Positions 1 to 64,000 of a DNA stretch of 64,000 nucleotides are shown here, piece by piece; within the stretch, counting starts at the first letter, position 1; each line of letters opens with the position of its first letter. The position numbers were made by a program, and so were the translations under genes. The DNA comes from Phyllosticta citribraziliensis (lineage: Eukaryota), in the NCBI RefSeq assembly GCF_038025025.1, contig NW_027117340.1, positions 806,001 through 870,000 of the forward strand, written 5' to 3'. Below the pieces are notes generated by a model. That model was given only the letters and a program-made list of their open reading frames with translations. It ran no database searches and was not told the DNA's origin.

Positions 1-3000
1 ACCTATAGTCCCACCTTTTATAGTCTTACTAGTACTTTTTTTACTTATTCCTCGTGCTCTACAGGGTTTTTAGAGATAATAAGCATATTATCTATAAAAG
101 CTATAATAAAATCATCTAAATACTTAAAGAGAACCTAGTTAATAAAATATTAAAAGGCTGCCAGTCTATTACTTAATCTAAAAGGTAAGATACGGTATTT
201 AAATAACCTATATCTTATATAGAAAGTGGTTTTATCTTCAGAATCCTTAGTAAGATAGATGTAGTAGAAAGCTTATTAAATATTAAGCTTAGTATAAATC
301 TTGCCCTTTCTAACGCGCTAAAGCAACTCTATAATAAGAGGGAGGGGGTACAAATCCTTAGTAGTTTATTTATTAAGCTATTAGTAGTCTATATAAAATC
401 TCTATCCCCCACCAGGCTTTTTTACTACTAGAATAGGAGAAGCATAGGTGGTAAAGCTTTTAGTAATAAAGCCTTTCTAAATATTCTTAATAATATACTC
501 TTTTACAGCCTTAAGCTGTTCTAGAGACATTCTATAGAGAGGGCTAGGTAGAAGCTCTAGTAGACCATTATATATAAGAGATATTTTATAATCAACTCCT
601 ATATAATATAGTAGTAGCTCATTAGACTCTATTTTAGAAAATATATCTTAAAATTCCTTATAAGCAGCTAGTAGCTTAGAAGCTAATAATTCCTTAGTTT
701 CTTTATCTTTAAGAGCCGCTTAAACTTATATAAGGTTAATAGTATAGATCTCTATTAGCGCAACTTATATTTTATAGATAGAAAGCTTAAAAGTATCTTA
801 AGTTTAAAATTTAATTCCCTTAATAACCTATACTAAGGGAAGAAGGCATTTATTAAAGTTTTTATCTCTATAGTCTATATCTACTTAATATTCTTTCTAT
901 GGTTCATTACTTTATATAGAGACTTTCAGTAGGCGTAAAAGATGCTAAAAGGATTAGTTAACTAGTAGCTATCTCTAGACTAGTTTATATCATTTATAGT
1001 CTAGAAGAATATTATACTGGTCAAAAAACTATTGCCTAAGAATTATATTATTATAGCTAATATCATAAATAAAAGCATAAGTAGAAACCATTTAATCCTA
1101 GAAGCAGAGTTAAAGATAAAAGTAAAAATTAACTTTCTTATTTATATATTAGTTAAACCTAGTAATATTAAGCCCTTCACCTATTATTCTCTTTTTTATA
1201 GTACCTATAGACTAGAGAGTTAGTAGTAGCTTAGGGTAAATAAAACTTATACTACTAGTACTAGTATTAGCTAGGGTACAAATTTCTAAGGTGTGGCTAT
1301 TAGATATAATTAAGGTTTATATAGTAAAGGGTACACCTCTAATAAAGTAACTAAGATTTATATAAGAACCCTTAATATATATTACTCTAAGTTTAGACCT
1401 ATAGTAGGAGACTTTACCTAGGTCTTATTATTTTCTAATAAAGACTGATCTCCTTTATTTATATAGATATCTTTAGTACTTTCTTCTTTAACTAACTCTA
1501 TTACCTTTATCTCTAGTTATGGGTATTGTCTCTATAAATAGCTAAACTGGCTATAGTAATTATATAGTCTAATCTCTATGTAGACTTCTGCTTTACCTTT
1601 ATAGGTTATATTATATAAGGGAGCCCTAGATATAGATCGCACCTAGGTATGACTAGAAGATAAAGTACTTATACTACTTAAGGTAGTTATCTTTACTTAT
1701 TCTTATTATCTCTTCTTTACTTATTCCTCGCGTGACGTGAGCGTTGGTTTTCTATAGTTAGAATAGTAGTTACTGAGACTTTAAGTAATAGGGTAGGCTT
1801 ATTAGAGGTACTTATAAAAGTTAATATCCCTATCTTACTCTATAGTAATTATTTAGGTTTAAAGGAGAGGATCTATTATATTATAAAAGTCCTCTTTTTA
1901 CTATTCCTAGGGAAGATCTGTATCTAAGGCTAATTATATAAAGTTTAATTAAAACTTCTAAAGGTCTATAGGGATATAGTATATAAGAGAGTATAACTAC
2001 TTCTTTATATCCTTATATTTATATAGACTCTAAAGGAGGTTATCTAGGAATTTAAAGATATCCTTATCTAGAGTAACTTTATTAGCCTTTATATAAGAAG
2101 TAAGGAAAGGAGTTAGGTAATATAAGACTTCTCTACTAATATAGGAAATAATATAACCTATAATATTCTATTTAGTCTCCTCTACTATATCTTTAGTAAA
2201 GTAATTATAGTTTTATTTAATTTTATTTTATATAAGGAGGGTCTAGTATTTATATAAGGGGTCTTCTCTATTAGTAAGAAGAGAAGGATTAGGAACCTTA
2301 CTACTTTAGTATTTCTTACTACTTAAAGATAAAGTAGAGGTTTTAGTAGTAGTTTCCCTTATATAGTTAGGAGGAGGTCTAAGAGTCCTTATAACTCTAC
2401 TAGTAGAAGGATCTTAAGAGAGGGTGATGGGTCTTAGGTGCTAAGCTAATAAAGAGGGCCTAATATATCCTTCCCTTAGAACTTCCCTAAGTCTATTAGT
2501 ATAGTTTAAGAGTATTTACTTAAGAGCCCAGTTTTACCTTCGCGTACAGTTTAGTTGCTACTACACTTAAGACTTATTTAAGGATATAATCTTAGATTTA
2601 AATTAATTAATATCTAAGTATAGTACCTTTATAAACGCCTCTATAACTAGAGCTTAAACTATACAAGTTAACCCTAGGTCTTAGGTACATTCTTTCACCT
2701 CTACCACTAGGACTAAGTAGAAATTATATAGGAGAATAGGGGTAGGTCCTCTCTTATTATTATTTAATAAGTATCTAGTATTATATAAATCTTCAGTTCC
2801 TTCACGCGAATCTTATCAGGTTAATTAACTAGTACTAACACCTTTAATAGTACTAGATATATTAGCTTTATTCTTAGCCATACTATCTTTATAGTCTTCT
2901 ACTTAGAATATCCCTTAAGTAGGTTATAGATAGGATACCTCCTAAATATTTATATACTACCCTACAGCCTTAACTAAAGACTTCTATAGTTAATATATAC

Positions 3001-3612
3001 TTAATACTCCTTAGTCCTTAGATAATACTAATGCGCCTAATAAAGATAACTTAGGTTTACTAAGGAAAAGTAATAAGTAGTCTTATATAAGACTATAGCT
3101 ATGTATAATATTACTTAGGTTAAATATTATAATACCTTTATAGGTAAAGAAGTAGGATAGAGCTAAAACTTAGAATAATCTTTTATATCTATTATAACTT
3201 ATAGATTTCTTATTATATAGGTAAGGGCTAAAGATAAACTACTAGAGAATATATATATATCTTAATTAAATCTAATAAGTTAAAAGAATAAAATATAAAA
3301 GATACTTACTATCTATATATTTCCTAGTCCTTCCTTTATACTATTCTACCTCTTGTCCTTTATATAAGGGTCCTTAGTTATTATTAGGTAAGTTATAAAG
3401 GTGAGGTATTAATAGGCTATTATATAGTATCTACCTAGGGCTGTAGTAGCTGGTGCTAGGCTGTAGTAGCTAGTACTAGCCTGTGGGTTTTAGCCTGAGC
3501 TGTAGTAGGCTACTACCTAAGGTGAGGCTTATACTTCCTATAACCGCGCGACGCTGGGTTCGTCTATACTGGCCCTAGTGCTCGTGTAGGCGCGTGTACG
3601 CCTATTATAATA
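1..3612 (-). mobile_element. Ty3/Gypsy family A copy A1 (5' part: LTR, gag, protease, RT; the rest lies left of the window)
   Basis: Colinear with ~10780-14415 and ~51000-54610. Ends in a family-A LTR. The next 5 bp (GATAA, 3613-3617) is the predicted TSD. Confidence 0.92.
3190..3612 (-). repeat. 5' LTR of copy A1 (423 bp)
   Basis: tattataac...ttataata is RIPed TGTCATGAC...GTGACA. Matches the other family-A LTRs. Confidence 0.92.
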
Positions 3613-5560
3613 GATAATAGGTTAGCTAAGTATATAGTTAGAGTAGCTTAACTAATTAGGTAGGTATTATTTAAAGGATAATTATCTAACTACCTTAATA
3701 ACTAGCCTAGGGTTACTAGGTTAGTTACTAAAGGTCTTATAAATAATAACCTTTAAGGTATTACTAAGGTACTTCCCCTTCCTACTCTAGAAATACCTAC
3801 TATTCCTAGGGCCTTATTTATTTATTATAGGCCTAATCTAGGGGTTATTAGGTAGTCTAGAAATACTTATATAGAGGAACTAAAGCTCTTAGTTTCTAGT
3901 ATAGTAGTACTTACTAGGTTATCTACAATAGCTAGGGACTATTATTTATATAGGCTAAGCTAGTTATATAAAGATCCTTATCCTAATTAGGGTACTTATA
4001 AATCTAGTAATCCTAGGACTTATATAGATATAGGAGTCTAACTTAGCTAGCTCTTTATAGCTTAGCTAAATAGTAAATATACTAAACCTTAACTAAAATA
4101 GGAGCTATACCTAGCTATTAAAGGGGCTACTAGGGATTAAAGGTATAGGCTAGTTCTTAGTATTATTAGAGTATTTATACCTAGGGTGACTAGGGTACTT
4201 ATACTAACTTATATATAGGATACTAGTAATAGCTTATATAGCCTATTATATACCTTACTTACCTACTTAATAGTATAAATAACTATACCTTTCTTATAAT
4301 TACTACTATTATCCTATTAAAATAGATAATCTAGGTAATGCTATCTAGTAATATTCTATTATATTAATAGGCCCTAAGTAGTTAGGGGGTTAAAGAGCTT
4401 AGTAATCTATTCTACTTATTATAGGATCTCTAGAGTAAGTAGCTTATCCTTATAGGCTTAGTTCTTTCTATAGTCTATAAAGGCTTTAAGCTCCTAGGCT
4501 AGTAGTATATCCTAATTACTAATTATATTATCCTTATAAGGATAGTTAGGTATAGTAGGATTTATAGTAGTAAGGAGGAATCCTAGTAGTTATAGGGGTA
4601 GTTTATAGTTAATACCCTAGGTAAAAGATTAGAAGGGTATTTTATAGTTTAGGGTAATATATTATCCTAATCCTATAGTAGGCTGCTAGTCTTTTAGTTA
4701 GTAAGGGGAAGGTCTTAGTAAGGGGCCTTATATATCTATATTACTATTATAAACTAGGGCCTTTAGGTAAGGTAGTAGAAGTAACTTTATAGTACTAGTA
4801 TACTATAATATTCTAGGTAGGTACTCTTATATATATACCTTATACTATAGTATTAATTAGTAGGGTTATAGTACTTTTAGCTACTACTTTATAACTCATC
4901 CTATAGATAGGTATATAAGCTAAATATATATTAATTAGACTAACTACCCTAGCTAGGGCTAGGGGCTAACTATATAGGCTAGGGCCCCTACCTATACTAG
5001 GGCTACTACCCTAAATGCGCTAGGTACTAAGTAAAGATGTATAGATACATAATAAAGGTCCTCTATACTAATTATAACCTACTCCTTAGAAGCTATAGTA
5101 TTAATAGGTATAGCTATCTATACTACTTATAGTACTATATCTTATTTTAGTAACCTATCTAGTTAGTATTATATAGTAACTAGGTTTAAAAAATTATATA
5201 TATATATATAGTAGTTTTAATCTAAACCTACCTAATAGAGTAAAAGAATAGTTATTAGCTTAAGTCTTTAGCTAGGATAGAAACCTAGGCTCTTACTTAA
5301 GGAGATAATAAGGTAACCTTATAATAATATTATAAAGTAGTAAATTAGTACCTAATAAGGCAAGTTAATTAGCTAATAATTAATAATTATAAGGTAGAGT
5401 AGTAGGGAGGATATAGAGCTATAGCTAACTTAGCCTATAGCTTACTTAGGCGCGCGCGCTACTATATAACTAAGGTTTAGCTAACCCTATACCTTAGTAT
5501 CCTTATAGACCTTATACCTACTCTACTACCTATCTACTCTATCTATATTAATTTATCTTA
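3613..5560 (+). mobile_element. Remnant E: 3' end of an unidentified RIPed LTR element, probably inserted into A' and interrupted by A1
   Basis: No recognisable similarity to the other families here. Purine tract agtagggagga (5401-5411) is followed by tatagagc...tctta, a TG...CA-like segment. Abrupt junction with A' pol sequence at 5561. Confidence 0.45.
5412..5560 (+). repeat. Putative 3' LTR of remnant E (~149 bp)
   Basis: Preceded by a PPT-like tract. RIP-compatible TG/CA termini. No partner LTR in the window. Confidence 0.4.
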
Positions 5561-6177
5561 ATTTCTAAGATATCTTCTTTAAGATAGAGTTAAATAAGCT
5601 TCCTCTATATTATATAGGAGTTAATTATAAAATATCTCTTATATATAAGGGTCTACTAGAACTTCCTCCTAGTCCTCTCTATAGAATATCTCTAGAATAG
5701 CTATAAGCTATTAAAGAATATATTATAGAGAATATCTAGAAGGGCTTTATTACTAAAAGCTTTACTACCTTTACTTCTCCTATTCTAGTAGTAAAAAAGC
5801 CTAGTAGAGGATAGAGGTTTTATATAGATTACTAATAGCTTAATAAATAAACTACTAAAGATTTATACCCTCTCCCTCTTATTTTAGAGTTACTTTAGCA
5901 TATTAGAAAGGGTAAGATTTATATAAAGCTAGATATTTAATAAGCTTTTTATTATATCTACCTTATACTAGATTCTAAAGATAAGACTACTTTCTATATA
6001 AGGTATAGCTTATTTAAATACTATATCCTTCCTTTTAGATTAAGTAATAGACTAATAGCCTTTTAATAATTTATTAACTAAGTCCTCTTTAAGTACTTAG
6101 ATAATTTTATAGTAGCTTTTATAGATAATAAACTTATTATCTCTAAAGACCCTATAGAATATAAAGAATAAGTAAGA
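5561..6177 (+). pseudogene. Family A' host element, segment 1 (reverse transcriptase N-terminal part)
   Basis: Homologous to but diverged from the family-A RT (~54670-55285). Continues at 14416 after the TAAGA TSD. Confidence 0.88.
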
Positions 6178-6624
6178 TGTCATGACTTGTAGATTTCTTA
6201 TTATATAGGTAAGGGCTAAAGGTGAACTACTAGAGAATATATATATATCTTAATTAAATCTAATAAGTTAAAAGAATAAAATATAAAAGATACTTACTAC
6301 CTATATATTTCCTAGTCCTTCCTTTATACTATTCTACCTCTTATTCTTTATATAAGGGTCCTTAGTCATCATTAGGTGAGTTATAAAGGTGAGGTGTTAA
6401 TGGGCTATTATATAGTATCTGCCTAGGGCTATAGTAGCTGGTGCCAGGCTGTAGTGGCTGGTGCTAGGCTGTAGTAGCTGGTACTAGCCTGTAGGTTTTA
6501 GCCTAAGCTGCGGTAGGTAGGCTGCTACCTAAGGTGAGGCTTATACTTCCTATAACTATATAATACTAGGTTTGTCTATACTGGCCCTAGTGCTTATATA
6601 GGTATGTATACGCCTATTATGATA
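6178..6624 (-). repeat. 3' LTR of A2 (447 bp, three 20-bp internal repeats at 6427-6486)
   Basis: Begins TGTCATGAC. Direct repeat of 13969-14415. Confidence 0.95.
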
Positions 6625-6636
6625 TGCCCCCCCTAA
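6625..6636 (-). promoter_or_regulatory. Polypurine tract of A2
   Basis: tgccccccctaa reads TTAGGGGGGGCA on the minus strand, immediately before the 3' LTR. Confidence 0.9.
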
Positions 6637-7399
6637 AGAGAAGCTAAAATTATGGGAATTAGTAGCTATAGGCGCTTATATAGGTATAGACTTATGATGT
6701 ATAGTAGTGGTGATTTAGTAATTTAAGTATTCTATATAGTTATAAAGTATAATTATTAGTCTAGGTCTACTACTATACTATCTCTTTCTATTACTATCTC
6801 TTTTACTGCGTAACCTGTAGAAGGTTGCCATCTTACTTAGCTATAATCTGGTAAACTGACTATTACGCGTAAAGGTTTAGATAATTTAAATAATTTATAC
6901 CCTACTAATAGTAAAGTAGATATTCCTAGTTACTATATACTTAATGTATCTGCTGCTTGTTATAGTCTAGTCTATTAGGACTTATTACTGTTATATAAGA
7001 GTTATAGTATTAAGTTATTATTATATAGTGTTGTTTATAATCTATTATAGTTGCTACTTACTTAGAGAGCTGTTTTAGCTAGCAGTATCTATAAGGACTA
7101 TTATATAGAGTCCTAAGATAAGTAAACCTTAATTCTATCTCTAACTATTACTAATTATTATCTAGGCTATTAAGTAGTATTATATATCTAGGTTTTACTA
7201 CTTTATCATCCCATCTTGCTAACTAATATAATTATAGAGGAGGATACTTGTGTAAAGACTTAGTTAGGCTAGGCTTTACTTATTTAGCTAGGAATAGCTG
7301 TAGGTTTATTACTTTATCTATAGTATACTATAGTATTAGGTTCTGCTTAATTAGTATTATTAGTTATTATATAAGGTTTGTTATCTATAGCTATATAGT

Positions 7400-8230
7400 C
7401 TGCTGCTAACTAGCCTATTATGCCGCGTTGCTATTAGTTCACTGTTACACAGCCTGTTTTAGAGGAAGAAGGTGAAGAGCCTACTTATATACTCTATTAT
7501 TATAATCCTATAGCTTGTTAGGTTCTAGCAGCTAAGTACTTGCTACCTGCTGCTTTATATAATAGTAGTAATAGTGAGATTCGCGTTTATTACTAGTTGG
7601 CTCTAATAAGGCGCCTATTAAGTAGGACTTTAAGTTAATGCTTTACATCCCTTATAAGAATATAGAGAGTGTCGTATAAGTAAGTTTATCTTACTAATAT
7701 AAGGGATTCTTATCTAACTAACTATATAGGTGTACCTTAGTAGTTCTGAAGTATAAGAGCGCACTAAGTACATCTTGGCCTTAGGTAATAGTATACCTTA
7801 CTTATATATTATAGTTTCTACTTAGTAATTTAACTACTTATTAGTTAAAACTTAAGCCAGCTTGTATAATGCTTTTCTTATCTAGTATACTAGAATTAAT
7901 AACCCTATTAGGTATACTAAGTATTATAATAATACTAATACTTATATGTTTATTAGTTGTTGCCACCTACCTGGTTTCTTATAGGGCTGCTGCGCTAACT
8001 ACCTTTAGGGTATAGGTAACTTAGACTGTACTATTAGTAACTTAAAGGGTACTAAGCTGCCTGCTTATTATAAGAGGCGTGAAGATAAAATTTATATAGA
8101 GGAGTTCTAGAACTTATACTACTAAGCTAGGGTAGAGGATTAAACTGATTAGGCTTTAGCTAAGTAGGATATCCTACCTAATAAGCTAGAGGATCTAGAG
8201 GAGACTATCTTATATAATAATAGTTATAAT
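7400..8230 (+). pseudogene. Antisense accessory ORF relic of A2 with DUF3716-like Cys motif (7868-8035)
   Basis: De-RIP reading DAFLIQxTGxxxPxxCxxCx8FxxCRHLPGFLQGRCANCLWGxxxxDCT. ORF boundaries approximate. Confidence 0.6.
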
Positions 8231-8369
8231 AAGAAGAAGGGAAAAGGAAGGAAGTAAAGGGTAGAAAGTAAAGAAGAGGGAAGTAGGGGATAAGTAGTAA
8301 AAAGGAGAGACTAGAGAGTAGAAGTTAAGGTTAATAGTATTTATATAAGGGTAGATAGTAAACTAATTA

Positions 8370-11300
8370 GTCTACTTTCTATATCTTTATAATATTTACT
8401 ATAGGCCTAAGTAACTTATTTTATTATTACTTTCTATTTTAATCTATAGTTCTTCTTAGAGAAAGGTAGTCTTCTATTTTTCTAGATTTTTTAGTAGTCC
8501 TGCTATAGTAGGGTATAATAAGTGGAATTCTTTAATTTTCTATAGTATACTACTAAAAGAACTTATATTATACTACTAGTTATCTTAGTCATATCTAGTC
8601 TATTTAACTTAATATTAAAGCTTCCTATATAAGACTTAACTAGCTTAAATATAGTCTACTTCCTACTTAGGCTTATCTTAAATAATCTTAGGTTCTAGTT
8701 TAGTATATTCCTAACTAGGAAGCTATTCTAGTTTGGCCTTATATAGCCTATTAGTATAGAAAAGGTTAACTATCTTTATATATAAGGGAAGATTAAGGAT
8801 ATAGGAGGATCCTTCTATTCCTATAATCTTAAAAGGTCTAGTATTAGGGAAGTCTAATTTAAGGTTTAGCTAATTAGTAGACCATCCTGTTTTCTTAATA
8901 TAGATATAATCTCTAACTATAAAGTCTGGTGTGTAATGGTATTTATTAGCTTATTAGTATATATACTCTTAGGATTTAAGAATAAGTTTCTTTATAAATT
9001 TAAAAGCTTCTTATCTTCTTTTTTATAGTATTTATACTACTATATAAGCTATCTTTTCTAGTTACTAGGGGGTCTTGGTTTATTATTATTAGTTATAGTA
9101 TATTTAAGGGGAATATCCTAACTTAATCTTAAAGGGTAAAAGTCTAGTAGCTTTATAGGGAAGTATTACTTGTGTGAGGTCTATTAATAGTAGAAGATTA
9201 GATTAATTATTCTAAAAGTAATTAATAAAAGGTCTTAATCTTTATATAAGATGCTGATTAATAATCTCTATAATACTATTAGTCTAAGAGTGGTAGGATG
9301 AGTTGAAATGCTACTCTATACTAGTTAGCTTATATAGTTTATTTATAAACGCTAAGATGAACTAAGGGCCTTAGTTAGATAGGATAAACTTAGGGTTTCT
9401 ATAAATATAGTAGATATATTTATAAAAGAGCCTAGAGACTCCTTTAGTATTAATCTTCTTTATATAAGGTAAGCTAAAGGTTCTTTAACTTAACTAGTCT
9501 ATAATAACTAGGATTATATTATAGCCTTTTTAGTCTTTAGGTATCTCTTTAAAATCTATAGCTAGGTGTTGCTAGGGTTAAGTAGGAATCTCTAGGGGTT
9601 ATAGAAGGCCTAGGTCTTTATTATAAAACTCTTTTATTTAGTAGTAAATATGGCATCCTTGCCTATAAATATTAATTGTATAATTTATAGCTAGCTAGTA
9701 GTAATGTTACTTAAGGAGTTTTCGCATCTTTATAATACTAGGATAGGTAGTTATATAGGTAGTATATAAAGTATTAAGCGTTCTTATATAGAGGTTATTA
9801 TGATCTAGTATGAAGAGGGTGCTATCTTATAGTAAAAGACCATCCTTTAGTTCCTAACTATTTCTTTATTTAAGGTCTTTTAAGAGGGCTTTTTATCTCT
9901 AGAATTCTAATTTAGAATCTTCTTAGTTTATATAGAGAAGTTTATCTAAAAATAATACTAGAGGAGGAAGTTCTTATTCTAAAATAGAAAGAGGGATAAT
10001 AGTCTCTAGTGGGATAAGGTATATCTCTTATATAGCCTTTACTTTTTCTTTCTGAGTCTTTAGATCTTCTTGTTTTTAAGTAAGGTAATTAGTAATGATA
10101 TTTTCCTTTCCTAGTTAATAGGAGAATTATATGTGGAATTCTATAAAAAACTTAGACTATTTAGCTTGTTATTAATTAAGTTGTTATTTAGTAGAGTAGT
10201 ACTCTAATGCCTAATAGTCTATAATTATGAGAAAAGGTTTTTTAAGGCTAATAAGTATTAGTCTCTATTCTTCTAGTCTATTCTTAATAGCTAGTAGTTC
10301 TTTATCTAAAATTCTATAATAAAGTTCTGTATTAGCTATTACCTTAGAGTAGAAGGCTACTAGTTTCTAATTATATAAAGGTTGTTAGAGCTGTATTAAA
10401 ATACCTATAGTAACTCTATTACTTATATTAGTCTCTATATAAGTGTTAAGAGTAGGGTTATAGTTAGCTAGGAGTGTATTACTATATATTAGCTTCTTAA
10501 GTTACTAAATTGCCTCTTCTTCTAGGGGTCCTAGTTATTACTATTTTACCTTAGAGTATAGTTTCTCTAATAGTTAGCTAATTTATCTGTAGTTAGGGAG
10601 AAATTGTTAGTAGAAATTATAGAAACCTAGGAAGGATTAAAGAGCTTTAAGGGTTTTTAGTATTAGCTAGTTTTATATAGGTTCTACTTTATCTGGGTCT
10701 ATCTAAATGCCTTCTATGGAAATGATGTATCTAAGGAACTTTATATGAGTAACTAAAAACTTGCTCTTCTTTAAATCTACCTATAGTCCTGCTTTTTATA
10801 GTCTTACTAGTACTTTTTTTACTTGTTCCTTATGCTCTATAGGATCTTTAGAGATAATGAGTATGTTATCTATAAAAGCTATAATAAAATTGTCTAAATA
10901 CTTAAAGAGAACCTGGTTAATAAAATATTAAAAGGCTGCTGGTCTGTTACTTAATCTAAAAGGTAAGATATGGTATTTAAATAACCTATATCTTATATAG
11001 AAAGTGGTTTTATCTTTAGAATCCTTAGTAAGATAAATGTGGTGGAAAGCTTATTAAATATTAAGCTTAGTATAAATCTTGCCCCTTCCTAACGTGCTAA
11101 AGTAACTCTATAATAAGAGGAAGGGGGTGAGAATCCTTAGTAGTTTATTTATTAAGCTATTAGTAGTCTATATAGAATCTCTATCCCCCACTAGGCTTTT
11201 TTACTACTAGAATAGGAGAAGTATAGGTAGTAAAGCTTTTAGTAATAAAGCCTTTCTAAATATTCTTAATAATATACTCTTTTACAGCCTTAAGCTGCTC

Positions 11301-13880
11301 TAGAGATATTCTATAGAGAGGACTTAGTAGAAGCTCTAGTAGACTATTATATATAAGAGTTATTTTATAATTAACTCCTATGTGATATAGTGGTAGCTTA
11401 TTAGACTCTGTTTTAGAAAATATATCTTGAAATTCCTTATAAGTAGCTAGTAGCTTAGAAGCTAGTAATTCCTTAGTTTCTTTATCTTTAAGAGCTGCTT
11501 AAACTTATGTGAGGTTAATAGTGTAGATCTCTATTAGTATAAGTTATAATTTATAGATAGAAATCTTAAAAGTATCTTAATTTTAAAATTTAATTCCCTT
11601 AATAACCTGTACTAAGGGAAGAAGGCGTTTATTAAATTTTTTATCTTTATAGTCTATATCTGCTTAATGTTCTTTCTGTGGTTCTTTACTTTGTATAGAG
11701 ACTTTTAGTAGGTGTAAAAGATACTAAAAGGATTGGTTAACTAGTAGCTATCTCTAGACTAGTTTATGTTATTTATAGTCTAGAAGAATATTATGCTGGT
11801 TAAAAAACTATTGCCTAAGAATTATATTATTATAGCTAATATTATAAATAAAAGTATAAGTAGAAACTATTTAATCTTAGAAATAGAGTTAAAGATAAAA
11901 GTAAAAATTAACTTTCTTATTTATATATTAGTTAAACCTAGTAATATTAAGCCCTTTACCTATTATTCTCTTTTTTACAGTACCTATAGACTAGAGAGTT
12001 AGTAGTAGCTTAGGGTAAATAAAACTTATACTACTAGTACTAGTATTAGCTAGGGCATAAATTTCTAAGGTATAGCTATTAGATATAATTAAGGTTTATA
12101 TAGTAAAGGGTATACCTCTAATAAAGTGACTAAGATTTATATAAGAACCTTTAATGTGTATTACTCTAAATTTAGACCTAAGGTAGGAGACTTTACCTAG
12201 GCCTTATTATTTTCTAATAAAGACTGATCTCCTTTATTTATATAGACTTCTTCTATACTTTCTTCTTCTACTAACTCTATTACCTTTATCTCTAGTTATG
12301 GGTATTGCCTCTATAAATGGCTAAACTAGCTATAGTAATTATATAGTCTAATCTCTATATAGACTTCTACTTTACCTTTATAGGTTATATTATATAAGGG
12401 AGCTCTAGATATAGATCGCGCCTATATATAACTAGAAGATAAAGTACTTATACTACTTAAGGTAGTTATCTTTACTCTTTCTTATTATCTCTTCTTTACT
12501 CATTCCTTATATGACGTGAGTATTAGTTTTCTATAGTTAGAATAGTAGTTACTAAGACTTTAAGTAATAGGGTAGGCTTATTAGAGGTACTTATAAAAGT
12601 TAATATCCTTATCTTACTCTATAGTAACTATATAGGTTTAAAGGAGAGGATCTATTATATTATAAAAGTCCTTTTTCTACTATTCCTAGGGAAGATCTAT
12701 ATCTAAGGCTAATTATATAAAGTTTAATTAAAACTTCTAAAGGTCTATAGGAATATAGTATATAAGAGAGTATAACTACTTCTTTATATCCTTATATTTA
12801 TATAGACTCTAGAGGAGGTTATCTAGGAATTTAAAGATGTCCTTATTTAGAGTAACTTTATTAGCCTTTATATAAGAAGTAAGGAAAGGAGTTAGGTAAT
12901 ATAAGACTTCTCTACTAATATAGGAAATAATATAACCTGTAATATTTTATTTAATCTCCTCTACTATATCTTTAGTAAAGTAATCGTGGTTTTATTTAAT
13001 TTTATTTTATATAAGGAGGGTCTAGTATTTATATAAGGGGTCTTCTCTATTAGTAAGAAGAGGAGGATTAGGAACCTTACCACTTTAGTATTTCTTATTA
13101 CTTAAAGATAAAGTGGAGGTTTTAGAGGTAGTTTCCCTTATATAGGTTAGAGGAGGTCTAAGATTCCTTATTACTCTACTAGTAGAAGGATCTTAAGAGA
13201 GGGTAATAGGTCTTAGGTACTAAGCTAATAGAGAGGGCCTAATATATCCTTCCCTTAAGGCTTCCCTTAGTCTATTAGTATAGTTTAAGAGTATTTACTT
13301 AAGAGCCTAGTTCTACCTTCGCGTGCAGTTTAGTTGCTGCTATACTTAAGACTTATTTAAGGATGTAATCTTAGATTTAAATTAATTAATATCTAAGCAT
13401 GGTACCTTTATAAATACCTCTATAACTAGAGCTTAAATAGTATAAGTTGACCCTAGGTCTTAGGTATATTCTTTCACCTCTACTACTAGGACTAAGTAGA
13501 AATTATATAGGAGAATAGGGGTAGGTCCTCTCTTATTATTATTTAATAAGTATCTAGTATTATATAAATCTTTAGTACCTTCGCGCGAATCTTATTAAGT
13601 TAATTAACTAGTACTAATACCTTTAGTAGTGCTAGATATATTAGCTTTATTCTTAGCTATACTATCTTTATAGTCTTCTACTTAGAATGTCCCTTAAGTA
13701 GGTTATAAATGGGACACCTCCTAGATATTTACATGCTGCCCTATAGCCTTAACTAAAGACTTCTATAGTTAACACGTACTTAATACTCCTTAGTCCTTAG
13801 ATAATACCAATACGCCTAATAAAGATAACTTAGGTTTACTAGGGAAAAGTAACAAGTAGTCTTATATAAGACTATAGCTG
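8370..13880 (-). pseudogene. RIP-inactivated gag-pol of A2 (CCHC knuckle, protease, RT, RNase H, integrase, chromodomain)
   Basis: De-RIP motifs: CNYCxxFGHxxxxC (~12300-12350), ALADTGA (~12035-12057), FxDD (~10866-10878), PEWEVDYI chromodomain start (~8650-8672). Confidence 0.88.
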
Positions 13881-13968
13881 TACATAACATTACTTAGGTT
13901 AAATATTATAATACCTTTATAGGTGAAGAAGTAGGATAGAGCTAAAACTTAAAATAATCTTTTATATC

Positions 13969-14415
13969 TATTATAACTTATAGATTTCTTATTACACAGG
14001 TAAGGGCTAAAGGCAAACTACTAGAGAATATATATATATCTTAATTAAATCTAATAAGTTAAAAGAATAAAATATAAAAGATACTTACTACTTATATATT
14101 TCCTAGTCCTTCCTTTATACTATTCTACCTCTTATCCTTTATATAAGGGTCCTTAGTCATTATTAGGTAAGTTGTAAAGGTGAGGTATTAATGGGCTATT
14201 ATGTAGTATCTACCTAGGGCTGCAGTGGCTGGTGCCAGGCTATAGTAGCTAGTACTAGGCTATAGTGGCTGGTACTAGCCTGCAGGTTTTAGCCTAAGCT
14301 GCAGTAGATAGGCTGCTGCCTGAGGCAAGGCTCGTACTTCCTATAACCGCGCGATGCTAGGTTCGTCTATACTGGCCCTGGTGCTCGCATAGGCGCGTGT
14401 ACGCCTATTGTGACA
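13969..14415 (-). repeat. 5' LTR of A2 (447 bp)
   Basis: Ends TGTGACA, followed by TSD TAAGA. Confidence 0.95.
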
Positions 14416-14802
14416 TAAGAAAAGTACTAGTAAGACTATAAAAAGTAGGACTTTAGATATATTATATTAATAAATAGTATTTAAATAGACCTAGATAAGG
14501 TAGAACCTATATAAAACTAGCTAGTACCTAAAGCTCTAAGGGCTCTTTAATCCTTCCTAGGTTTCTATAACTTCTACTAATAATTTCTTCCTAATTATAG
14601 ATAAATTAGCTAGCTATTAGAAAGGCTATACTCTAAGGTAAAATAGAGATAACTAGGACTACTAGAAGAAGAGGTAATTTAAGAACTTAAGAAGCTTATA
14701 TATAGTAATATACTCCTAGCTAACTATAATCCTATTCTTAATACTTATATAGAGATAGATATAAGTAATAGAGTAACTACTAGTATTCTAATATAGCTCT
14801 AA
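14416..14802 (+). pseudogene. Family A' host element, segment 2 (RT C-terminus and RNase H start; ~50-bp internal deletion near 14452)
   Basis: Colinear with family-A ~55285-55720 apart from the deletion. Confidence 0.88.
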
Positions 14803-14971
14803 TATAGTAGTAGATCCTATAGGGATCCGGTATAGCTATTAGATACTAAGGGTAAGCTTAGTAAGCTTAGTAGTTATAGGGAATAGGTACTTTAGCCATA
14901 TAGATAGCCTAAGTAATAGGATAACTCTTATACCTAAATTAATACTATAAATATCTAGTTAGATTATTATA
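14803..14971 (+). repeat. 5' LTR of element C (169 bp)
   Basis: Direct repeat of 23793-23961. RIPed TG...CA termini. Confidence 0.93.
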
Positions 14972-14988
14972 TTTAGTAGCTAAAAAGG
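14972..14988 (+). promoter_or_regulatory. Putative tRNA-type primer binding site of element C
   Basis: tttagtagc directly after the LTR is RIP-compatible with TTTGGTAGC, where TGG complements a tRNA CCA end. Confidence 0.5.
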
Positions 14989-14999
14989 ATTATTCTATA

Positions 15000-17900
15000 A
15001 GTTAAAACCCCTTTTTATACTACTTCTACTACTACTATACTAGCTACTTAGATCTAAATATATAATATATCTTCTACTATATTAATAGTATATTAAGATC
15101 CTCCTATACCTAGAATCTAACCTAGTCTATCTTAATAACTATAGAGTAATAAGAACTACCTATAAGACTTTAACTACTTACTTAGTAATTATAAAACCTC
15201 TTAGATACTAGCCTATAGTCCCTCTAAGATTTACTCCTTATCTTAACCTATTAGTTAATCTTTACCTTTATATAATAGTTTAATCCTCTTAAGATCTAGG
15301 CTAGTATAAGGAATCTAGCTAGTAGGGCTCTTCCTAGATACCCTATTATTTAGAATTCTATAGTTAAAGGCTAATAGGCTCTCTTATATACTATATAGGA
15401 GTTTATTAATAAGTATACTACTTAGGTTACTAGGATTAATATACTAGTATATATAGTATAAGCTATATAATAAGGTATATCTATAAGTAAGTAAGTAACC
15501 TTTTATATATAATACTAATTAGTAAGGATTCTTATAAAATCCCTATAATAATACTAATAACTCCTATTAAGGGGGCTAGGGTTATATAAGTAATACTATA
15601 ACTAAGAAATAGATTATATATCCTAAGAAAAAGGCCTTACCTACTCCTTTTAAGTATACTAGAAATACTACTAATTTAAAATCCTAATACTAGAACTAGA
15701 AGGATAAGGGCCTAGCTAAGGTATAGCCTAATTATTATACTAGTAGCCTAGATAGGAGTAATAATAAAGAAGAAGAAGGAGATATATTAGATAGTAGCCT
15801 AAATAAAGGTAATAAGGTATTAATAGATAAGGATACTATAGAGGAAGATATAGCCTATTACTATTATAAGGATTTTATACTTTTTATTAACCTTACCCTT
15901 TTAGGCCTATTAGCTAGTACTAGTAATAAGACCCTAAATAATACTTAACTAGTCTTACTATATAGATACTAGTTCTATCTAATATATTTTATATTATATA
16001 ATAAGCTATTTATATATTTAAAGGACTATCCTACTAGAGTATAGGATAGGTCTAAGAGTAATAAAACTAAGTAGTCTAATTATTAGCTTAATAAGATATC
16101 CTAAGTACTTAATACTATCTTTACTATAAGTATATAGGATCTATAGATAATTAGTTCTTTAGTAAATATAGTAGATATCTAGGTATCTTCCTATTTCTCT
16201 ATATATTAATTAGTAGAAATAAGTTTCTAGCTTACCCTTAAAGGATTCCTTAATATAGCTTATTTAGATATAGGAGTATCTTTATCCTTAGTAGTAAGAA
16301 GCTTCCTATATAATAAACTACCTAATATTAAGATCTAGACCTTACTAATAGTAGGTACTATCTATAGAGTAGTAGGTAAACCTATAGTATCTAATAAGTA
16401 TATCCTTCTACTACTCTACTTACTAGGGGTACTACCTAATAGATTATAAGCTATAGGGATAGTATAATACTATATAAGGGTAGTTAATAATATACTAATC
16501 CTACTACTTATTAGTATAAATATTATCTAACCTTAAGGGGTCCTAATTAATAGCTTATAAAGTATAGTAATATAGCCTTTCTACTATAACCTATAGACTA
16601 AGGTAGTCCTATAGAAGTATACTATACTAGTATATAGAGTTATTAAGGCTATATAGTAGGTAATTATTAAGCTATATTTATTAGTACTAATTAGTATAAT
16701 AGCTAGTAAGGATCTTTCTAACTAGCTATATAAATTTTAACCTAATTAGTAAACTAGCTAGATCCTATTCCTAGTTTAAGGTAGTATCCTATATTATATA
16801 GTATATAATTTAGATTTTAGTTAGCTCTTTATCTATAATAATATAGATAAGCTACTTATAATCCTATAATAAGTAAGGCTTAGATACTTAGTAGCTATAG
16901 AAATTAATAGCTACTACTAGGTATCTAATTACTCTATAGTAGGTATATTCTATAATAGGATCCTACTAGAGCTAGAAACTACTCTTAATAATAGTATTTA
17001 TATCTATAGTCTACTAGATTATATTAATACCTTTTAGAAGATCCTAAAGAAATATCTACTACTTTTTATAGATTAATATACTATAGTTAATATATCTAAA
17101 GAAGACTAGATACCTATTAACCTAGTAGATAACTAATAAGATAAGCTAGGATACCTTTTATTAACTTAAGTATATAATATATCCTATAAGGGTAAGTAGG
17201 TACTAAATAAGACCTTTAAAGACCTATATAACTAGATTACTATAGATAGAATACCTAAAATATTATAGATAGATAAGCTAATAGAATTTACTTAGCTAGC
17301 TTTTATTATCTAGAAGGATAAGTACTACTAGCTTCCCTAACTAAGAGATAGGCCCCTATAGGTCTAGTATAAGTATAAGGGTTATAGAGTTATAGATATC
17401 TAGGGTTTAAATATCCTAATATACTATAATAAGTATACCTTAAAAACTATCTAGGACTTAGTAAGTTATTTATAAGGATATCTATATACCTTACTTATTA
17501 ATAGGTAATCTTTCTTCTATTAATAGTTAGTTAAGTAAGCCTACTAGTACTATATAATAATCTAAAGTTACTATAGCTAGAAAACCCTAGTAGTAGCTCT
17601 TATAGGATTCTATAATAGTATACTATATATCTAATACTAATTTAATAATATCCTATACTATATAGGCTACTAGGACTTTACCTTTATATATATTAATAAT
17701 ATATTAATATACTCTAAAACTTTTAATAACTACCTTAAGTACCTAGACTCTATACTAAAGATACTAGATAATAAATAGATCTCCTTATTACCTAAGAAGA
17801 TACTACTTAGATACCCTTTAATTTTATACTTAGATTAATATATCTATAGCTATAGAGTAATTACCTATAAAGATAAGATCTATACTATTAAAGACCTTAC

Positions 17901-20600
17901 TTTCCTAAATACTCTCTAGAAGCTTAAGACCTTCTTAGGGCTTACTAAATAATTATAATAGTATATACTATACTATACCTACCTAATAGGGCTACTAGAG
18001 GTAACTAAAATAGTACTACTAGTAGAGGTACTTAAAGGTATCTCTAAGACTAAGAGTATATACTATTAAATAGTAGCTAAGAAGTAGAATAACCCTAACC
18101 TAGACTAGCTAGATATATTTAAAGTAATTAAGGAAACCTTATATAATATAGACTAGTTAGTATATTATAATCTAGAGAGGCCTTTATATATTAATATTAA
18201 TACTAGTAAGGAATATAGTATAGGAGCTATAGTATACTATATTATTAAGGATCCTAAACCTAAAATAGAACCTTAGGCCCTAGTAATATAAGAGGGGCTA
18301 GTACTATATATATAGGAGGTTAAATAGCCTAATAGTATCTAGATAGAACTAGGATCTATCTAGGATCCTTCTATTAAATAGCTTAAGTATACTAAATATT
18401 TTCCTAAGGTATTAGTATAGCTAATTATCTTCCTATCTAAATAAGTAAAGGGTATAAAGTCTAGGTATTAGCTAACTAAGCTTAAGATAGCTAGAGTTAT
18501 CTAGGCTATCTATAAGCTATACCTCTATATAGAATCTATAAAATATACTATTATCTTTATAGACTATTTAGCCTTAATAGCTATTATTACCTAGATATAT
18601 TTCCTAAGTATAGATTTAGTAGAGTACCTAAATATAAAGCTTATATAGGGATCCTAGTTTCTAAGTTAGTTCTACTTAGAGCTATACTACTAGGTAGGAT
18701 AAAACTATATTATCCCTAATATACTTAGCTATCTAGATACTAAGGAATAACTAGTATCTAATAATAACTATATAGTACTAGAGGATAACTAAACCTTTAT
18801 ATTTAGAGTAGTATTAGTAGAACTTTCTAATACTTTTAAGGCTAAGATCTAAGTAGGTTATACTAAAGACTAAAAGTAGTCCTAGATTATAGTAATAATC
18901 TAGTATAAATAGAATATTAACTAAGATAATATACTATCTAAGGGATAAATCTCTATAGAGGCCCCTTTAAGTAGCCTATAATTCTTTATCTAAGATAGGC
19001 TTATATACTTCTAGGACTAAGTAGATAAGTAGGAGTATCTATATATTCTACTAAGCTATAAAAAGGATATCTTTATAATAGCCTATAATAAATATAGCTA
19101 CTAAGGAATTAATAAAGTACTAAGCTATATCTAGCCTACTTACTTTATTTATAACCTAAATTTATAACTATCTAAATATATTTACCTATATCTAGATTAT
19201 AAGTAGAATAGGACCCCTAGGTATAAACCCTATAAATCCCTATACCCTATTATTAGCCTAAAGCTACTATTCTATATAATTATAGTAGACTTTATTACTA
19301 GGATACCTCCTACTATAGAGTTATTTAATATATTACTTATAGTTACCTATAAGTTTACTAAGTATATTATATTAGTACCTAGATAGGAGACCTAGATAGC
19401 TAGTAAATAGGGTAGTATTTTTATTAAAATTATTCTAGTACTTAGTTAGGGACTCCTATTAATTATAATCTTAGATATAGATAGTTACTAGCTCTCTAAC
19501 TTTATAGATAAAGTTTTTAAGTACCTTAGGATTAAGTTTATAGCTAGTATAGTATACTATCCCTAAATAGATAGCTAAAGTAAGTAGATAAATTAAATAG
19601 TTAAGATTACCCTATACTATTTTATTATAGTAAATACTAAACTATAATAGACTAATACCCTTCTTATAGTCTAGGCTATAATAAATTCCTCCTTAAATAT
19701 AGTAATAGGCTATACCCTAGATAAAATATACCTTAGTTTCTAGCTATAGGTTAATCCTATAATAATAATCTAGTAAGAACTACTAGATATAGACCTAGGG
19801 GTTATAAGGGCCTACTTCTAGAACTAAGCTTATAAAGGTATTATATTTACTAATATAAGTTATAAATATATATATAACTAGAGGTATAAGCTTATCTACC
19901 TACTAATTAAATCCTAGGTAAGGCTTTAACTATACTATAGATACTATATATATAGAAATATAAGTAAGAAATTTACCTACTAGTTTATTAGACCTTTTTA
20001 TATTAAGGCCTATACTAGATCTAAGCTAGTATATAAGCTTAAGCTCCCTAATAATATAAAAATCTATCTAGTAGTTAGTATTATATAGCTTAAGCCTTAT
20101 ACTATACTAGGAGTAGACCCTTATAGCTAGGATATTCTACCTTTAGGATCTTTAGAGGTTATAACTAAAGGTAAGATAGTACTAGAATATAAGATCTAAG
20201 TACTATTATTATAGTACTATAATCCCTACTTAAAGAAGATCTAATACTTAGTTAACTAGTAAGGATAGGGAGCTAAATACTATTAGTAGATAAACCTAGA
20301 GGACCTTTATAATACCTAAGACCTAGTTAAGAAGTATAATATAAGGATTAATATAGAAACCTATATAATTAAGTAATATACCTTTACTAGGTATCCTTAG
20401 GGTCTTACTAATACTACTATTAGTATCCTAGTATTAGAGGAGACTACTAGTATCTAGGAACCTATAGGAACTATAGTAAATAAGAACCCCTTATAAGCCT
20501 ATAATAATATTATTAATAAGGATAAAGTAGCCTACTAGTATAATAAGTATAGGGGCTACTATACTAGAAGTCCTTATATAGTAATTTTATACTATATCTA
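15000..20600 (+). pseudogene. RIP-inactivated gag-pol of element C (C2H2 finger, protease, RT, RNase H, integrase, chromodomain)
   Basis: De-RIP motifs: CLDTGASLSL (16261-16290), YIDDILIYS (17689-17715), integrase zinc finger (~19085-19210), EYEI...QYLVxWxGW chromodomain (~20185-20340). Boundaries approximate. Confidence 0.85.
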
Positions 20601-21059
20601 AATAGGTACTCTTCCTTTATTACTATCCTATATTATTTTCCTTATATATATATCTAGGGATATTTCTTTATACTAGTAGAGCTAGTAAGAGTAGATAAAG
20701 ATATAGATTCTAGTAAGGGTAATAAGAATATAATAAGGAGGTTATTCTAAGGAATTTTATTTATTAAGGTAAAGATATAATATAGAGAATATTATAGAGA
20801 GTTCTCTTTATCTTTCTTTATTTATTTTTTCTCTTTATTTTTAGGCTAGGATATTAGGATACTAGTAGGTATAATTATATTATCTAGGTACCTAAGGTCT
20901 AAACTATAATTATCTATTACTATACCCTTATCTTTTTAATATATATTACTATACTCTTACCTTTTTAATATCTATTACTTCTTAGCTTAATATACTTACT
21001 AACTATTATACCCTTAGGCTAGCTTATATTAAGGTAGTCTACTAGGATTATAGCTTAAG

Positions 21060-23650
21060 TAAAATATAAATTCTAGAGCTATAGTATTATTACTATTATA
21101 AAATATAAACCTAGTAAAGGTAAATATTCTATAACTAATATATATAACTAGGATCCTAACCTTAATATTAATATACTTCTAGGTAAAGAGATAATATCCT
21201 TCTTATCTAAGGATAAGGCTCTAATATCTATATTTATCTATCTACTAGTAAAGAGCTCCTATAGTAAAGGAGAGGATAGTAAATTAATAAGAACTACTAA
21301 TTTAGCTACTATAGATTCTATAGTACTCTTTAATAGTATTTAGACTATAATTATATATACCTATAGTCTTCTACCCTATAGATATAATTTATTATTATAT
21401 ATAGAGGAATAGCTCTACTTATTAATAGGATAATTAATAGCTAGTAACCTCTAGCTTATAAATATTAGTAAGTACTATATCTATACCTATATAGAGGGCT
21501 TACTAAATCCCTACTATAGGCTTTATAGTAGAGCTTTTATAGTAAAGATTAATAATACCTTCTACTATACTAGGATCTATAAGTATAAGATACTAGAAGG
21601 ATATAAGATATATACTACTATTATAGCTAAGGATCCTAATAAGGACCTAAATAAGGAATATACTTAGAGTTACTAAATTAATAAATAGAGGAATATATCT
21701 TCTAGTAATAGAGTAGTACCTATTATTATTTAGGATAAGAAGGTTCTAGACTACCTTATCCCTAATAAAGAGTACTTTACCCTAGTTAAGCTAGTCTAGG
21801 TCCTAGACCTCTATTTTAAAGTATATACCTACTTATAGTACTAGTACTATTTTAATATCCTATATTAGTATATAGCCCTACTTACCTTTAATAATAACTA
21901 TTAGATTATAAAGACTAATTAGGATACTATCTATATTCCCTAGTATAAAGTTAAAAATAATAATATAGTTAAACCCTATAAATCTAATATTATAGTACTA
22001 CTCTAGGGATTCTATACCTTTAATAATACTAATTTCTAGACTAATATATCTAATAAGGCTTTTTAAGCTATATATAAGACTATCTATAACTATAATATTA
22101 TAGGGCTACCTCTACCTTTTATTATTAAGAAGGGTTATAAGTAGAAGATTACTAGGATACTACCTATTATTACTAGCTATATTAATAGGGTTAAGCTAGT
22201 TACTACTTTACTATTTAAAGTAGAAGATAGATAATCTCTATAAGAAGGGTACTCTAAAGAAAATAATATTACTATACCTAGTAGTATATACTATAGATAG
22301 ATAAAGGAAGACCTATTTTAGTTTAGGGATCTAATAGTACTATATATAATAATATATTATAGAATCCTACCCTATAACTATCTCTAAGTAGAAGAGGTCT
22401 ATATAGTATTCTAGTATATAGATCTAAAGGATATCTATCCCTTTAATAAGTATTTCTATACTCTAGATAATATAGGTAACCTACTACTAAACCTAACTAA
22501 ATTATAGACTTACTAGATATTAGGCCTACTATCTTATATAATCCTAGTACTACTTAATAACTATACTCTTCTATATTATAGTTTTACTATCTAGTTATTA
22601 ACTAAGATTAGATTACTATAAAAGGTAGCTAGGTCTATATTACCTATTACCCTATCTAAGGACTTCTATACTAAGTAGAATATTATAGATATCTAGTATA
22701 ATCTAATACTCTATAACTATAACTATATATCTATAGGCCCCTAGTACTACCTAGTTAACCTATTTAGGGCCTAGATTAAAGCTTTATTAGCTAAAGAGTA
22801 GATAAGGAAGGATACTATAAAGAGAGAAAAACTAGATAATAGAGATATAGAACTAGCTAAATTACTAGTATTAGGGAACCCTACTTAGATTATAGAAGTA
22901 CTCTTCCTTATATCCTACTACTAACCCTAGTAATAATATCTTTAATATAGTTAACCCTAGTAAGATTATTAACCCTAAACTATAATTCTATCTTAGCTCC
23001 TTATTAGCCTTAATACCTAGTAAATCTAGTATTATAATACTAATACTATAGTACTAGGGTATATTTACTAGTATTTCTAGATATAAGATAACTAATTAAC
23101 CCTAGTATAGCTTAAAGACTATTAATAATAAGGATTCTAAGAATAAGGATCCTAAGACCCCTATAACTATAATTAAGTCTAAGAAGAAGTAGACTACTAA
23201 AACTAAGCTAGAACCTAATAAGCTAAGTTCTAAGTAACCTAGGATTAGTAGATCCCTACTAGCTATATCTATAACTAGATACCCTAGTATAATAGATAAT
23301 AAGGAGGTTATTAATCTTAAGGATAAGATATTAGCCTTAACTAATCTACTTAATAATAAAGATAAGTCTAATACTAATAGCACTACCTATAAAAAGGATA
23401 GTATAATATATAAGGCTATTTATAAGGTAGTATATAAGGTCTATAGATAAATTAAGAGTAATAGAGTAATTAATATTAATAACTAGTTAGAATCTAAGTA
23501 CTTAAGTAGTAAGTAATCCTAGGATAATAAGGCTATAGCTAAGATTAGGGTAAAGTAAGATACTAAGACTATAAGCTCCTACTATTTAGAGACTAGAGGT
23601 AAATAGAATAAGACTCTAGAGTAGATAGTAATAGATAATAATAATAAGTA
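21060..23650 (+). pseudogene. Additional ~860-codon ORF relic downstream of pol in element C, unknown product, Gln-rich C-terminus
   Basis: One consistent frame whose stops are TAA/TAG, i.e. RIP products of CAA/CAG/TGG/CGA. Dense TAA/TAG codon runs at 22920-23650. Confidence 0.55.
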
Positions 23651-23792
23651 AAGCCTTCCTCTATTTTTACCTTCCTTCCCTTAGCTATAGTTATAACTAC
23701 TATATAGATTAGGTCTATAGATTTAGGAGTATAGATTAGAACTAGATAGTAGATATAGGTAAGGGTACCTATAAACTACTTTAGCTACTACC

Positions 23793-23961
23793 TATAGTAG
23801 TAGATCCTATAGGGATCTAGTATAGCTATTAGATACTAAGAGTAAGCTTAGTAAGCTTAGTAGTTATAGGGGATAGGTACTTTAGCTATATAGATAGCCT
23901 AAGTAATAGGATAACTCTTATACCTAAATTAGTACTATAAATATCTAGTTAGATTATTATA
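23793..23961 (+). repeat. 3' LTR of element C (169 bp)
   Basis: Direct repeat of 14803-14971, followed by TSD TCTAA. Confidence 0.93.
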
Positions 23962-24041
23962 TCTAAAAACCTTTATATAAGTAGAAACTAGTAGCTTTCT
24001 ACTCTAAAGTAATAGCTAATATAGAACTCTACTATAGTATC
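23962..24041 (+). pseudogene. Family A' host element, segment 3 (80 bp of RNase H)
   Basis: Matches family-A RNase H (PVAFYSK motif). Bounded by the TSDs of C and D. Confidence 0.85.
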
Positions 24042-24247
24042 TATAAGGCTTAAAGAGGCAAGTACTATATTTAGCTAACTAAAAAGTCTAAGGTAAAGAG
24101 AAAAGGAGAAGTAGTACTAAGAAGAAGGTAGAAATATAGTTATAATAGGCTAATTACTTAGCCTACTAAGTAAGTATATAGTTATATACTTACTTATACT
24201 AGGTAGGGTTCTAGTAAACTAATCCTTATATAGATATAGGCCTAATA
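24042..24247 (-). repeat. 3' LTR of element D (206 bp)
   Basis: Direct repeat of 30369-30574. Confidence 0.94.
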
Positions 24248-24262
24248 CTACCCCCCCCCTCT
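24248..24262 (-). promoter_or_regulatory. Polypurine tract of element D
   Basis: ctaccccccccctct reads AGAGGGGGGGGGTAG on the minus strand, adjacent to the LTR. Confidence 0.88.
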
Positions 24263-24329
24263 ACTAGGTAAAGTCCCTTAAGCTAGAAAGATAGTAGTAC
24301 CTAGTAGGTCTCCTTCTAGATCTATCTAG

Positions 24330-27300
24330 TAAACTAAATTATCTAGAGGAGGTAGTTTACCTAGGTTAAGATAGTAGTATTCTAGAATAAGATTTTTTAA
24401 ATAGATAAAGTTAGTCTAAAAGAGCTACTAAGGGTTAGTATTCTAGTTATCCTAATTATTAATAAAGGTAGCCTTATATTAGATACTAAAGTATTTTATC
24501 TTATAGAAGTTAATAATTTTAGCTATTTCCTACTTACTATAAGGTTTATCCTTAGGGTTATTATAAGTAAGGATATTAGAGCTAGTAGGTTTAAGAATCT
24601 AACTAGGAAAAGGGGTAGAGATAAGGTAAAGTTTCTATAAATAGAAGATTAGTATAAGGCTATTAATAAGCTTATCCTCTAGAATAGTAAGCTTATAGGC
24701 CTTATAGTTAATAATATACTTAATTAACTAGGGGCTATACTATTTCTAGTCTAAACTCTTACTAGGCCTTATAGTAGAGAAGTCTTATATATTAATATAG
24801 ATAAGGTCTCTAACCTTATAGTTTAGGTATAGGGCCTAGTATTTATTAGTATAGTAGGTATAGTCCTCTTATATAGCTTAAATAAGTATACTAAGTTACT
24901 AGTTAATAGTATAAGTCTAGATAATAATATAGTTAGTATAGTTAATTTAAGGGTCTTAGTTAATATTTAGGAGTAGGGGCTTAATTCTAATATATAGGTT
25001 ATATTTATAGTTAGTAAAGAATAGGGATATACTAATAAAGGAGTTAATATAGTTATTAAGAGTAAACTTAATATAGAGAAGCTAGAATATCTAGTTATTT
25101 TAGTAGTAGTTAATAAAGGTATAGAGGATATTCTTAATAGATTTATTAGTTACTTTAGTCTAGCTATTAGTCTTAGGATACTAGGCTAAAGAGTACTTAA
25201 TTTTAATACTATAATAGTAATAGATATAGTACTATACTTAGATAAGTATAGTACTACTATAGTTATTAATAAATTCCTTATAGAAACCTTATATATAGAA
25301 GAGGTAATAGGTAATAGCCTTATATAGGGAGTTAACCCTATTATCTAGGAGTCCTTCTAAGATAATAGCCTTTATAAGGTAGTTAACTATAATAAGGATA
25401 TAGGAGTAGTCCTAATTATAGAAATAGAAGTTTAGAAGGTACTTAATAAAATTAAAGCTAATACTAGTCTAGTAGTAGGCTAGTAGTTCTAGTAGTTAAA
25501 GAAAACCTTACTTCTTTTAGTTATTAATAGAGGACTAGTAGTATTAGGTATAAGTATAGGTAAAGATTAAGTAGTTATTCTTTAAATTAGGCTAGTAGTA
25601 GGAGTAGCTAATAAGTTTACTTATTAACTTATAGCTAGGGTAGCTAAGGTATAATAGGAGGTAGTAAACCTATATAACCTTAAAATATAGTTTAGAGTTA
25701 TTAGGGATAAAGAGCTAGTTTTTTATAAAAAGGTAGCTATCCTTAACCTTTAGGTATTCTATATAGAGATAATAGCCCTTTTTAATAAGGAGTACTAGGA
25801 TCTTTAGATCCTAGTTCTATATAGCTATTATAAGGTATTATATATCCTTATTAGTCTTATAGGCTTTAGTAATAAGTTCCTATAGATAAGTAATACTAGG
25901 GGCTCTATAGCTTTCTTTTAATAGAATAGTTAGTAAGGATAGAGGGGATAGGTTAGAAATAGTAGAAATAGGCTAGTCTATAGTATAGGGTATAATAGAG
26001 AGGTAGAAGATAGCTAACTATAAGATAGGGTCTAGGTAGTATTATTTTAAAATAGTCTAGTATTAGTATAATTAGTAGATATTAGAGCTATTCTAGAGAA
26101 GGTCCTAGAAGTATCTAGTAAGAGAATTAGATTTCTTACCCTACTTACTAGGGTAATATATAATTTTAAAGTTAAACTTAGATAAGAACTTAGCCTAGTA
26201 GGCCTATTAGTAGTTAAGATTCTTAATAGTTATAAACTATTCTAGATTCTTATAATCTAAGAAGATCTTTACTAGGTTATCTAGTTCTATACTAATAGCT
26301 TTAAGATACTAGGACTCTAGTACCTTAATAATAGTAAATAACTCCTTATTATAGATTTTATAATTATACTCTACTAGGGATATCTTCTTAGAGAAGAAGG
26401 CTACTAGATAAAGTTATCTATTAATAACCTAGAAGAGGACTCTAGTAGTAATAAAATTAGAGATATCTATCTTAATCTATATTTCCTACTTAGAATTAAA
26501 GTAGATAAGTATTAAAGTAGAAGTAAATATAGCCTTAAGAGCTTAGAAGGTATATTTATATTTAAGGGTCTAATTTAAAGTAGTATAGATATAGTATTTC
26601 TTTTTTAAGGGGGTAGTCTTTAGTTCCCCTTTAATAAGTTCTATAAGTAGTTAAGTAAATAAGGAGAAATCCTTAATAAAATAGTAATAGAAGTTAGTAA
26701 AGCTAAGAAAGGCCTAGATATCTTTAATAGACTTTAAAATTTACTAGTCTAGTACTACTTCTACTTTTTTAGGATCTATATAAATACTATTAATACTAAT
26801 AAGAAGACTAAAGTATTTAACTTCTTCTATATAGAACTTATACTTATAGATATTAATAAAGAGCTTCTAGTTAAGTAAATAGGTAATAACCTTCTAGATA
26901 TATTCCTTATATTCCTCTAGTATCTTATTAAAGATAAGAATATTATTAAGGTAGGCTATAGCCTAAAGGTTAAAATAATCCTTAAAGGAGTTATTAATAT
27001 AGCTTTAAAAAGTTCTAAAAGTATTATAAAGTCTAAATAGTATTACTAGGTACTTAAACTAACTATAATAGATAATAAAGGCTATTTTCTATTTATCTCT
27101 TATAGTAATCTAAATTCTATTAAAGGTAGTAATAATATTAAGCTTTATAAAGTACTTATAGCCCTAGAGGTACTAGAGAATCTTAGCTATATTTAGAATT
27201 AGGTACTAATTTTTAATAGTAATCTTATTAAGGCCCTTATAATTAATATAGACCTAAAGGCCTCTACTAGGTTTTTAGATAATAAGTACTAGAGCTATAG

Positions 27301-30150
27301 CTAGGGAGGAGCTAAGATAAGTATATCCTTTATATATAAGATTATTAATATAGTAGTAGATTACTTTTATCTCTTATAGGTTAAGAGATTAGTAGCTATA
27401 AATAAATAGGGGATCCTTTCTAGCTTTAAGGGTAATTTTATAGTCTTTAGAGGAGTAATTAGGTAGGGATTTAGCCTAGTTTTAATTAAAGATAGAGATA
27501 AGGTTATAAAGGTAATTATAGATTTATAATTTAAGTTTAGAAAGTAAGAGCTTTAATTTTCCTTTCTTAAATTTCTTAAAGTCTTTAGGAGTAATAGTAT
27601 TTATTATTATAAAGTAGAGCTAGATAGTAGAGTTAATTAGAAAGAGAATACCTAAGTTATAGTCTTATTTATAGGTAAGTTAATAGAAGGATATAGTACT
27701 AATAAGTTTTATATTAAAGGCTAATTACCCTATACCTTATTATAATAGGGGGGTATCTATAGTAAGAATTTAGACTAATTTTTCTTTAATAAGATAACTA
27801 GCTTAAAGGTAGTCCTTAGAAGAGAGAGTAACTAAGTACTACTTATAATTAGTAGTAGTATTATACTTAGAGAGTTAAGGGTCTCCTAAGATAAGAGGAA
27901 TTTATAGAATAGTAGTAATATAGTAGAAGACCTAGCTAATATAGTCTTCTAGTACTATATTTATTAGGGTAGTATATTTAAGGATAGAGTTAACTAACCT
28001 ATTAATATTAAGAAGCTTTATAGGTAACTAGAGTAGAAATATATTAATATAATATTTATATATATAGTTCTTATTAATTATATTTACTTTAGTACTACTA
28101 TTAAGTAAGATCTTTATAGGGGAACTATCTATTAAAGAGTAAAAGACTAGGTAGCCCCTAATTTAGGGTTAAGTAATATCTAGTATTAAAATCTTATAAG
28201 ATAGTAAGCTAAGAGTTAAATCTTATTTAGTAGAGAAGGAATAAAGGAATATAAGCTATACTAGCTAAAAATCTAGAAAGTAACTATACTCTAGGTTTAA
28301 TCTTTTAATTTAGAGTTAGTATTAATTTCCTTATTATTAGAAGAATCTTTTAATAAACTAATATCTATAAGATTTATATAAGTAGGATAGGAGCTAGTAT
28401 CTTAAGTAGGATAGATAGTATTATTAATATAGTATCTAAAATCTTAATAATAGAAGTAATAGTCCTAAGTAGTAAGCCTTATATAGCTAGTTAAATTAAG
28501 CTTTTTAGGGGATAATTTAGACTTATACTAAACTCTAATCTAATCTAAAGGCCTTATAGCTATAGGCTTCTATTTAGGGCTAGAGTTAGTATTAGGGGTT
28601 AAGGCTAGTATATAGAAGGTAGGATAGATAGAGTTATTTCTAGTTAGCTAGTTATACTAGTAAGGGGACTAGATATAAGGCTAATAGGTATTAATACTAA
28701 AAGTATTTCTTTTAATATTTTAGAGAATTTTAAGGGCCTTAAAAGTCTAGGTAAAGGTTAGGTAGAGAATATAATAAGAGAGAAAGGGGTAGAAAGAGTA
28801 AATAAAGCTATAAAGCTATTAGTCCTCTATATAACTAGTTTAGGACTAGAGGGTAAGGAGTCTTATATAGAACTAGAAGGTATTTTTATCTCCTCTCTAG
28901 TAAATAGAGTAGAATTTAATATAGGCCTTTTAATTAGATCTAATATACTAGACTAGTATTTAATTTTATAAAAGAAGTTAGAAAGGGAGATAAGGTGGCC
29001 TTCCTAATTATAATAAGTAAACTATTCTTATATAGAGGTAAAGAGAGAGTTATTAAAAAAGTAAAGAGTATAGAGTATCTTCCTCTTTTTTATAAGGTAA
29101 AGAAGTATATCTACTTCTAATTTAATCTTAATAGTAAAGTACTACTAGATATATTTATTAGGGTTTATATTATTAAATTTCTTTAATAGGTATATACTAG
29201 ACTTCTAAAAGGATTTAGGTAGATTAACCTAAATAATAGTAGAGTCTTTATAAAGGAAGGGGGTCTCTTTATAATTATAAGTTAGGGATTAGATAGTAAT
29301 TATATAATTACTAGGAGTTTAGCTTATAGGCTCTTAAATTATAGTAAAGTAAGGAGGCTAGACTAAGTAATAGAAAGGGAGGTCTTTATTATTATTAATA
29401 ATCTTAATATAAGAGGTATTAGTAACCTTATTAGAGAGCTAGTTTTATAAAGAGGTAGTTTTAACCTTTAAGATATAAATCTCTTTAATAAGGACTTAAT
29501 AGTCTACTTTCTAAGTTAATATAGTAATATCTTATCTTTCTATCCTAGTATAGAGCTTATTAATAATATAGCTAAGATTAATATTCTTCTTTCTAAGTTT
29601 ATTAAGGATACTTTTTATACTATTATAAGAGGCCTAGAGGTATTTAAAAGTAGTTATTTCTTTTATAATAGATAAAGGGATTTTAGAGGTAGGAATATAG
29701 TAAAGTATTTAATAGTAGTTCTTAATAAGGTCTTAGAGGAAGGTAAATAAGGAGGGGGTAATATTTAGAGTTTTAATAATAAAGTCCTTAAAAATATATA
29801 GAGATTCCTATTTTAAAGGGAATAGGTAGTAGGCTCCTCTATTATAGATAGGAAGACTAATAAGGTTTAAACTAGGATAGATAACTAGAATAGTAGTATA
29901 ATTAGATAAGGAGTTATTATTATTATTAATACTAATAATTTCTAAGTTAAGGAGTAGGATATTAGCTAGGTTTATATCTAGATATATAGTAGAAGGGCCT
30001 TTATCCTTATCTAGCTAGGGTCCTTATTTATTAATAAAGAGTAGGTAGCTAGAGGCTACTACCTTAGCCTTATTAATATTAAGTTTAAGTATATTAGAGG
30101 TTTAAGGGGCTTATTTATTTAAAGTATTCTAAGTAGTATCTATTAGAGTA
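24330..30150 (-). pseudogene. RIP-inactivated gag-pol of element D (Zn knuckle, RT, RNase H, integrase, chromodomain-like end)
   Basis: De-RIP motifs: AYLDDILI (YLDD at 26942-26953), CFRCxxFGH (~28430-28465), WEIxKIVD...QYKA (~24468-24535). Boundaries approximate. Confidence 0.85.
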
Positions 30151-30368
30151 TTAGTAATAGAGGAAGCTTAGAATAAGACTAATTAAGAGTAGATAATAGG
30201 GGTATAGTATAAGTACTCTATAAAGTAGTAAGGGTAGGAGCTAGAGGCTTTAAAAAATATAGTATTTTAGGTACTAATTAATAAGGTAGATTTCTAAAAT
30301 AGGAAGTAGAGGCTACTTTAAATATAGTAATAAGGTTATTAGGTAAAGTTAAAGAGACCTTAGACTTA

Positions 30369-30574
30369 TATAAGGCTTAAAGAGGTAAGTACTATATTTA
30401 GCTAACTAAAAAGTCTAAGGTAAAGAGAAAAGGAGAAGTAGTATTAAGAAGAAGATAGAAATATAATTATAGTAGGCTAATTATTTAGCCTACTAAATAA
30501 GTATATAGTTATATACTTACTTATACTAGGTAGGGTTCTAGTAAACTAGTCCTTATATAGGCGCGGGCCTGATA
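30369..30574 (-). repeat. 5' LTR of element D (206 bp)
   Basis: Ends cctgata (RIPed CCTGACA), followed by TSD GTATC. Confidence 0.94.
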
Positions 30575-32659
30575 GTATCTTAGATAAAGAACTACTAGCT
30601 ATTAAAAATAGACTAGAAGAATAGAGACCTATACTTATTAGCCTTAAAAAACCTTTCCTTATAATTATAGACTACTAGGTACTAGAGTACTACTCTATAA
30701 AATAATAACTTAACTAATAATAAGCTAGATAGTCTAAATTCTTTATAGAATTCTATATATAATTCTCCTATTAGCTAGGAAAGGAAAATATTATTATTAA
30801 TTACCTTACTAGAAAATAAGAAGACCTAAAGACTTAGAAAGAAAAGGTAAAAGCTATATAAGAGATATATCTTATTCTTCTAGAAACTATTATCCCTCTC
30901 TTAGTTATAGAATAAGAACTTCTACCTCTAGTATTATTTTTAGATAAACTCCTCTATATAAATAGAGAAGATTCTTAATCTAAACTCTAAAGATAATAAG
31001 CTCTACTAGAAGACTTAGAATAATAGAATAGTTAGGAACTAAAGGATAGTCTCTTACTATAATATAGTACCCTCTTTATACTAGATTAAGATAACCTCTA
31101 TATAAGGACCCTTAATACTTTATATACTTCCTATATAACTATATACCCTAGTATTATAAAGATATATAAACTCCTTAAATAATATTACTATTAGCCTACT
31201 ATAAATTATATAATTAATATTTATTAATAAGGATGCTATATTTATTACTAAATAAAGGAGTTCTATAATAAAGACCTAGGCCTTTTATAACCTCTAGAGA
31301 TTCCTACTTAGCCCTAGTAATATTTAGCTATAGATTTTAAAGAAATACCTAAGGATTAGAAGGGCTATAATATAATTCTTATTATAATAGACTAGTTAAG
31401 CTAATAAACCTTTAGCTTACCTTATATAAAGAAGATTAATATAGAAGGAGTCTCTAGGCTATTTTATAAGTATATCTACTATATTTATAGAAACCCTAAA
31501 TCTATCCTTTCTAACTAAAGCCTATAGTTTATTTTAGTATTTATAAATAAACTATATAAGCTTATTAATATTAAATAGTACTTTAATTTATCCTATTACT
31601 TTTAAACTAATAGTATTATAGAGATTATTAATTAGTATCTTATATAAAGGTTAAGACCTTTTATTAATTACTTCTAGAATAATTAGTTAGATCTTCTACC
31701 TTCTATAGACCTTATATAAGTAATACTTCCTTATAAAGCTACTAGACTTTTACCTTTTAAGATTAAATTAGGATACTTACTATAGATATATTATAACTAG
31801 TAATAATAAACTAAGATTCCTTAATAGTTAGAGAAGATAGCTTATATAGTAGTATAAATACTATAAAAAAGAAGATAAGAAGTTTTTAAGTTTACTAAGA
31901 ACCTTATCCTTAAATCCTAAGAGTATATATATTAATAAGCTAATAAATACCTTTATATACTAGATTTTATAGTAGGAGATTATATCTATATTAAGAAAAT
32001 AGGATAGTCTACTAATTAACTAAATCTTAAGCTAGATTTTCCTAATACTAGACCTTTTAGGATCTTAGATATAGAAGGATCCTCTTATATCCTTAACCTT
32101 CCCTTATATATAAAGATAGTTAATCTTTTCTATATAGATAGGCTCTATAAGGCTATAATAAAGAAACTTCCTAATTAGGAGTATACTAAACTAGAACCTA
32201 AAATTATTTAAGATAAGCCTAAGTAGGAAGTAGACTATATTTAAGCTAGCTAAGTCTTATATAGAAAGCTTTAATACTAAGTATAATAGACTAGATATAA
32301 CTAAGATAATTAATAGTATAATATAAGTTCTTTTAGTAGTATACTATAGAAAATTAAAGAGTTCTACTCTTCTTATCCTACTATAGTAGGACTATCTAAA
32401 AACCTTAAAAAATAGAAGACTATCTTCCTATAGGAAGAACCCTAGAAAGAAATAATAAGTAATAATAAAATAAGTTACTTAGGCCTAAAGTAAATATTAT
32501 AAAGATATAGAAAGTAGACTAATTAATTTACTATCTACCTTTATATAAATACTATTAATCTTAACTTCTACTCTCTAGTCTCTTCTTTTTACTACTTAGT
32601 ACTATTCCCTACTATTTACCTACTTTACTTCTTTCCCTTTCCTTTTTCCTTCTTCTTAA

Positions 32660-33460
32660 CTTAACTATTATTATATAAGGTAGCTTCTTCCTACTCCTCC
32701 TATTCCTCTTATATATTATCCTAGTTAGCTAATATATAATCTATCTAATTCTATATTATAGCCTAATTATATAGATTAAGGAATATATCTATATAAATCT
32801 TATTACTATACCTCCTATACTAAGTAGGTAGCTTTATACCCTATAAGTTACTAATAGTATAGTTAAGGTTATCTATACCCTAGATATAGTTAGTATAGTA
32901 GCCCTATAAGAAACTAGGTAGGTAAGGTAGTAATAGCTAATAAATATATAAGTATTAGTATTATTATAATACTTAGTATACTAGATAAGAAAAGTATTAT
33001 ATAAGCTAGTATAAGTTTATATAGATAAGTAGTTAAAGTTCTAAGCTAAAACTATAATATATAAATAAGGTAGGCTATCTCCTAGAGCTAAAATATATCT
33101 AGTATACTCTTATACTTTATAGCTACCTAAGTAAGCCTATACTAGTTAGTTAAGATATCCTTATATTAGTAAGGAATACTTACCTATATAATACTCTCTA
33201 TATTCTCTTAAGGCACCTAAAGTACCTATTTAAAGTTCTACTTAATAGGCTCCTTATTAGAACTAACTAGTAATATAGTAATATAGATCTTACTATTATT
33301 ACTATTATATAAACTAATAGGTACTAAGTACTTAGCTATAGGGACCTAATAAGCTATAGGATTATAGTAATAGTATATATAAATAGGCTCCTTATCTTCT
33401 TTATCTAAAATAGGCTATATAATAGTAAAGTAATAATAATATAGTATAATAATAGGTAAA
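32660..33460 (-). pseudogene. Antisense accessory ORF relic of A' with DUF3716-like Cys motif (~32855-33000)
   Basis: De-RIP PGFLQGRCANCIWGMDNLDCTI. Carries a ~27-bp deletion relative to family A. Confidence 0.55.
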
Positions 33461-34277
33461 GCTAACTAGCTAATAATAGGCTAAGTAGCTAATAATAATA
33501 GACCTTATATAATAGCTAATAATACTATAGGACTAGATACTATAGGATAGTACTAGTAAAGTAATAAGCCTAGCTATATAAGTAAAGCCTAGCCTAACTA
33601 TATAGTTATATAAGTAACCCTAGTATCCTCTATAATTATATTAGTTAGTAAGACTAGATAATAAAGTAGTAAAACCTAGATATATAAAGCTACCTAGATA
33701 TAAGGTAGTCTTATAGGAACTAGATAATAAGTTAGTAATAATCTTTAGGTAGAAGACTCTCTTACTATAATATAGCTCTATTTAATAGTCCTAGTAAATA
33801 CTACTAGTAAGAACAGCTCTCTAAGTAAGTAGTAATTATAATAGATTATAAATAATACTAATATAATAGTATAATAAGTATTATATAATAGTAAGGAATC
33901 CTAATAAGTAACTAGCTAATACTCTACTAGTAAAGGGCTACTCTCTTTACTCTTAGTAGAGTATAGCTCTTTTAAGCCTTTATATAACTATTAGTTTACT
34001 AGATTATGGCTAATTTAGCTAGTATAATAATATACTTTAGTAGGGAGCTCTAGATATAGCTAAGATAGAAAGTAACCTTTTATAGGTTATATAGTAATAG
34101 AAGATAGTAATAGAGAAAGATGGTATAGTAATAAAGCTAGACTAATAATTATACTTTATAAACTATATAGAATACCTAAATTACTAAACTTCTACTACTA
34201 TATATTATAGGTCTATACCTATATAAGTGCCTATAGCTACTAATTCTTATAATTTTAGCTTCTCTTTAGGGGGGGCA

Positions 34278-34668
34278 TATTATAATAGGTATTTATATAC
34301 TTATATAAGTACTAATATTAGTATAGAGAAAACTAGTATTATATAGTTATAAGATACTAGCTACTATAACCTTAGGCTAATACTAGCTATACCTTAGGCT
34401 AATACTAGCTACTATAGCCTTAGGTAGATATAGTATAATAACCTATTAATACCTTACCTTTATAAATAACCTAATAATAACTACTAACCCTTATATAAAG
34501 GTCTAGAGATAGAAAGGTGTAAAGGGAAGGTTAGGAAATAGATAGGAAGTAAGTATCTTTTATCTTTTATTCTTTTAACTTATTATATTTAATTAAGATA
34601 TATATACATTCTCTAGCAGTTTACCTTTAGCCCTAACCTATAAAATAAGAATCCTATAAGTCATGACA
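34278..34668 (+). repeat. 3' LTR of A' (391 bp)
   Basis: Follows the PPT and ends TCATGACA. Diverged relative of the family-A LTR. Confidence 0.9.
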
Positions 34669-34708
34669 AGCCCGAACCTATAAAATAAGAAACTTATAAG
34701 TTATAACA
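34669..34708 (+). repeat. Terminal 40 bp of another A'-type LTR
   Basis: agcccgaacctataaaataagaaacttataagttataaca repeats 34629-34668 with several differences. Confidence 0.75.
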
Positions 34709-35009
34709 CTTATAATCTTACTAACTAGCCTTATCTAAGGCTATAGACTATAAAAATAATAATACCTAGAGCTTCTAGTATATCTAAAGATATAGTATTT
34801 TATCCTAATACTATATAGGGTATAATTAAAATAAGAAAACTTATTAGTAAGAGATTAATAATAAGTCTTATCCTCTTATAAGTAGTAAGAGACCTATTAA
34901 TAGTATTATAGTACCTAGTATGGTACTACTAGTCGGCACCGTTTTTACGGCTCTAGAATGTTATTTTTAGCATCATTATTCCCGTTCCTAATGGTGATTT
35001 TAGCTCTAA

Positions 35010-35336
35010 TATAAGTAGGAGATTAGGCTAGTATAATAATAGGATAATAGATAGCTCTAGAATCTTAGAAAATTATAGTTCTATATAGTCTAGTAGTAAT
35101 AATAATAGCTAATAAAAGTATAGGTAAACTTAGCATCTTTAGTAGTAATAGGAGGTCTTATATTATTAGTATTTTTAGTAGTAGATTAGCTAGTTATATA
35201 CCTCCTTTTATAGCTACTTATAAAGAGGTACTACTTATATAAATAAAGTCTTTTATACCTAGTTAAACTATTATTTATAGTATACTTAGTTATTTATTTA
35301 TTTATACTTATTATTTATACCTAAGTCTTTATTATA
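35010..35336 (+). repeat. Possible 5' LTR of a further element G (internal part 35337-35670, interrupted by F)
   Basis: RIP-compatible TG/CA ends (tataag...ttata), TATA-like tatataaataaa near 35237, followed by ggttgg. No partner LTR in the window. Confidence 0.3.
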
Positions 35337-35670
35337 GGTTGGCTAAAAACCTATAATTATATTAAATACTACTTAGTATTAAGTACTAGGTATACCTATA
35401 CTATAACTACTAGCTATAGCTATAAGCTATATATACTAAAGTTACCTAACTCCCTAAGAGTCTTAGCTACTTAGATAACTTAACCTTAGTACTTATATAT
35501 ATAATACTAATATAATAATAGAAATAAGAATAGAGCCTCCTATACCTATAGTAGGGACTTAATTAAGTAGTTAGTTTTAAAAAATATATTACTATTACTA
35601 AGCTAGTAATCTATTATATAATATAGAATTAAAATAAGGTCTTAATCTCTTATAGTACCTATCTTCCTTC

Positions 35671-35916
35671 TATTATAATACCTAAGGTAAGTTAGGTAAT
35701 AGAATATAAAAGGATCTTATTATATAAATACTATAGATAATTATCTTTTTTTTCTTATAATTAATACTTCTAAGTAGACTTATTACTAATTTAACTTCTA
35801 TCTTATTTATATACCCTTCTTACTTAGCTTTATCTCCTATACTTATATACTTTAGTACTAGGTAAATAGTTACTTAGAACTAGTCTATTAATTAGGTAAT
35901 TTATTAGCTTATAATA
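35671..35916 (+). repeat. 5' LTR of element F (~246 bp)
   Basis: tattataata...cttataata (RIPed TGTCA...TGACA), followed by gaaaaataaagatt, analogous to the family-A LTR/PBS junction. Partner LTR not in the window. Confidence 0.65.
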
Positions 35917-36079
35917 GAAAAATAAAGATTATTAAGTTACTATATCTTTCCTTATATTATTTCTCCTAATATCTAGAAAGGTCTAAAATATCCCCTACTA
36001 AAAATACTAGGTATATATTCTAGAAATATTATCTATATTAGTTAATTAAGTACTATTCTAAGTCTTATAGTATAAGTAC

Positions 36080-37621
36080 TAATAGATACCCCTATAAGTC
36101 TAGAGGACCCCTAGGTATATAGCTAGAGCTACTTTATATAAAGAGAATATAAATAGTCTCTTACTCTAAACCCCTATAAGTAATAAGGTTATATTATATA
36201 AATTAGACTAAGTTAAGAACTAGTTAAATATAGCTAATCTAGGATCTAGTTATAAAGATAGAGTAATAAGATTAATTTCTATAGCTCCCCTAAACCCTTC
36301 TATATAGATAGAAGAAAACCCTAATAATCCTTCTCTAGAACTAGAAGAGAATCTTATCCTTTTATCTTATATCTATTAAGTTAGCTTATTAAACCTAAAG
36401 TTACTTAAGGTAGTAATAGAATAGGGACCTTATAAAGAAGTTATTTCTAAGCTATTTTATAGACTCCTAGGATTTAAGGAGGCTATTAAAAGCTAGTATA
36501 ATAAGACCTATAAGGCTAAAATTATTAAAATACTCTTTAATAAGAAATACTAAATAGTTATTATAGAAGGAGTAATCTCTTACTATAGATAGTTTATAGA
36601 CTACTATAAGAATAAGATTCTAGTAATTCTACTAGTCTATATAATAGATAAGATTACTAAGGAATAAACTACCTAGGAATAGTTATTCTATAAGGAAACT
36701 ATATTCTTCTATAAATTAATTTATATAACTATAAGCTAGCCTATCTAGAAGTACTATATTAAGATCTCTAATCTATCTCTCCTTATAGATAGAAAAGTAC
36801 TAAAGTACTAGGTCTAGCTCTACTAAGTTAAGAATAAAATTTATACTAATTATAATTAATTTATCTTAGATAATCTTATAGATACTAAGGTAGTAATTAT
36901 AGTATATATTATATCTAGGATTAATAGTAAAGTAGTAGATTACCTTCTTTCCTTTCTTAATATTAAAGAAAAGAAAGAATTACTAGTTATAGATACTAAT
37001 TTATATACCTTTCTTAGGGATAAGTTTAATAACCCTTTTAAAAGAAAGGAAGCTAAGAATAGCCTTTAATACCTCTACTTCTATATAAGTAATAATTTCT
37101 AATTATATATTATTAAATTTACTACCTTAGCCCTTAATATAGATCTACCTTAGTTCTAATAGAAGGAAGAGTTTTATACCTCTTTAAATCCTTAATTAAA
37201 GATATATATAATACTCTATAAGGATAATAAGTATATTAAATTCTAGGATTATATTAATAAGGTATCTATTATTATATATAATCTAAAGGACTATTAAGCC
37301 TTATATATATAAGTAAGTAAGTCTAAGGTAAAATAATAATAGGAAGAATTTTTTAAGAAAAAGGTTAATATTAGCTTAAGTACCCCTAAGAAACTTAGAT
37401 ATACTAGGACTACCTTATATACTATTAAGCCTAAGGAATCTAAGAAGTCTATTAATAGTAGTAAAAAGGATACCTACTATAATTATAAAAAGAAAGAATA
37501 TTAGGTATATAACTATATAGTCTCTATTAAGGAAATTAATATATAATTTAAGGAAGAAGAGCTTATACTAGAATTGAAAGAATTCTTTAAAAGTAGTAAC
37601 TTAAAAAACTCCCTTCTCTAA
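36080..37621 (+). pseudogene. gag relic of element F
   Basis: De-RIP CYNCxKxGHWxxxC knuckle at ~37476-37517. Ends near AAAAAAC at 37603-37609. Start approximate. Confidence 0.75.
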
Positions 37622-40600
37622 ATTCTAGGCCTATCTTAGAGATAATAATTAGGTCCCTCTAGTTTAAAGGTACTAATATTAGAATTAATAATTTTATAGG
37701 AGGCTAAGCCTTTACTATATCTATTAAGATTTATAAAAATAGGAAAGCTCTTTATATTAAAGTACTAGTTAATACTAGTACTCTTAGAATTTATTTTATT
37801 TATCTTTAACTTACCTAATACCTTAATATACTTAGTATATATAAATATAAGATTATTAGGGGTATATTTAAAGCCTTAGGATTTAATAGATAAGTAGCTA
37901 CTAAATTAAAGTATATTTATTTCCTTACTATTACTTTTAACTAAAAAATATAAAAAATATAGGCCTTTATTATAATAATTAGCTATAATAATCTTATACT
38001 TAGGAAATATTTCTTTACTTAGAATAACCTCTTACTAGATTATAAAAAATATAAGCTTCTTAGCTAAGATAATAAGGCCCTACCTATATATAAAAAAATA
38101 TTTCCCCTTATCTACTTAGTAGTATACTAATAAGGAAAAATCTTAGAAATATATTAAAAAGATCTAGAAAGAAGAGAAAAAATCTAAAAAGATATAGAGG
38201 AGAAAGTAGTTAATTAATAGACTAACTTCTTACTTATTTCTTTAAACTCTCTTTTTATATAAGATAAAACTACTAAAGTCTAAGTTATTACTCTCTAGGA
38301 AGTTAATATAAGAATTTAAGAACTTACTTTACTCTAAGAAGATAAAGAAACTTTATAACTTCTTAAAGAATACCTTCTACCTTAGTATAAGGAATATTAG
38401 GATATCTTTTCTAAATAATAGTCTAATATCCTACCCTTATACTAGCTAGGTTTTAATTATAAAATTACTATTAATAGAAATAAACCTTTTTCTCTCCCTC
38501 TAAGCCCCTTATATAGAATAATAATAGAATAATTATAAGTTATAAAGAATTATATCCTTAAGAATCTTAAAAAAGGCTTTATAGTTAAAAGTACTATACT
38601 ATATATATTACTAATTCTTATAGTTTAAAAAGGAAGTAGTAAGTAGAGATTCTATATTAACTACTAGTAGCTAAATATATATACTAAGAAAGATTTATAC
38701 CCTCTATCTCTTATCTAAGAAATTCTCTAAAGAATTACTAAGGGTAAAGTATATATTAAGTTAGATATCTAATAGACTTTCTACTAAATTCTTATAAATC
38801 TAGAATTCTAGGATCTAATAATCTTCTTTATATAATATAGATATTTTAAATATACTATACTCCCCTTTAAACTCTATAATAGTCCTACCTTATTTTAGTA
38901 ATTTATTAATAAAGAACTTATACTATACCTAGATAATTTTATTATTATTTTTATAGATAACTTACTTATTATCTCTAAAGACCCTTAAGAATATAAGTAG
39001 TAAGTTAAGAAGGTACTTAAATAATTATAAGAAGCTAATTTATAGGTAGATATTAAGAAATCTAAATTTTTTATTACTTATATAAAGTTTTTAGGATATA
39101 TTATCTCTATTAATAGGATTTCTATAGATCTAGATAAGATATATACTATACATAAATAGAACTTATTAATAACCCTTAAAGGACTTTAAGCCTTCCTTAG
39201 GTTTTATAATTTCTACTAGAACTTTATCCTTAAATATAATAGAATAGCTAGGCCTCTAGAGAAACTCTACTCTAAATAGAAATTCTATATCCTTAATAAC
39301 TTTAAAATCTAGATATTCTAATAACTAAAGAGGATAATAACTAGCTCCTTAGTAATAATATATTATAATTCTAAGGTACTTACCTATATAGAAATAGATA
39401 TAAGTAATAGAGTAGTAGCTAAAGTTCTATTATAATATTAAGAAATTAAAAAATAAAGGCCTATAACTTTCTATTCTAAGTTAATATTAGATATAGAACT
39501 CTAATATAAAATCTATAATAAAGAGTTCCTTATAATTATATATAGATTTAAGGAATAGAGAAGTATACTCCTAGGCCTATATTAGCCTTTTACAGCTATT
39601 ATTAATTACTAGGTACTAAAGTACTTCTCTACTAAATATTTACTTAATACTTAATAAGCCTAATAGTTAGAGAAACTTATAGAATATTATATATAATTTA
39701 TATATAGGCCTAGGAAAGATAATATTATTACTAATACCCTTACTTAAAAATAGGAAGAGTTATAAATCTAGAAGAATAAGAGTATTACTAGGTATATAAT
39801 ATAACTTATAGCTAAAAACTAGATCCTTAACCTAAATATCCTTAATATTACTTTTAATAGCTTATTCCTAATCCTAGAGAGAATACTAGAAGTAAATAGA
39901 ATATCTAGTATATTAGAAGAATAGTATATATAAGCTTATAAACCTAATAAGAAGGACTAAACCCTCTATAATAACTACCTCTTCTATAAGGAGTACCTTA
40001 TAGTCCCTAAATAAGATATCTTATATATAGAGCTAGTAAATAAAATCTACTTATTACTACTCCTTATATATACTAGATAAAATAAGACTTAGAAAGTAGT
40101 TAGAAGGTACTACTACTAGTTAGGTATTATCTCCTATTATATATACTAGAGAAATATAAACTTTTATAATAAGAAGCTAGGATTACTCTAACCTCTCTTT
40201 ATCCTAGACTAAGTCTAGTAATATATTACTATAGACTTTAAGAAGATATCTAAGGATAAATCTAGGTATAATACTATTCTTATATTTATAGATTAACTAA
40301 ATAAGTAAACCTTTAGCCTTCCCTATTATAAATTAATTAATACTAAGGGTATTATATAACTATACTACTAGTTTATTTAGAGAATATATAGTATATCTAA
40401 ATTAGTAGTCTCTAATTAAGGACCTTAGTTTATTTTAGATTTTTAGAATAAGCTATATATAATTATTAGTATTAAATAGAAACTTATCTTAGTCTACTAC
40501 TCCTAGATAAATAATACTACTAAAGTTATAAACTAGGTTATTAATCCATATCTATAACTATATATTAACTATTTCTAGGATAATTAGGTAGAAAGGCTTC

Positions 40601-41490
40601 TAGTATTAGACTTTATATAAATAATACTCCTATATAAATCTATAGGTATATCCCCCTATAAGTTAATCTTTAATTACTATCTTAGCTTTTTATTTAATTA
40701 GGAGAAATATACTATATATCTAAAATCTATAAAGAAGCTATCTTATACTACTATATAGAAATTTACTAAGTATATATAAGAAGCTATATAGTAGGCTAAG
40801 TAATAACTAAGTCTTATCTAAGGATAAATAATATAAGCTATAAACTAATTCTACTAGGAACTAGATTTTAAAGAAGGTAATAAGGTATATATCTTAGTAT
40901 AAGATATAAGTACTAATAGGCTAAGTACTAAGCTTAATACTTAGAACTAAGGTCTCTATTATATTATTAAGAAAAAGGGATACTCCTATAAGCTAGAATT
41001 CCTAGTATATACTAAGATTATAAACCTCTTCTATATAAACTACTTATAGAAGGCTTATTCCCCTCTATTAGGCTAGATTTCTATCCTTAAACCTCTAATA
41101 GTCTACTAGAACTAGGAAGAGTATAAAGTTAACTTTATATATAATAGTAAGGTAGAATAAGGTACCCTAAAATACTAAGTATAGTAGAAAGGATATAACT
41201 AAGATAATACTTAGTATAAGGCCCTAGATATAGTTAGTATCCTTAATTAAATTAAGAAGTACTATATTAAGTTTCCTTAATTAAATTAAGAAGTACTATA
41301 CTAAGTTTCCTAAGGTACTAGGACTACTAAAGTACTTATAAGACTAAAAGGATATAGTAGTATATAAACTAGATTATAAAGGTACTATAAAGAATAATAA
41401 GTCTATTCTCTAAATAGCTAACTAAAATTAAACTCTTTAATACTAATAAAAAAAAAGGAAGCCCTCTAAAACCTATTAAATACTAAGTAA
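37603..41490 (+). pseudogene. pol relic of element F (protease, RT, RNase H, integrase, chromodomain)
   Basis: De-RIP LVDTGA (~37765-37782), FxDD (38950-38961), HxQTDG integrase motif (~40495-40520), EEYEV chromodomain (~41116-41270). Confidence 0.85.
41241..41310 (+). repeat. 34-bp tandem duplication at the end of the F chromodomain
   Basis: ccttaattaaattaagaagtactata(t/c)taagttt occurs twice in tandem. Confidence 0.9.
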
Positions 41491-41499
41491 ATAGACTAT

Positions 41500-42900
41500 T
41501 AAGGCTCCTCCTTCTATAAACCCTCTACCTTAGACTAATAGGTAAGGGCCTTAGCCTAAAGTTAATTACCTAGACTATATAGTAATAGAGGTATATCCTA
41601 ATAGTTAGTAAAGATATTATTATTAAAACTACCTATTAGGGAACTATAAGGAGTAATAGGACTATATATAATCTAGGTATAGATATAGGTATAGGTAGGT
41701 ATTATAAAAATAGGTAATAATAATAATAATAGAGATAAAAAGGATATCTTAAAATTAGAAATCTATAGTAGAGTAATAATAGAAGAATTAAAAATAGGTA
41801 GAGAAGTTAATATATACTAGACTAAGTAGACTAATATTACTACTATTAGATTTATTAAATAAAGATAATATACTAGATAAAGAAGAACTAGTAGAAGAAG
41901 AAGGGCTAAATTTTCTAAATAAGAAAGAAGGACCTAGCTTACTAGAAGGGATATATTTACTAGGTATAGATAAGGATAAAGAAGAGTAGACTATTAAAGA
42001 GACTCTTAGAACTATATAAATAGAGAGTTTAATAGGTATATATAGAATTATTACCTTTTACTCTAAAAGGGTAGTACTACCTAGTAAAGAAGTAGTAGAA
42101 ATAGGACTAATAGATAGGGTACCTAGTATATAGATAAATAAAGATATATTATTAGAAGGACTAATAGGGCTAGCCTTAGTCTCTTTAGATAAAGAAGTAC
42201 TAATATCTAATATAGACTTATTCTTTAAGAATAGACTACTAAGACTAGCTATAAAGTTATCTAAATAATTAGGGACTTTATCTAAGGGATTATACTAGCT
42301 ATTATAAATATAGTTATCTAGATTATATATACTATAAGAGGAAGTACTATTATTCTATTTATAGTTACTATAGCTACTATTAAAGGAACTAGGAATCTAG
42401 TAATAATTAATAAATAGATAATAGATACTATTAGGTAGCTTAATATATATATAGTACTTATAGCTAATACTTTATAGAATATTAGTAAATTAGATAGCTA
42501 TAATAGAGGCCTAAGAATAATAATAGTATAGGTTATTTATAGAAACTAAAAGAATAGTAAGAATACTAGTATAGTTATAAGGTAAGAATAAGAGCTCTTT
42601 ATATATATTATAGACTATATTACTACTAGGAGACTATAATACTATTAGTATAAAAGTTAAAGGCTAAGGAGAAGCTAGATTACTTATCCTACTTAAGATA
42701 ACCTAAATCTTAGCTAAGTATAGGATATATATACTACTCTTATTAAACCTATAAGGCCTAGGTAAAGGTAGACCTAAAGAATCTCTATTAAAACCCTTAG
42801 AACTAGGCTCTTCCTTATCTCTCTCTTTTTATATAGGTAAAGGATAATTATAATAGTAAAGGTAATAAGATAAAGGTAAATAATTAAAAGGACTAATAAT
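41500..42900 (-). pseudogene. Antisense accessory ORF relic of element F with DUF3716-like Cys motif (42331-42498) and Ser-rich tail
   Basis: De-RIP AIQFT...CxxC...PFIDCRRIPGSFNGSCGNCKWNDSASSCS in one frame. ORF boundaries approximate. Confidence 0.62.
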
Positions 42901-43511
42901 TAGATTAGTAGAATTATATCTATATAGATAATAGGAAGGGCTAATATTAGGACTAGAATATTTAGACTAATAGGCCTAAGGATAATAATAAGTAGTAGAA
43001 GAGGTATTATTAAAAAGAGTAATATTATTATATAGTATAATATATATAGATATAGTAATAGAATATATAGAAGTATATATAGAATTAATAGTATTAGGAT
43101 AATAATTAGAAGTAGATATTAATAGATATAAGGGTATAAATTCTAAGAAGTTATTAAAGAATCTATTACTACTAGCTATATAAGTTATTAATACTAAATA
43201 TCCTAATCTTAAGGATAAGGCTTTACTTACCTAGTAAACTACTATCTATATTATTAGACTAACTAGAACTACTAGAATCTATAGGATAATTAATTAGGGT
43301 AAAGCTAATTATAGTAAAGACCTTAGATTATAGATTAGTTAAAATTATATTATAAGCTAAGGGTAAACTTACTAAAGAAGATAAAAGATAGGGTATAATA
43401 AGTATAGTAATAAAGATTAAAGCTAGAGGTAAGAATAAAAAGTCTTTATACTAGACTTATATCTATTAGTATAGCTATAGATATACCTATTAAAATACCT
43501 ACTCTAGTATT

Positions 43512-43934
43512 TGTCATGATAGGCGTACACGCGCCTATATAAGTACCAGGGCCAGCACAGATAAACCTGGCGTCGCGCGGTTATAGGAAGTACAAGCCTC
43601 ACCTCAGGCAGCAGCCTACTATAGCTCAGGCTAAAACCTATAGGCTAGCACTAGCCACTACAGCCTAGTACCAGCTACTACAGCCTTAGGAAGATACCAT
43701 ATAATAGCCTATTAATACCTCACCTTTATAACTCACCTAATAATAACTAAGGACCCTTATATAAAGGATAAGAGGTAGAATAGTATAAAGAAAGGACTAG
43801 GAAATATATAGGTAGTAAGTATCTTTTATATTTTATTCTTTTAACTTATTAGATTTAATTAAGATATATATATATTCTCTAGTAGTTTACCTTTAGCCCT
43901 TACCTATATAATAAGAAATCTATAAGTTATAATA
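43512..43934 (+). repeat. 5' LTR of A3 (423 bp)
   Basis: Reverse-complement match to the other A LTRs. Followed by the PBS gatataaaagat. Confidence 0.94.
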
Positions 43935-43946
43935 GATATAAAAGAT
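43935..43946 (+). promoter_or_regulatory. Self-priming-type PBS of family A
   Basis: atataaaagat (43936-43946) is the exact reverse complement of atcttttatat (43821-43831) inside the LTR. Confidence 0.65.
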
Positions 43947-46377
43947 TATTCTAAGTTTTAGCTCCATCCTATTTCTTTACCTATAAAGGTGTTATAATAT
44001 TTAACCTAAGTAATATTATATATAGCTACAGTCTTATATAAGACCGCTTATTACTTTTCCCTAGTAAACCTAAGTTATCTTTATTAGGCGCATCAGTATT
44101 ATCTAAGGACTAAGGAGCATTAAGCATATATTAACTATAGAAGTCTTTAGTTAAGGCTATAGGGTAGTATATAAATATTTAGGAGGTATCCTATCTATAA
44201 CCTACTTAAGGGACATTCTAAGTAGAAGACTATAAAGATAGTATAGCTAAGAATAAAGCTAATATATCTAGTACTACTAAAGGTATTAGTACTAGTCAAT
44301 TAACTTAACAAGATTTATGTAAAGGCACTAAAGATTCATATAATACTAGATACTTATTAAATAATAATAAGAGAGGACCTACCCCTATTCTCCTATATAA
44401 TTTCTACTTAGTCCTAGCAGTAGAGGTAAAAGAATATACCCAAGACCTAGGGTTAACTTATACAGTTTAAGCTCTAGTTATAGAGGTATTTATAAAGGTA
44501 CTATACTCAGATATTAATTAATTTAAATCTCAGATTACATCCTTAAATAAGTCTTAAGTACAGCAGCAACTAAACTATACATAAAGGTAAAACTAGGCTC
44601 TTAAGTAAATACTCTTAAACTACACTAATAGGCTTAGGGAAGTTCTAAGGGAAGGACATATTAGGCCCTCTTTATTATCTTAGCACCTAAGACCTATTAC
44701 CCTCTCTTAAAATCCTCCTACCTATATAAGGGAAACTACTACTAAAACCTCTACTTTATCTTTAAGTAATAAGAAATACTAAAGTAGTAAGGTTCCTAAT
44801 CCTCCTCTTCTTACTAATAGAGAAGACCCCTTATATAAATACTAGACCCTCCTTATATAAAATAAAATTAAATAAAACTATAATTACTTTACTAAGGATA
44901 CAGTAGAGGAGACTAAATAGAATATTATAGGTTATATTATTTCCTATATTAGTAGAGAAGTCTTATATTACCTAACTCCTTTCCTTACTTCTTATATAAA
45001 GGCTAATAAAGTTACTCTAGATAAGGATATCTTTAAATTCCTAGATAACCTCCTCTAGAGTCTATATAAATATAAGGATATAAAGAAGCAGTTATACTCT
45101 CTTATATACTATATTCCTATAGACCTTTAGAAGTTTTAATTAAACTTTATATAATTAGCCTTAGATATAGATCTTCCCTAAGAATAGTAGAAAGAGGACT
45201 TTTATAATATAATAGATCCTCTCCTTTAAACCTATATAGTTACTATAGAGTAAGATAAGGATATTAACTTTTATAAGTACCTCTAATAAGCCTACCCTAT
45301 TACTTAAAGTCTTAGTAACTACTATTCTAACTATAGAAAACTAATACTCACGTCGCGTAAGGATTAAGTAAAGAAGAGATAATAAGAATAAGTAAAGATA
45401 ACTACCTTAGGTAGTATAAGTACTTTATCTTCTAGTTATACCTAGGCATGATCTATATCTAGGGCTCCCTTATATAATATAACCTATAAAGGTAAAGTAG
45501 AAGTCTATATAGAGATTAGACTATATAATTACTATAGCTAGTTTAGCTATTTATAGAGATAATACCTATAACTAGAGATAAAGGCAATAGAGTTAGTAGA
45601 AGAAGAAAGTACTAAAGATATCTATATAAATAAAGGAGATTAGTCTTTATTAGAAAATAATAAGACCTAGGTAAAGTCTCCTACTATAGGTCTAAACTTA
45701 GAGTAATATATATTAAGGGTTCTTATATAAATCTTAGTTACTTTATTAGAGGTATACCCTTTACTATATAAACCTTAATTGTATCTAATAGCTGCGCCTT
45801 AGAAATTTGTGCCCTAGCTAATACTAGTACTAGTAGTATAAGTTTTATTTACTTTAAGCTACTACTAACTCTCTAGTCTATAGGTGCTGTAAAAAAGAGA
45901 ATAATAGGTAAGGGGCTTAATATTACTAGGTTTAACTAATATATAAATAAGAAAGTTAATTTTTACTTTTATCTTTAACTCTATTTCTAAGATTAAATGG
46001 TTTCTACTTATACTTTTATTTATAATATTGGCTGTAATAATATAATTCTTAGGTGATAGTTTTTTAACTAGTATAATATTCTCCTAGACTATAAATGATA
46101 TAAACTAGTCTAGAGATAGCTACTAGTTAACTAGTCCTTTTAGCATCTTCTATACCTACTAAAAATCTCTATGTAAAGTAAAGAACTGTAGAAAAAATAC
46201 TAAGTAGATATAGACTATAGAGATAAAAAATTTAATAAATACCTCCTTCCCTTAGTATAGGTTATTAAGGGAATGGAATTCTAAACTTAAGATATATTTA
46301 AGCTTTCTATTTATAAAATATAAGTTATACTAATAGAGATCTATACTATTAACCTTATATAAGTTTAAGTAGCTCTT

Positions 46378-46800
46378 TATTATGACTTGCAGATTTCTCG
46401 TTATATAGGTAAGGGCTAAAGGTAAACTACTAGAGAATATATATATGTCTTAATTAAATCTAATAAGTTAAAAGAATAAAATATAAAAGATACTTACTAC
46501 CTATATATTTCCTAGTCCTTCCTTTATACTATTCTACCTCTTGTCCTTTGCATAAGGGTCCTTAGTTATTATTGGGTGAGTTATAAAGGTAAGGTATTAA
46601 TAGGCTGTTACGTGGTATCTGCCTAGGGCTATAGTGGCTAGTGCCAGGCTGTAGTAGCTAGTGCCAGCCTGCAGGTTTTGGCCTAAGCTACAGCGGGCTG
46701 CTACCTGAGGTGAGGCTTGTACTTCTTATAACTATATAATGCTAGGTTTATCTATACTGGCCCTGGTACTTATATAGGCATGTATATGCCTATTATGACA
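46378..46800 (-). repeat. 3' LTR of A4 (423 bp)
   Basis: Ends TATGACA, followed by tgccccccctaa (PPT on minus). Confidence 0.95.
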
Positions 46801-47639
46801 TGCCCCCCCTAAAGAGAAGCTAAAATTGTGGGAATTAGTAGCTATAGGTGCTTATATAGGCATAGACTTATAATATATAATAGTAGTAATTTAGTAATTT
46901 AAGCGTTCTATATAGTTATAAAGTATAATTATTAGTCTAGGTCTACTACTATACCATCTCTTTCTATTACTATTTCTTTTACTGCGCGACCTATAGAAGG
47001 TCACCATCTTACTTAGCTATATCTAAAGCTCCCTATTAAAGTATATTATTACCCCAGTCTAATTTAGCCATAATCTAGTAAACTAACTGTCACGCATAAA
47101 GGTTCTAATAATTTAAATAATTTATACCCTACTAATAGTAAAGCAGACATTCCTAGCTACTATATACTTAATATGTCTACTACTCATTATAGTCTAGTCT
47201 ATTAGGACTTATTACTATTATATAAGAGTTATAGTATTAAGTTATTATCGCGCAGTGTTATTCGTGATCTATTATAGTTACTACTTGCTTAGAGAGCTAT
47301 TTTAGCTAGTAGTATCTATAAGGACTATTATATAGAGTTCTAAGGTAAGTAAACTTTAATTCTATCTCTTTAGACTATTACTAATTATTATCCAGGCTAA
47401 TAAGTAGTATTATATATTTAGGTTTTACCGCTTTATCATCCCATCTTACTAACTAATATAATTATAGAGGAGGATACTCATATAAAGACTTAGTCAGGCT
47501 AGGCTTTACTTATTTAGCTAGGAATAGCTACAGGCTTATTACTTTACCTATAGTATACTATAGTGTCAGGTTCTACTTAATTAGCATTATTAGTTATTGC
47601 GCGAGGTTTGTCATCTGCAGCTGTATAGCCTGCTACTAA

Positions 47640-48460
47640 CCAGTATATTATACTATATTACTGCCAGTTTACTGTCGCGCAGCCTGTTTTAGAGGAAGAA
47701 GGTAAAGAGCCTACTTATATATACTATTATTATAATCCTATAGCTTGTTAGGTTCTAGCAGCTAAGTACTTACTACCTGCTGCTTTATATAATAGTAGTA
47801 ACAGTAAGATTCGCGTTATGGCGTTGCTAGTTAGCTCTAACAAGGTGCCTATTAAGTAGGACTTTAAGTTAATGCTTTATATTCCTTATAAGAATATAGA
47901 GAGTGTCGCGCGAGTAAGTTTATCTTACTAATATAAGGGATTCTTATCTGACTAACTATATAGGTATGCCTTAGTAGTTCTAAAGCGTAAGAGCGCGCTA
48001 AATACATCTTAGCCTTAAGTAACAGCATGCCTTGCTTATATATTATAGTTTCTGCTTAATAATTTAACTACTTATTAGTTAAAACTTAAGCCAGCTCGCG
48101 CGATGCTTTTCTTATCTAGTATACTAGAATTAATAACCCTATTAGCTATACTAAGTATTATAATAATACTAACCCTTACATATTTATTAGTTGTCGCTAC
48201 CTACCTGGTTTCTTATAGGGCCGCTGCGCCAACTGCCTTTAGGGTATAGGCAACTTAGACTACACTATTAGTAACTTAAAGGGTGCTAAGCTGCCTGCTT
48301 ATTATAAGAGGTATAAAGATAAAATTCATATAGAGGAGTTCTAGAACTTATACTATTAAGCTAGGGTAGAGGATTAAACTAATTAGGCTTTAGCTAAGTA
48401 GGACATCCTGCCTAATAAGCTAGAGGATCTAGAGGAGACTATCTTATATAATAATAGTTA
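47640..48460 (+). pseudogene. Antisense accessory ORF relic of A4 with DUF3716-like Cys motif (48102-48270)
   Basis: Unmutated codons ggc cgc tgc gcc aac tgc ctt (GRCANCL, 48219-48239), in frame with gat gct ttt ctt atc (DAFLI, 48102-48116). Confidence 0.65.
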
Positions 48461-48589
48461 TAATAAGAAGAAGGGAAAAGGAAGGAAGTAAAAGAAGGAA
48501 TAGTAAGAAATAAGTAATAAAAAGGAGAGACTAGAGAGTAGGAGTTAAGATTAATAGTATTTATATAAGGGTAGATAGTAAATTAATCA

Positions 48590-51500
48590 GTCTACTTTCT
48601 ATATCTTTATAATATTTACTATAGGTCTAAGTGACTTATTTTATTATTACTTTCTCTTTTAATCTAGGGTTCTTCTTAAAGGAAGGTAGTTTTCTATTTT
48701 TCTAGATTTTTTAGTAGTCCTGCTATAGTAGGGTGTAATAAGTAGAATTCTTTAATTTTCTATAGTGCGCTGCTAAAAGAACTTATATTATACTACTAGT
48801 TATCTTAGTCATATCTAGTCTATTTAACTTAGTATTAAAGCTTCCTATATAAGACTTAACTAGCTTAAATATAGTCTACTTCCTACTTAGGCTCGTCTTA
48901 AATAATCTTAGGTTCAGGTTTAGTATATTCCTAACTAGGAAGCTATTCTATTTCAGCCTTATATAGCCTATTAGTATAGAAAAGGTTGACCATCTTTATA
49001 TATAAGGGAAGATTAAGGATATAGGAGGGTCCTTCTATTCCTATAATCTTAAAAGGTCTAGTATTAGGAAAGTCTAATTTAAGGTTTAGCTAATTAGTAG
49101 ACCATCCTATTTTCTTAATATAGATATAATCTCTAACTATAAAGTCTAGCGCGCGACGGTATTTATTAGCTTATTAGTATATACACTCTTAGGATTTAAG
49201 AATAAGATTCTTTATAAATTTAAAAGCTTCTTATCTTCTCTTTTATAGTATTTATGCTACCGTGCGAGCTATTTTCTCTAGTTACTAGGGGGTTTCGGTT
49301 CTTTATTACTAGTTATAGTATAATTAAGGGGAATATCCTAACTTAATCTTAAAAGGTAAAAGTCTAGTAGCTTTATAGGGAAGTGTTACTTGTGTAAGGT
49401 CTATTAATAGTAGAAGATCAGACTAATTATTCTAAAAGTAATTAATAAAAGGTCTTAATCTTTATATAAGATGCTAATTAACAATCTCTATAATACTATT
49501 AGTCTAAGAGTAGTAGGATGAGTTAAAATGCTGCTCTATACTAGTTAGCTTATATAGTTTATTTATAAACGCTGAGATGAACTGAGGGCCTTAGTTAGAT
49601 AGGATAGACTTAGGGTTTCTATAAATATAGTAGATATATTTATAAAAGAGCCTAGAGACTCCTTTAGTATTAATCTTCTTTATATAAGGCAAGCTAAAGG
49701 TTCTTTAACTTAACTAGTCTATAATAACTAGAATTGTATTATAGCCTTTTTAGTCTTTAGGCATCTCTTTAAAATCTATAGCTAGGTATTACTAGGGTCA
49801 AGTAGGAATCTCTAGGGGTTATAGAAGGCCTAGGTCTTTATTATAAAACTCTTTTATTTAGCAGCAAATATGGCATCCTTACCTATAAATATCAATCGTG
49901 TGATTTATAGCTGGCTAATAGTAATGTCGCTTAAGGAGTTTTCGCATCTTTATAATACTAGAATAGGCGGTTATATAGGTAGTATATAAAGTATTAAGTA
50001 TTCTTGCATGGAGGTTATTGTGATCTAGTATAAAGAGGGTGCTATATTATAGTAAAAGACTATCTTTTAGTTCCTAACTATTTCTTTATTTAAGGTCTTT
50101 TAAGAGGGCTTTCTATCTCTAGAGTTCTAATTTAGAATCTTCCTAGTTCGCGTAGAGGAGTTTATCTAAAAATAATACTAGAGGAGGAAGTTCTTATTCT
50201 AAAATAGAAAGAGGGATAATAGTCTCTAGTAGGATAAGGCATATCTCTTATACGGCCCTTGCTTTTTCTTTTTAAGTCTTTAGGTCTTCTTATTTTTAAG
50301 TAAGGTAATTAGTAATGATATTTTCCTTTCCTAGTTAATAGGAGAATCGTACGTAGAATTCTATAAAAAACTTAGACTATCTAGCTTGTTATTAATTAAG
50401 TTGTCGTTTAGTAGAGTAGTACTTTAATACCTAATAGTCTGTAATTATAAGAAAAGGTTTTTTAAGGCTAATAAGTATTAGTCTCTATTCTTCTAGTCTA
50501 TTCTTAATAGCCAGCAGTTCTTTATCTAAAATTCTATAATAAAGTTCTGCATCTACTATTGCCTTAGAGTAGAAGGCTACTAGTTTCTAATTATATAAAG
50601 GTTATTAGAGCTGCATTAAAACGCCTGTAGTAACTCTATTACTTATATTAGTCTCTATATAAGTGTTAAGAGTAGGGTCATAGTTAGCTAGGAGTGCGTC
50701 ACTATATATTAGCTTCTTAAGTTACTAAATTGCCTCTTCTTCTAGGGGTCCTAGTTATTACTATTTTGCCTTAGAGTATAGTTTCTCTAATAGTCGGCTA
50801 ATTCATCTATAGTTAGGGAGAAATCGTCGGTAGAAATTATAGAAACCTAGGAAGGATTAAAGAGCTTTAAGGGTTTTTAGTATTAGCTAGTTTTATATAG
50901 GTTCTACCTTATCTGGGTCTATTTAAATGCCTTCTATAGAAATGATATATCTAAGAAACTTTATATGAGTAACTAAAAACTCGCTCTTCTTTAAATCTAC
51001 CTGTAGTCCTGCTTTTTATAGTCTTGCTAGTACTTTTTTTACTTGTTCCTCGTGCTCTGTAGGGTTTTTAGAGATAATAAGCATGTTATCTATAAAAGCT
51101 ATAATAAAGTTATCTAAATACTTAAAGAGAACCTGGTTAATAAAACATTAAAAGGCTGCTAGTCTGTTACTTAATCTAAAAGGTAAGACACGGTATTTAA
51201 ATAACCTGTATCTTATATAGAAAGTGGTTTTGTCTTTAGAATCCTTAGTAAGATGGATGTAGTAGAAAGCTTATTAAATATTAAGCTTGGTGTAAATCTT
51301 GCCCTTTCTAATACGCTAAAGTAACTCTATAATAAGAGGGAGGGGGTGCGAATCCTTAGTAGTTTATTTATTAAGCTGTTAGTAGTCTATATAAAATCTC
51401 CATCCCCTACTAGGCTTTTTTACTACTAGAATAGGAGAAGCGTAGGTAGTAAAGCTTTTAGTAATAAAGCCTTTCTAAATATTCTTAATGATATACTCTT

Positions 51501-54100
51501 TTATAGCCTTAAGCTGTTCTAGAGATATTCTATAGAGAGGGCTAGGTGGAAGCTCTAGTAGACTATTATATATAAGAGATATTTTATAATCAACTCCTGT
51601 GTGATATGGTAGTAGCTTGTTAGACTCTATTTTAGAAAACACATCTTAAAATTCCTTATAAGTAGCTAGTAGCTTAGAAGCTAATAATTCCTTAGTTTCT
51701 TTATCTTTAAGAGCTGCTTAAACTTGTATAAGGTTAATAGTATAGATCTCTATTAGCGCAACTTGTATTTTATAGATAGAAAGCTTAAAAGCATTTTAAG
51801 TTTAAAATTCAATTCCCTTAATAACCTATACTAAGGGAAGAAGGTGTTTATTAAAGTTTTTATCTCTATAGTCTATATCTACTTAATGTTCTTTCTGCAG
51901 TTTATTACTTTACATAGAGACTTTTAGTAGGCGTAAAAGATACTAAAAGGATTAGTTAACTAGTAGCTATCTCTAGACTAGTTTACATCGTTTATAGTCT
52001 AGAAGAACATTATGCTGGTTAAAAAACTATTACCTAAGAATCATGTTATTACAGCTAATATTATAAATAAAAGCATAAGTAGAAACCATTTAATCTTAGA
52101 AATAGAGTTAAAGATAAAAGTAAAAATTAACTTTCTTATTTATGCGTCGGTTAAACCTAGTAATATTAAGCCCTTTACCTATTATTCTCTTTTTTATAGC
52201 ACCTATAGACTGGAGAGTCAGTAGTAGCTTAGGGTAAATAAAACTTATACTACTAGTGCTAGTATTAGCTAGGGCATGAATTTCTAAGGCACGGCTATTA
52301 GATATAATTAAGGTTTATATAGTAAAGGGTACACCTCTAATAAAGTAACTAAGATTTATATAAGAACCTTTAATGTATATTGCTCTAAGTTTAGACCTAA
52401 GGCAGGAGACTTTACCTAGGCCTTATTATTTTCTAATAAAGACTGATCTCCTTTATTTATATAGACATCTTTAGCACTTTCTTCTTTAACTAACTCTATT
52501 GCCTTTATCTCTAGTTGTAGGCATTGTCTCTATAAATAGCTAAACTGGCTGTAGTAATTACACGGTCTAATCTCTATATAGACTTCTACTTTGCCTTTAT
52601 AGGTTGTATTATATAAGGGAGCCCTAGATATAGATCGCGCCTAAGTATAACTAGAAGATAAAGTACTTATACTGCCTAAGGCAGTTATCTTTACTTGTTC
52701 TTATTATCTCTTCTTTACTTAATCCTTATACGACGTGAGTGTTAGTTTTCCGCGATTAGAATAGTAGTTACTAAGACTTTAAGTAATAGGGTAGGCTTAT
52801 TAGAGGTACTTATAAAAGTTAATATCCTTATCTTACTCTATAGTGACCATATAGGTTTAAAGGAGAGGATCTATTATATTATAAAAGTCCTCTTTCTACT
52901 ATTCCTAGGAAAGATCTGTATCTAAGGCTAATTATATAAAGTTTAATTAAAACTTCTAAAGGTCTATAGGAATATAGTATATAAGAGAGCGTAACTACTT
53001 CTTTATATCCTTATATTTATATAGACTCTAGAGGAGGTTATCTAGGAATTTAAAGATGTCCTTATCTAGAGTGACTTTATTAGCCTTTATATAAGAAGTA
53101 AGAAAAGGAGTTAGGTGATATGAGACTTCTCTACTAATATAGGAAATAATATAACCTATAATGTTCTATTTAGTCTCCTCTGCTGTATCCTTAGTAAAGT
53201 GATCATGGTTTTATTTGATTTTATTTTATATAAGGAGGGTCTAGTATTTATATAAGGGGTCTTTTCTATTAGTGAGAAGAGGAGGATTAGGAACCTTACT
53301 ACTTTAGTATTTCTTACTACTTAAAGATAAAGTAGAGGTTTTAGTAGTAGTTTCCCTTATATAGGTTAGAGGAGGTCTGAGAGTCCTTATTACTCTACTA
53401 GTAGAAGGATCTTAAGAGAGGGTAATAGGTCTTAGGTACTAAGCTAATAAAGAGGGCCTAATATATCCTTCCCTTAAGGCTTCCCTTAGTCTATTAGCAT
53501 AGTTTAAGAGTATTTACTTAAGAGCCTAGTTCTGCCTTTGCGCGCGGTTTAGTTGCTACTGCACTTAAGACTTGTTTAAGGATGCAATCTTAGATTTAAA
53601 TTAATTAATATCTAAGCGTGGTACCTTTATAAACGCCTCTATGACTAGAGCTTAAACAGTATAAGTTGACCCTAGGTCTTAGGTATATTCTTTTACCTCT
53701 ACTACTAGGACTAAGTAGAAATTATATAGGAGAATAGGGATAGGTCCTCTCTTATTATTATTTAATAAGTATCTAGTATTACGCGAATCTTTAGTCTCTT
53801 TACGCGAATCTTGTCAAGTTGATTAACTAGTACTAACACCTTTAGTAGTACTAGATATATCAGCTTTATTCTTAGCCATACTGTCTTTATAGTCTTCTAC
53901 TTAGAATGTTCTTTAAGTAGGTTATAGATAGGACACCTCCTAAATATTTATACACTGCCCTATAGCCTTAATTAAAGACTTCTATAGTTAATACGTGCTT
54001 AATGCTCCTTAGTCCTTAGATAACACTGATGCGCCTAATAAAGATAACTTAGGTTTACTAGGGAAAAGTAATAAGCGGTCTTATATAAGACTATAGCTAT
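48590..54100 (-). pseudogene. RIP-inactivated gag-pol of A4
   Basis: Same motif order as A2. CCHC at ~52520-52567, DTG at ~52258-52268, FxDD at ~51085-51097. Confidence 0.9.
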
Positions 54101-54187
54101 ATATAATGTTACTTAGGTTGAATATTATAATACCTTTATAGGTAAAGAAGTAGGATAGAGCTGAAACTTAGAATAATCTTTTATATC

Positions 54188-54610
54188 TATTACAACTTAT
54201 AGATTTCTTATTATATAGGTAAGGGCTAAAGGTAAACTGCTAGAGAATATATATATATCTTAATTAAATCTAATAAGTTAAAAGAATAAAATATAAAAGA
54301 TACTTACTACCTATATATTTCCTGGTCCTTCCTTTATACTATTCTACCTCTTATCCTTTATATAAGGGTCCTTAGTTATTATTAGGTAAGTTGTAAAGGT
54401 GAGGTGTTAATAGGCTGTTGCGTGGTATCTGCCTAGGGCTGTAGTGGCTGGTGCCAGGCTGTAGTGGCTGGTACTAGCCTGCAGGTTTCAGCCTAAGCTG
54501 TAGCGGGCTGCTGCCTAAGGTGAGGCTTGTGCTTCTTATAACCGCATGATGCTAGGTTTGTCTGTGCTGGCCCTAGTACTTATATAGGCGCGTATATGCC
54601 TATCGTGACA
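54188..54610 (-). repeat. 5' LTR of A4 (423 bp)
   Basis: Ends CGTGACA, followed by TSD CTCTT. Confidence 0.95.
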
Positions 54611-57381
54611 CTCTTAAAGATAAGGAAACTAAGGAATTACTAGCTTCTAAGCTACTAGCTACTTATAAGGAATTTTAAGATATATTTTCTAAAATAGAGT
54701 CTAATAAGCTACTACTATATTATATAGGGGTTAATTATAAAATATCTCTTATATATAATAGTCTACTAGAGCTTCTACTAAGTCCTCTCTATAGAATATC
54801 TCTAGAGCAGCTTAAGGCTGTAAAAGAGTATATTATTAAGAATATTTAGAAAGGCTTTATTACTAAAAGCTTTACTACCTATACTTCTCCTATTCTAGTA
54901 GTAAAAAAGCCTAGTAGGGGATAGAGATTCTATATAGACTACTAATAGCTTAATAAATAAACTGCTAAGGATTTATACCCCCTCCCTCTTATTATAGAGT
55001 TACTTTAGCGCATTAGAAAGGGCAAGATTTATACTAAGCTTAATATTTAATAAGCTTTCTACTATATTTATCTTACTAAGGATTCTAAAGATAAGACTAC
55101 CTTCTATATAAGATATAGCTTATTTAAATACTATATCTTACTATTTAGATTAAGTAACAGACCTATAGCCTTTTAATATTTTATTAACCAGGTTCTCTTT
55201 AAGTATTTAGATGATTTTATTATGGCTTTTATAGATAATATACTTATTATCTCTAAAGACCCTATAGAGTATAAGGAATAAGTAAAAAAAGTACTAGTAA
55301 GACTATAAAAAGTAGGACTATAGGTAGATTTAAAGAAGAGTAAGTTTTTAGTTACTTATATAAAGTTTCTTAGATATATTATTTCTACAGAAGGTATTTA
55401 AATAGACCTAGATAAGGTGGAACCTATATAAAACTAGCTAATACTAAAAACCCTTAAAGCTCTTTAATCCTTCCTAGGTTTCTATAATTTCTACTAATAA
55501 TTTCTCCTTAATTATAGATAAATTAGCTGGCTATTAGAGAAACTATACTCTAAGGTAAAATAGTAATAACTAAGACCCCTAGAAGAAGAGGTAATTTAAT
55601 AACTTAAGAAGCTAATATATAGTAATGTACTTCTAGCTAACTATAACCCTACTCTTAATACTTATATAGAGACTAATATAAGTAATAGAGTTACTGCTAG
55701 TATCTTGACACAGCTCTAGTAACCTTTATATAATTAGAAACTAGTAGTATTCTACTCTAAGGTAATAGTGGATGTAGAACTTTATTATAGAATTTTAGAT
55801 AAAGAACTACTAGCTATTAAGAATAGACTAGAAGAATAGAGACTAATACTTATTAGCCTTAAAAAACCTTTTCTTATAATTATAGACTATTAGGTATTAG
55901 AGTACTACTCTACTAAATAACAACTTAATTAATAATAAGCTAGATGGTCTAAGTTTTTTATAGAGTTCTATATATAATTCTCCTATTAACTAGGAAAGGA
56001 AAATATTATCACTAATTACCTTACTTAAAAATAAGAAGATTTAAAGACTTAGAAAGAAAAAGTAAAGGCTATATAAGAGATATACCTTATCCTACTAGAG
56101 ACTATTATCCCTCTTTCTATTTTAGAATAAGAACTTCCTCCTCTAGTATTATTTTTAGATAAACTCCTCTATATAAACTAGGAAGATTCTAAATTAGAAC
56201 TCTAGAGATAGAAAGCCCTCTTAAAAGACCTTAAATAAAGAAATAGTTAGGAACTAAAAGATGGTCTTTTACTATAATATAGTACCCTCTTTATACCAGA
56301 TTATAATAACCTCTATATAAGAATACTTAATACTTTATATACTACCTATATAACTGCCTATTCTAGTATTATAAAGATATAAAAACTCCTTAAGTAATAT
56401 TACTACTAGCTAGCTATAAATTATATAGTTAATATTTATAGGTGAGGATACTATATTTACCGCTAAATAAAGGAGTTTTATAATAAAGACCTAGGCCTTC
56501 TATAACCCCTAGAGATTCCTACTCAACCCTAGTAATACTTAGCTATAGATTTTAAAGAGATGCCTAAGGACTAAAAAGGCTATAATATAATTCTAGTTAT
56601 TATAGACTAGTTAAGTTAAAGAACCTTTAGCTTACCTTATATAAAGAAGATTAATACTAAAGGAGTCTCTAAGCTTTTTTATAAATATATCTACTATATT
56701 TATAGAAACCCTAAGTCTATCCTATCTAACTAAGGCCCTTAGTTCATCTTAGCATTTATAAATAAACTATATAAGCTAACTAGTATAGAGCAGCATTTTA
56801 ACTCATCCTACTACTCTTAAACTAATAGTATTATAGAGATTATTAATCAGTATCTTATATAAAGATTAAGACCTTTTATTAATTACTTTTAAAATAATTA
56901 GTCTAATCTTCTACTATTAATAGACCTCATACAAGTAACACTTCTCTATAAAGCTACTAGACTTTTACCTTTTAAGATTAAGTTAGGATATTCCCCTTAA
57001 ATACACTATAACTAGTAATAAAGAACTAAGACCCCCTAGTAACTAGAGAAGATAGCTTATATAGTAGCATAAATATTATAAAAGAGAAGATAAGAAGCTT
57101 TTAAATTTATAAAGAATCTTATTCTTAAATCCTAAGAGTATATATACTAATAAGCTAATAAATACCGTTACGCACTAGACTTTATAGTTAGAGATTATAT
57201 CTATATTAAGAAAATAGGATAGTCTACTAATTAGCTAAACCTTAAATTAGACTTTCCTAATACTAGACCTTTTAAGATTATAGGAATAGAAGGATCCTCC
57301 TATATCCTTAATCTTCTCTTATATATAAAGATAGTTAACCTTTTCTATACTAATAGGCTATATAAGGCTAAAATAGAATAG
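54611..57381 (+). pseudogene. Family A copy A3, segment 2 (RT, RNase H, integrase)
   Basis: Resumes exactly where 46377 stops (compare the uninterrupted 60241-60260). Interrupted again by A5 just before the chromodomain. Confidence 0.92.
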
Positions 57382-57804
57382 TATTATAATAGGTATACAC
57401 GCACCTACGCGAGTACTAGGGCCAGCACAGACGAACCTAGTATTATATAGTTATAGGAAGCACAAGCCTCACCTTAGGTAGCAGCCTACTATAGCTTAGG
57501 CTAAAACCTGCAGGCTAGTACTAGCTACTATAGCCTGGTACTAGCCACTATAGCCTTAGGAAGATACTATGTAACAGCCTATTAATACCTTACCTTTATA
57601 ACTTACCTAATAATGACTAAGGACCCTTATATAAAGGATAAGAGGTAGAATAGTATAAAGGAAGGACTAGGAAATATATAGGTAGTAAGTATCTTTTATA
57701 TTTTATTCTTTTAACTTATTAGATTTAATTAAGATATATACGCATTCTCTAGCAGTTTACCTTTAGCCCTTACCTATATAATAAGAAATCTATAAGTTAT
57801 AATA
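57382..57804 (+). repeat. 5' LTR of A5 (423 bp)
   Basis: Matches 43512-43934. Confidence 0.94.
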
Positions 57805-60800
57805 GATATAAAAGATTATTCTAAGTTTTAGCTCTATCCTACTTCTTTACCTATAAAGGTGTTATAATATTTAACCTAAGTAATATTATATATAGCTATA
57901 GTCTTATATAAGACTACTTATTACTTTTCCTTAGTAAACCTAAGTTGTCTTTATTAGGCGCATTAGTATTATCTAAGGACTAAGGAGCATTAAGCACGTA
58001 TTAACTATAGAAGTCTTTAGTTAAGGCTATAGGGCAGTATATAAATATCTAGGAGGTATCCTATCTATAACCTACTTAAGGGACATTCTAAGTAGAAGAC
58101 TATAAAGATAGTATAGCTAAGAATAAAGCTAATATATCTAGCACTACTAAAGGTGTTAGTACTAGTTAATTAACTTAATAAGATTCACATAAAGGGACTA
58201 AAGATTTATATAATACTAGATACTTATTAAATAATAATAAGAGGGGACCTACCCCTATTCTCCTATATAATTTCTACTTAGTCCTAGTAGCAGAGGTAAA
58301 AGAATATACCTAAGACCTAGGGTCAACTTATATAGTTTAAGCTCTAGTTATAGAGGCGTTTATAAAGGTACTATACTTAGATATTAATTAATTTAAATCT
58401 AAGATTACATCCTTAAATAAGTCTTAAGTATAGCAGCAACTAAACCGCGCGTAAAGGTAGAACTAGGCTCTTAAGTAAATACTCTTAAACTATACTAATA
58501 GGCTTAGGGAAGTTCTAAGGGAAGGACATATTAGGCCCTCTTTATTATCTTAGCACCTAAGACCTATTACCCTCTCTTAAGATCCTCCTACCTATATAAG
58601 GGAAACTACTACTAAAACCTCTACTTTATCTTTAAGTAGTAAGAAATACTAAAGTAGTAAGGTTCCTAATCCTCCTCTTCTTACTAATAGAGAAGACCCC
58701 TTATATAAATACTAGACCCTCCTTATATAAAATAAAATCAAATAAAACCACGATTACTTTACTAAGGATATAGTAGAGGAGACTAAATAGAATATTACAG
58801 GTTATATTATTTCCTATATTAGTAGAGAAGTCTTATATTACCTAACTCCTTTTCTTACTTCTTATATAAAGGCTAATAAAGTCACTCTAGATAAGGATAT
58901 CTTTAAATTCCTAGATAACCTCCTCTAGAGTCTATATAAATATAAGGATATAAAGAAGTAGTTATACTCTCTTATATACTATATTCCTATAGACCTTTAG
59001 AAGTTTTAATTAAACTTTATATAATTAGCCTTAGATATAGATCTTCCCTAAGAATAGTAGAAAGAGGACTTTTATAATATAATAGATCCTCTCCTCTAAA
59101 CCTATATAGTTACTATAGAGTAAGATAAGGATATTAACTTTTATAAGTACCTCTAATAAGCCTACCCTATTACTTAAAGTCTTAGTAACTACTATTCTAA
59201 CTATAGAAAACCAACACTTATATCGCGCGAGGAATAAGTAAAGAAGAGATAATAAAAAAGAGTAAAGATAACTACCTTAAGTAGTATAAGTGCTTTATCT
59301 TCTAGTCATGCCTAGGCGCGATCTATATCTAGGGCTCCCTTATATAATATAACCTATAAAGGTAAAGTAGAAGTCTATATAGAGATTAGACCGTATAATT
59401 ACTATAGCTAGTTTAGCCATTTATAGAGGCAATACCTATAACTAGAGATAAAGGTAATAGAGTTAGTAGAAGAAGAAAGCGCTAAAGATATCTATATAAA
59501 TAAAGGAGATTAGTCTTTATTAGAAAATAATAAGACCTAGGTAAAGTCTCCTACCTTAGGTCTAAACTTAGAGCAATATATATTAAAGGTTCTTATATAA
59601 ATCTTAGTTACTTTATTAGAGGTATACCCTTTACCGTATAAACCTTAATTATATCTAATAGCCGCGCCTTAGAAATTCGTGCCCTAGCTAATACTAGTAC
59701 TAGTAGTATAAGTTTTATTTACCCTAAGCTACTACTAACTCTCCAGTCTATAGGTGCTATAAAAAAGAGAATAATAGGTAAAGGGCTTAATATTACTAGG
59801 TTTAACTAATATATAAATAAGAAAGTTAATTTTTACTTTTATCTTTAACTCTATTTCTAAGATTAAATAGTTTCTACTTATACTTTTATTTACAATATTA
59901 GCCGCAATAATATAATTCTTAGGTAATAGTTTTTTAACCAGCACGACGTCCTCCTAGACTATAAATAACATAAACTAGTCTAGAGACAGCCACTAGTTAA
60001 CTAGTCTTTTTAGCATCTTTTATAACTACTAAAAATCTCCGTGCAAAGCAAAGAACCACAGAAAAAATACTAAGTAGATATAGACTATAGAGATAAAAAA
60101 TTTAATAAACGCCTCCTTCCCTTAGTATAGGTTATTAAGGGAATTAAATTCTAAACTTAAGATGTATTTAAGCTTTCTATTTATAAAATACAAGTTGTAC
60201 TAATAGAGATCTATACTATTAACCTTATACAAGTTTAAGCGGCTCTTAAAGATAAGGAAACTAAGGAATTAATAGCTTCTAAGCTACTAGCTACTTATAA
60301 GGAATTTTAAGATGTGTTTTCTAAAATAGAGTCTAATAAGCTACTACCATATTATATAGGGGTTAATTATAAAATATCTCTTATATATAATAGTCTACTA
60401 GAGCTTCTACCTAGTCCTCTCTATAGAATATCTCTAGAGCAGCTTAAGGCTGCAAAAGAGTATATTATTAAGAATATTTAGAAAGGCTTTATTATAGAGA
60501 GCTTTACTACCTATGCTTCTCCTATTCTTATAGTAAAAAAGCCTAGTAGGGGATGGAGATTCTATATAGACTACTAATAGCTTAATAAATAAACTACTAA
60601 GGATTTATACCCCCTCCCTCTTATTATAGAGTTACTTTAGCGCATTAGAAAGGGCAAGATTTATACCAAGCTTAATATTTAATAAGCTTTCTACTACATT
60701 TATCTTACTAAGGATTCTAAAGATAAAACCACCTTCTATATAAGATATAGGTTATTTAAATACTATATCTTACTATTTAGATTAAGTAATAGACCTATAG

Positions 60801-63800
60801 CCTTTTAACATTTTATTAACCAGGTTCTCTTTAAGTATTTAGATGATTTTATTATAGCTTTTATAGACAACATACTTATTATCTCTAAAAACCCTATAGA
60901 GTATGAGGAATAAGTAAAAAAAGTACTAGTAAGACTATAAAAAGTAGGACTATAGGTAGATTTAAAGAAGAGTAAGTTTTTAGTTACTTATATAAAGTTT
61001 CTTAGATATATTGTTTCTATAGAAGGCATTTAAATAGACCTAGATAAGGTAGAACCTATATAAAACTAGCTAATATTAAAAACCCTTAAAGCTCTTTAAT
61101 CCTTCCTAGGTTTCTATAATTTCTACTAATAATTTCTCCCTAACTATAGATAAATTAGCTAACTATTAGAGAAACTATACTCTAAGGTAAAATAGTAATA
61201 ACTAGGACCCCTAGAAGAAGAGGTAATTTAGTAACTTAAGAAGCTAATATATAGTAATACACTCCTAGCTAACTATAACCCTACTCTTAATACTCACATA
61301 GAGACTAATATAAGTAATAGAGTTACTATAGGCATTTTAATGCAGCTCTAATAACCTTTATATAATTAGAAACTAGTAGCCTTCTACTCTAAGGTAATAG
61401 CAGATATAGAACTTTATTATAGAATTTTAGATAAAGAACTGCTAGCTATTAAGAATAGACTAGAAGAATAGAGACTAATACTTATTAGCCTTAAAAAACC
61501 TTTTCTCATAATTATAGACTATTAGGTATTAGAGTACTACTCTACTAAATAATAACTTAATTAATAACAAGCTAGATAGTCTAAGTTTTTTATAGAATTC
61601 TATATATAATTCTCCTATTAACTAGGAAAGGAAAATATTATTACTAATTACCTTACTTAAAAATAAGAAGACCTAAAGACTTAAAAAGAAAAAGTAAGGG
61701 CTATATAAGAGATGTACCTTATCTTACTAGAGACTATTATTCCTCTTTCTATTTTAGAATAAGAACTTCCTCCTTTAGTATTATTTTTAGATAAACTCCT
61801 CTATATAAACTAGGAAGATTCTAAATTAGAACTCTAGAGATAGAAAGCCCTCTTAAAAGACCTTAAATAAAGAAATAGTTAGGAACTAAAAGATGGTCTT
61901 TTACTATAATATAGTACCCTCTTTATACTAGATTGCAATAACCTCCGTACGAGAATACTTAATACTTTATATACTACCTATATAACTACCTATCTTAGTA
62001 TTATAAAGATATAAAAACTCCTTAAGTAATATTACTACTAGCTAGCTATAAATTACACGATTAATATTTATAGGTAAGGATGCTATATTTACTACTAAAT
62101 AAAAGAGTTTTATAATAAAGACCTAGGCCTTCTATAACCCCTAGAGATTCCTACTTGACCCTAGTAATACTTAGCTATAGATTTTAAAGAGATACCTAAA
62201 GACTAAAAGGGCTATAATATAATCCTAGTTATTATAGACTAGTTAAGTTAAAGAACCTTTAGTTTACCTTATATAAAAAAGATTAATACTAAAGGAGTCT
62301 CTAGGCTCTTTTATAAATATATCTACTATATTTATAGAAACCCTAAGTCTATCCTATCTAACTAAGGCCCTTAGTTTATCTCAGCGTTTATAAATAAACT
62401 ATATAAGCTAACTAGTATAGAGTAGCATTTTAACTTATCCTACTACTCTTAAACTAATAGTATTATAGAGATTATTAATCAGCATCTTATATAAAGATTA
62501 AGACCTTTTATTAATTACTTTTAAAATGATTAGTCTAATCTTCTACTATTAATAGACCTTATACAAGTAATACTTCCCTATAAAGCTACTAGACTTTTAC
62601 CTTTTAAGATTAAGTTAGGATATTCCCCTTAAATGTACTATAACTAGTAATAAAGAACTAAGACCCCCTAGTAACTAGAGAAGATAGCTCGTATAGTAGT
62701 ATAAATACTATAAAAGAGAAGATAAGAAGCTTTTAAATTTATAAAGAATCTTATTCTTAAATCCTAAGAGCATATATACTAATAAGCTAATAAATACCAT
62801 CGCGCGCTAGACTTTATAGTTAGAGATTATATCTATATTAAGAAAATAGGATGGTCTACTAATTAGCTAAACCTTAAATTAGACTTTCCTAATACTAGAC
62901 CTTTTAAGATTATAGGAATAGAAGGATCCTCCTATATCCTTAATCTTCTCTTATATATAAAGATAGTTAACCTTTTCTATACTAATAGGCTATATAAGGC
63001 TGAAATGGAACAGCTTCCTAGTTAGGAATATACTAAACCTAAACCTAAGATTATTTAAGATAAGCCTAAGTGGGAAGTAGACTATATTTAAGCTAGTTAA
63101 GTCTTATATAGGAAGCTTTAATACTAAGTTAAATAGACTAGATATAACTAAGATGACTAGTAGTATAATATAAGTTCTTTTAGTAGCGCGCCGTAGAAAA
63201 TTAAAGAATTCTACTTATTATACCCTGTTATAGTAGGACTACTAAAAAATCTAGAAAAATAGAAGGCTGCCTTCCTCTAAGAAGAACTATAGATTAAAAT
63301 AGAAAGTAATAATAAAATAAGTTACTTAGGCCTATAGTAAATATTATAAAGATATAGAAAGTAGACTAATTAGTTTACTATCTACCCTTATATAAATACT
63401 ATTAATCTTAACTTCTACTCTCTAGTCTCTCCTTTTTACTACTTATTTCCTACTATCCTCTTCTTTAATTTCTACCCTTTACTTCTTTCCTTTTCCCTTC
63501 TTCTTATTATAATAGTTATTATATAAGACTATCTCCTCTAGATCCTCTAGCTTATTAGGTAGGATATCCTACTTAGCTAAAGCCTAATTAGTTTAATCCT
63601 CTAACCTAGCTTAGTAGTATAAGTTCTAGAACTCCTCTATATAAATTTTATCTTTATGCCTCTTATAATAAGCAGGCGGCTTAGTACCCTTTAAGTCACT
63701 TATAGTGTAGTTAAGGTTACCTATACCTTAAAGGTAGTTAGTATAGCAGCCCTATAAGAAACCAGGCAGGTAGTAATAACTAATAAACGCGCGAGTGTTA

Positions 63801-64000
63801 GTATTATTATAATACTTAGTATAGCTAATAGGGTTATTAATTCTAGTATACTAGATAAGAAAAGCATCGCGTAAGCTAGCTTAAGTTTTAACTAATAAGT
63901 AGTTAAATTACTAAGTAGAAACTATAATATATAAGTAAGGTATGCTATTACCTAAGGCCAAGATATACTTAGTACGCTCTTATACTTTAGAACTACTAAG
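57382..64000 (+). mobile_element. Family A copy A5 (5' LTR, gag-pol, start of the antisense ORF region; truncated by the window end)
   Basis: LTR at 57382-57804. De-RIP DTG at 59690-59698 and FxDD at 60860-60871. Chromodomain at ~63065-63230. Cys motif on minus at ~63702-63868. Left flank AATAG is the predicted TSD. Confidence 0.93.

Follow-up and report, generated by a model that had tools for sequence, protein, structure and literature searches.

A probable RIP-mutated antisense gene behind the pol of Ty3/Gypsy elements in Phyllosticta citribraziliensis

Repeats of the window and the family F element

The window analysed here is a 64,000-nt stretch of Phyllosticta citribraziliensis (assembly GCF_038025025.1, contig NW_027117340.1, positions 806,001 to 870,000 of the forward strand), and all positions given below are those of the window. 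It is AT-rich fungal repeat DNA with a GC content of 22-33%. Fungal repeats are mutated from C to T and from G to A by RIP, and the RIP indices TpA/ApT and (CpA+TpG)/(ApC+GpT) were 1.78 and 0.18 for the whole window and 1.66 and 0.02 for family F. Repeats were delimited by self-comparison of the window, and pol of F was located by tblastn to the pol of family A and by Pfam:

6182-14415: family A copy 1, pol on the minus strand
30572-34668: A', a relative of family A that is 79% identical to A
34225..34668, plus strand: 3' LTR of A', adjoining F on the left
34669..43511, plus strand (the pol strand): family F piece
37600..41284, plus strand: F pol (RT, RNase H, integrase, C-terminus)
43512..43934, plus strand: 5' LTR of family A copy 4, adjoining F on the right
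43512-46377 and 54611-57381: family A copy 4, interrupted
46382-54610: family A copy 2, pol on the minus strand
57382 to the window end: family A copy 3, pol on the plus strand

Elements of family A measure ~8.2 kb, their LTRs being ~440 nt long, and the flanking LTR pair is seen directly in copy 1 (6182-6625 and 13973-14416). When the A copies were compared with each other, 275 of 4,013 columns held transitions and 18 held other differences. Between 43512 and 64000 the elements are nested, with copy 2 inserted in copy 4 and copy 3 (57382 onward) breaking the pol of copy 4. RIP appeared to be strand-asymmetric relative to element orientation among the A copies, TG being well above CA where pol is on the minus strand (223 vs. 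48 and 234 vs. 120) and CA above TG in the copy with plus-strand pol (92 vs. 42). At the junction of A' and F there is a small duplication of an LTR end (34640-34710), in which the end of the A' LTR is followed by 11 nt and then by the last ~29 nt of the LTR again. The stretch at 14.4-30.5 kb includes a Gypsy pol fragment (26327-27331, minus strand) that is 37% identical to F pol by tblastn and belongs to neither A nor F.

The raw read of F pol was matched by the Pfam families RVT_1 (4.8e-14), RT_RNaseH_2 (8.5e-13), and RT_RNaseH (1.5e-9), and the order in F is that of Ty3/Gypsy elements, with RT and RNase H followed by integrase. A profile built from the pol of A and F matched Gypsy pol proteins carrying rve and Integrase_H2C2 with E-values down to 4e-201, and intact ones among the Gypsy pol proteins included one from Xylaria arbuscula. 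On A copy 2, Integrase_H2C2 was found at an E-value of 6.8e-4, under the Pfam cut-off. The C-termini of F and A copy 1 pol could be aligned over the SH3 and Chromo regions of the intact relatives P0014 and P0019 (E 1e-8 to 2e-11), and Pfam Chromo gave no match on the raw reads of F or A copy 1.

No LTR pair of its own was found for F within 34669-43511, even after RIP collapse (transitions ignored). F is bounded on both sides by family-A LTRs, which indicates that nested insertions have cut it, so its own LTRs may fall outside the window. Since a family-A 5' LTR adjoins F on the right, the true 3' end of F is out of view.

The antisense frame and its cysteine-type domain

Behind pol, the minus strand of F holds a stop-poor frame with a Cys-type domain, and counterparts of this domain were located in three copies of family A:

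41788..43230, minus strand: stop-poor antisense frame of F, 481 codons with 14 stops
42331..42498, minus strand: RIP-mutated Cys-type domain of F, 56 codons with 4 stops, 11 TAY, and 0 Cys
42313..42433, minus strand: core island common to F and A (48164-48284 in A copy 2), from the RIP-collapsed ungapped scan
7904..8038, plus strand: domain of A copy 1, antisense to its pol
48138..48272, plus strand: domain of A copy 2, antisense to its pol, the least RIPed
63698..63832, minus strand: domain of A copy 3, antisense to its pol

The frame of F (43230-41788) runs opposite to pol and follows its end (~41284), as would an antisense ORF placed after pol and before the 3' LTR. The position between pol and LTR is directly visible for family A only, the F 3' LTR being outside the window; in A, whose domain is likewise on the opposite strand, the distances are 1,383 nt inward from the LTR edge and ~440 nt to the end of pol. 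A frameshifted version of the domain is present in A' near 32900.

Fourteen stops is the minimum among 5,010 windows of 481 codons taken from the six frames (mean 55.6, sd 14), and the next non-overlapping window of this length has 25. Over the same stretch the other minus frames hold 39 and 101 stops, and 34 are predicted from base composition. The density of 14/481 (2.9%) is about the yield expected from former Gln plus Trp codons. In the 2,212 nt of F behind pol there are 0 TG and 0 CA dinucleotides vs. 515 TA, and therefore Cys, Trp, His, and Gln codons cannot survive on either strand; with TG gone from F, former Cys and His codons would now read as Tyr and former Gln and Trp codons as stops.

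The minus-strand codons quoted in an earlier reading of this DNA (hereafter the sequence-only reading) are present, in a frame beginning at 42498, and the stops within 42498-42331 are two TAA and two TAG. That reading had also proposed a long Ser-rich tail reaching ~41500. The tail was recovered, Ser making up 23.8% over 42330-41788 vs. 8.5% in the six frames of the window, but the frame ends near 41788. It also extends upstream to about 43230, with about 244 codons ahead of the domain and the Ser-rich tail behind it, which places the domain in the middle of a frame of ~480 codons in total. In family A the frame of the domain is not conspicuously stop-poor, and a three-copy RIP-corrected consensus still has many stops, so that the limits of the A ORF are unreadable.

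Because RIP alters only C to T and G to A, F and A were compared after collapsing those pairs. The 81-nt block of F at 42414-42334 agreed with the A copies (7949+, 48183+, and 63787-) at 64, 64, and 65 positions, and these three placements ranked first to third among 127,840 window positions on both strands, self excluded (mean 40.5, sd 4.8, next best 60). No nucleotide similarity to A had been seen here by the sequence-only reading, which was wrong, as 42-49 of the 81 positions agree even in the raw sequence.

In an ungapped scan of the two post-pol regions, the core island was the top segment, with 96 of 121 nt alike (79%) and a score of 46. Codon-block shuffles (n=60) scored 30.2 +/- 2.4 with a maximum of 37, and none of the 60 reached 46. 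One further segment, at the end of pol, exceeded the shuffle mean (score 34). The core island was the only significant match between the A and F post-pol regions in this RIP-collapsed ungapped scan, the remainder being unalignable, and in gapped local alignment in a two-letter alphabet the shuffles scored as high as the real pair. A homologous Cys-type domain, downstream of pol and on the opposite strand, is thus common to F and A on the evidence of the homology scan and the shuffles. Orientation and location agree, as does Cys spacing over 27 codons, in line with the sequence-only reading.

Outside the domain, RIP-collapsed pol sequences of F and A were 78% alike overall (RT core 82%, IN core 81%). 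The domain is therefore as conserved between A and F as pol is, and its divergence (0.79 vs. 0.78 for pol) fits descent from an A-F common ancestor, not separate captures.

A pattern of this kind could in principle be read with hindsight into any Tyr-rich, AT-rich RIPed DNA, given that every TAY is readable as a former Cys and that Tyr makes up 9.6% of the window's six-frame codons. Such a chance origin is highly improbable here, as the unbiased scan places the A copies first, the segment score lies above all the shuffles, and the frame is the most stop-poor of those counted.

The reading of TAY as former Cys, which the sequence-only reading had applied throughout, can be checked on the A copies. 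At four Cys positions of the A core (after F-I-S, within G-x-C-x-N-C, and after D), TGY is kept in at least one of the three copies and TAY is found in the others; F has TAY at the four homologous codons (42405-03, 42372-70, 42363-61, and 42336-34). A neighbouring codon reads CGC, TGC, and TAC across the three A copies. As an internal control, the integrase zinc finger of A copy 2 has C-H-I-C where that of A copy 4 has Y-Y-I-Y. Given the loss of TG and the TGY surviving in A, reading TAY as former Cys appears legitimate, and the TGY codons of A bear it out at the four core positions. The first (upstream) CxxC is putative, with TAT in all three A copies, in A', and in F.

In public reads, a 291-nt contig from run X1 represented a second, diverged copy of F (22 differences and 6 gaps, one difference being undisplayed). 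This copy has TAY at all 11 positions and is as RIPed as the copy in the window. It differs in having AGT for AAT, which gives F-I-S as in A, and GGT for AGT, which gives P-G as in A. Runs X1 and X3 contained exact pieces of the window sequence, run X2 gave matches of 31-36 nt only, and no read of run X5 matched.

A tentative DUF3716 assignment and related elements

The Cys pattern and spacing would agree with the motif of DUF3716. When the 45-residue read of A copy 2, in which C-A-N-C is preserved, was searched unchanged, PF12511 (DUF3716) was the sole family listed, with an E-value of 0.071 and 13.5 bits, under the curated gathering cut-off of 22 bits. The match spans profile positions 24-48 of 59, and the N-terminal part of the profile is unmatched. 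For a family named beforehand, this E-value corresponds to ~3e-6 per test; eight such reads of the A and F domains were tried, and one of the eight raw reads was matched.

Controls were drawn from 45-codon reads with at least three Cys (50 of 59 qualifying windows, nine overlapping ones being left out), and PF12511 matched none of the 50. They gave four unrelated matches (E 0.14-0.2) and one true match, that of Integrase_H2C2 on the integrase zinc domain (6.8e-4). Specificity, in the sense of PF12511 alone standing above the background of similar peptides, was found for family A only.

None of the three raw reads of F matched a Pfam family, and PF12511 was absent from the long raw reads of F and of three A copies, in which stops were written as X. 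A word-based protein search with the three A copies returned 154 candidates, none at E<=10, and a search of the Atlas with a 32-aa stop-free A peptide gave no usable match. Raw reads have been stripped of most Cys by RIP, so failure to reach the cut-off says little about the original protein. The DUF3716 label given by the sequence-only reading is carried in part, by a sub-threshold match for A but without a Pfam match for F, whose assignment rests on homology to A. On this sequence evidence the link to DUF3716 is plausible and sub-threshold.

The core island might instead act in cis at the level of DNA or RNA, for instance as an antisense promoter or a signal for replication, its Cys-like pattern being incidental. 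This would suit the transversion differences between A and F, which are spread evenly over codon positions (7, 9, and 7 of 23) without a third-position excess, as well as the lack of a Pfam match for F and of a clearly open frame in family A. The 14/39/101 stops of the three minus frames, however, show a three-base periodicity that points to coding, Cys codons have been kept at a fixed spacing in the A copies, and A copy 2 is matched by PF12511 vs. none of the control peptides. We regard a cis-acting element as unlikely and prefer the reading of a former protein-coding gene.

In a search for intact antisense genes, 72 metagenome loci and one locus from a viral collection that encode relatives of the A and F pol were examined. 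Among 27 LTR-delimited relatives, 22 have at most 207 nt from pol to the 3' LTR; these compact elements (~5.9 kb) come mostly from one sample and are hence not independent. In the remaining five, a comparable ORF was absent. A DUF3716-like regular expression (C..C.NC.aromatic..C) had no match in the 73 loci, and a looser six-Cys expression matched one, L066. Within the wider lineage the gene is not a general feature, given that 22 of 27 relatives have no room for it.

The compact relatives (L013, L021, L023, L056, and other Ga0307507 loci) have a GC content of 35-40%, and their longest plus-strand ORFs reach no more than 89-161 codons; these copies, too, have decayed, possibly through RIP.

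In a FastTree phylogeny of pol, A and F grouped together with an SH-like support of 100, which shared RIP composition may inflate, and their neighbours were P0005, P0007, P0008, and L026. A and F could have gained the domain separately, by capture of a host DUF3716 gene or from a DUF3716-carrying DNA transposon, with the common position being a coincidence or a preferred insertion spot. DUF3716 genes do lie within a Zymoseptoria IS3EU transposon, according to the available text of PMC8232023, and the 22 relatives lacking a post-pol gene imply that the gene was gained at some point. Against this, strand, position, and Cys spacing over 27 codons are identical in A and F, the RIP-independent divergence equals that of pol, and the two pol sequences group together with full support, subject to the same inflation by RIP composition. 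Two separate gains are accordingly improbable, and a single gain before the A-F split accounts for strand, position, Cys spacing, divergence, and pol grouping.

On the preferred reading of a single gain, the ancestor common to A and F already carried the domain. The sequence-only reading had called the gene an old, selected feature of the lineage; it is old in that it predates the A-F split, but the 22 of 27 relatives without space for it speak against a feature of the lineage as a whole.

The locus recovered with the looser expression carries an intact 108-codon antisense Cys-rich ORF (L066:5032-5355, minus strand) ~750 nt behind a metagenome Gypsy pol. It resembles the A/F domain in its antisense position behind a related Gypsy pol and in a broadly similar six-Cys layout; the pol tree places other sequences closer to A and F than the L066 pol. 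This ORF had 54 relatives among 1.84 billion representatives, one of them named (from Stipitochalara longipes), and the consensus of its family is C.RC...H.C...KC.YC..Q...C. Membership in the same family was rejected, as its HMM misses the A/F domains even with Tyr read as Cys, and an assignment to DUF3716 was rejected as well, PF12511 being found in 0 of 25 and 0 of 51 members. All 22 matches in a profile search with the ORF family were without Pfam labels. In the Atlas, a cluster with 28% PF12511 members stood at rank 3 for this ORF (score 0.78), which is a lead only. The ORF represents a separate Pfam-orphan family; it could be an antisense accessory gene of another type, perhaps related to brtn (see below).

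A probable destroyed accessory gene and its known counterparts

We consider it probable that this part of F is what RIP has left of an additional Ty3/Gypsy gene, located between pol and the 3' LTR and facing pol tail to tail from the strand opposite to gag-pol. Prior to RIP the frame was open over roughly 480 codons and encoded a cysteine-rich domain of ~45 residues near the middle, followed by a Ser-rich tail. The domain would be a DUF3716-type (PF12511) module binding zinc via its cysteines. An antisense transcript that began near the 3' LTR may have encoded the protein, which may have served the element in trans as an accessory factor that binds nucleic acids. RIP has reached saturation here: Cys and His codons have all become Tyr, and Gln and Trp codons have all become stops. 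The gene in the window is a dead relic.

Should intact copies bear out the DUF3716 assignment, this sizeable fungal family of unknown function would gain a genomic context, as an accessory gene of LTR retrotransposons besides the reported IS3EU DNA transposon. Its function would then become testable, as binding to the DNA of its own element, as an effect on transposition or silencing, and through domesticated host copies. For annotation, the result is a warning that some fungal DUF3716 gene models may be transposon genes. The comparison of A and F also shows that heavily RIPed repeats remain comparable once transitions are ignored.

A broader and rather doubtful proposal is that DUF3716 is in essence a zinc-dependent module for DNA binding carried by transposons, antisense behind pol in a Ty3/Gypsy lineage and also in IS3EU, and that many 'hypothetical' fungal DUF3716 genes are transposon accessory genes or domesticated copies. 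If true, this could possibly take in the telomere-repeat-binding NCU05718/PSC58 type. The available portion of PMC10776026 gives a DUF3716 protein as an ortholog of a Neurospora telomere-sequence-binding protein, and PF12511 is listed as a strain-specific gene in Colletotrichum in the corresponding portion of PMC5225507. In a literature search (supplements aside), no paper tying DUF3716 or PF12511 to LTR retrotransposons was found.

Three known systems can be set beside the elements described here. In Zymoseptoria tritici, REP9-1 and REP9-2 are DUF3716 genes inside a class II transposon, IS3EU (PMC8232023, from the same available text). As described there, they resemble the gene of A and F in being DUF3716-type passengers or accessories of a fungal transposable element; the carrier, however, is a DNA transposon in Zymoseptoria and an LTR retrotransposon here.

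The plant Gypsy elements Grande, RIRE2, Retand, and PvRetro13 have antisense ORFs between pol and the 3' LTR, which are of unknown function and conserved within families, as summarized in the available text of PMC7264820. The order of pol, antisense ORF, and LTR is shared with the elements of the window, but the hosts are plants and, as far as that text extends, the proteins are not known to be related.

The closest architectural counterpart is found in the Boty-like Gypsy elements of Botrytis, where brtn, a gene that runs antisense after pol and before the 3' LTR, was published in 2011 (Virology; as reported in the accessible passages of PMC7264820 and PMC8365987, with brtn also cited in those of PMC4227169 and PMC5987419). 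To judge from these passages, Boty, like A and F, is a Gypsy element of a fungus in which an additional antisense gene is placed between pol and the 3' LTR. The pol of Boty has a chromodomain, and those of A and F may have one. Unlike brtn, the gene of A and F is a RIP relic, and the two are likened by architecture. The architecture of an antisense gene behind pol is already known from brtn in Boty.

Follow-up and report, generated by a model that had tools for sequence, protein, structure and literature searches.

Ty3/gypsy retrotransposons of families A and A' in the 64,000-nucleotide stretch of Phyllosticta citribraziliensis DNA analysed here (the window), and probably those of a diverged family, C, once had a third gene, antisense to gag-pol and placed after the pol stop, ahead of the polypurine tract (PPT), with a DUF3716-type product and a presumed accessory role; the probability of this reading is put at roughly 0.7. 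A third, convergently oriented gene had been proposed by a sequence-only reading of the region, and its former existence in family A is borne out by periodic transversions, indels in multiples of three, a phase-0 antisense intron, and the presence of the same pattern in family C. The copies in the window are now a fossil of this gene. RIP damage (C-to-T/G-to-A) is heavy across the window, with a GC content of 22-33%, and every family A/A' copy there is dead, inactivated by RIP.

The gene was analysed mainly in A4, an 8.2-kb full-length element of family A (Table 1), the 423-bp LTR repeat of which is present in other copies as well. Between the two LTRs of A4, Pfam matches to RVT_1 (3e-20), RT_RNaseH (1.6e-14), and Integrase_H2C2 (0.012) lie in that order in one minus-strand frame; the six-frame Pfam search of A4 reported no protease, integrase core, or chromodomain. 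The last ~60 residues of A4 pol look chromodomain-like by eye. The PPT-like run of A4 is kept in A2 and A'. The spacer between the pol stop and this run, previously given as ~1.7 kb, measures ~1.88 kb, and the antisense gene (~47392-48491, plus strand) lies within it.

Table 1. Positions in the window of the features of element A4, the antisense gene, and its homologues.
Feature	Position	Strand	Basis or remarks
A4, full-length family A element, RIP-degraded	46378-54610		gag-pol on minus strand
LTR pair of A4, 423 bp each	46378-46800 (3' LTR) and 54188-54610		direct repeats, 90% identical
PPT-like run (A G7, sense strand), adjoining the 3' LTR	46803-46810	minus	read from sequence
Putative exon 1	~47392-47913	plus	transversion periodicity and indel lengths
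Intron, 50 nt, phase 0 (GTAAGT..GACTAAC..TATATAG)	47914-47963	plus	signals and frame junction
Putative exon 2, ending KKKGKGRK-stop	47964-48491	plus	transversion periodicity
Candidate DUF3716-like Cys-rich domain (AFLI*..Y-x2-YY..C-x3-PGF-x2-G-x-CANC-x8-Y/C)	48105-48263	plus	hhalign, BLASTP, local HMM
First stop past the chromodomain-like C-terminal end of A4 pol	48694-48696	minus	translations
Exon 2 homologue in A2	7730-8257	plus	motif 7958-8029; intron 7680-7729
Homologue in diverged copy A'	32856-33183	minus	47-nt intron 33183-33137; motif ~32930-32856
Exon 2 homologue in A5, ended by the window edge just past the intron	63479-64000	minus	motif 63778-63707
Cys-position pattern in element C, all Cys read as Tyr (YKYY..Y-x3-P-x6-Y-x-N-Y-x8-Y)	42334-42462	minus	

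Even in repeats destroyed by RIP, coding potential is readable from the periodicity of transversions, the lengths of indels, and the phase of the intron, none of which RIP erases. Transversions were counted between the A copies and A', as RIP cannot make them. A codon-position bias at such non-RIP sites had been suggested as a check on the proposed gene and is present: over both exons, codon positions 1, 2, and 3 carry 11, 17, and 37 transversions (chi-square p=1.9e-4; third-position excess p=8e-5), and the pol control gives 12, 2, and 37. Each exon is periodic when taken separately (3/8/16 in exon 1, p=0.008; 8/9/21 in exon 2, p=0.016), and the phase of the periodicity shifts between ~47880 and 48000, exactly where the intron sits. 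Between A4 and A', six of seven exonic indels are multiples of three, including all five of those in exon 1 (18, 6, 12, 6, and 12), versus two of 11 in the upstream segment 46801-47389 (Fisher p=0.013).

Constraint on the antisense gene is weak, weaker than that on pol. Among codons that carry a transversion, a share of 0.23-0.32 is synonymous, versus 0.63 in pol; a four-fold-site test in the spacer finds no excess of transversions in four-fold codons; and the transversion rate, at 0.052-0.072 per site in the gene and 0.063 in the upstream spacer, is not lower in the gene. A five-copy de-RIP consensus keeps stops in both exons (10 and 12), and the same procedure leaves 50 stops in the 613 codons of pol; stop and TGA counts are uninformative, since they favour the frame of pol itself no more than the others.

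The sequence-only reading placed the gene in a single antisense frame within a region starting at 47640. The coding signal instead begins near 47392, and the gene is split by a canonical fungal intron. This intron interrupts neither frame within a codon: the upstream frame is complete where it begins, the motif frame starts with a whole codon where it ends, and its length of 2 mod 3 brings the frame of exon 1 into exact register with that of the motif. A2 has an equivalent intron of 50 nt and A' one of 47 nt, which is again 2 mod 3, and a regular expression for the intron has four matches in 128 kb (both strands), three of which are the introns of A4, A2, and A'. In exon 1, the start and 5' limit of which are approximate, an ATG survives in A2 alone, at the equivalent of ~47650; a Met at 48027 in exon 2 is absent from A'. 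The predicted product, of ~260-350 aa, would consist of a putative seven-Cys DUF3716-type domain in exon 2 followed by a basic Lys-rich tail.

The Cys motif of A4, CRYLPGFL*GRCANCL*G (asterisks are stops), occupies 48192-48245 of the plus strand, which is antisense to pol, and its frame (codons from 47964+3k) reads ..DAFLI*YTRINNPISYTKYY..FISCRYLPGFL*GRCANCL*GIGNLDYT.. Its GRCANCL core was correctly placed by the sequence-only reading at 48219-48239 on the strand opposite to pol, and the further copies that had been noticed in A2, A5, and A' are located as homologues (Table 1). The A' homologue has a 27-nt in-frame deletion and a 5-nt frameshift, the latter in the motif. Searched as a degenerate DNA pattern, C-x3-PGF-x2-G-x-CANC has two matches in the window (three or fewer mismatches) versus none in 100 shuffles. 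Each of Cys positions 4-7 is Cys in at least one copy (4, 5, and 6 in A4; 4, 5, and 7 in A2), while positions 1-3 are Tyr (TAT) in all copies, TAT being one RIP step from TGT; up to four of the seven positions read as Tyr in any one copy, and Gln and Trp codons have become stops.

The domain is possibly of the DUF3716 type, a candidate assignment made by sequence comparison. Used as a degenerate DNA pattern, the A4 motif matched five metagenome loci, of which two are in open frames (L002 and L004) and are both DUF3716 by Pfam (1.2e-11 and 9.3e-7); the other three gave no Pfam family. BLASTP aligns A4 with L004 (34.3 bits, E=6e-7, 20 of 61 residues identical) and with L002 (E=7e-4), and hhalign of the four window copies against four Pfam-verified DUF3716 proteins gives a probability of 73.8% (E=2.9e-5, 29 columns); the comparison proteins were retrieved with the A4 pattern, so that 11 matching residues are there by construction and form part of these scores, and the profile of four sequences is effectively one of two (a protein search seeded with L002 gave two close relatives only). 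The verified proteins (L002, L004, P0002, and P0003) have the pattern C-x(1-2)-CC-x(9-21)-C-x10-C-x2-C-x(8-10)-C with G-x-C-A-N-C; L002 and L004 share with the window copies the Cys spacing C-x-CC..C-x3-PGF-x2-G-x-CANC..C, and the spacing from C4 through C5 and C6 to C7 in the window copies is that of L004.

The alignment to the DUF3716 proteins is confined to the C-terminal half of the domain, and a RIP-aware scan with the N-terminal half alone stays within background (12 other window loci score 41.6-47.4). A local HMM scores the raw A4 sequence at 17-18 bits, and the gathering score of PF12511 is 22 bits. In a Pfam search at E up to 10 with X at stops, which has reduced sensitivity on such damaged sequence, no DUF3716 was found on A4, A2, A5, A', or the family C locus. 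The DUF3716-like character of the motif, as first suggested, is supported by the matches to verified DUF3716 proteins in hhalign and BLASTP; the proposed search against PF12511 gave no match on the copies as read.

Wider searches yielded no further relatives. Profile searches that covered 5.8 and 1.84 billion proteins, among them searches with the four-copy alignment at near and longer lengths and E up to 10, gave none; the sole match among the 1.84 billion representatives, a TPR repeat protein that matches 'ANCL.GIGNL' seven times, is spurious. A PDB search with the DUF3716 alignment gave no match, and the AlphaFold model of the L002 domain is poor (mean pLDDT 45.8). In viral contigs the motif pattern hit one locus, a chance match with in-frame stops, and 69 pattern matches to pol included none that was confirmed. 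Contigs of four DNA sequencing runs contained short RIP-type variants alone and no un-RIPed copy.

A second family offers an independent view of the gene. The pol of element C is on the plus strand (RT ~38635-39106) and is 41% identical to A4 pol as read; a Cys/Tyr pattern lies antisense to it, ~1 kb downstream. In a six-frame RIP-aware profile scan with the C-terminal half of the domain, the family C locus scores 49.3, ranking next after A5, A2, and A4, versus 42.2 for the best unrelated locus. The pattern [CY]-x3-P-x6-[CY]-x-N-[CY]-x8-10-[CY] occurs at four loci in six frames, namely A2, A4, A5, and family C, which is the sole non-A locus in the window to match, and at none in 30 codon shuffles. 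Direct alignments are less distinct: BLASTP gives no significant match between A4 and family C (E=1.1, with identity at 15 of 36 residues); a purine/pyrimidine-coded codon alignment of A and C scores 150, with shuffles at a mean of 126 (sd 7.5, maximum 152) and mismatches of 35/49/39; and blastn of the A and C spacers gives noisy 60% matches in both orientations, one of them collinear (48007-48214 to 42587-42383). An LTR pair was looked for in element C and was not found.

The gene might have been a passenger, a host DUF3716 gene captured together with its intron in the 3' internal region of the ancestral element and without a role in retrotransposition. DUF3716 does occur as an ordinary host gene (the L002 contig has neighbouring non-TE ORFs, and PSC58 of Fusarium is another example; PMC10776026), a retained intron is compatible with capture of genomic DNA, and the antisense gene has been changing at about twice the rate of pol under weak constraint. 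Nevertheless, this origin is unlikely: the coding signatures lasted across the A/A' split, the recurrence of the pattern in family C in matching position and orientation, despite the divergence of its pol, argues for long retention under selection within the elements, and an antisense intron is exactly what allows a gene to persist in a retroelement.

That there was never a gene, the Cys motif having come about by chance in a spacer that is non-coding and scrambled by RIP, and the periodicity arising from alignment artefacts or repeats, is quite improbable. It would fit the absence of a Pfam match on all copies, the failure of profile searches to find database relatives, the many stops that persist in the de-RIP consensus, and the background-level score of the N-terminal half in RIP-aware scoring. 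The stops, however, are uninformative when the pol frame itself keeps 50 in 613 codons after the same procedure. Against chance stand the combined periodicity (p=2e-4), indels in multiples of three that are confined to the proposed exons, an intron of the right length and phase where the periodicity shifts phase, the absence of the motif pattern from 100 shuffles, and the independent match in family C; in addition, none of the 13 matches of a shorter pattern in 596 Gb of prokaryote contigs is DUF3716-like as judged by eye, without a Pfam run.

Substitutions alone barely separate the two strands, so that it is the intron and the motif that decide the strand. Of the six frames of each exon, the plus-strand one proposed here has the most synonymous transversions (8 of 25 and 8 of 35), with the minus-strand alternative barely behind (6 versus 8 and 7 versus 8), and the least variable site of exon 1 is codon position 1, not 2. 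It is nonetheless very unlikely that the signal at 47392-47913 reflects an env-like or ORF3-type sense gene downstream of pol, with at most a short Cys region antisense, since the nearly equal minus frame that shares the third position (6 versus 8 synonymous transversions), in which codon position 2 would vary least (3/8/16 reversed), requires an unexplained frameshift at 47914-47963, where the minus strand reads CT..AC and so has no intron, contains more stops (18-23 in 174 codons versus 11, a weak point as stop counts fail for pol's frame too), and leaves a Cys motif that is readable on the plus strand only.

In the preferred reading, that of an antisense accessory gene, a promoter in the 0.6 kb beside the 3' LTR, or in the LTR, would drive an mRNA convergent with pol. 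The intron could be spliced from the antisense RNA alone; the sense genomic RNA would retain it, and the gene would therefore survive reverse transcription. We know of no function for DUF3716. The protein may be a zinc-binding, nucleic-acid- or chromatin-binding accessory factor for the element's own expression or integration, and the antisense RNA may in addition damp the sense transcript. HBZ of HTLV-1, a bZIP factor, is the product of an antisense gene driven from the 3' LTR. The likeness is one of analogy only, in that both are convergent antisense accessory genes near the 3' LTR that may be spliced; HBZ belongs to an animal retrovirus, is a bZIP protein, and has no sequence relation to the window gene. 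An HTLV antisense promoter is mentioned in PMC7264820.

A parallel in position is found in plant retroelements, in which antisense ORFs between pol and the 3' LTR (aORF-3R) include Grande gene23, RIRE2, Retand ORF4, and PvRetro13 ORF2 (PMC7264820). These share with the window gene its position, its orientation, and conservation across copies, and the promoter of gene23 upstream of its own ORF and its nuclear protein (PMC7264820) match the mechanism proposed above. The plant proteins are unrelated (SMC-like or transposase_28, and none reported there with DUF3716), and expression is shown for some of them (PMC7264820), whereas the window gene is known from sequence alone. Among fungi, the extra gene of Boty, brtn, has the same arrangement. 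It was reportedly described by Zhao (2011, Virology 417:248). Boty is a fungal precedent for a gene in this position and orientation (PMC7264820, PMC8365987), and the assertion of the sequence-only reading that canonical fungal Ty3/Gypsy elements have no genes besides gag and pol goes too far (PMC8365987, PMC7264820, PMC4227169). Boty-like chromoviruses with brtn are reported from Botrytis and Sclerotinia (PMC8365987, PMC7264820, PMC4227169), and the gag-pol of Boty is described with a CHROMO domain (PMC4227169). Both Boty and A4 are fungal Ty3/gypsy elements with an extra antisense gene between pol and the 3' LTR, a likeness of position and orientation and not of compared sequence; A4 is larger, and every copy in the window is RIP-dead. 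The window gene is one that standard annotation overlooks, and brtn is likewise given as missing from the current annotation of B05.10 (PMC8365987).

The value of the window gene is moderate, its copies being dead and the general layout previously described; what is new is possibly the domain assignment. DUF3716 has an earlier link to a DNA transposon: two DUF3716 genes, REP9-1 and REP9-2, lie inside REP9, an IS3EU element of Zymoseptoria tritici (PMC8232023). In REP9 and in the window alike the domain is carried by a mobile element, but REP9 is of class II, and the window gene is antisense within a retroelement, spliced, and below the Pfam threshold as read. DUF3716 may now be linked in addition to an LTR retrotransposon accessory gene in at least two diverged families, which, if true, suggests that the domain takes part in transposon biology, for instance in targeting, regulation, or counter-silencing, and gives a handle for experiments. 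A broader and rather doubtful idea is that DUF3716 is fundamentally a domain of mobile elements, carried by an accessory protein that binds zinc and targets DNA or chromatin in class I (the gypsy families of the window, and perhaps Boty through brtn) and class II (REP9/IS3EU) elements, with host DUF3716 genes, the one reported to bind telomeric sequence in Neurospora among them, either domesticated copies or the source of repeated captures, and with the antisense, intron-bearing layout general in fungal retroelements. A Fusarium DUF3716 protein is described as orthologous to NCU05718 of Neurospora, which binds telomeric sequence (PMC10776026).

The window is AT-rich (GC per kb 22-33%), and the vast majority of differences among its repeat copies are C/T or G/A changes, the signature that RIP leaves in fungi; contigs from other public DNA runs contain only RIP-type variants, and no RNA run contains the sequence. 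A self-comparison of the window resolves family A, a single Ty3/gypsy LTR element, into a mosaic of seven or more copies and fragments. With X placed at stops, one minus-strand frame of copy A4 matches RVT_1 (3e-20), RT_RNaseH (1.6e-14), RT_RNaseH_2 and Integrase_H2C2 (0.012) in Pfam, and the remaining five frames of A4 match no Pfam family. The positions of the A4 pol stop and polypurine run leave ~1.88 kb unassigned between them.

Coordinates of family A, its putative antisense gene and element C in the window
Feature	Position	Remarks
A2	6182-14416	full length; LTRs (A2/A4) 423-445 bp
A4	46378-54610	full length; LTRs (A2/A4) 423-445 bp
A5	64000-57382	inverted; cut off by window end
A'	34668-30572	identity 78-79%
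Pol stop of A4	48694-48696	
G7 polypurine run	46803-46810	adjoins A4 3' LTR
Putative exon 1, A4	~47392-47913	plus strand
Putative intron, A4	47914-47963	50 nt
Putative exon 2, A4	47964-48491	plus strand
Putative intron, A2	7680-7729	50 nt
Putative intron, A'	33183-33137	47 nt, also 2 mod 3
GRCANCL, A4	48219-48239	plus strand, antisense to pol
Motif, A2	7958-8029	same frame
Motif, A5	63778-63707	same frame
Motif, A'	~32930-32856	27-nt in-frame deletion and 5-nt frameshift
Element C	34669-43511	heavily RIP-mutated gypsy, GC ~22-25%; RT and RNase H on plus strand

One plus-strand frame of A4, antisense to pol, reads ..DAFLI*YTRINNPISYTKYY..FISCRYLPGFL*GRCANCL*GIGNLDYT.., and the cysteines retained differ from copy to copy. 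The antisense Cys motif that the sequence-only reading had described in A4, A2, A5 and A' stands, as the motif recurs in the same frame in the four copies and its degenerate DNA pattern, at up to three mismatches, has two matches in the window and none in 100 shuffles.

Stop codons cannot decide whether this stretch was coding, because pol's own frame is full of them (189 of 1971 codons as read; after five-copy de-RIP, 50 of 613 in pol and 10 of 174 and 12 of 176 in the antisense exons), and signals that RIP cannot create were therefore used. Periodicity was measured on transversions that separate the A copies from A', with pol as the control (12/2/37 at codon positions 1/2/3). Transversions in the spacer are also three-periodic, in two different phases: over ~47400-47880 the variable position fits the plus-strand frame from 47392+3k, and over ~48000-48600 it fits the motif frame. 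Under the final model, exon 1 has 3/8/16, exon 2 has 8/9/21 and both together have 11/17/37 (p=1.9e-4). Exactly at the phase switch lies GTAAGT..GACTAAC..TATATAG, a putative intron that in A4 has whole codons on either side, those of the first frame before it and those of the motif frame behind it, and that is kept in A2 and A'; a regular expression for such introns has four matches over the two strands of the window, three of which are these. Indels between A4 and A' measure 18, 6, 12, 6 and 12 nt in exon 1, 3 nt in the intron, and 27 and 5 nt in exon 2, whereas only 2 of 11 in 46801-47389 are multiples of three (Fisher p=0.013 against the exonic indels). Together, periodicity, the intron at the phase switch and the indel lengths indicate that family A carried a putative two-exon gene on the strand antisense to pol, bearing out the earlier suggestion of a third gene.

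Constraint on the antisense gene was far below that on pol: among codons bearing a transversion, the change is synonymous in 8/25 in exon 1 and 8/35 in exon 2, versus 32/51 in pol; the exons show no four-fold-site excess, and overall they gather transversions at a rate not below that of the upstream spacer. Minus-strand frames that share their third position with the antisense frames do nearly as well (synonymous 6/26 and 7/34), so the choice of strand depends on the intron and the motif. The start codon is not fixed; A2 alone retains an ATG, at the site matching ~47650. Read in the exon 1 frame, 46801-47391 has a mild third-position transversion excess (8/10/19, p=0.06), with indels that are not multiples of three, which hints that coding sequence may reach upstream of 47392; this 0.6 kb between the polypurine run and putative exon 1 could represent a further upstream exon or an antisense promoter/5' UTR. 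Relative to A4, A2 lacks 51 nt of the upstream spacer (47019-47069) and a further 4 nt at the site matching 47818; the latter loss would put exon 1 of A2 out of frame. Directly after the antisense stop, 14 nt present in A2 and A5 are absent from A4 (48494); since contigs of other public DNA runs carry insertions at the same spot, the loss from this purine-rich stretch is a deletion private to A4.

The proposed assignment of the motif to DUF3716 draws on similarity to verified DUF3716 proteins; Pfam gives no match for the RIP-damaged family A copies, and searches of very large protein collections found no relative. A DNA-level pattern of the window motif matched five loci in metagenome contigs. 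L002 and L004 have long open frames and match DUF3716 in Pfam (1.2e-11 and 9.3e-7), with the motif in the C-terminal half of the domain, and P0002 and P0003, close protein relatives of L002, match it too. The other three loci are chance matches without a Pfam family, two of them being one same sequence with in-frame stops. Comparison of the four window copies with these four proteins by hhalign gives a probability of 73.8% (E 2.9e-5, 29 columns), BLASTP gives 34.3 bits (E 6e-7) for A4 against L004 and E 7e-4 for A2 against L002, and a local HMM gives 17-18 bits for raw A4 and 25 bits for the de-RIP consensus, scores that are partly circular because the comparison proteins were picked with A4's own motif. 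Agreement beyond the search pattern consists of A-x6-G/R on the N-terminal side of the Cys positions, Y-x2-YY in the window copies where DUF3716 has C-x-CC, F three residues ahead of Cys 4, and the final Cys at +9. In a RIP-aware scan of the window, the N-terminal half of the domain alone is not above background; for this reason and the partial circularity, the Cys domain is named DUF3716-like, a candidate member of the family. A structure model of the DUF3716 domain is poor (pLDDT 45.8). On the 3847-nt L002 contig, the DUF3716 ORF adjoins an ORF of ~206 aa that lacks transposon features and by eye resembles an NAD-binding enzyme; L002 would then exemplify a DUF3716 gene of host type rather than one borne by a TE.

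With the C-terminal half, the RIP-aware scan places A5 (52.5), A2 (51.5) and A4 (51.1) on top, followed by an unexpected minus-strand locus ending at 42322 (49.3), above A' (45.8) and all unrelated loci (at most 42.2). This locus lies in element C, of a second, diverged gypsy family (pol 41% identical to A4 pol as read), which has A' to its left and an inverted A fragment to its right and in which no LTR pair was found. As element C pol is on the plus strand, the locus is antisense to and downstream of pol. It reads YKYY-x15-Y-x3-P-x6-Y-x-N-Y-x8-Y, with Tyr at every DUF3716 Cys position, including the exact C-x-CC. The pattern [CY]-x3-P-x6-[CY]-x-N-[CY]-x8-10-[CY], built from family A and DUF3716 proteins only, matches four loci in all six frames (A2, A4, A5 and element C) and none in 30 codon shuffles; BLASTP of A4 against element C returns the same alignment at a non-significant score (15/36 identical, E=1.1). 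The antisense frame of element C is unusually open past the Cys/Tyr pattern (3 stops in ~190 codons), and over 42606-41700 it has 10 stop codons in 302 read.

The antisense sequence of family A is judged to have been a real gene that survives as a fossil, and genes of this general kind had been reported before. In plants, additional antisense ORFs placed between pol and the 3' LTR are well documented, and a fungal case is brtn of Boty in Botrytis and Sclerotinia (PMC7264820, PMC8365987, PMC4227169); the family A gene is likened to brtn, as described there, by position and orientation. [quoted passage not shown] The papers searched for DUF3716 and PF12511 contain no link to an LTR retrotransposon and mention PF12511 without functional content; as far as they show, the domain assignment and the intron are new details. 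Transcription from a putative antisense promoter, within the 3' LTR or close to it, would yield an mRNA convergent with pol, whose intron would be spliced in the antisense orientation only, so that the gene would be preserved in the sense genomic RNA. The predicted product is rich in Cys, ends in a Lys-rich tail and probably binds zinc; it may serve the element via nucleic acid or chromatin, and the sense transcript may in addition be kept down by the antisense RNA itself.

A third, distant gypsy pol remnant lies on the minus strand at 26174-27472 (33% identity to A4 pol over 442 aa, tblastn), with no strong RIP-aware DUF3716 match nearby. Truncated or inverted family A fragments at 1-3612, 5560-6177, 43496-46377 and 54611-57381 directly adjoin full copies, for example an inverted gag-side fragment that ends at 46377, one base short of the A4 LTR; this arrangement suggests nested insertions or inter-copy recombination in a repeat-only isochore.
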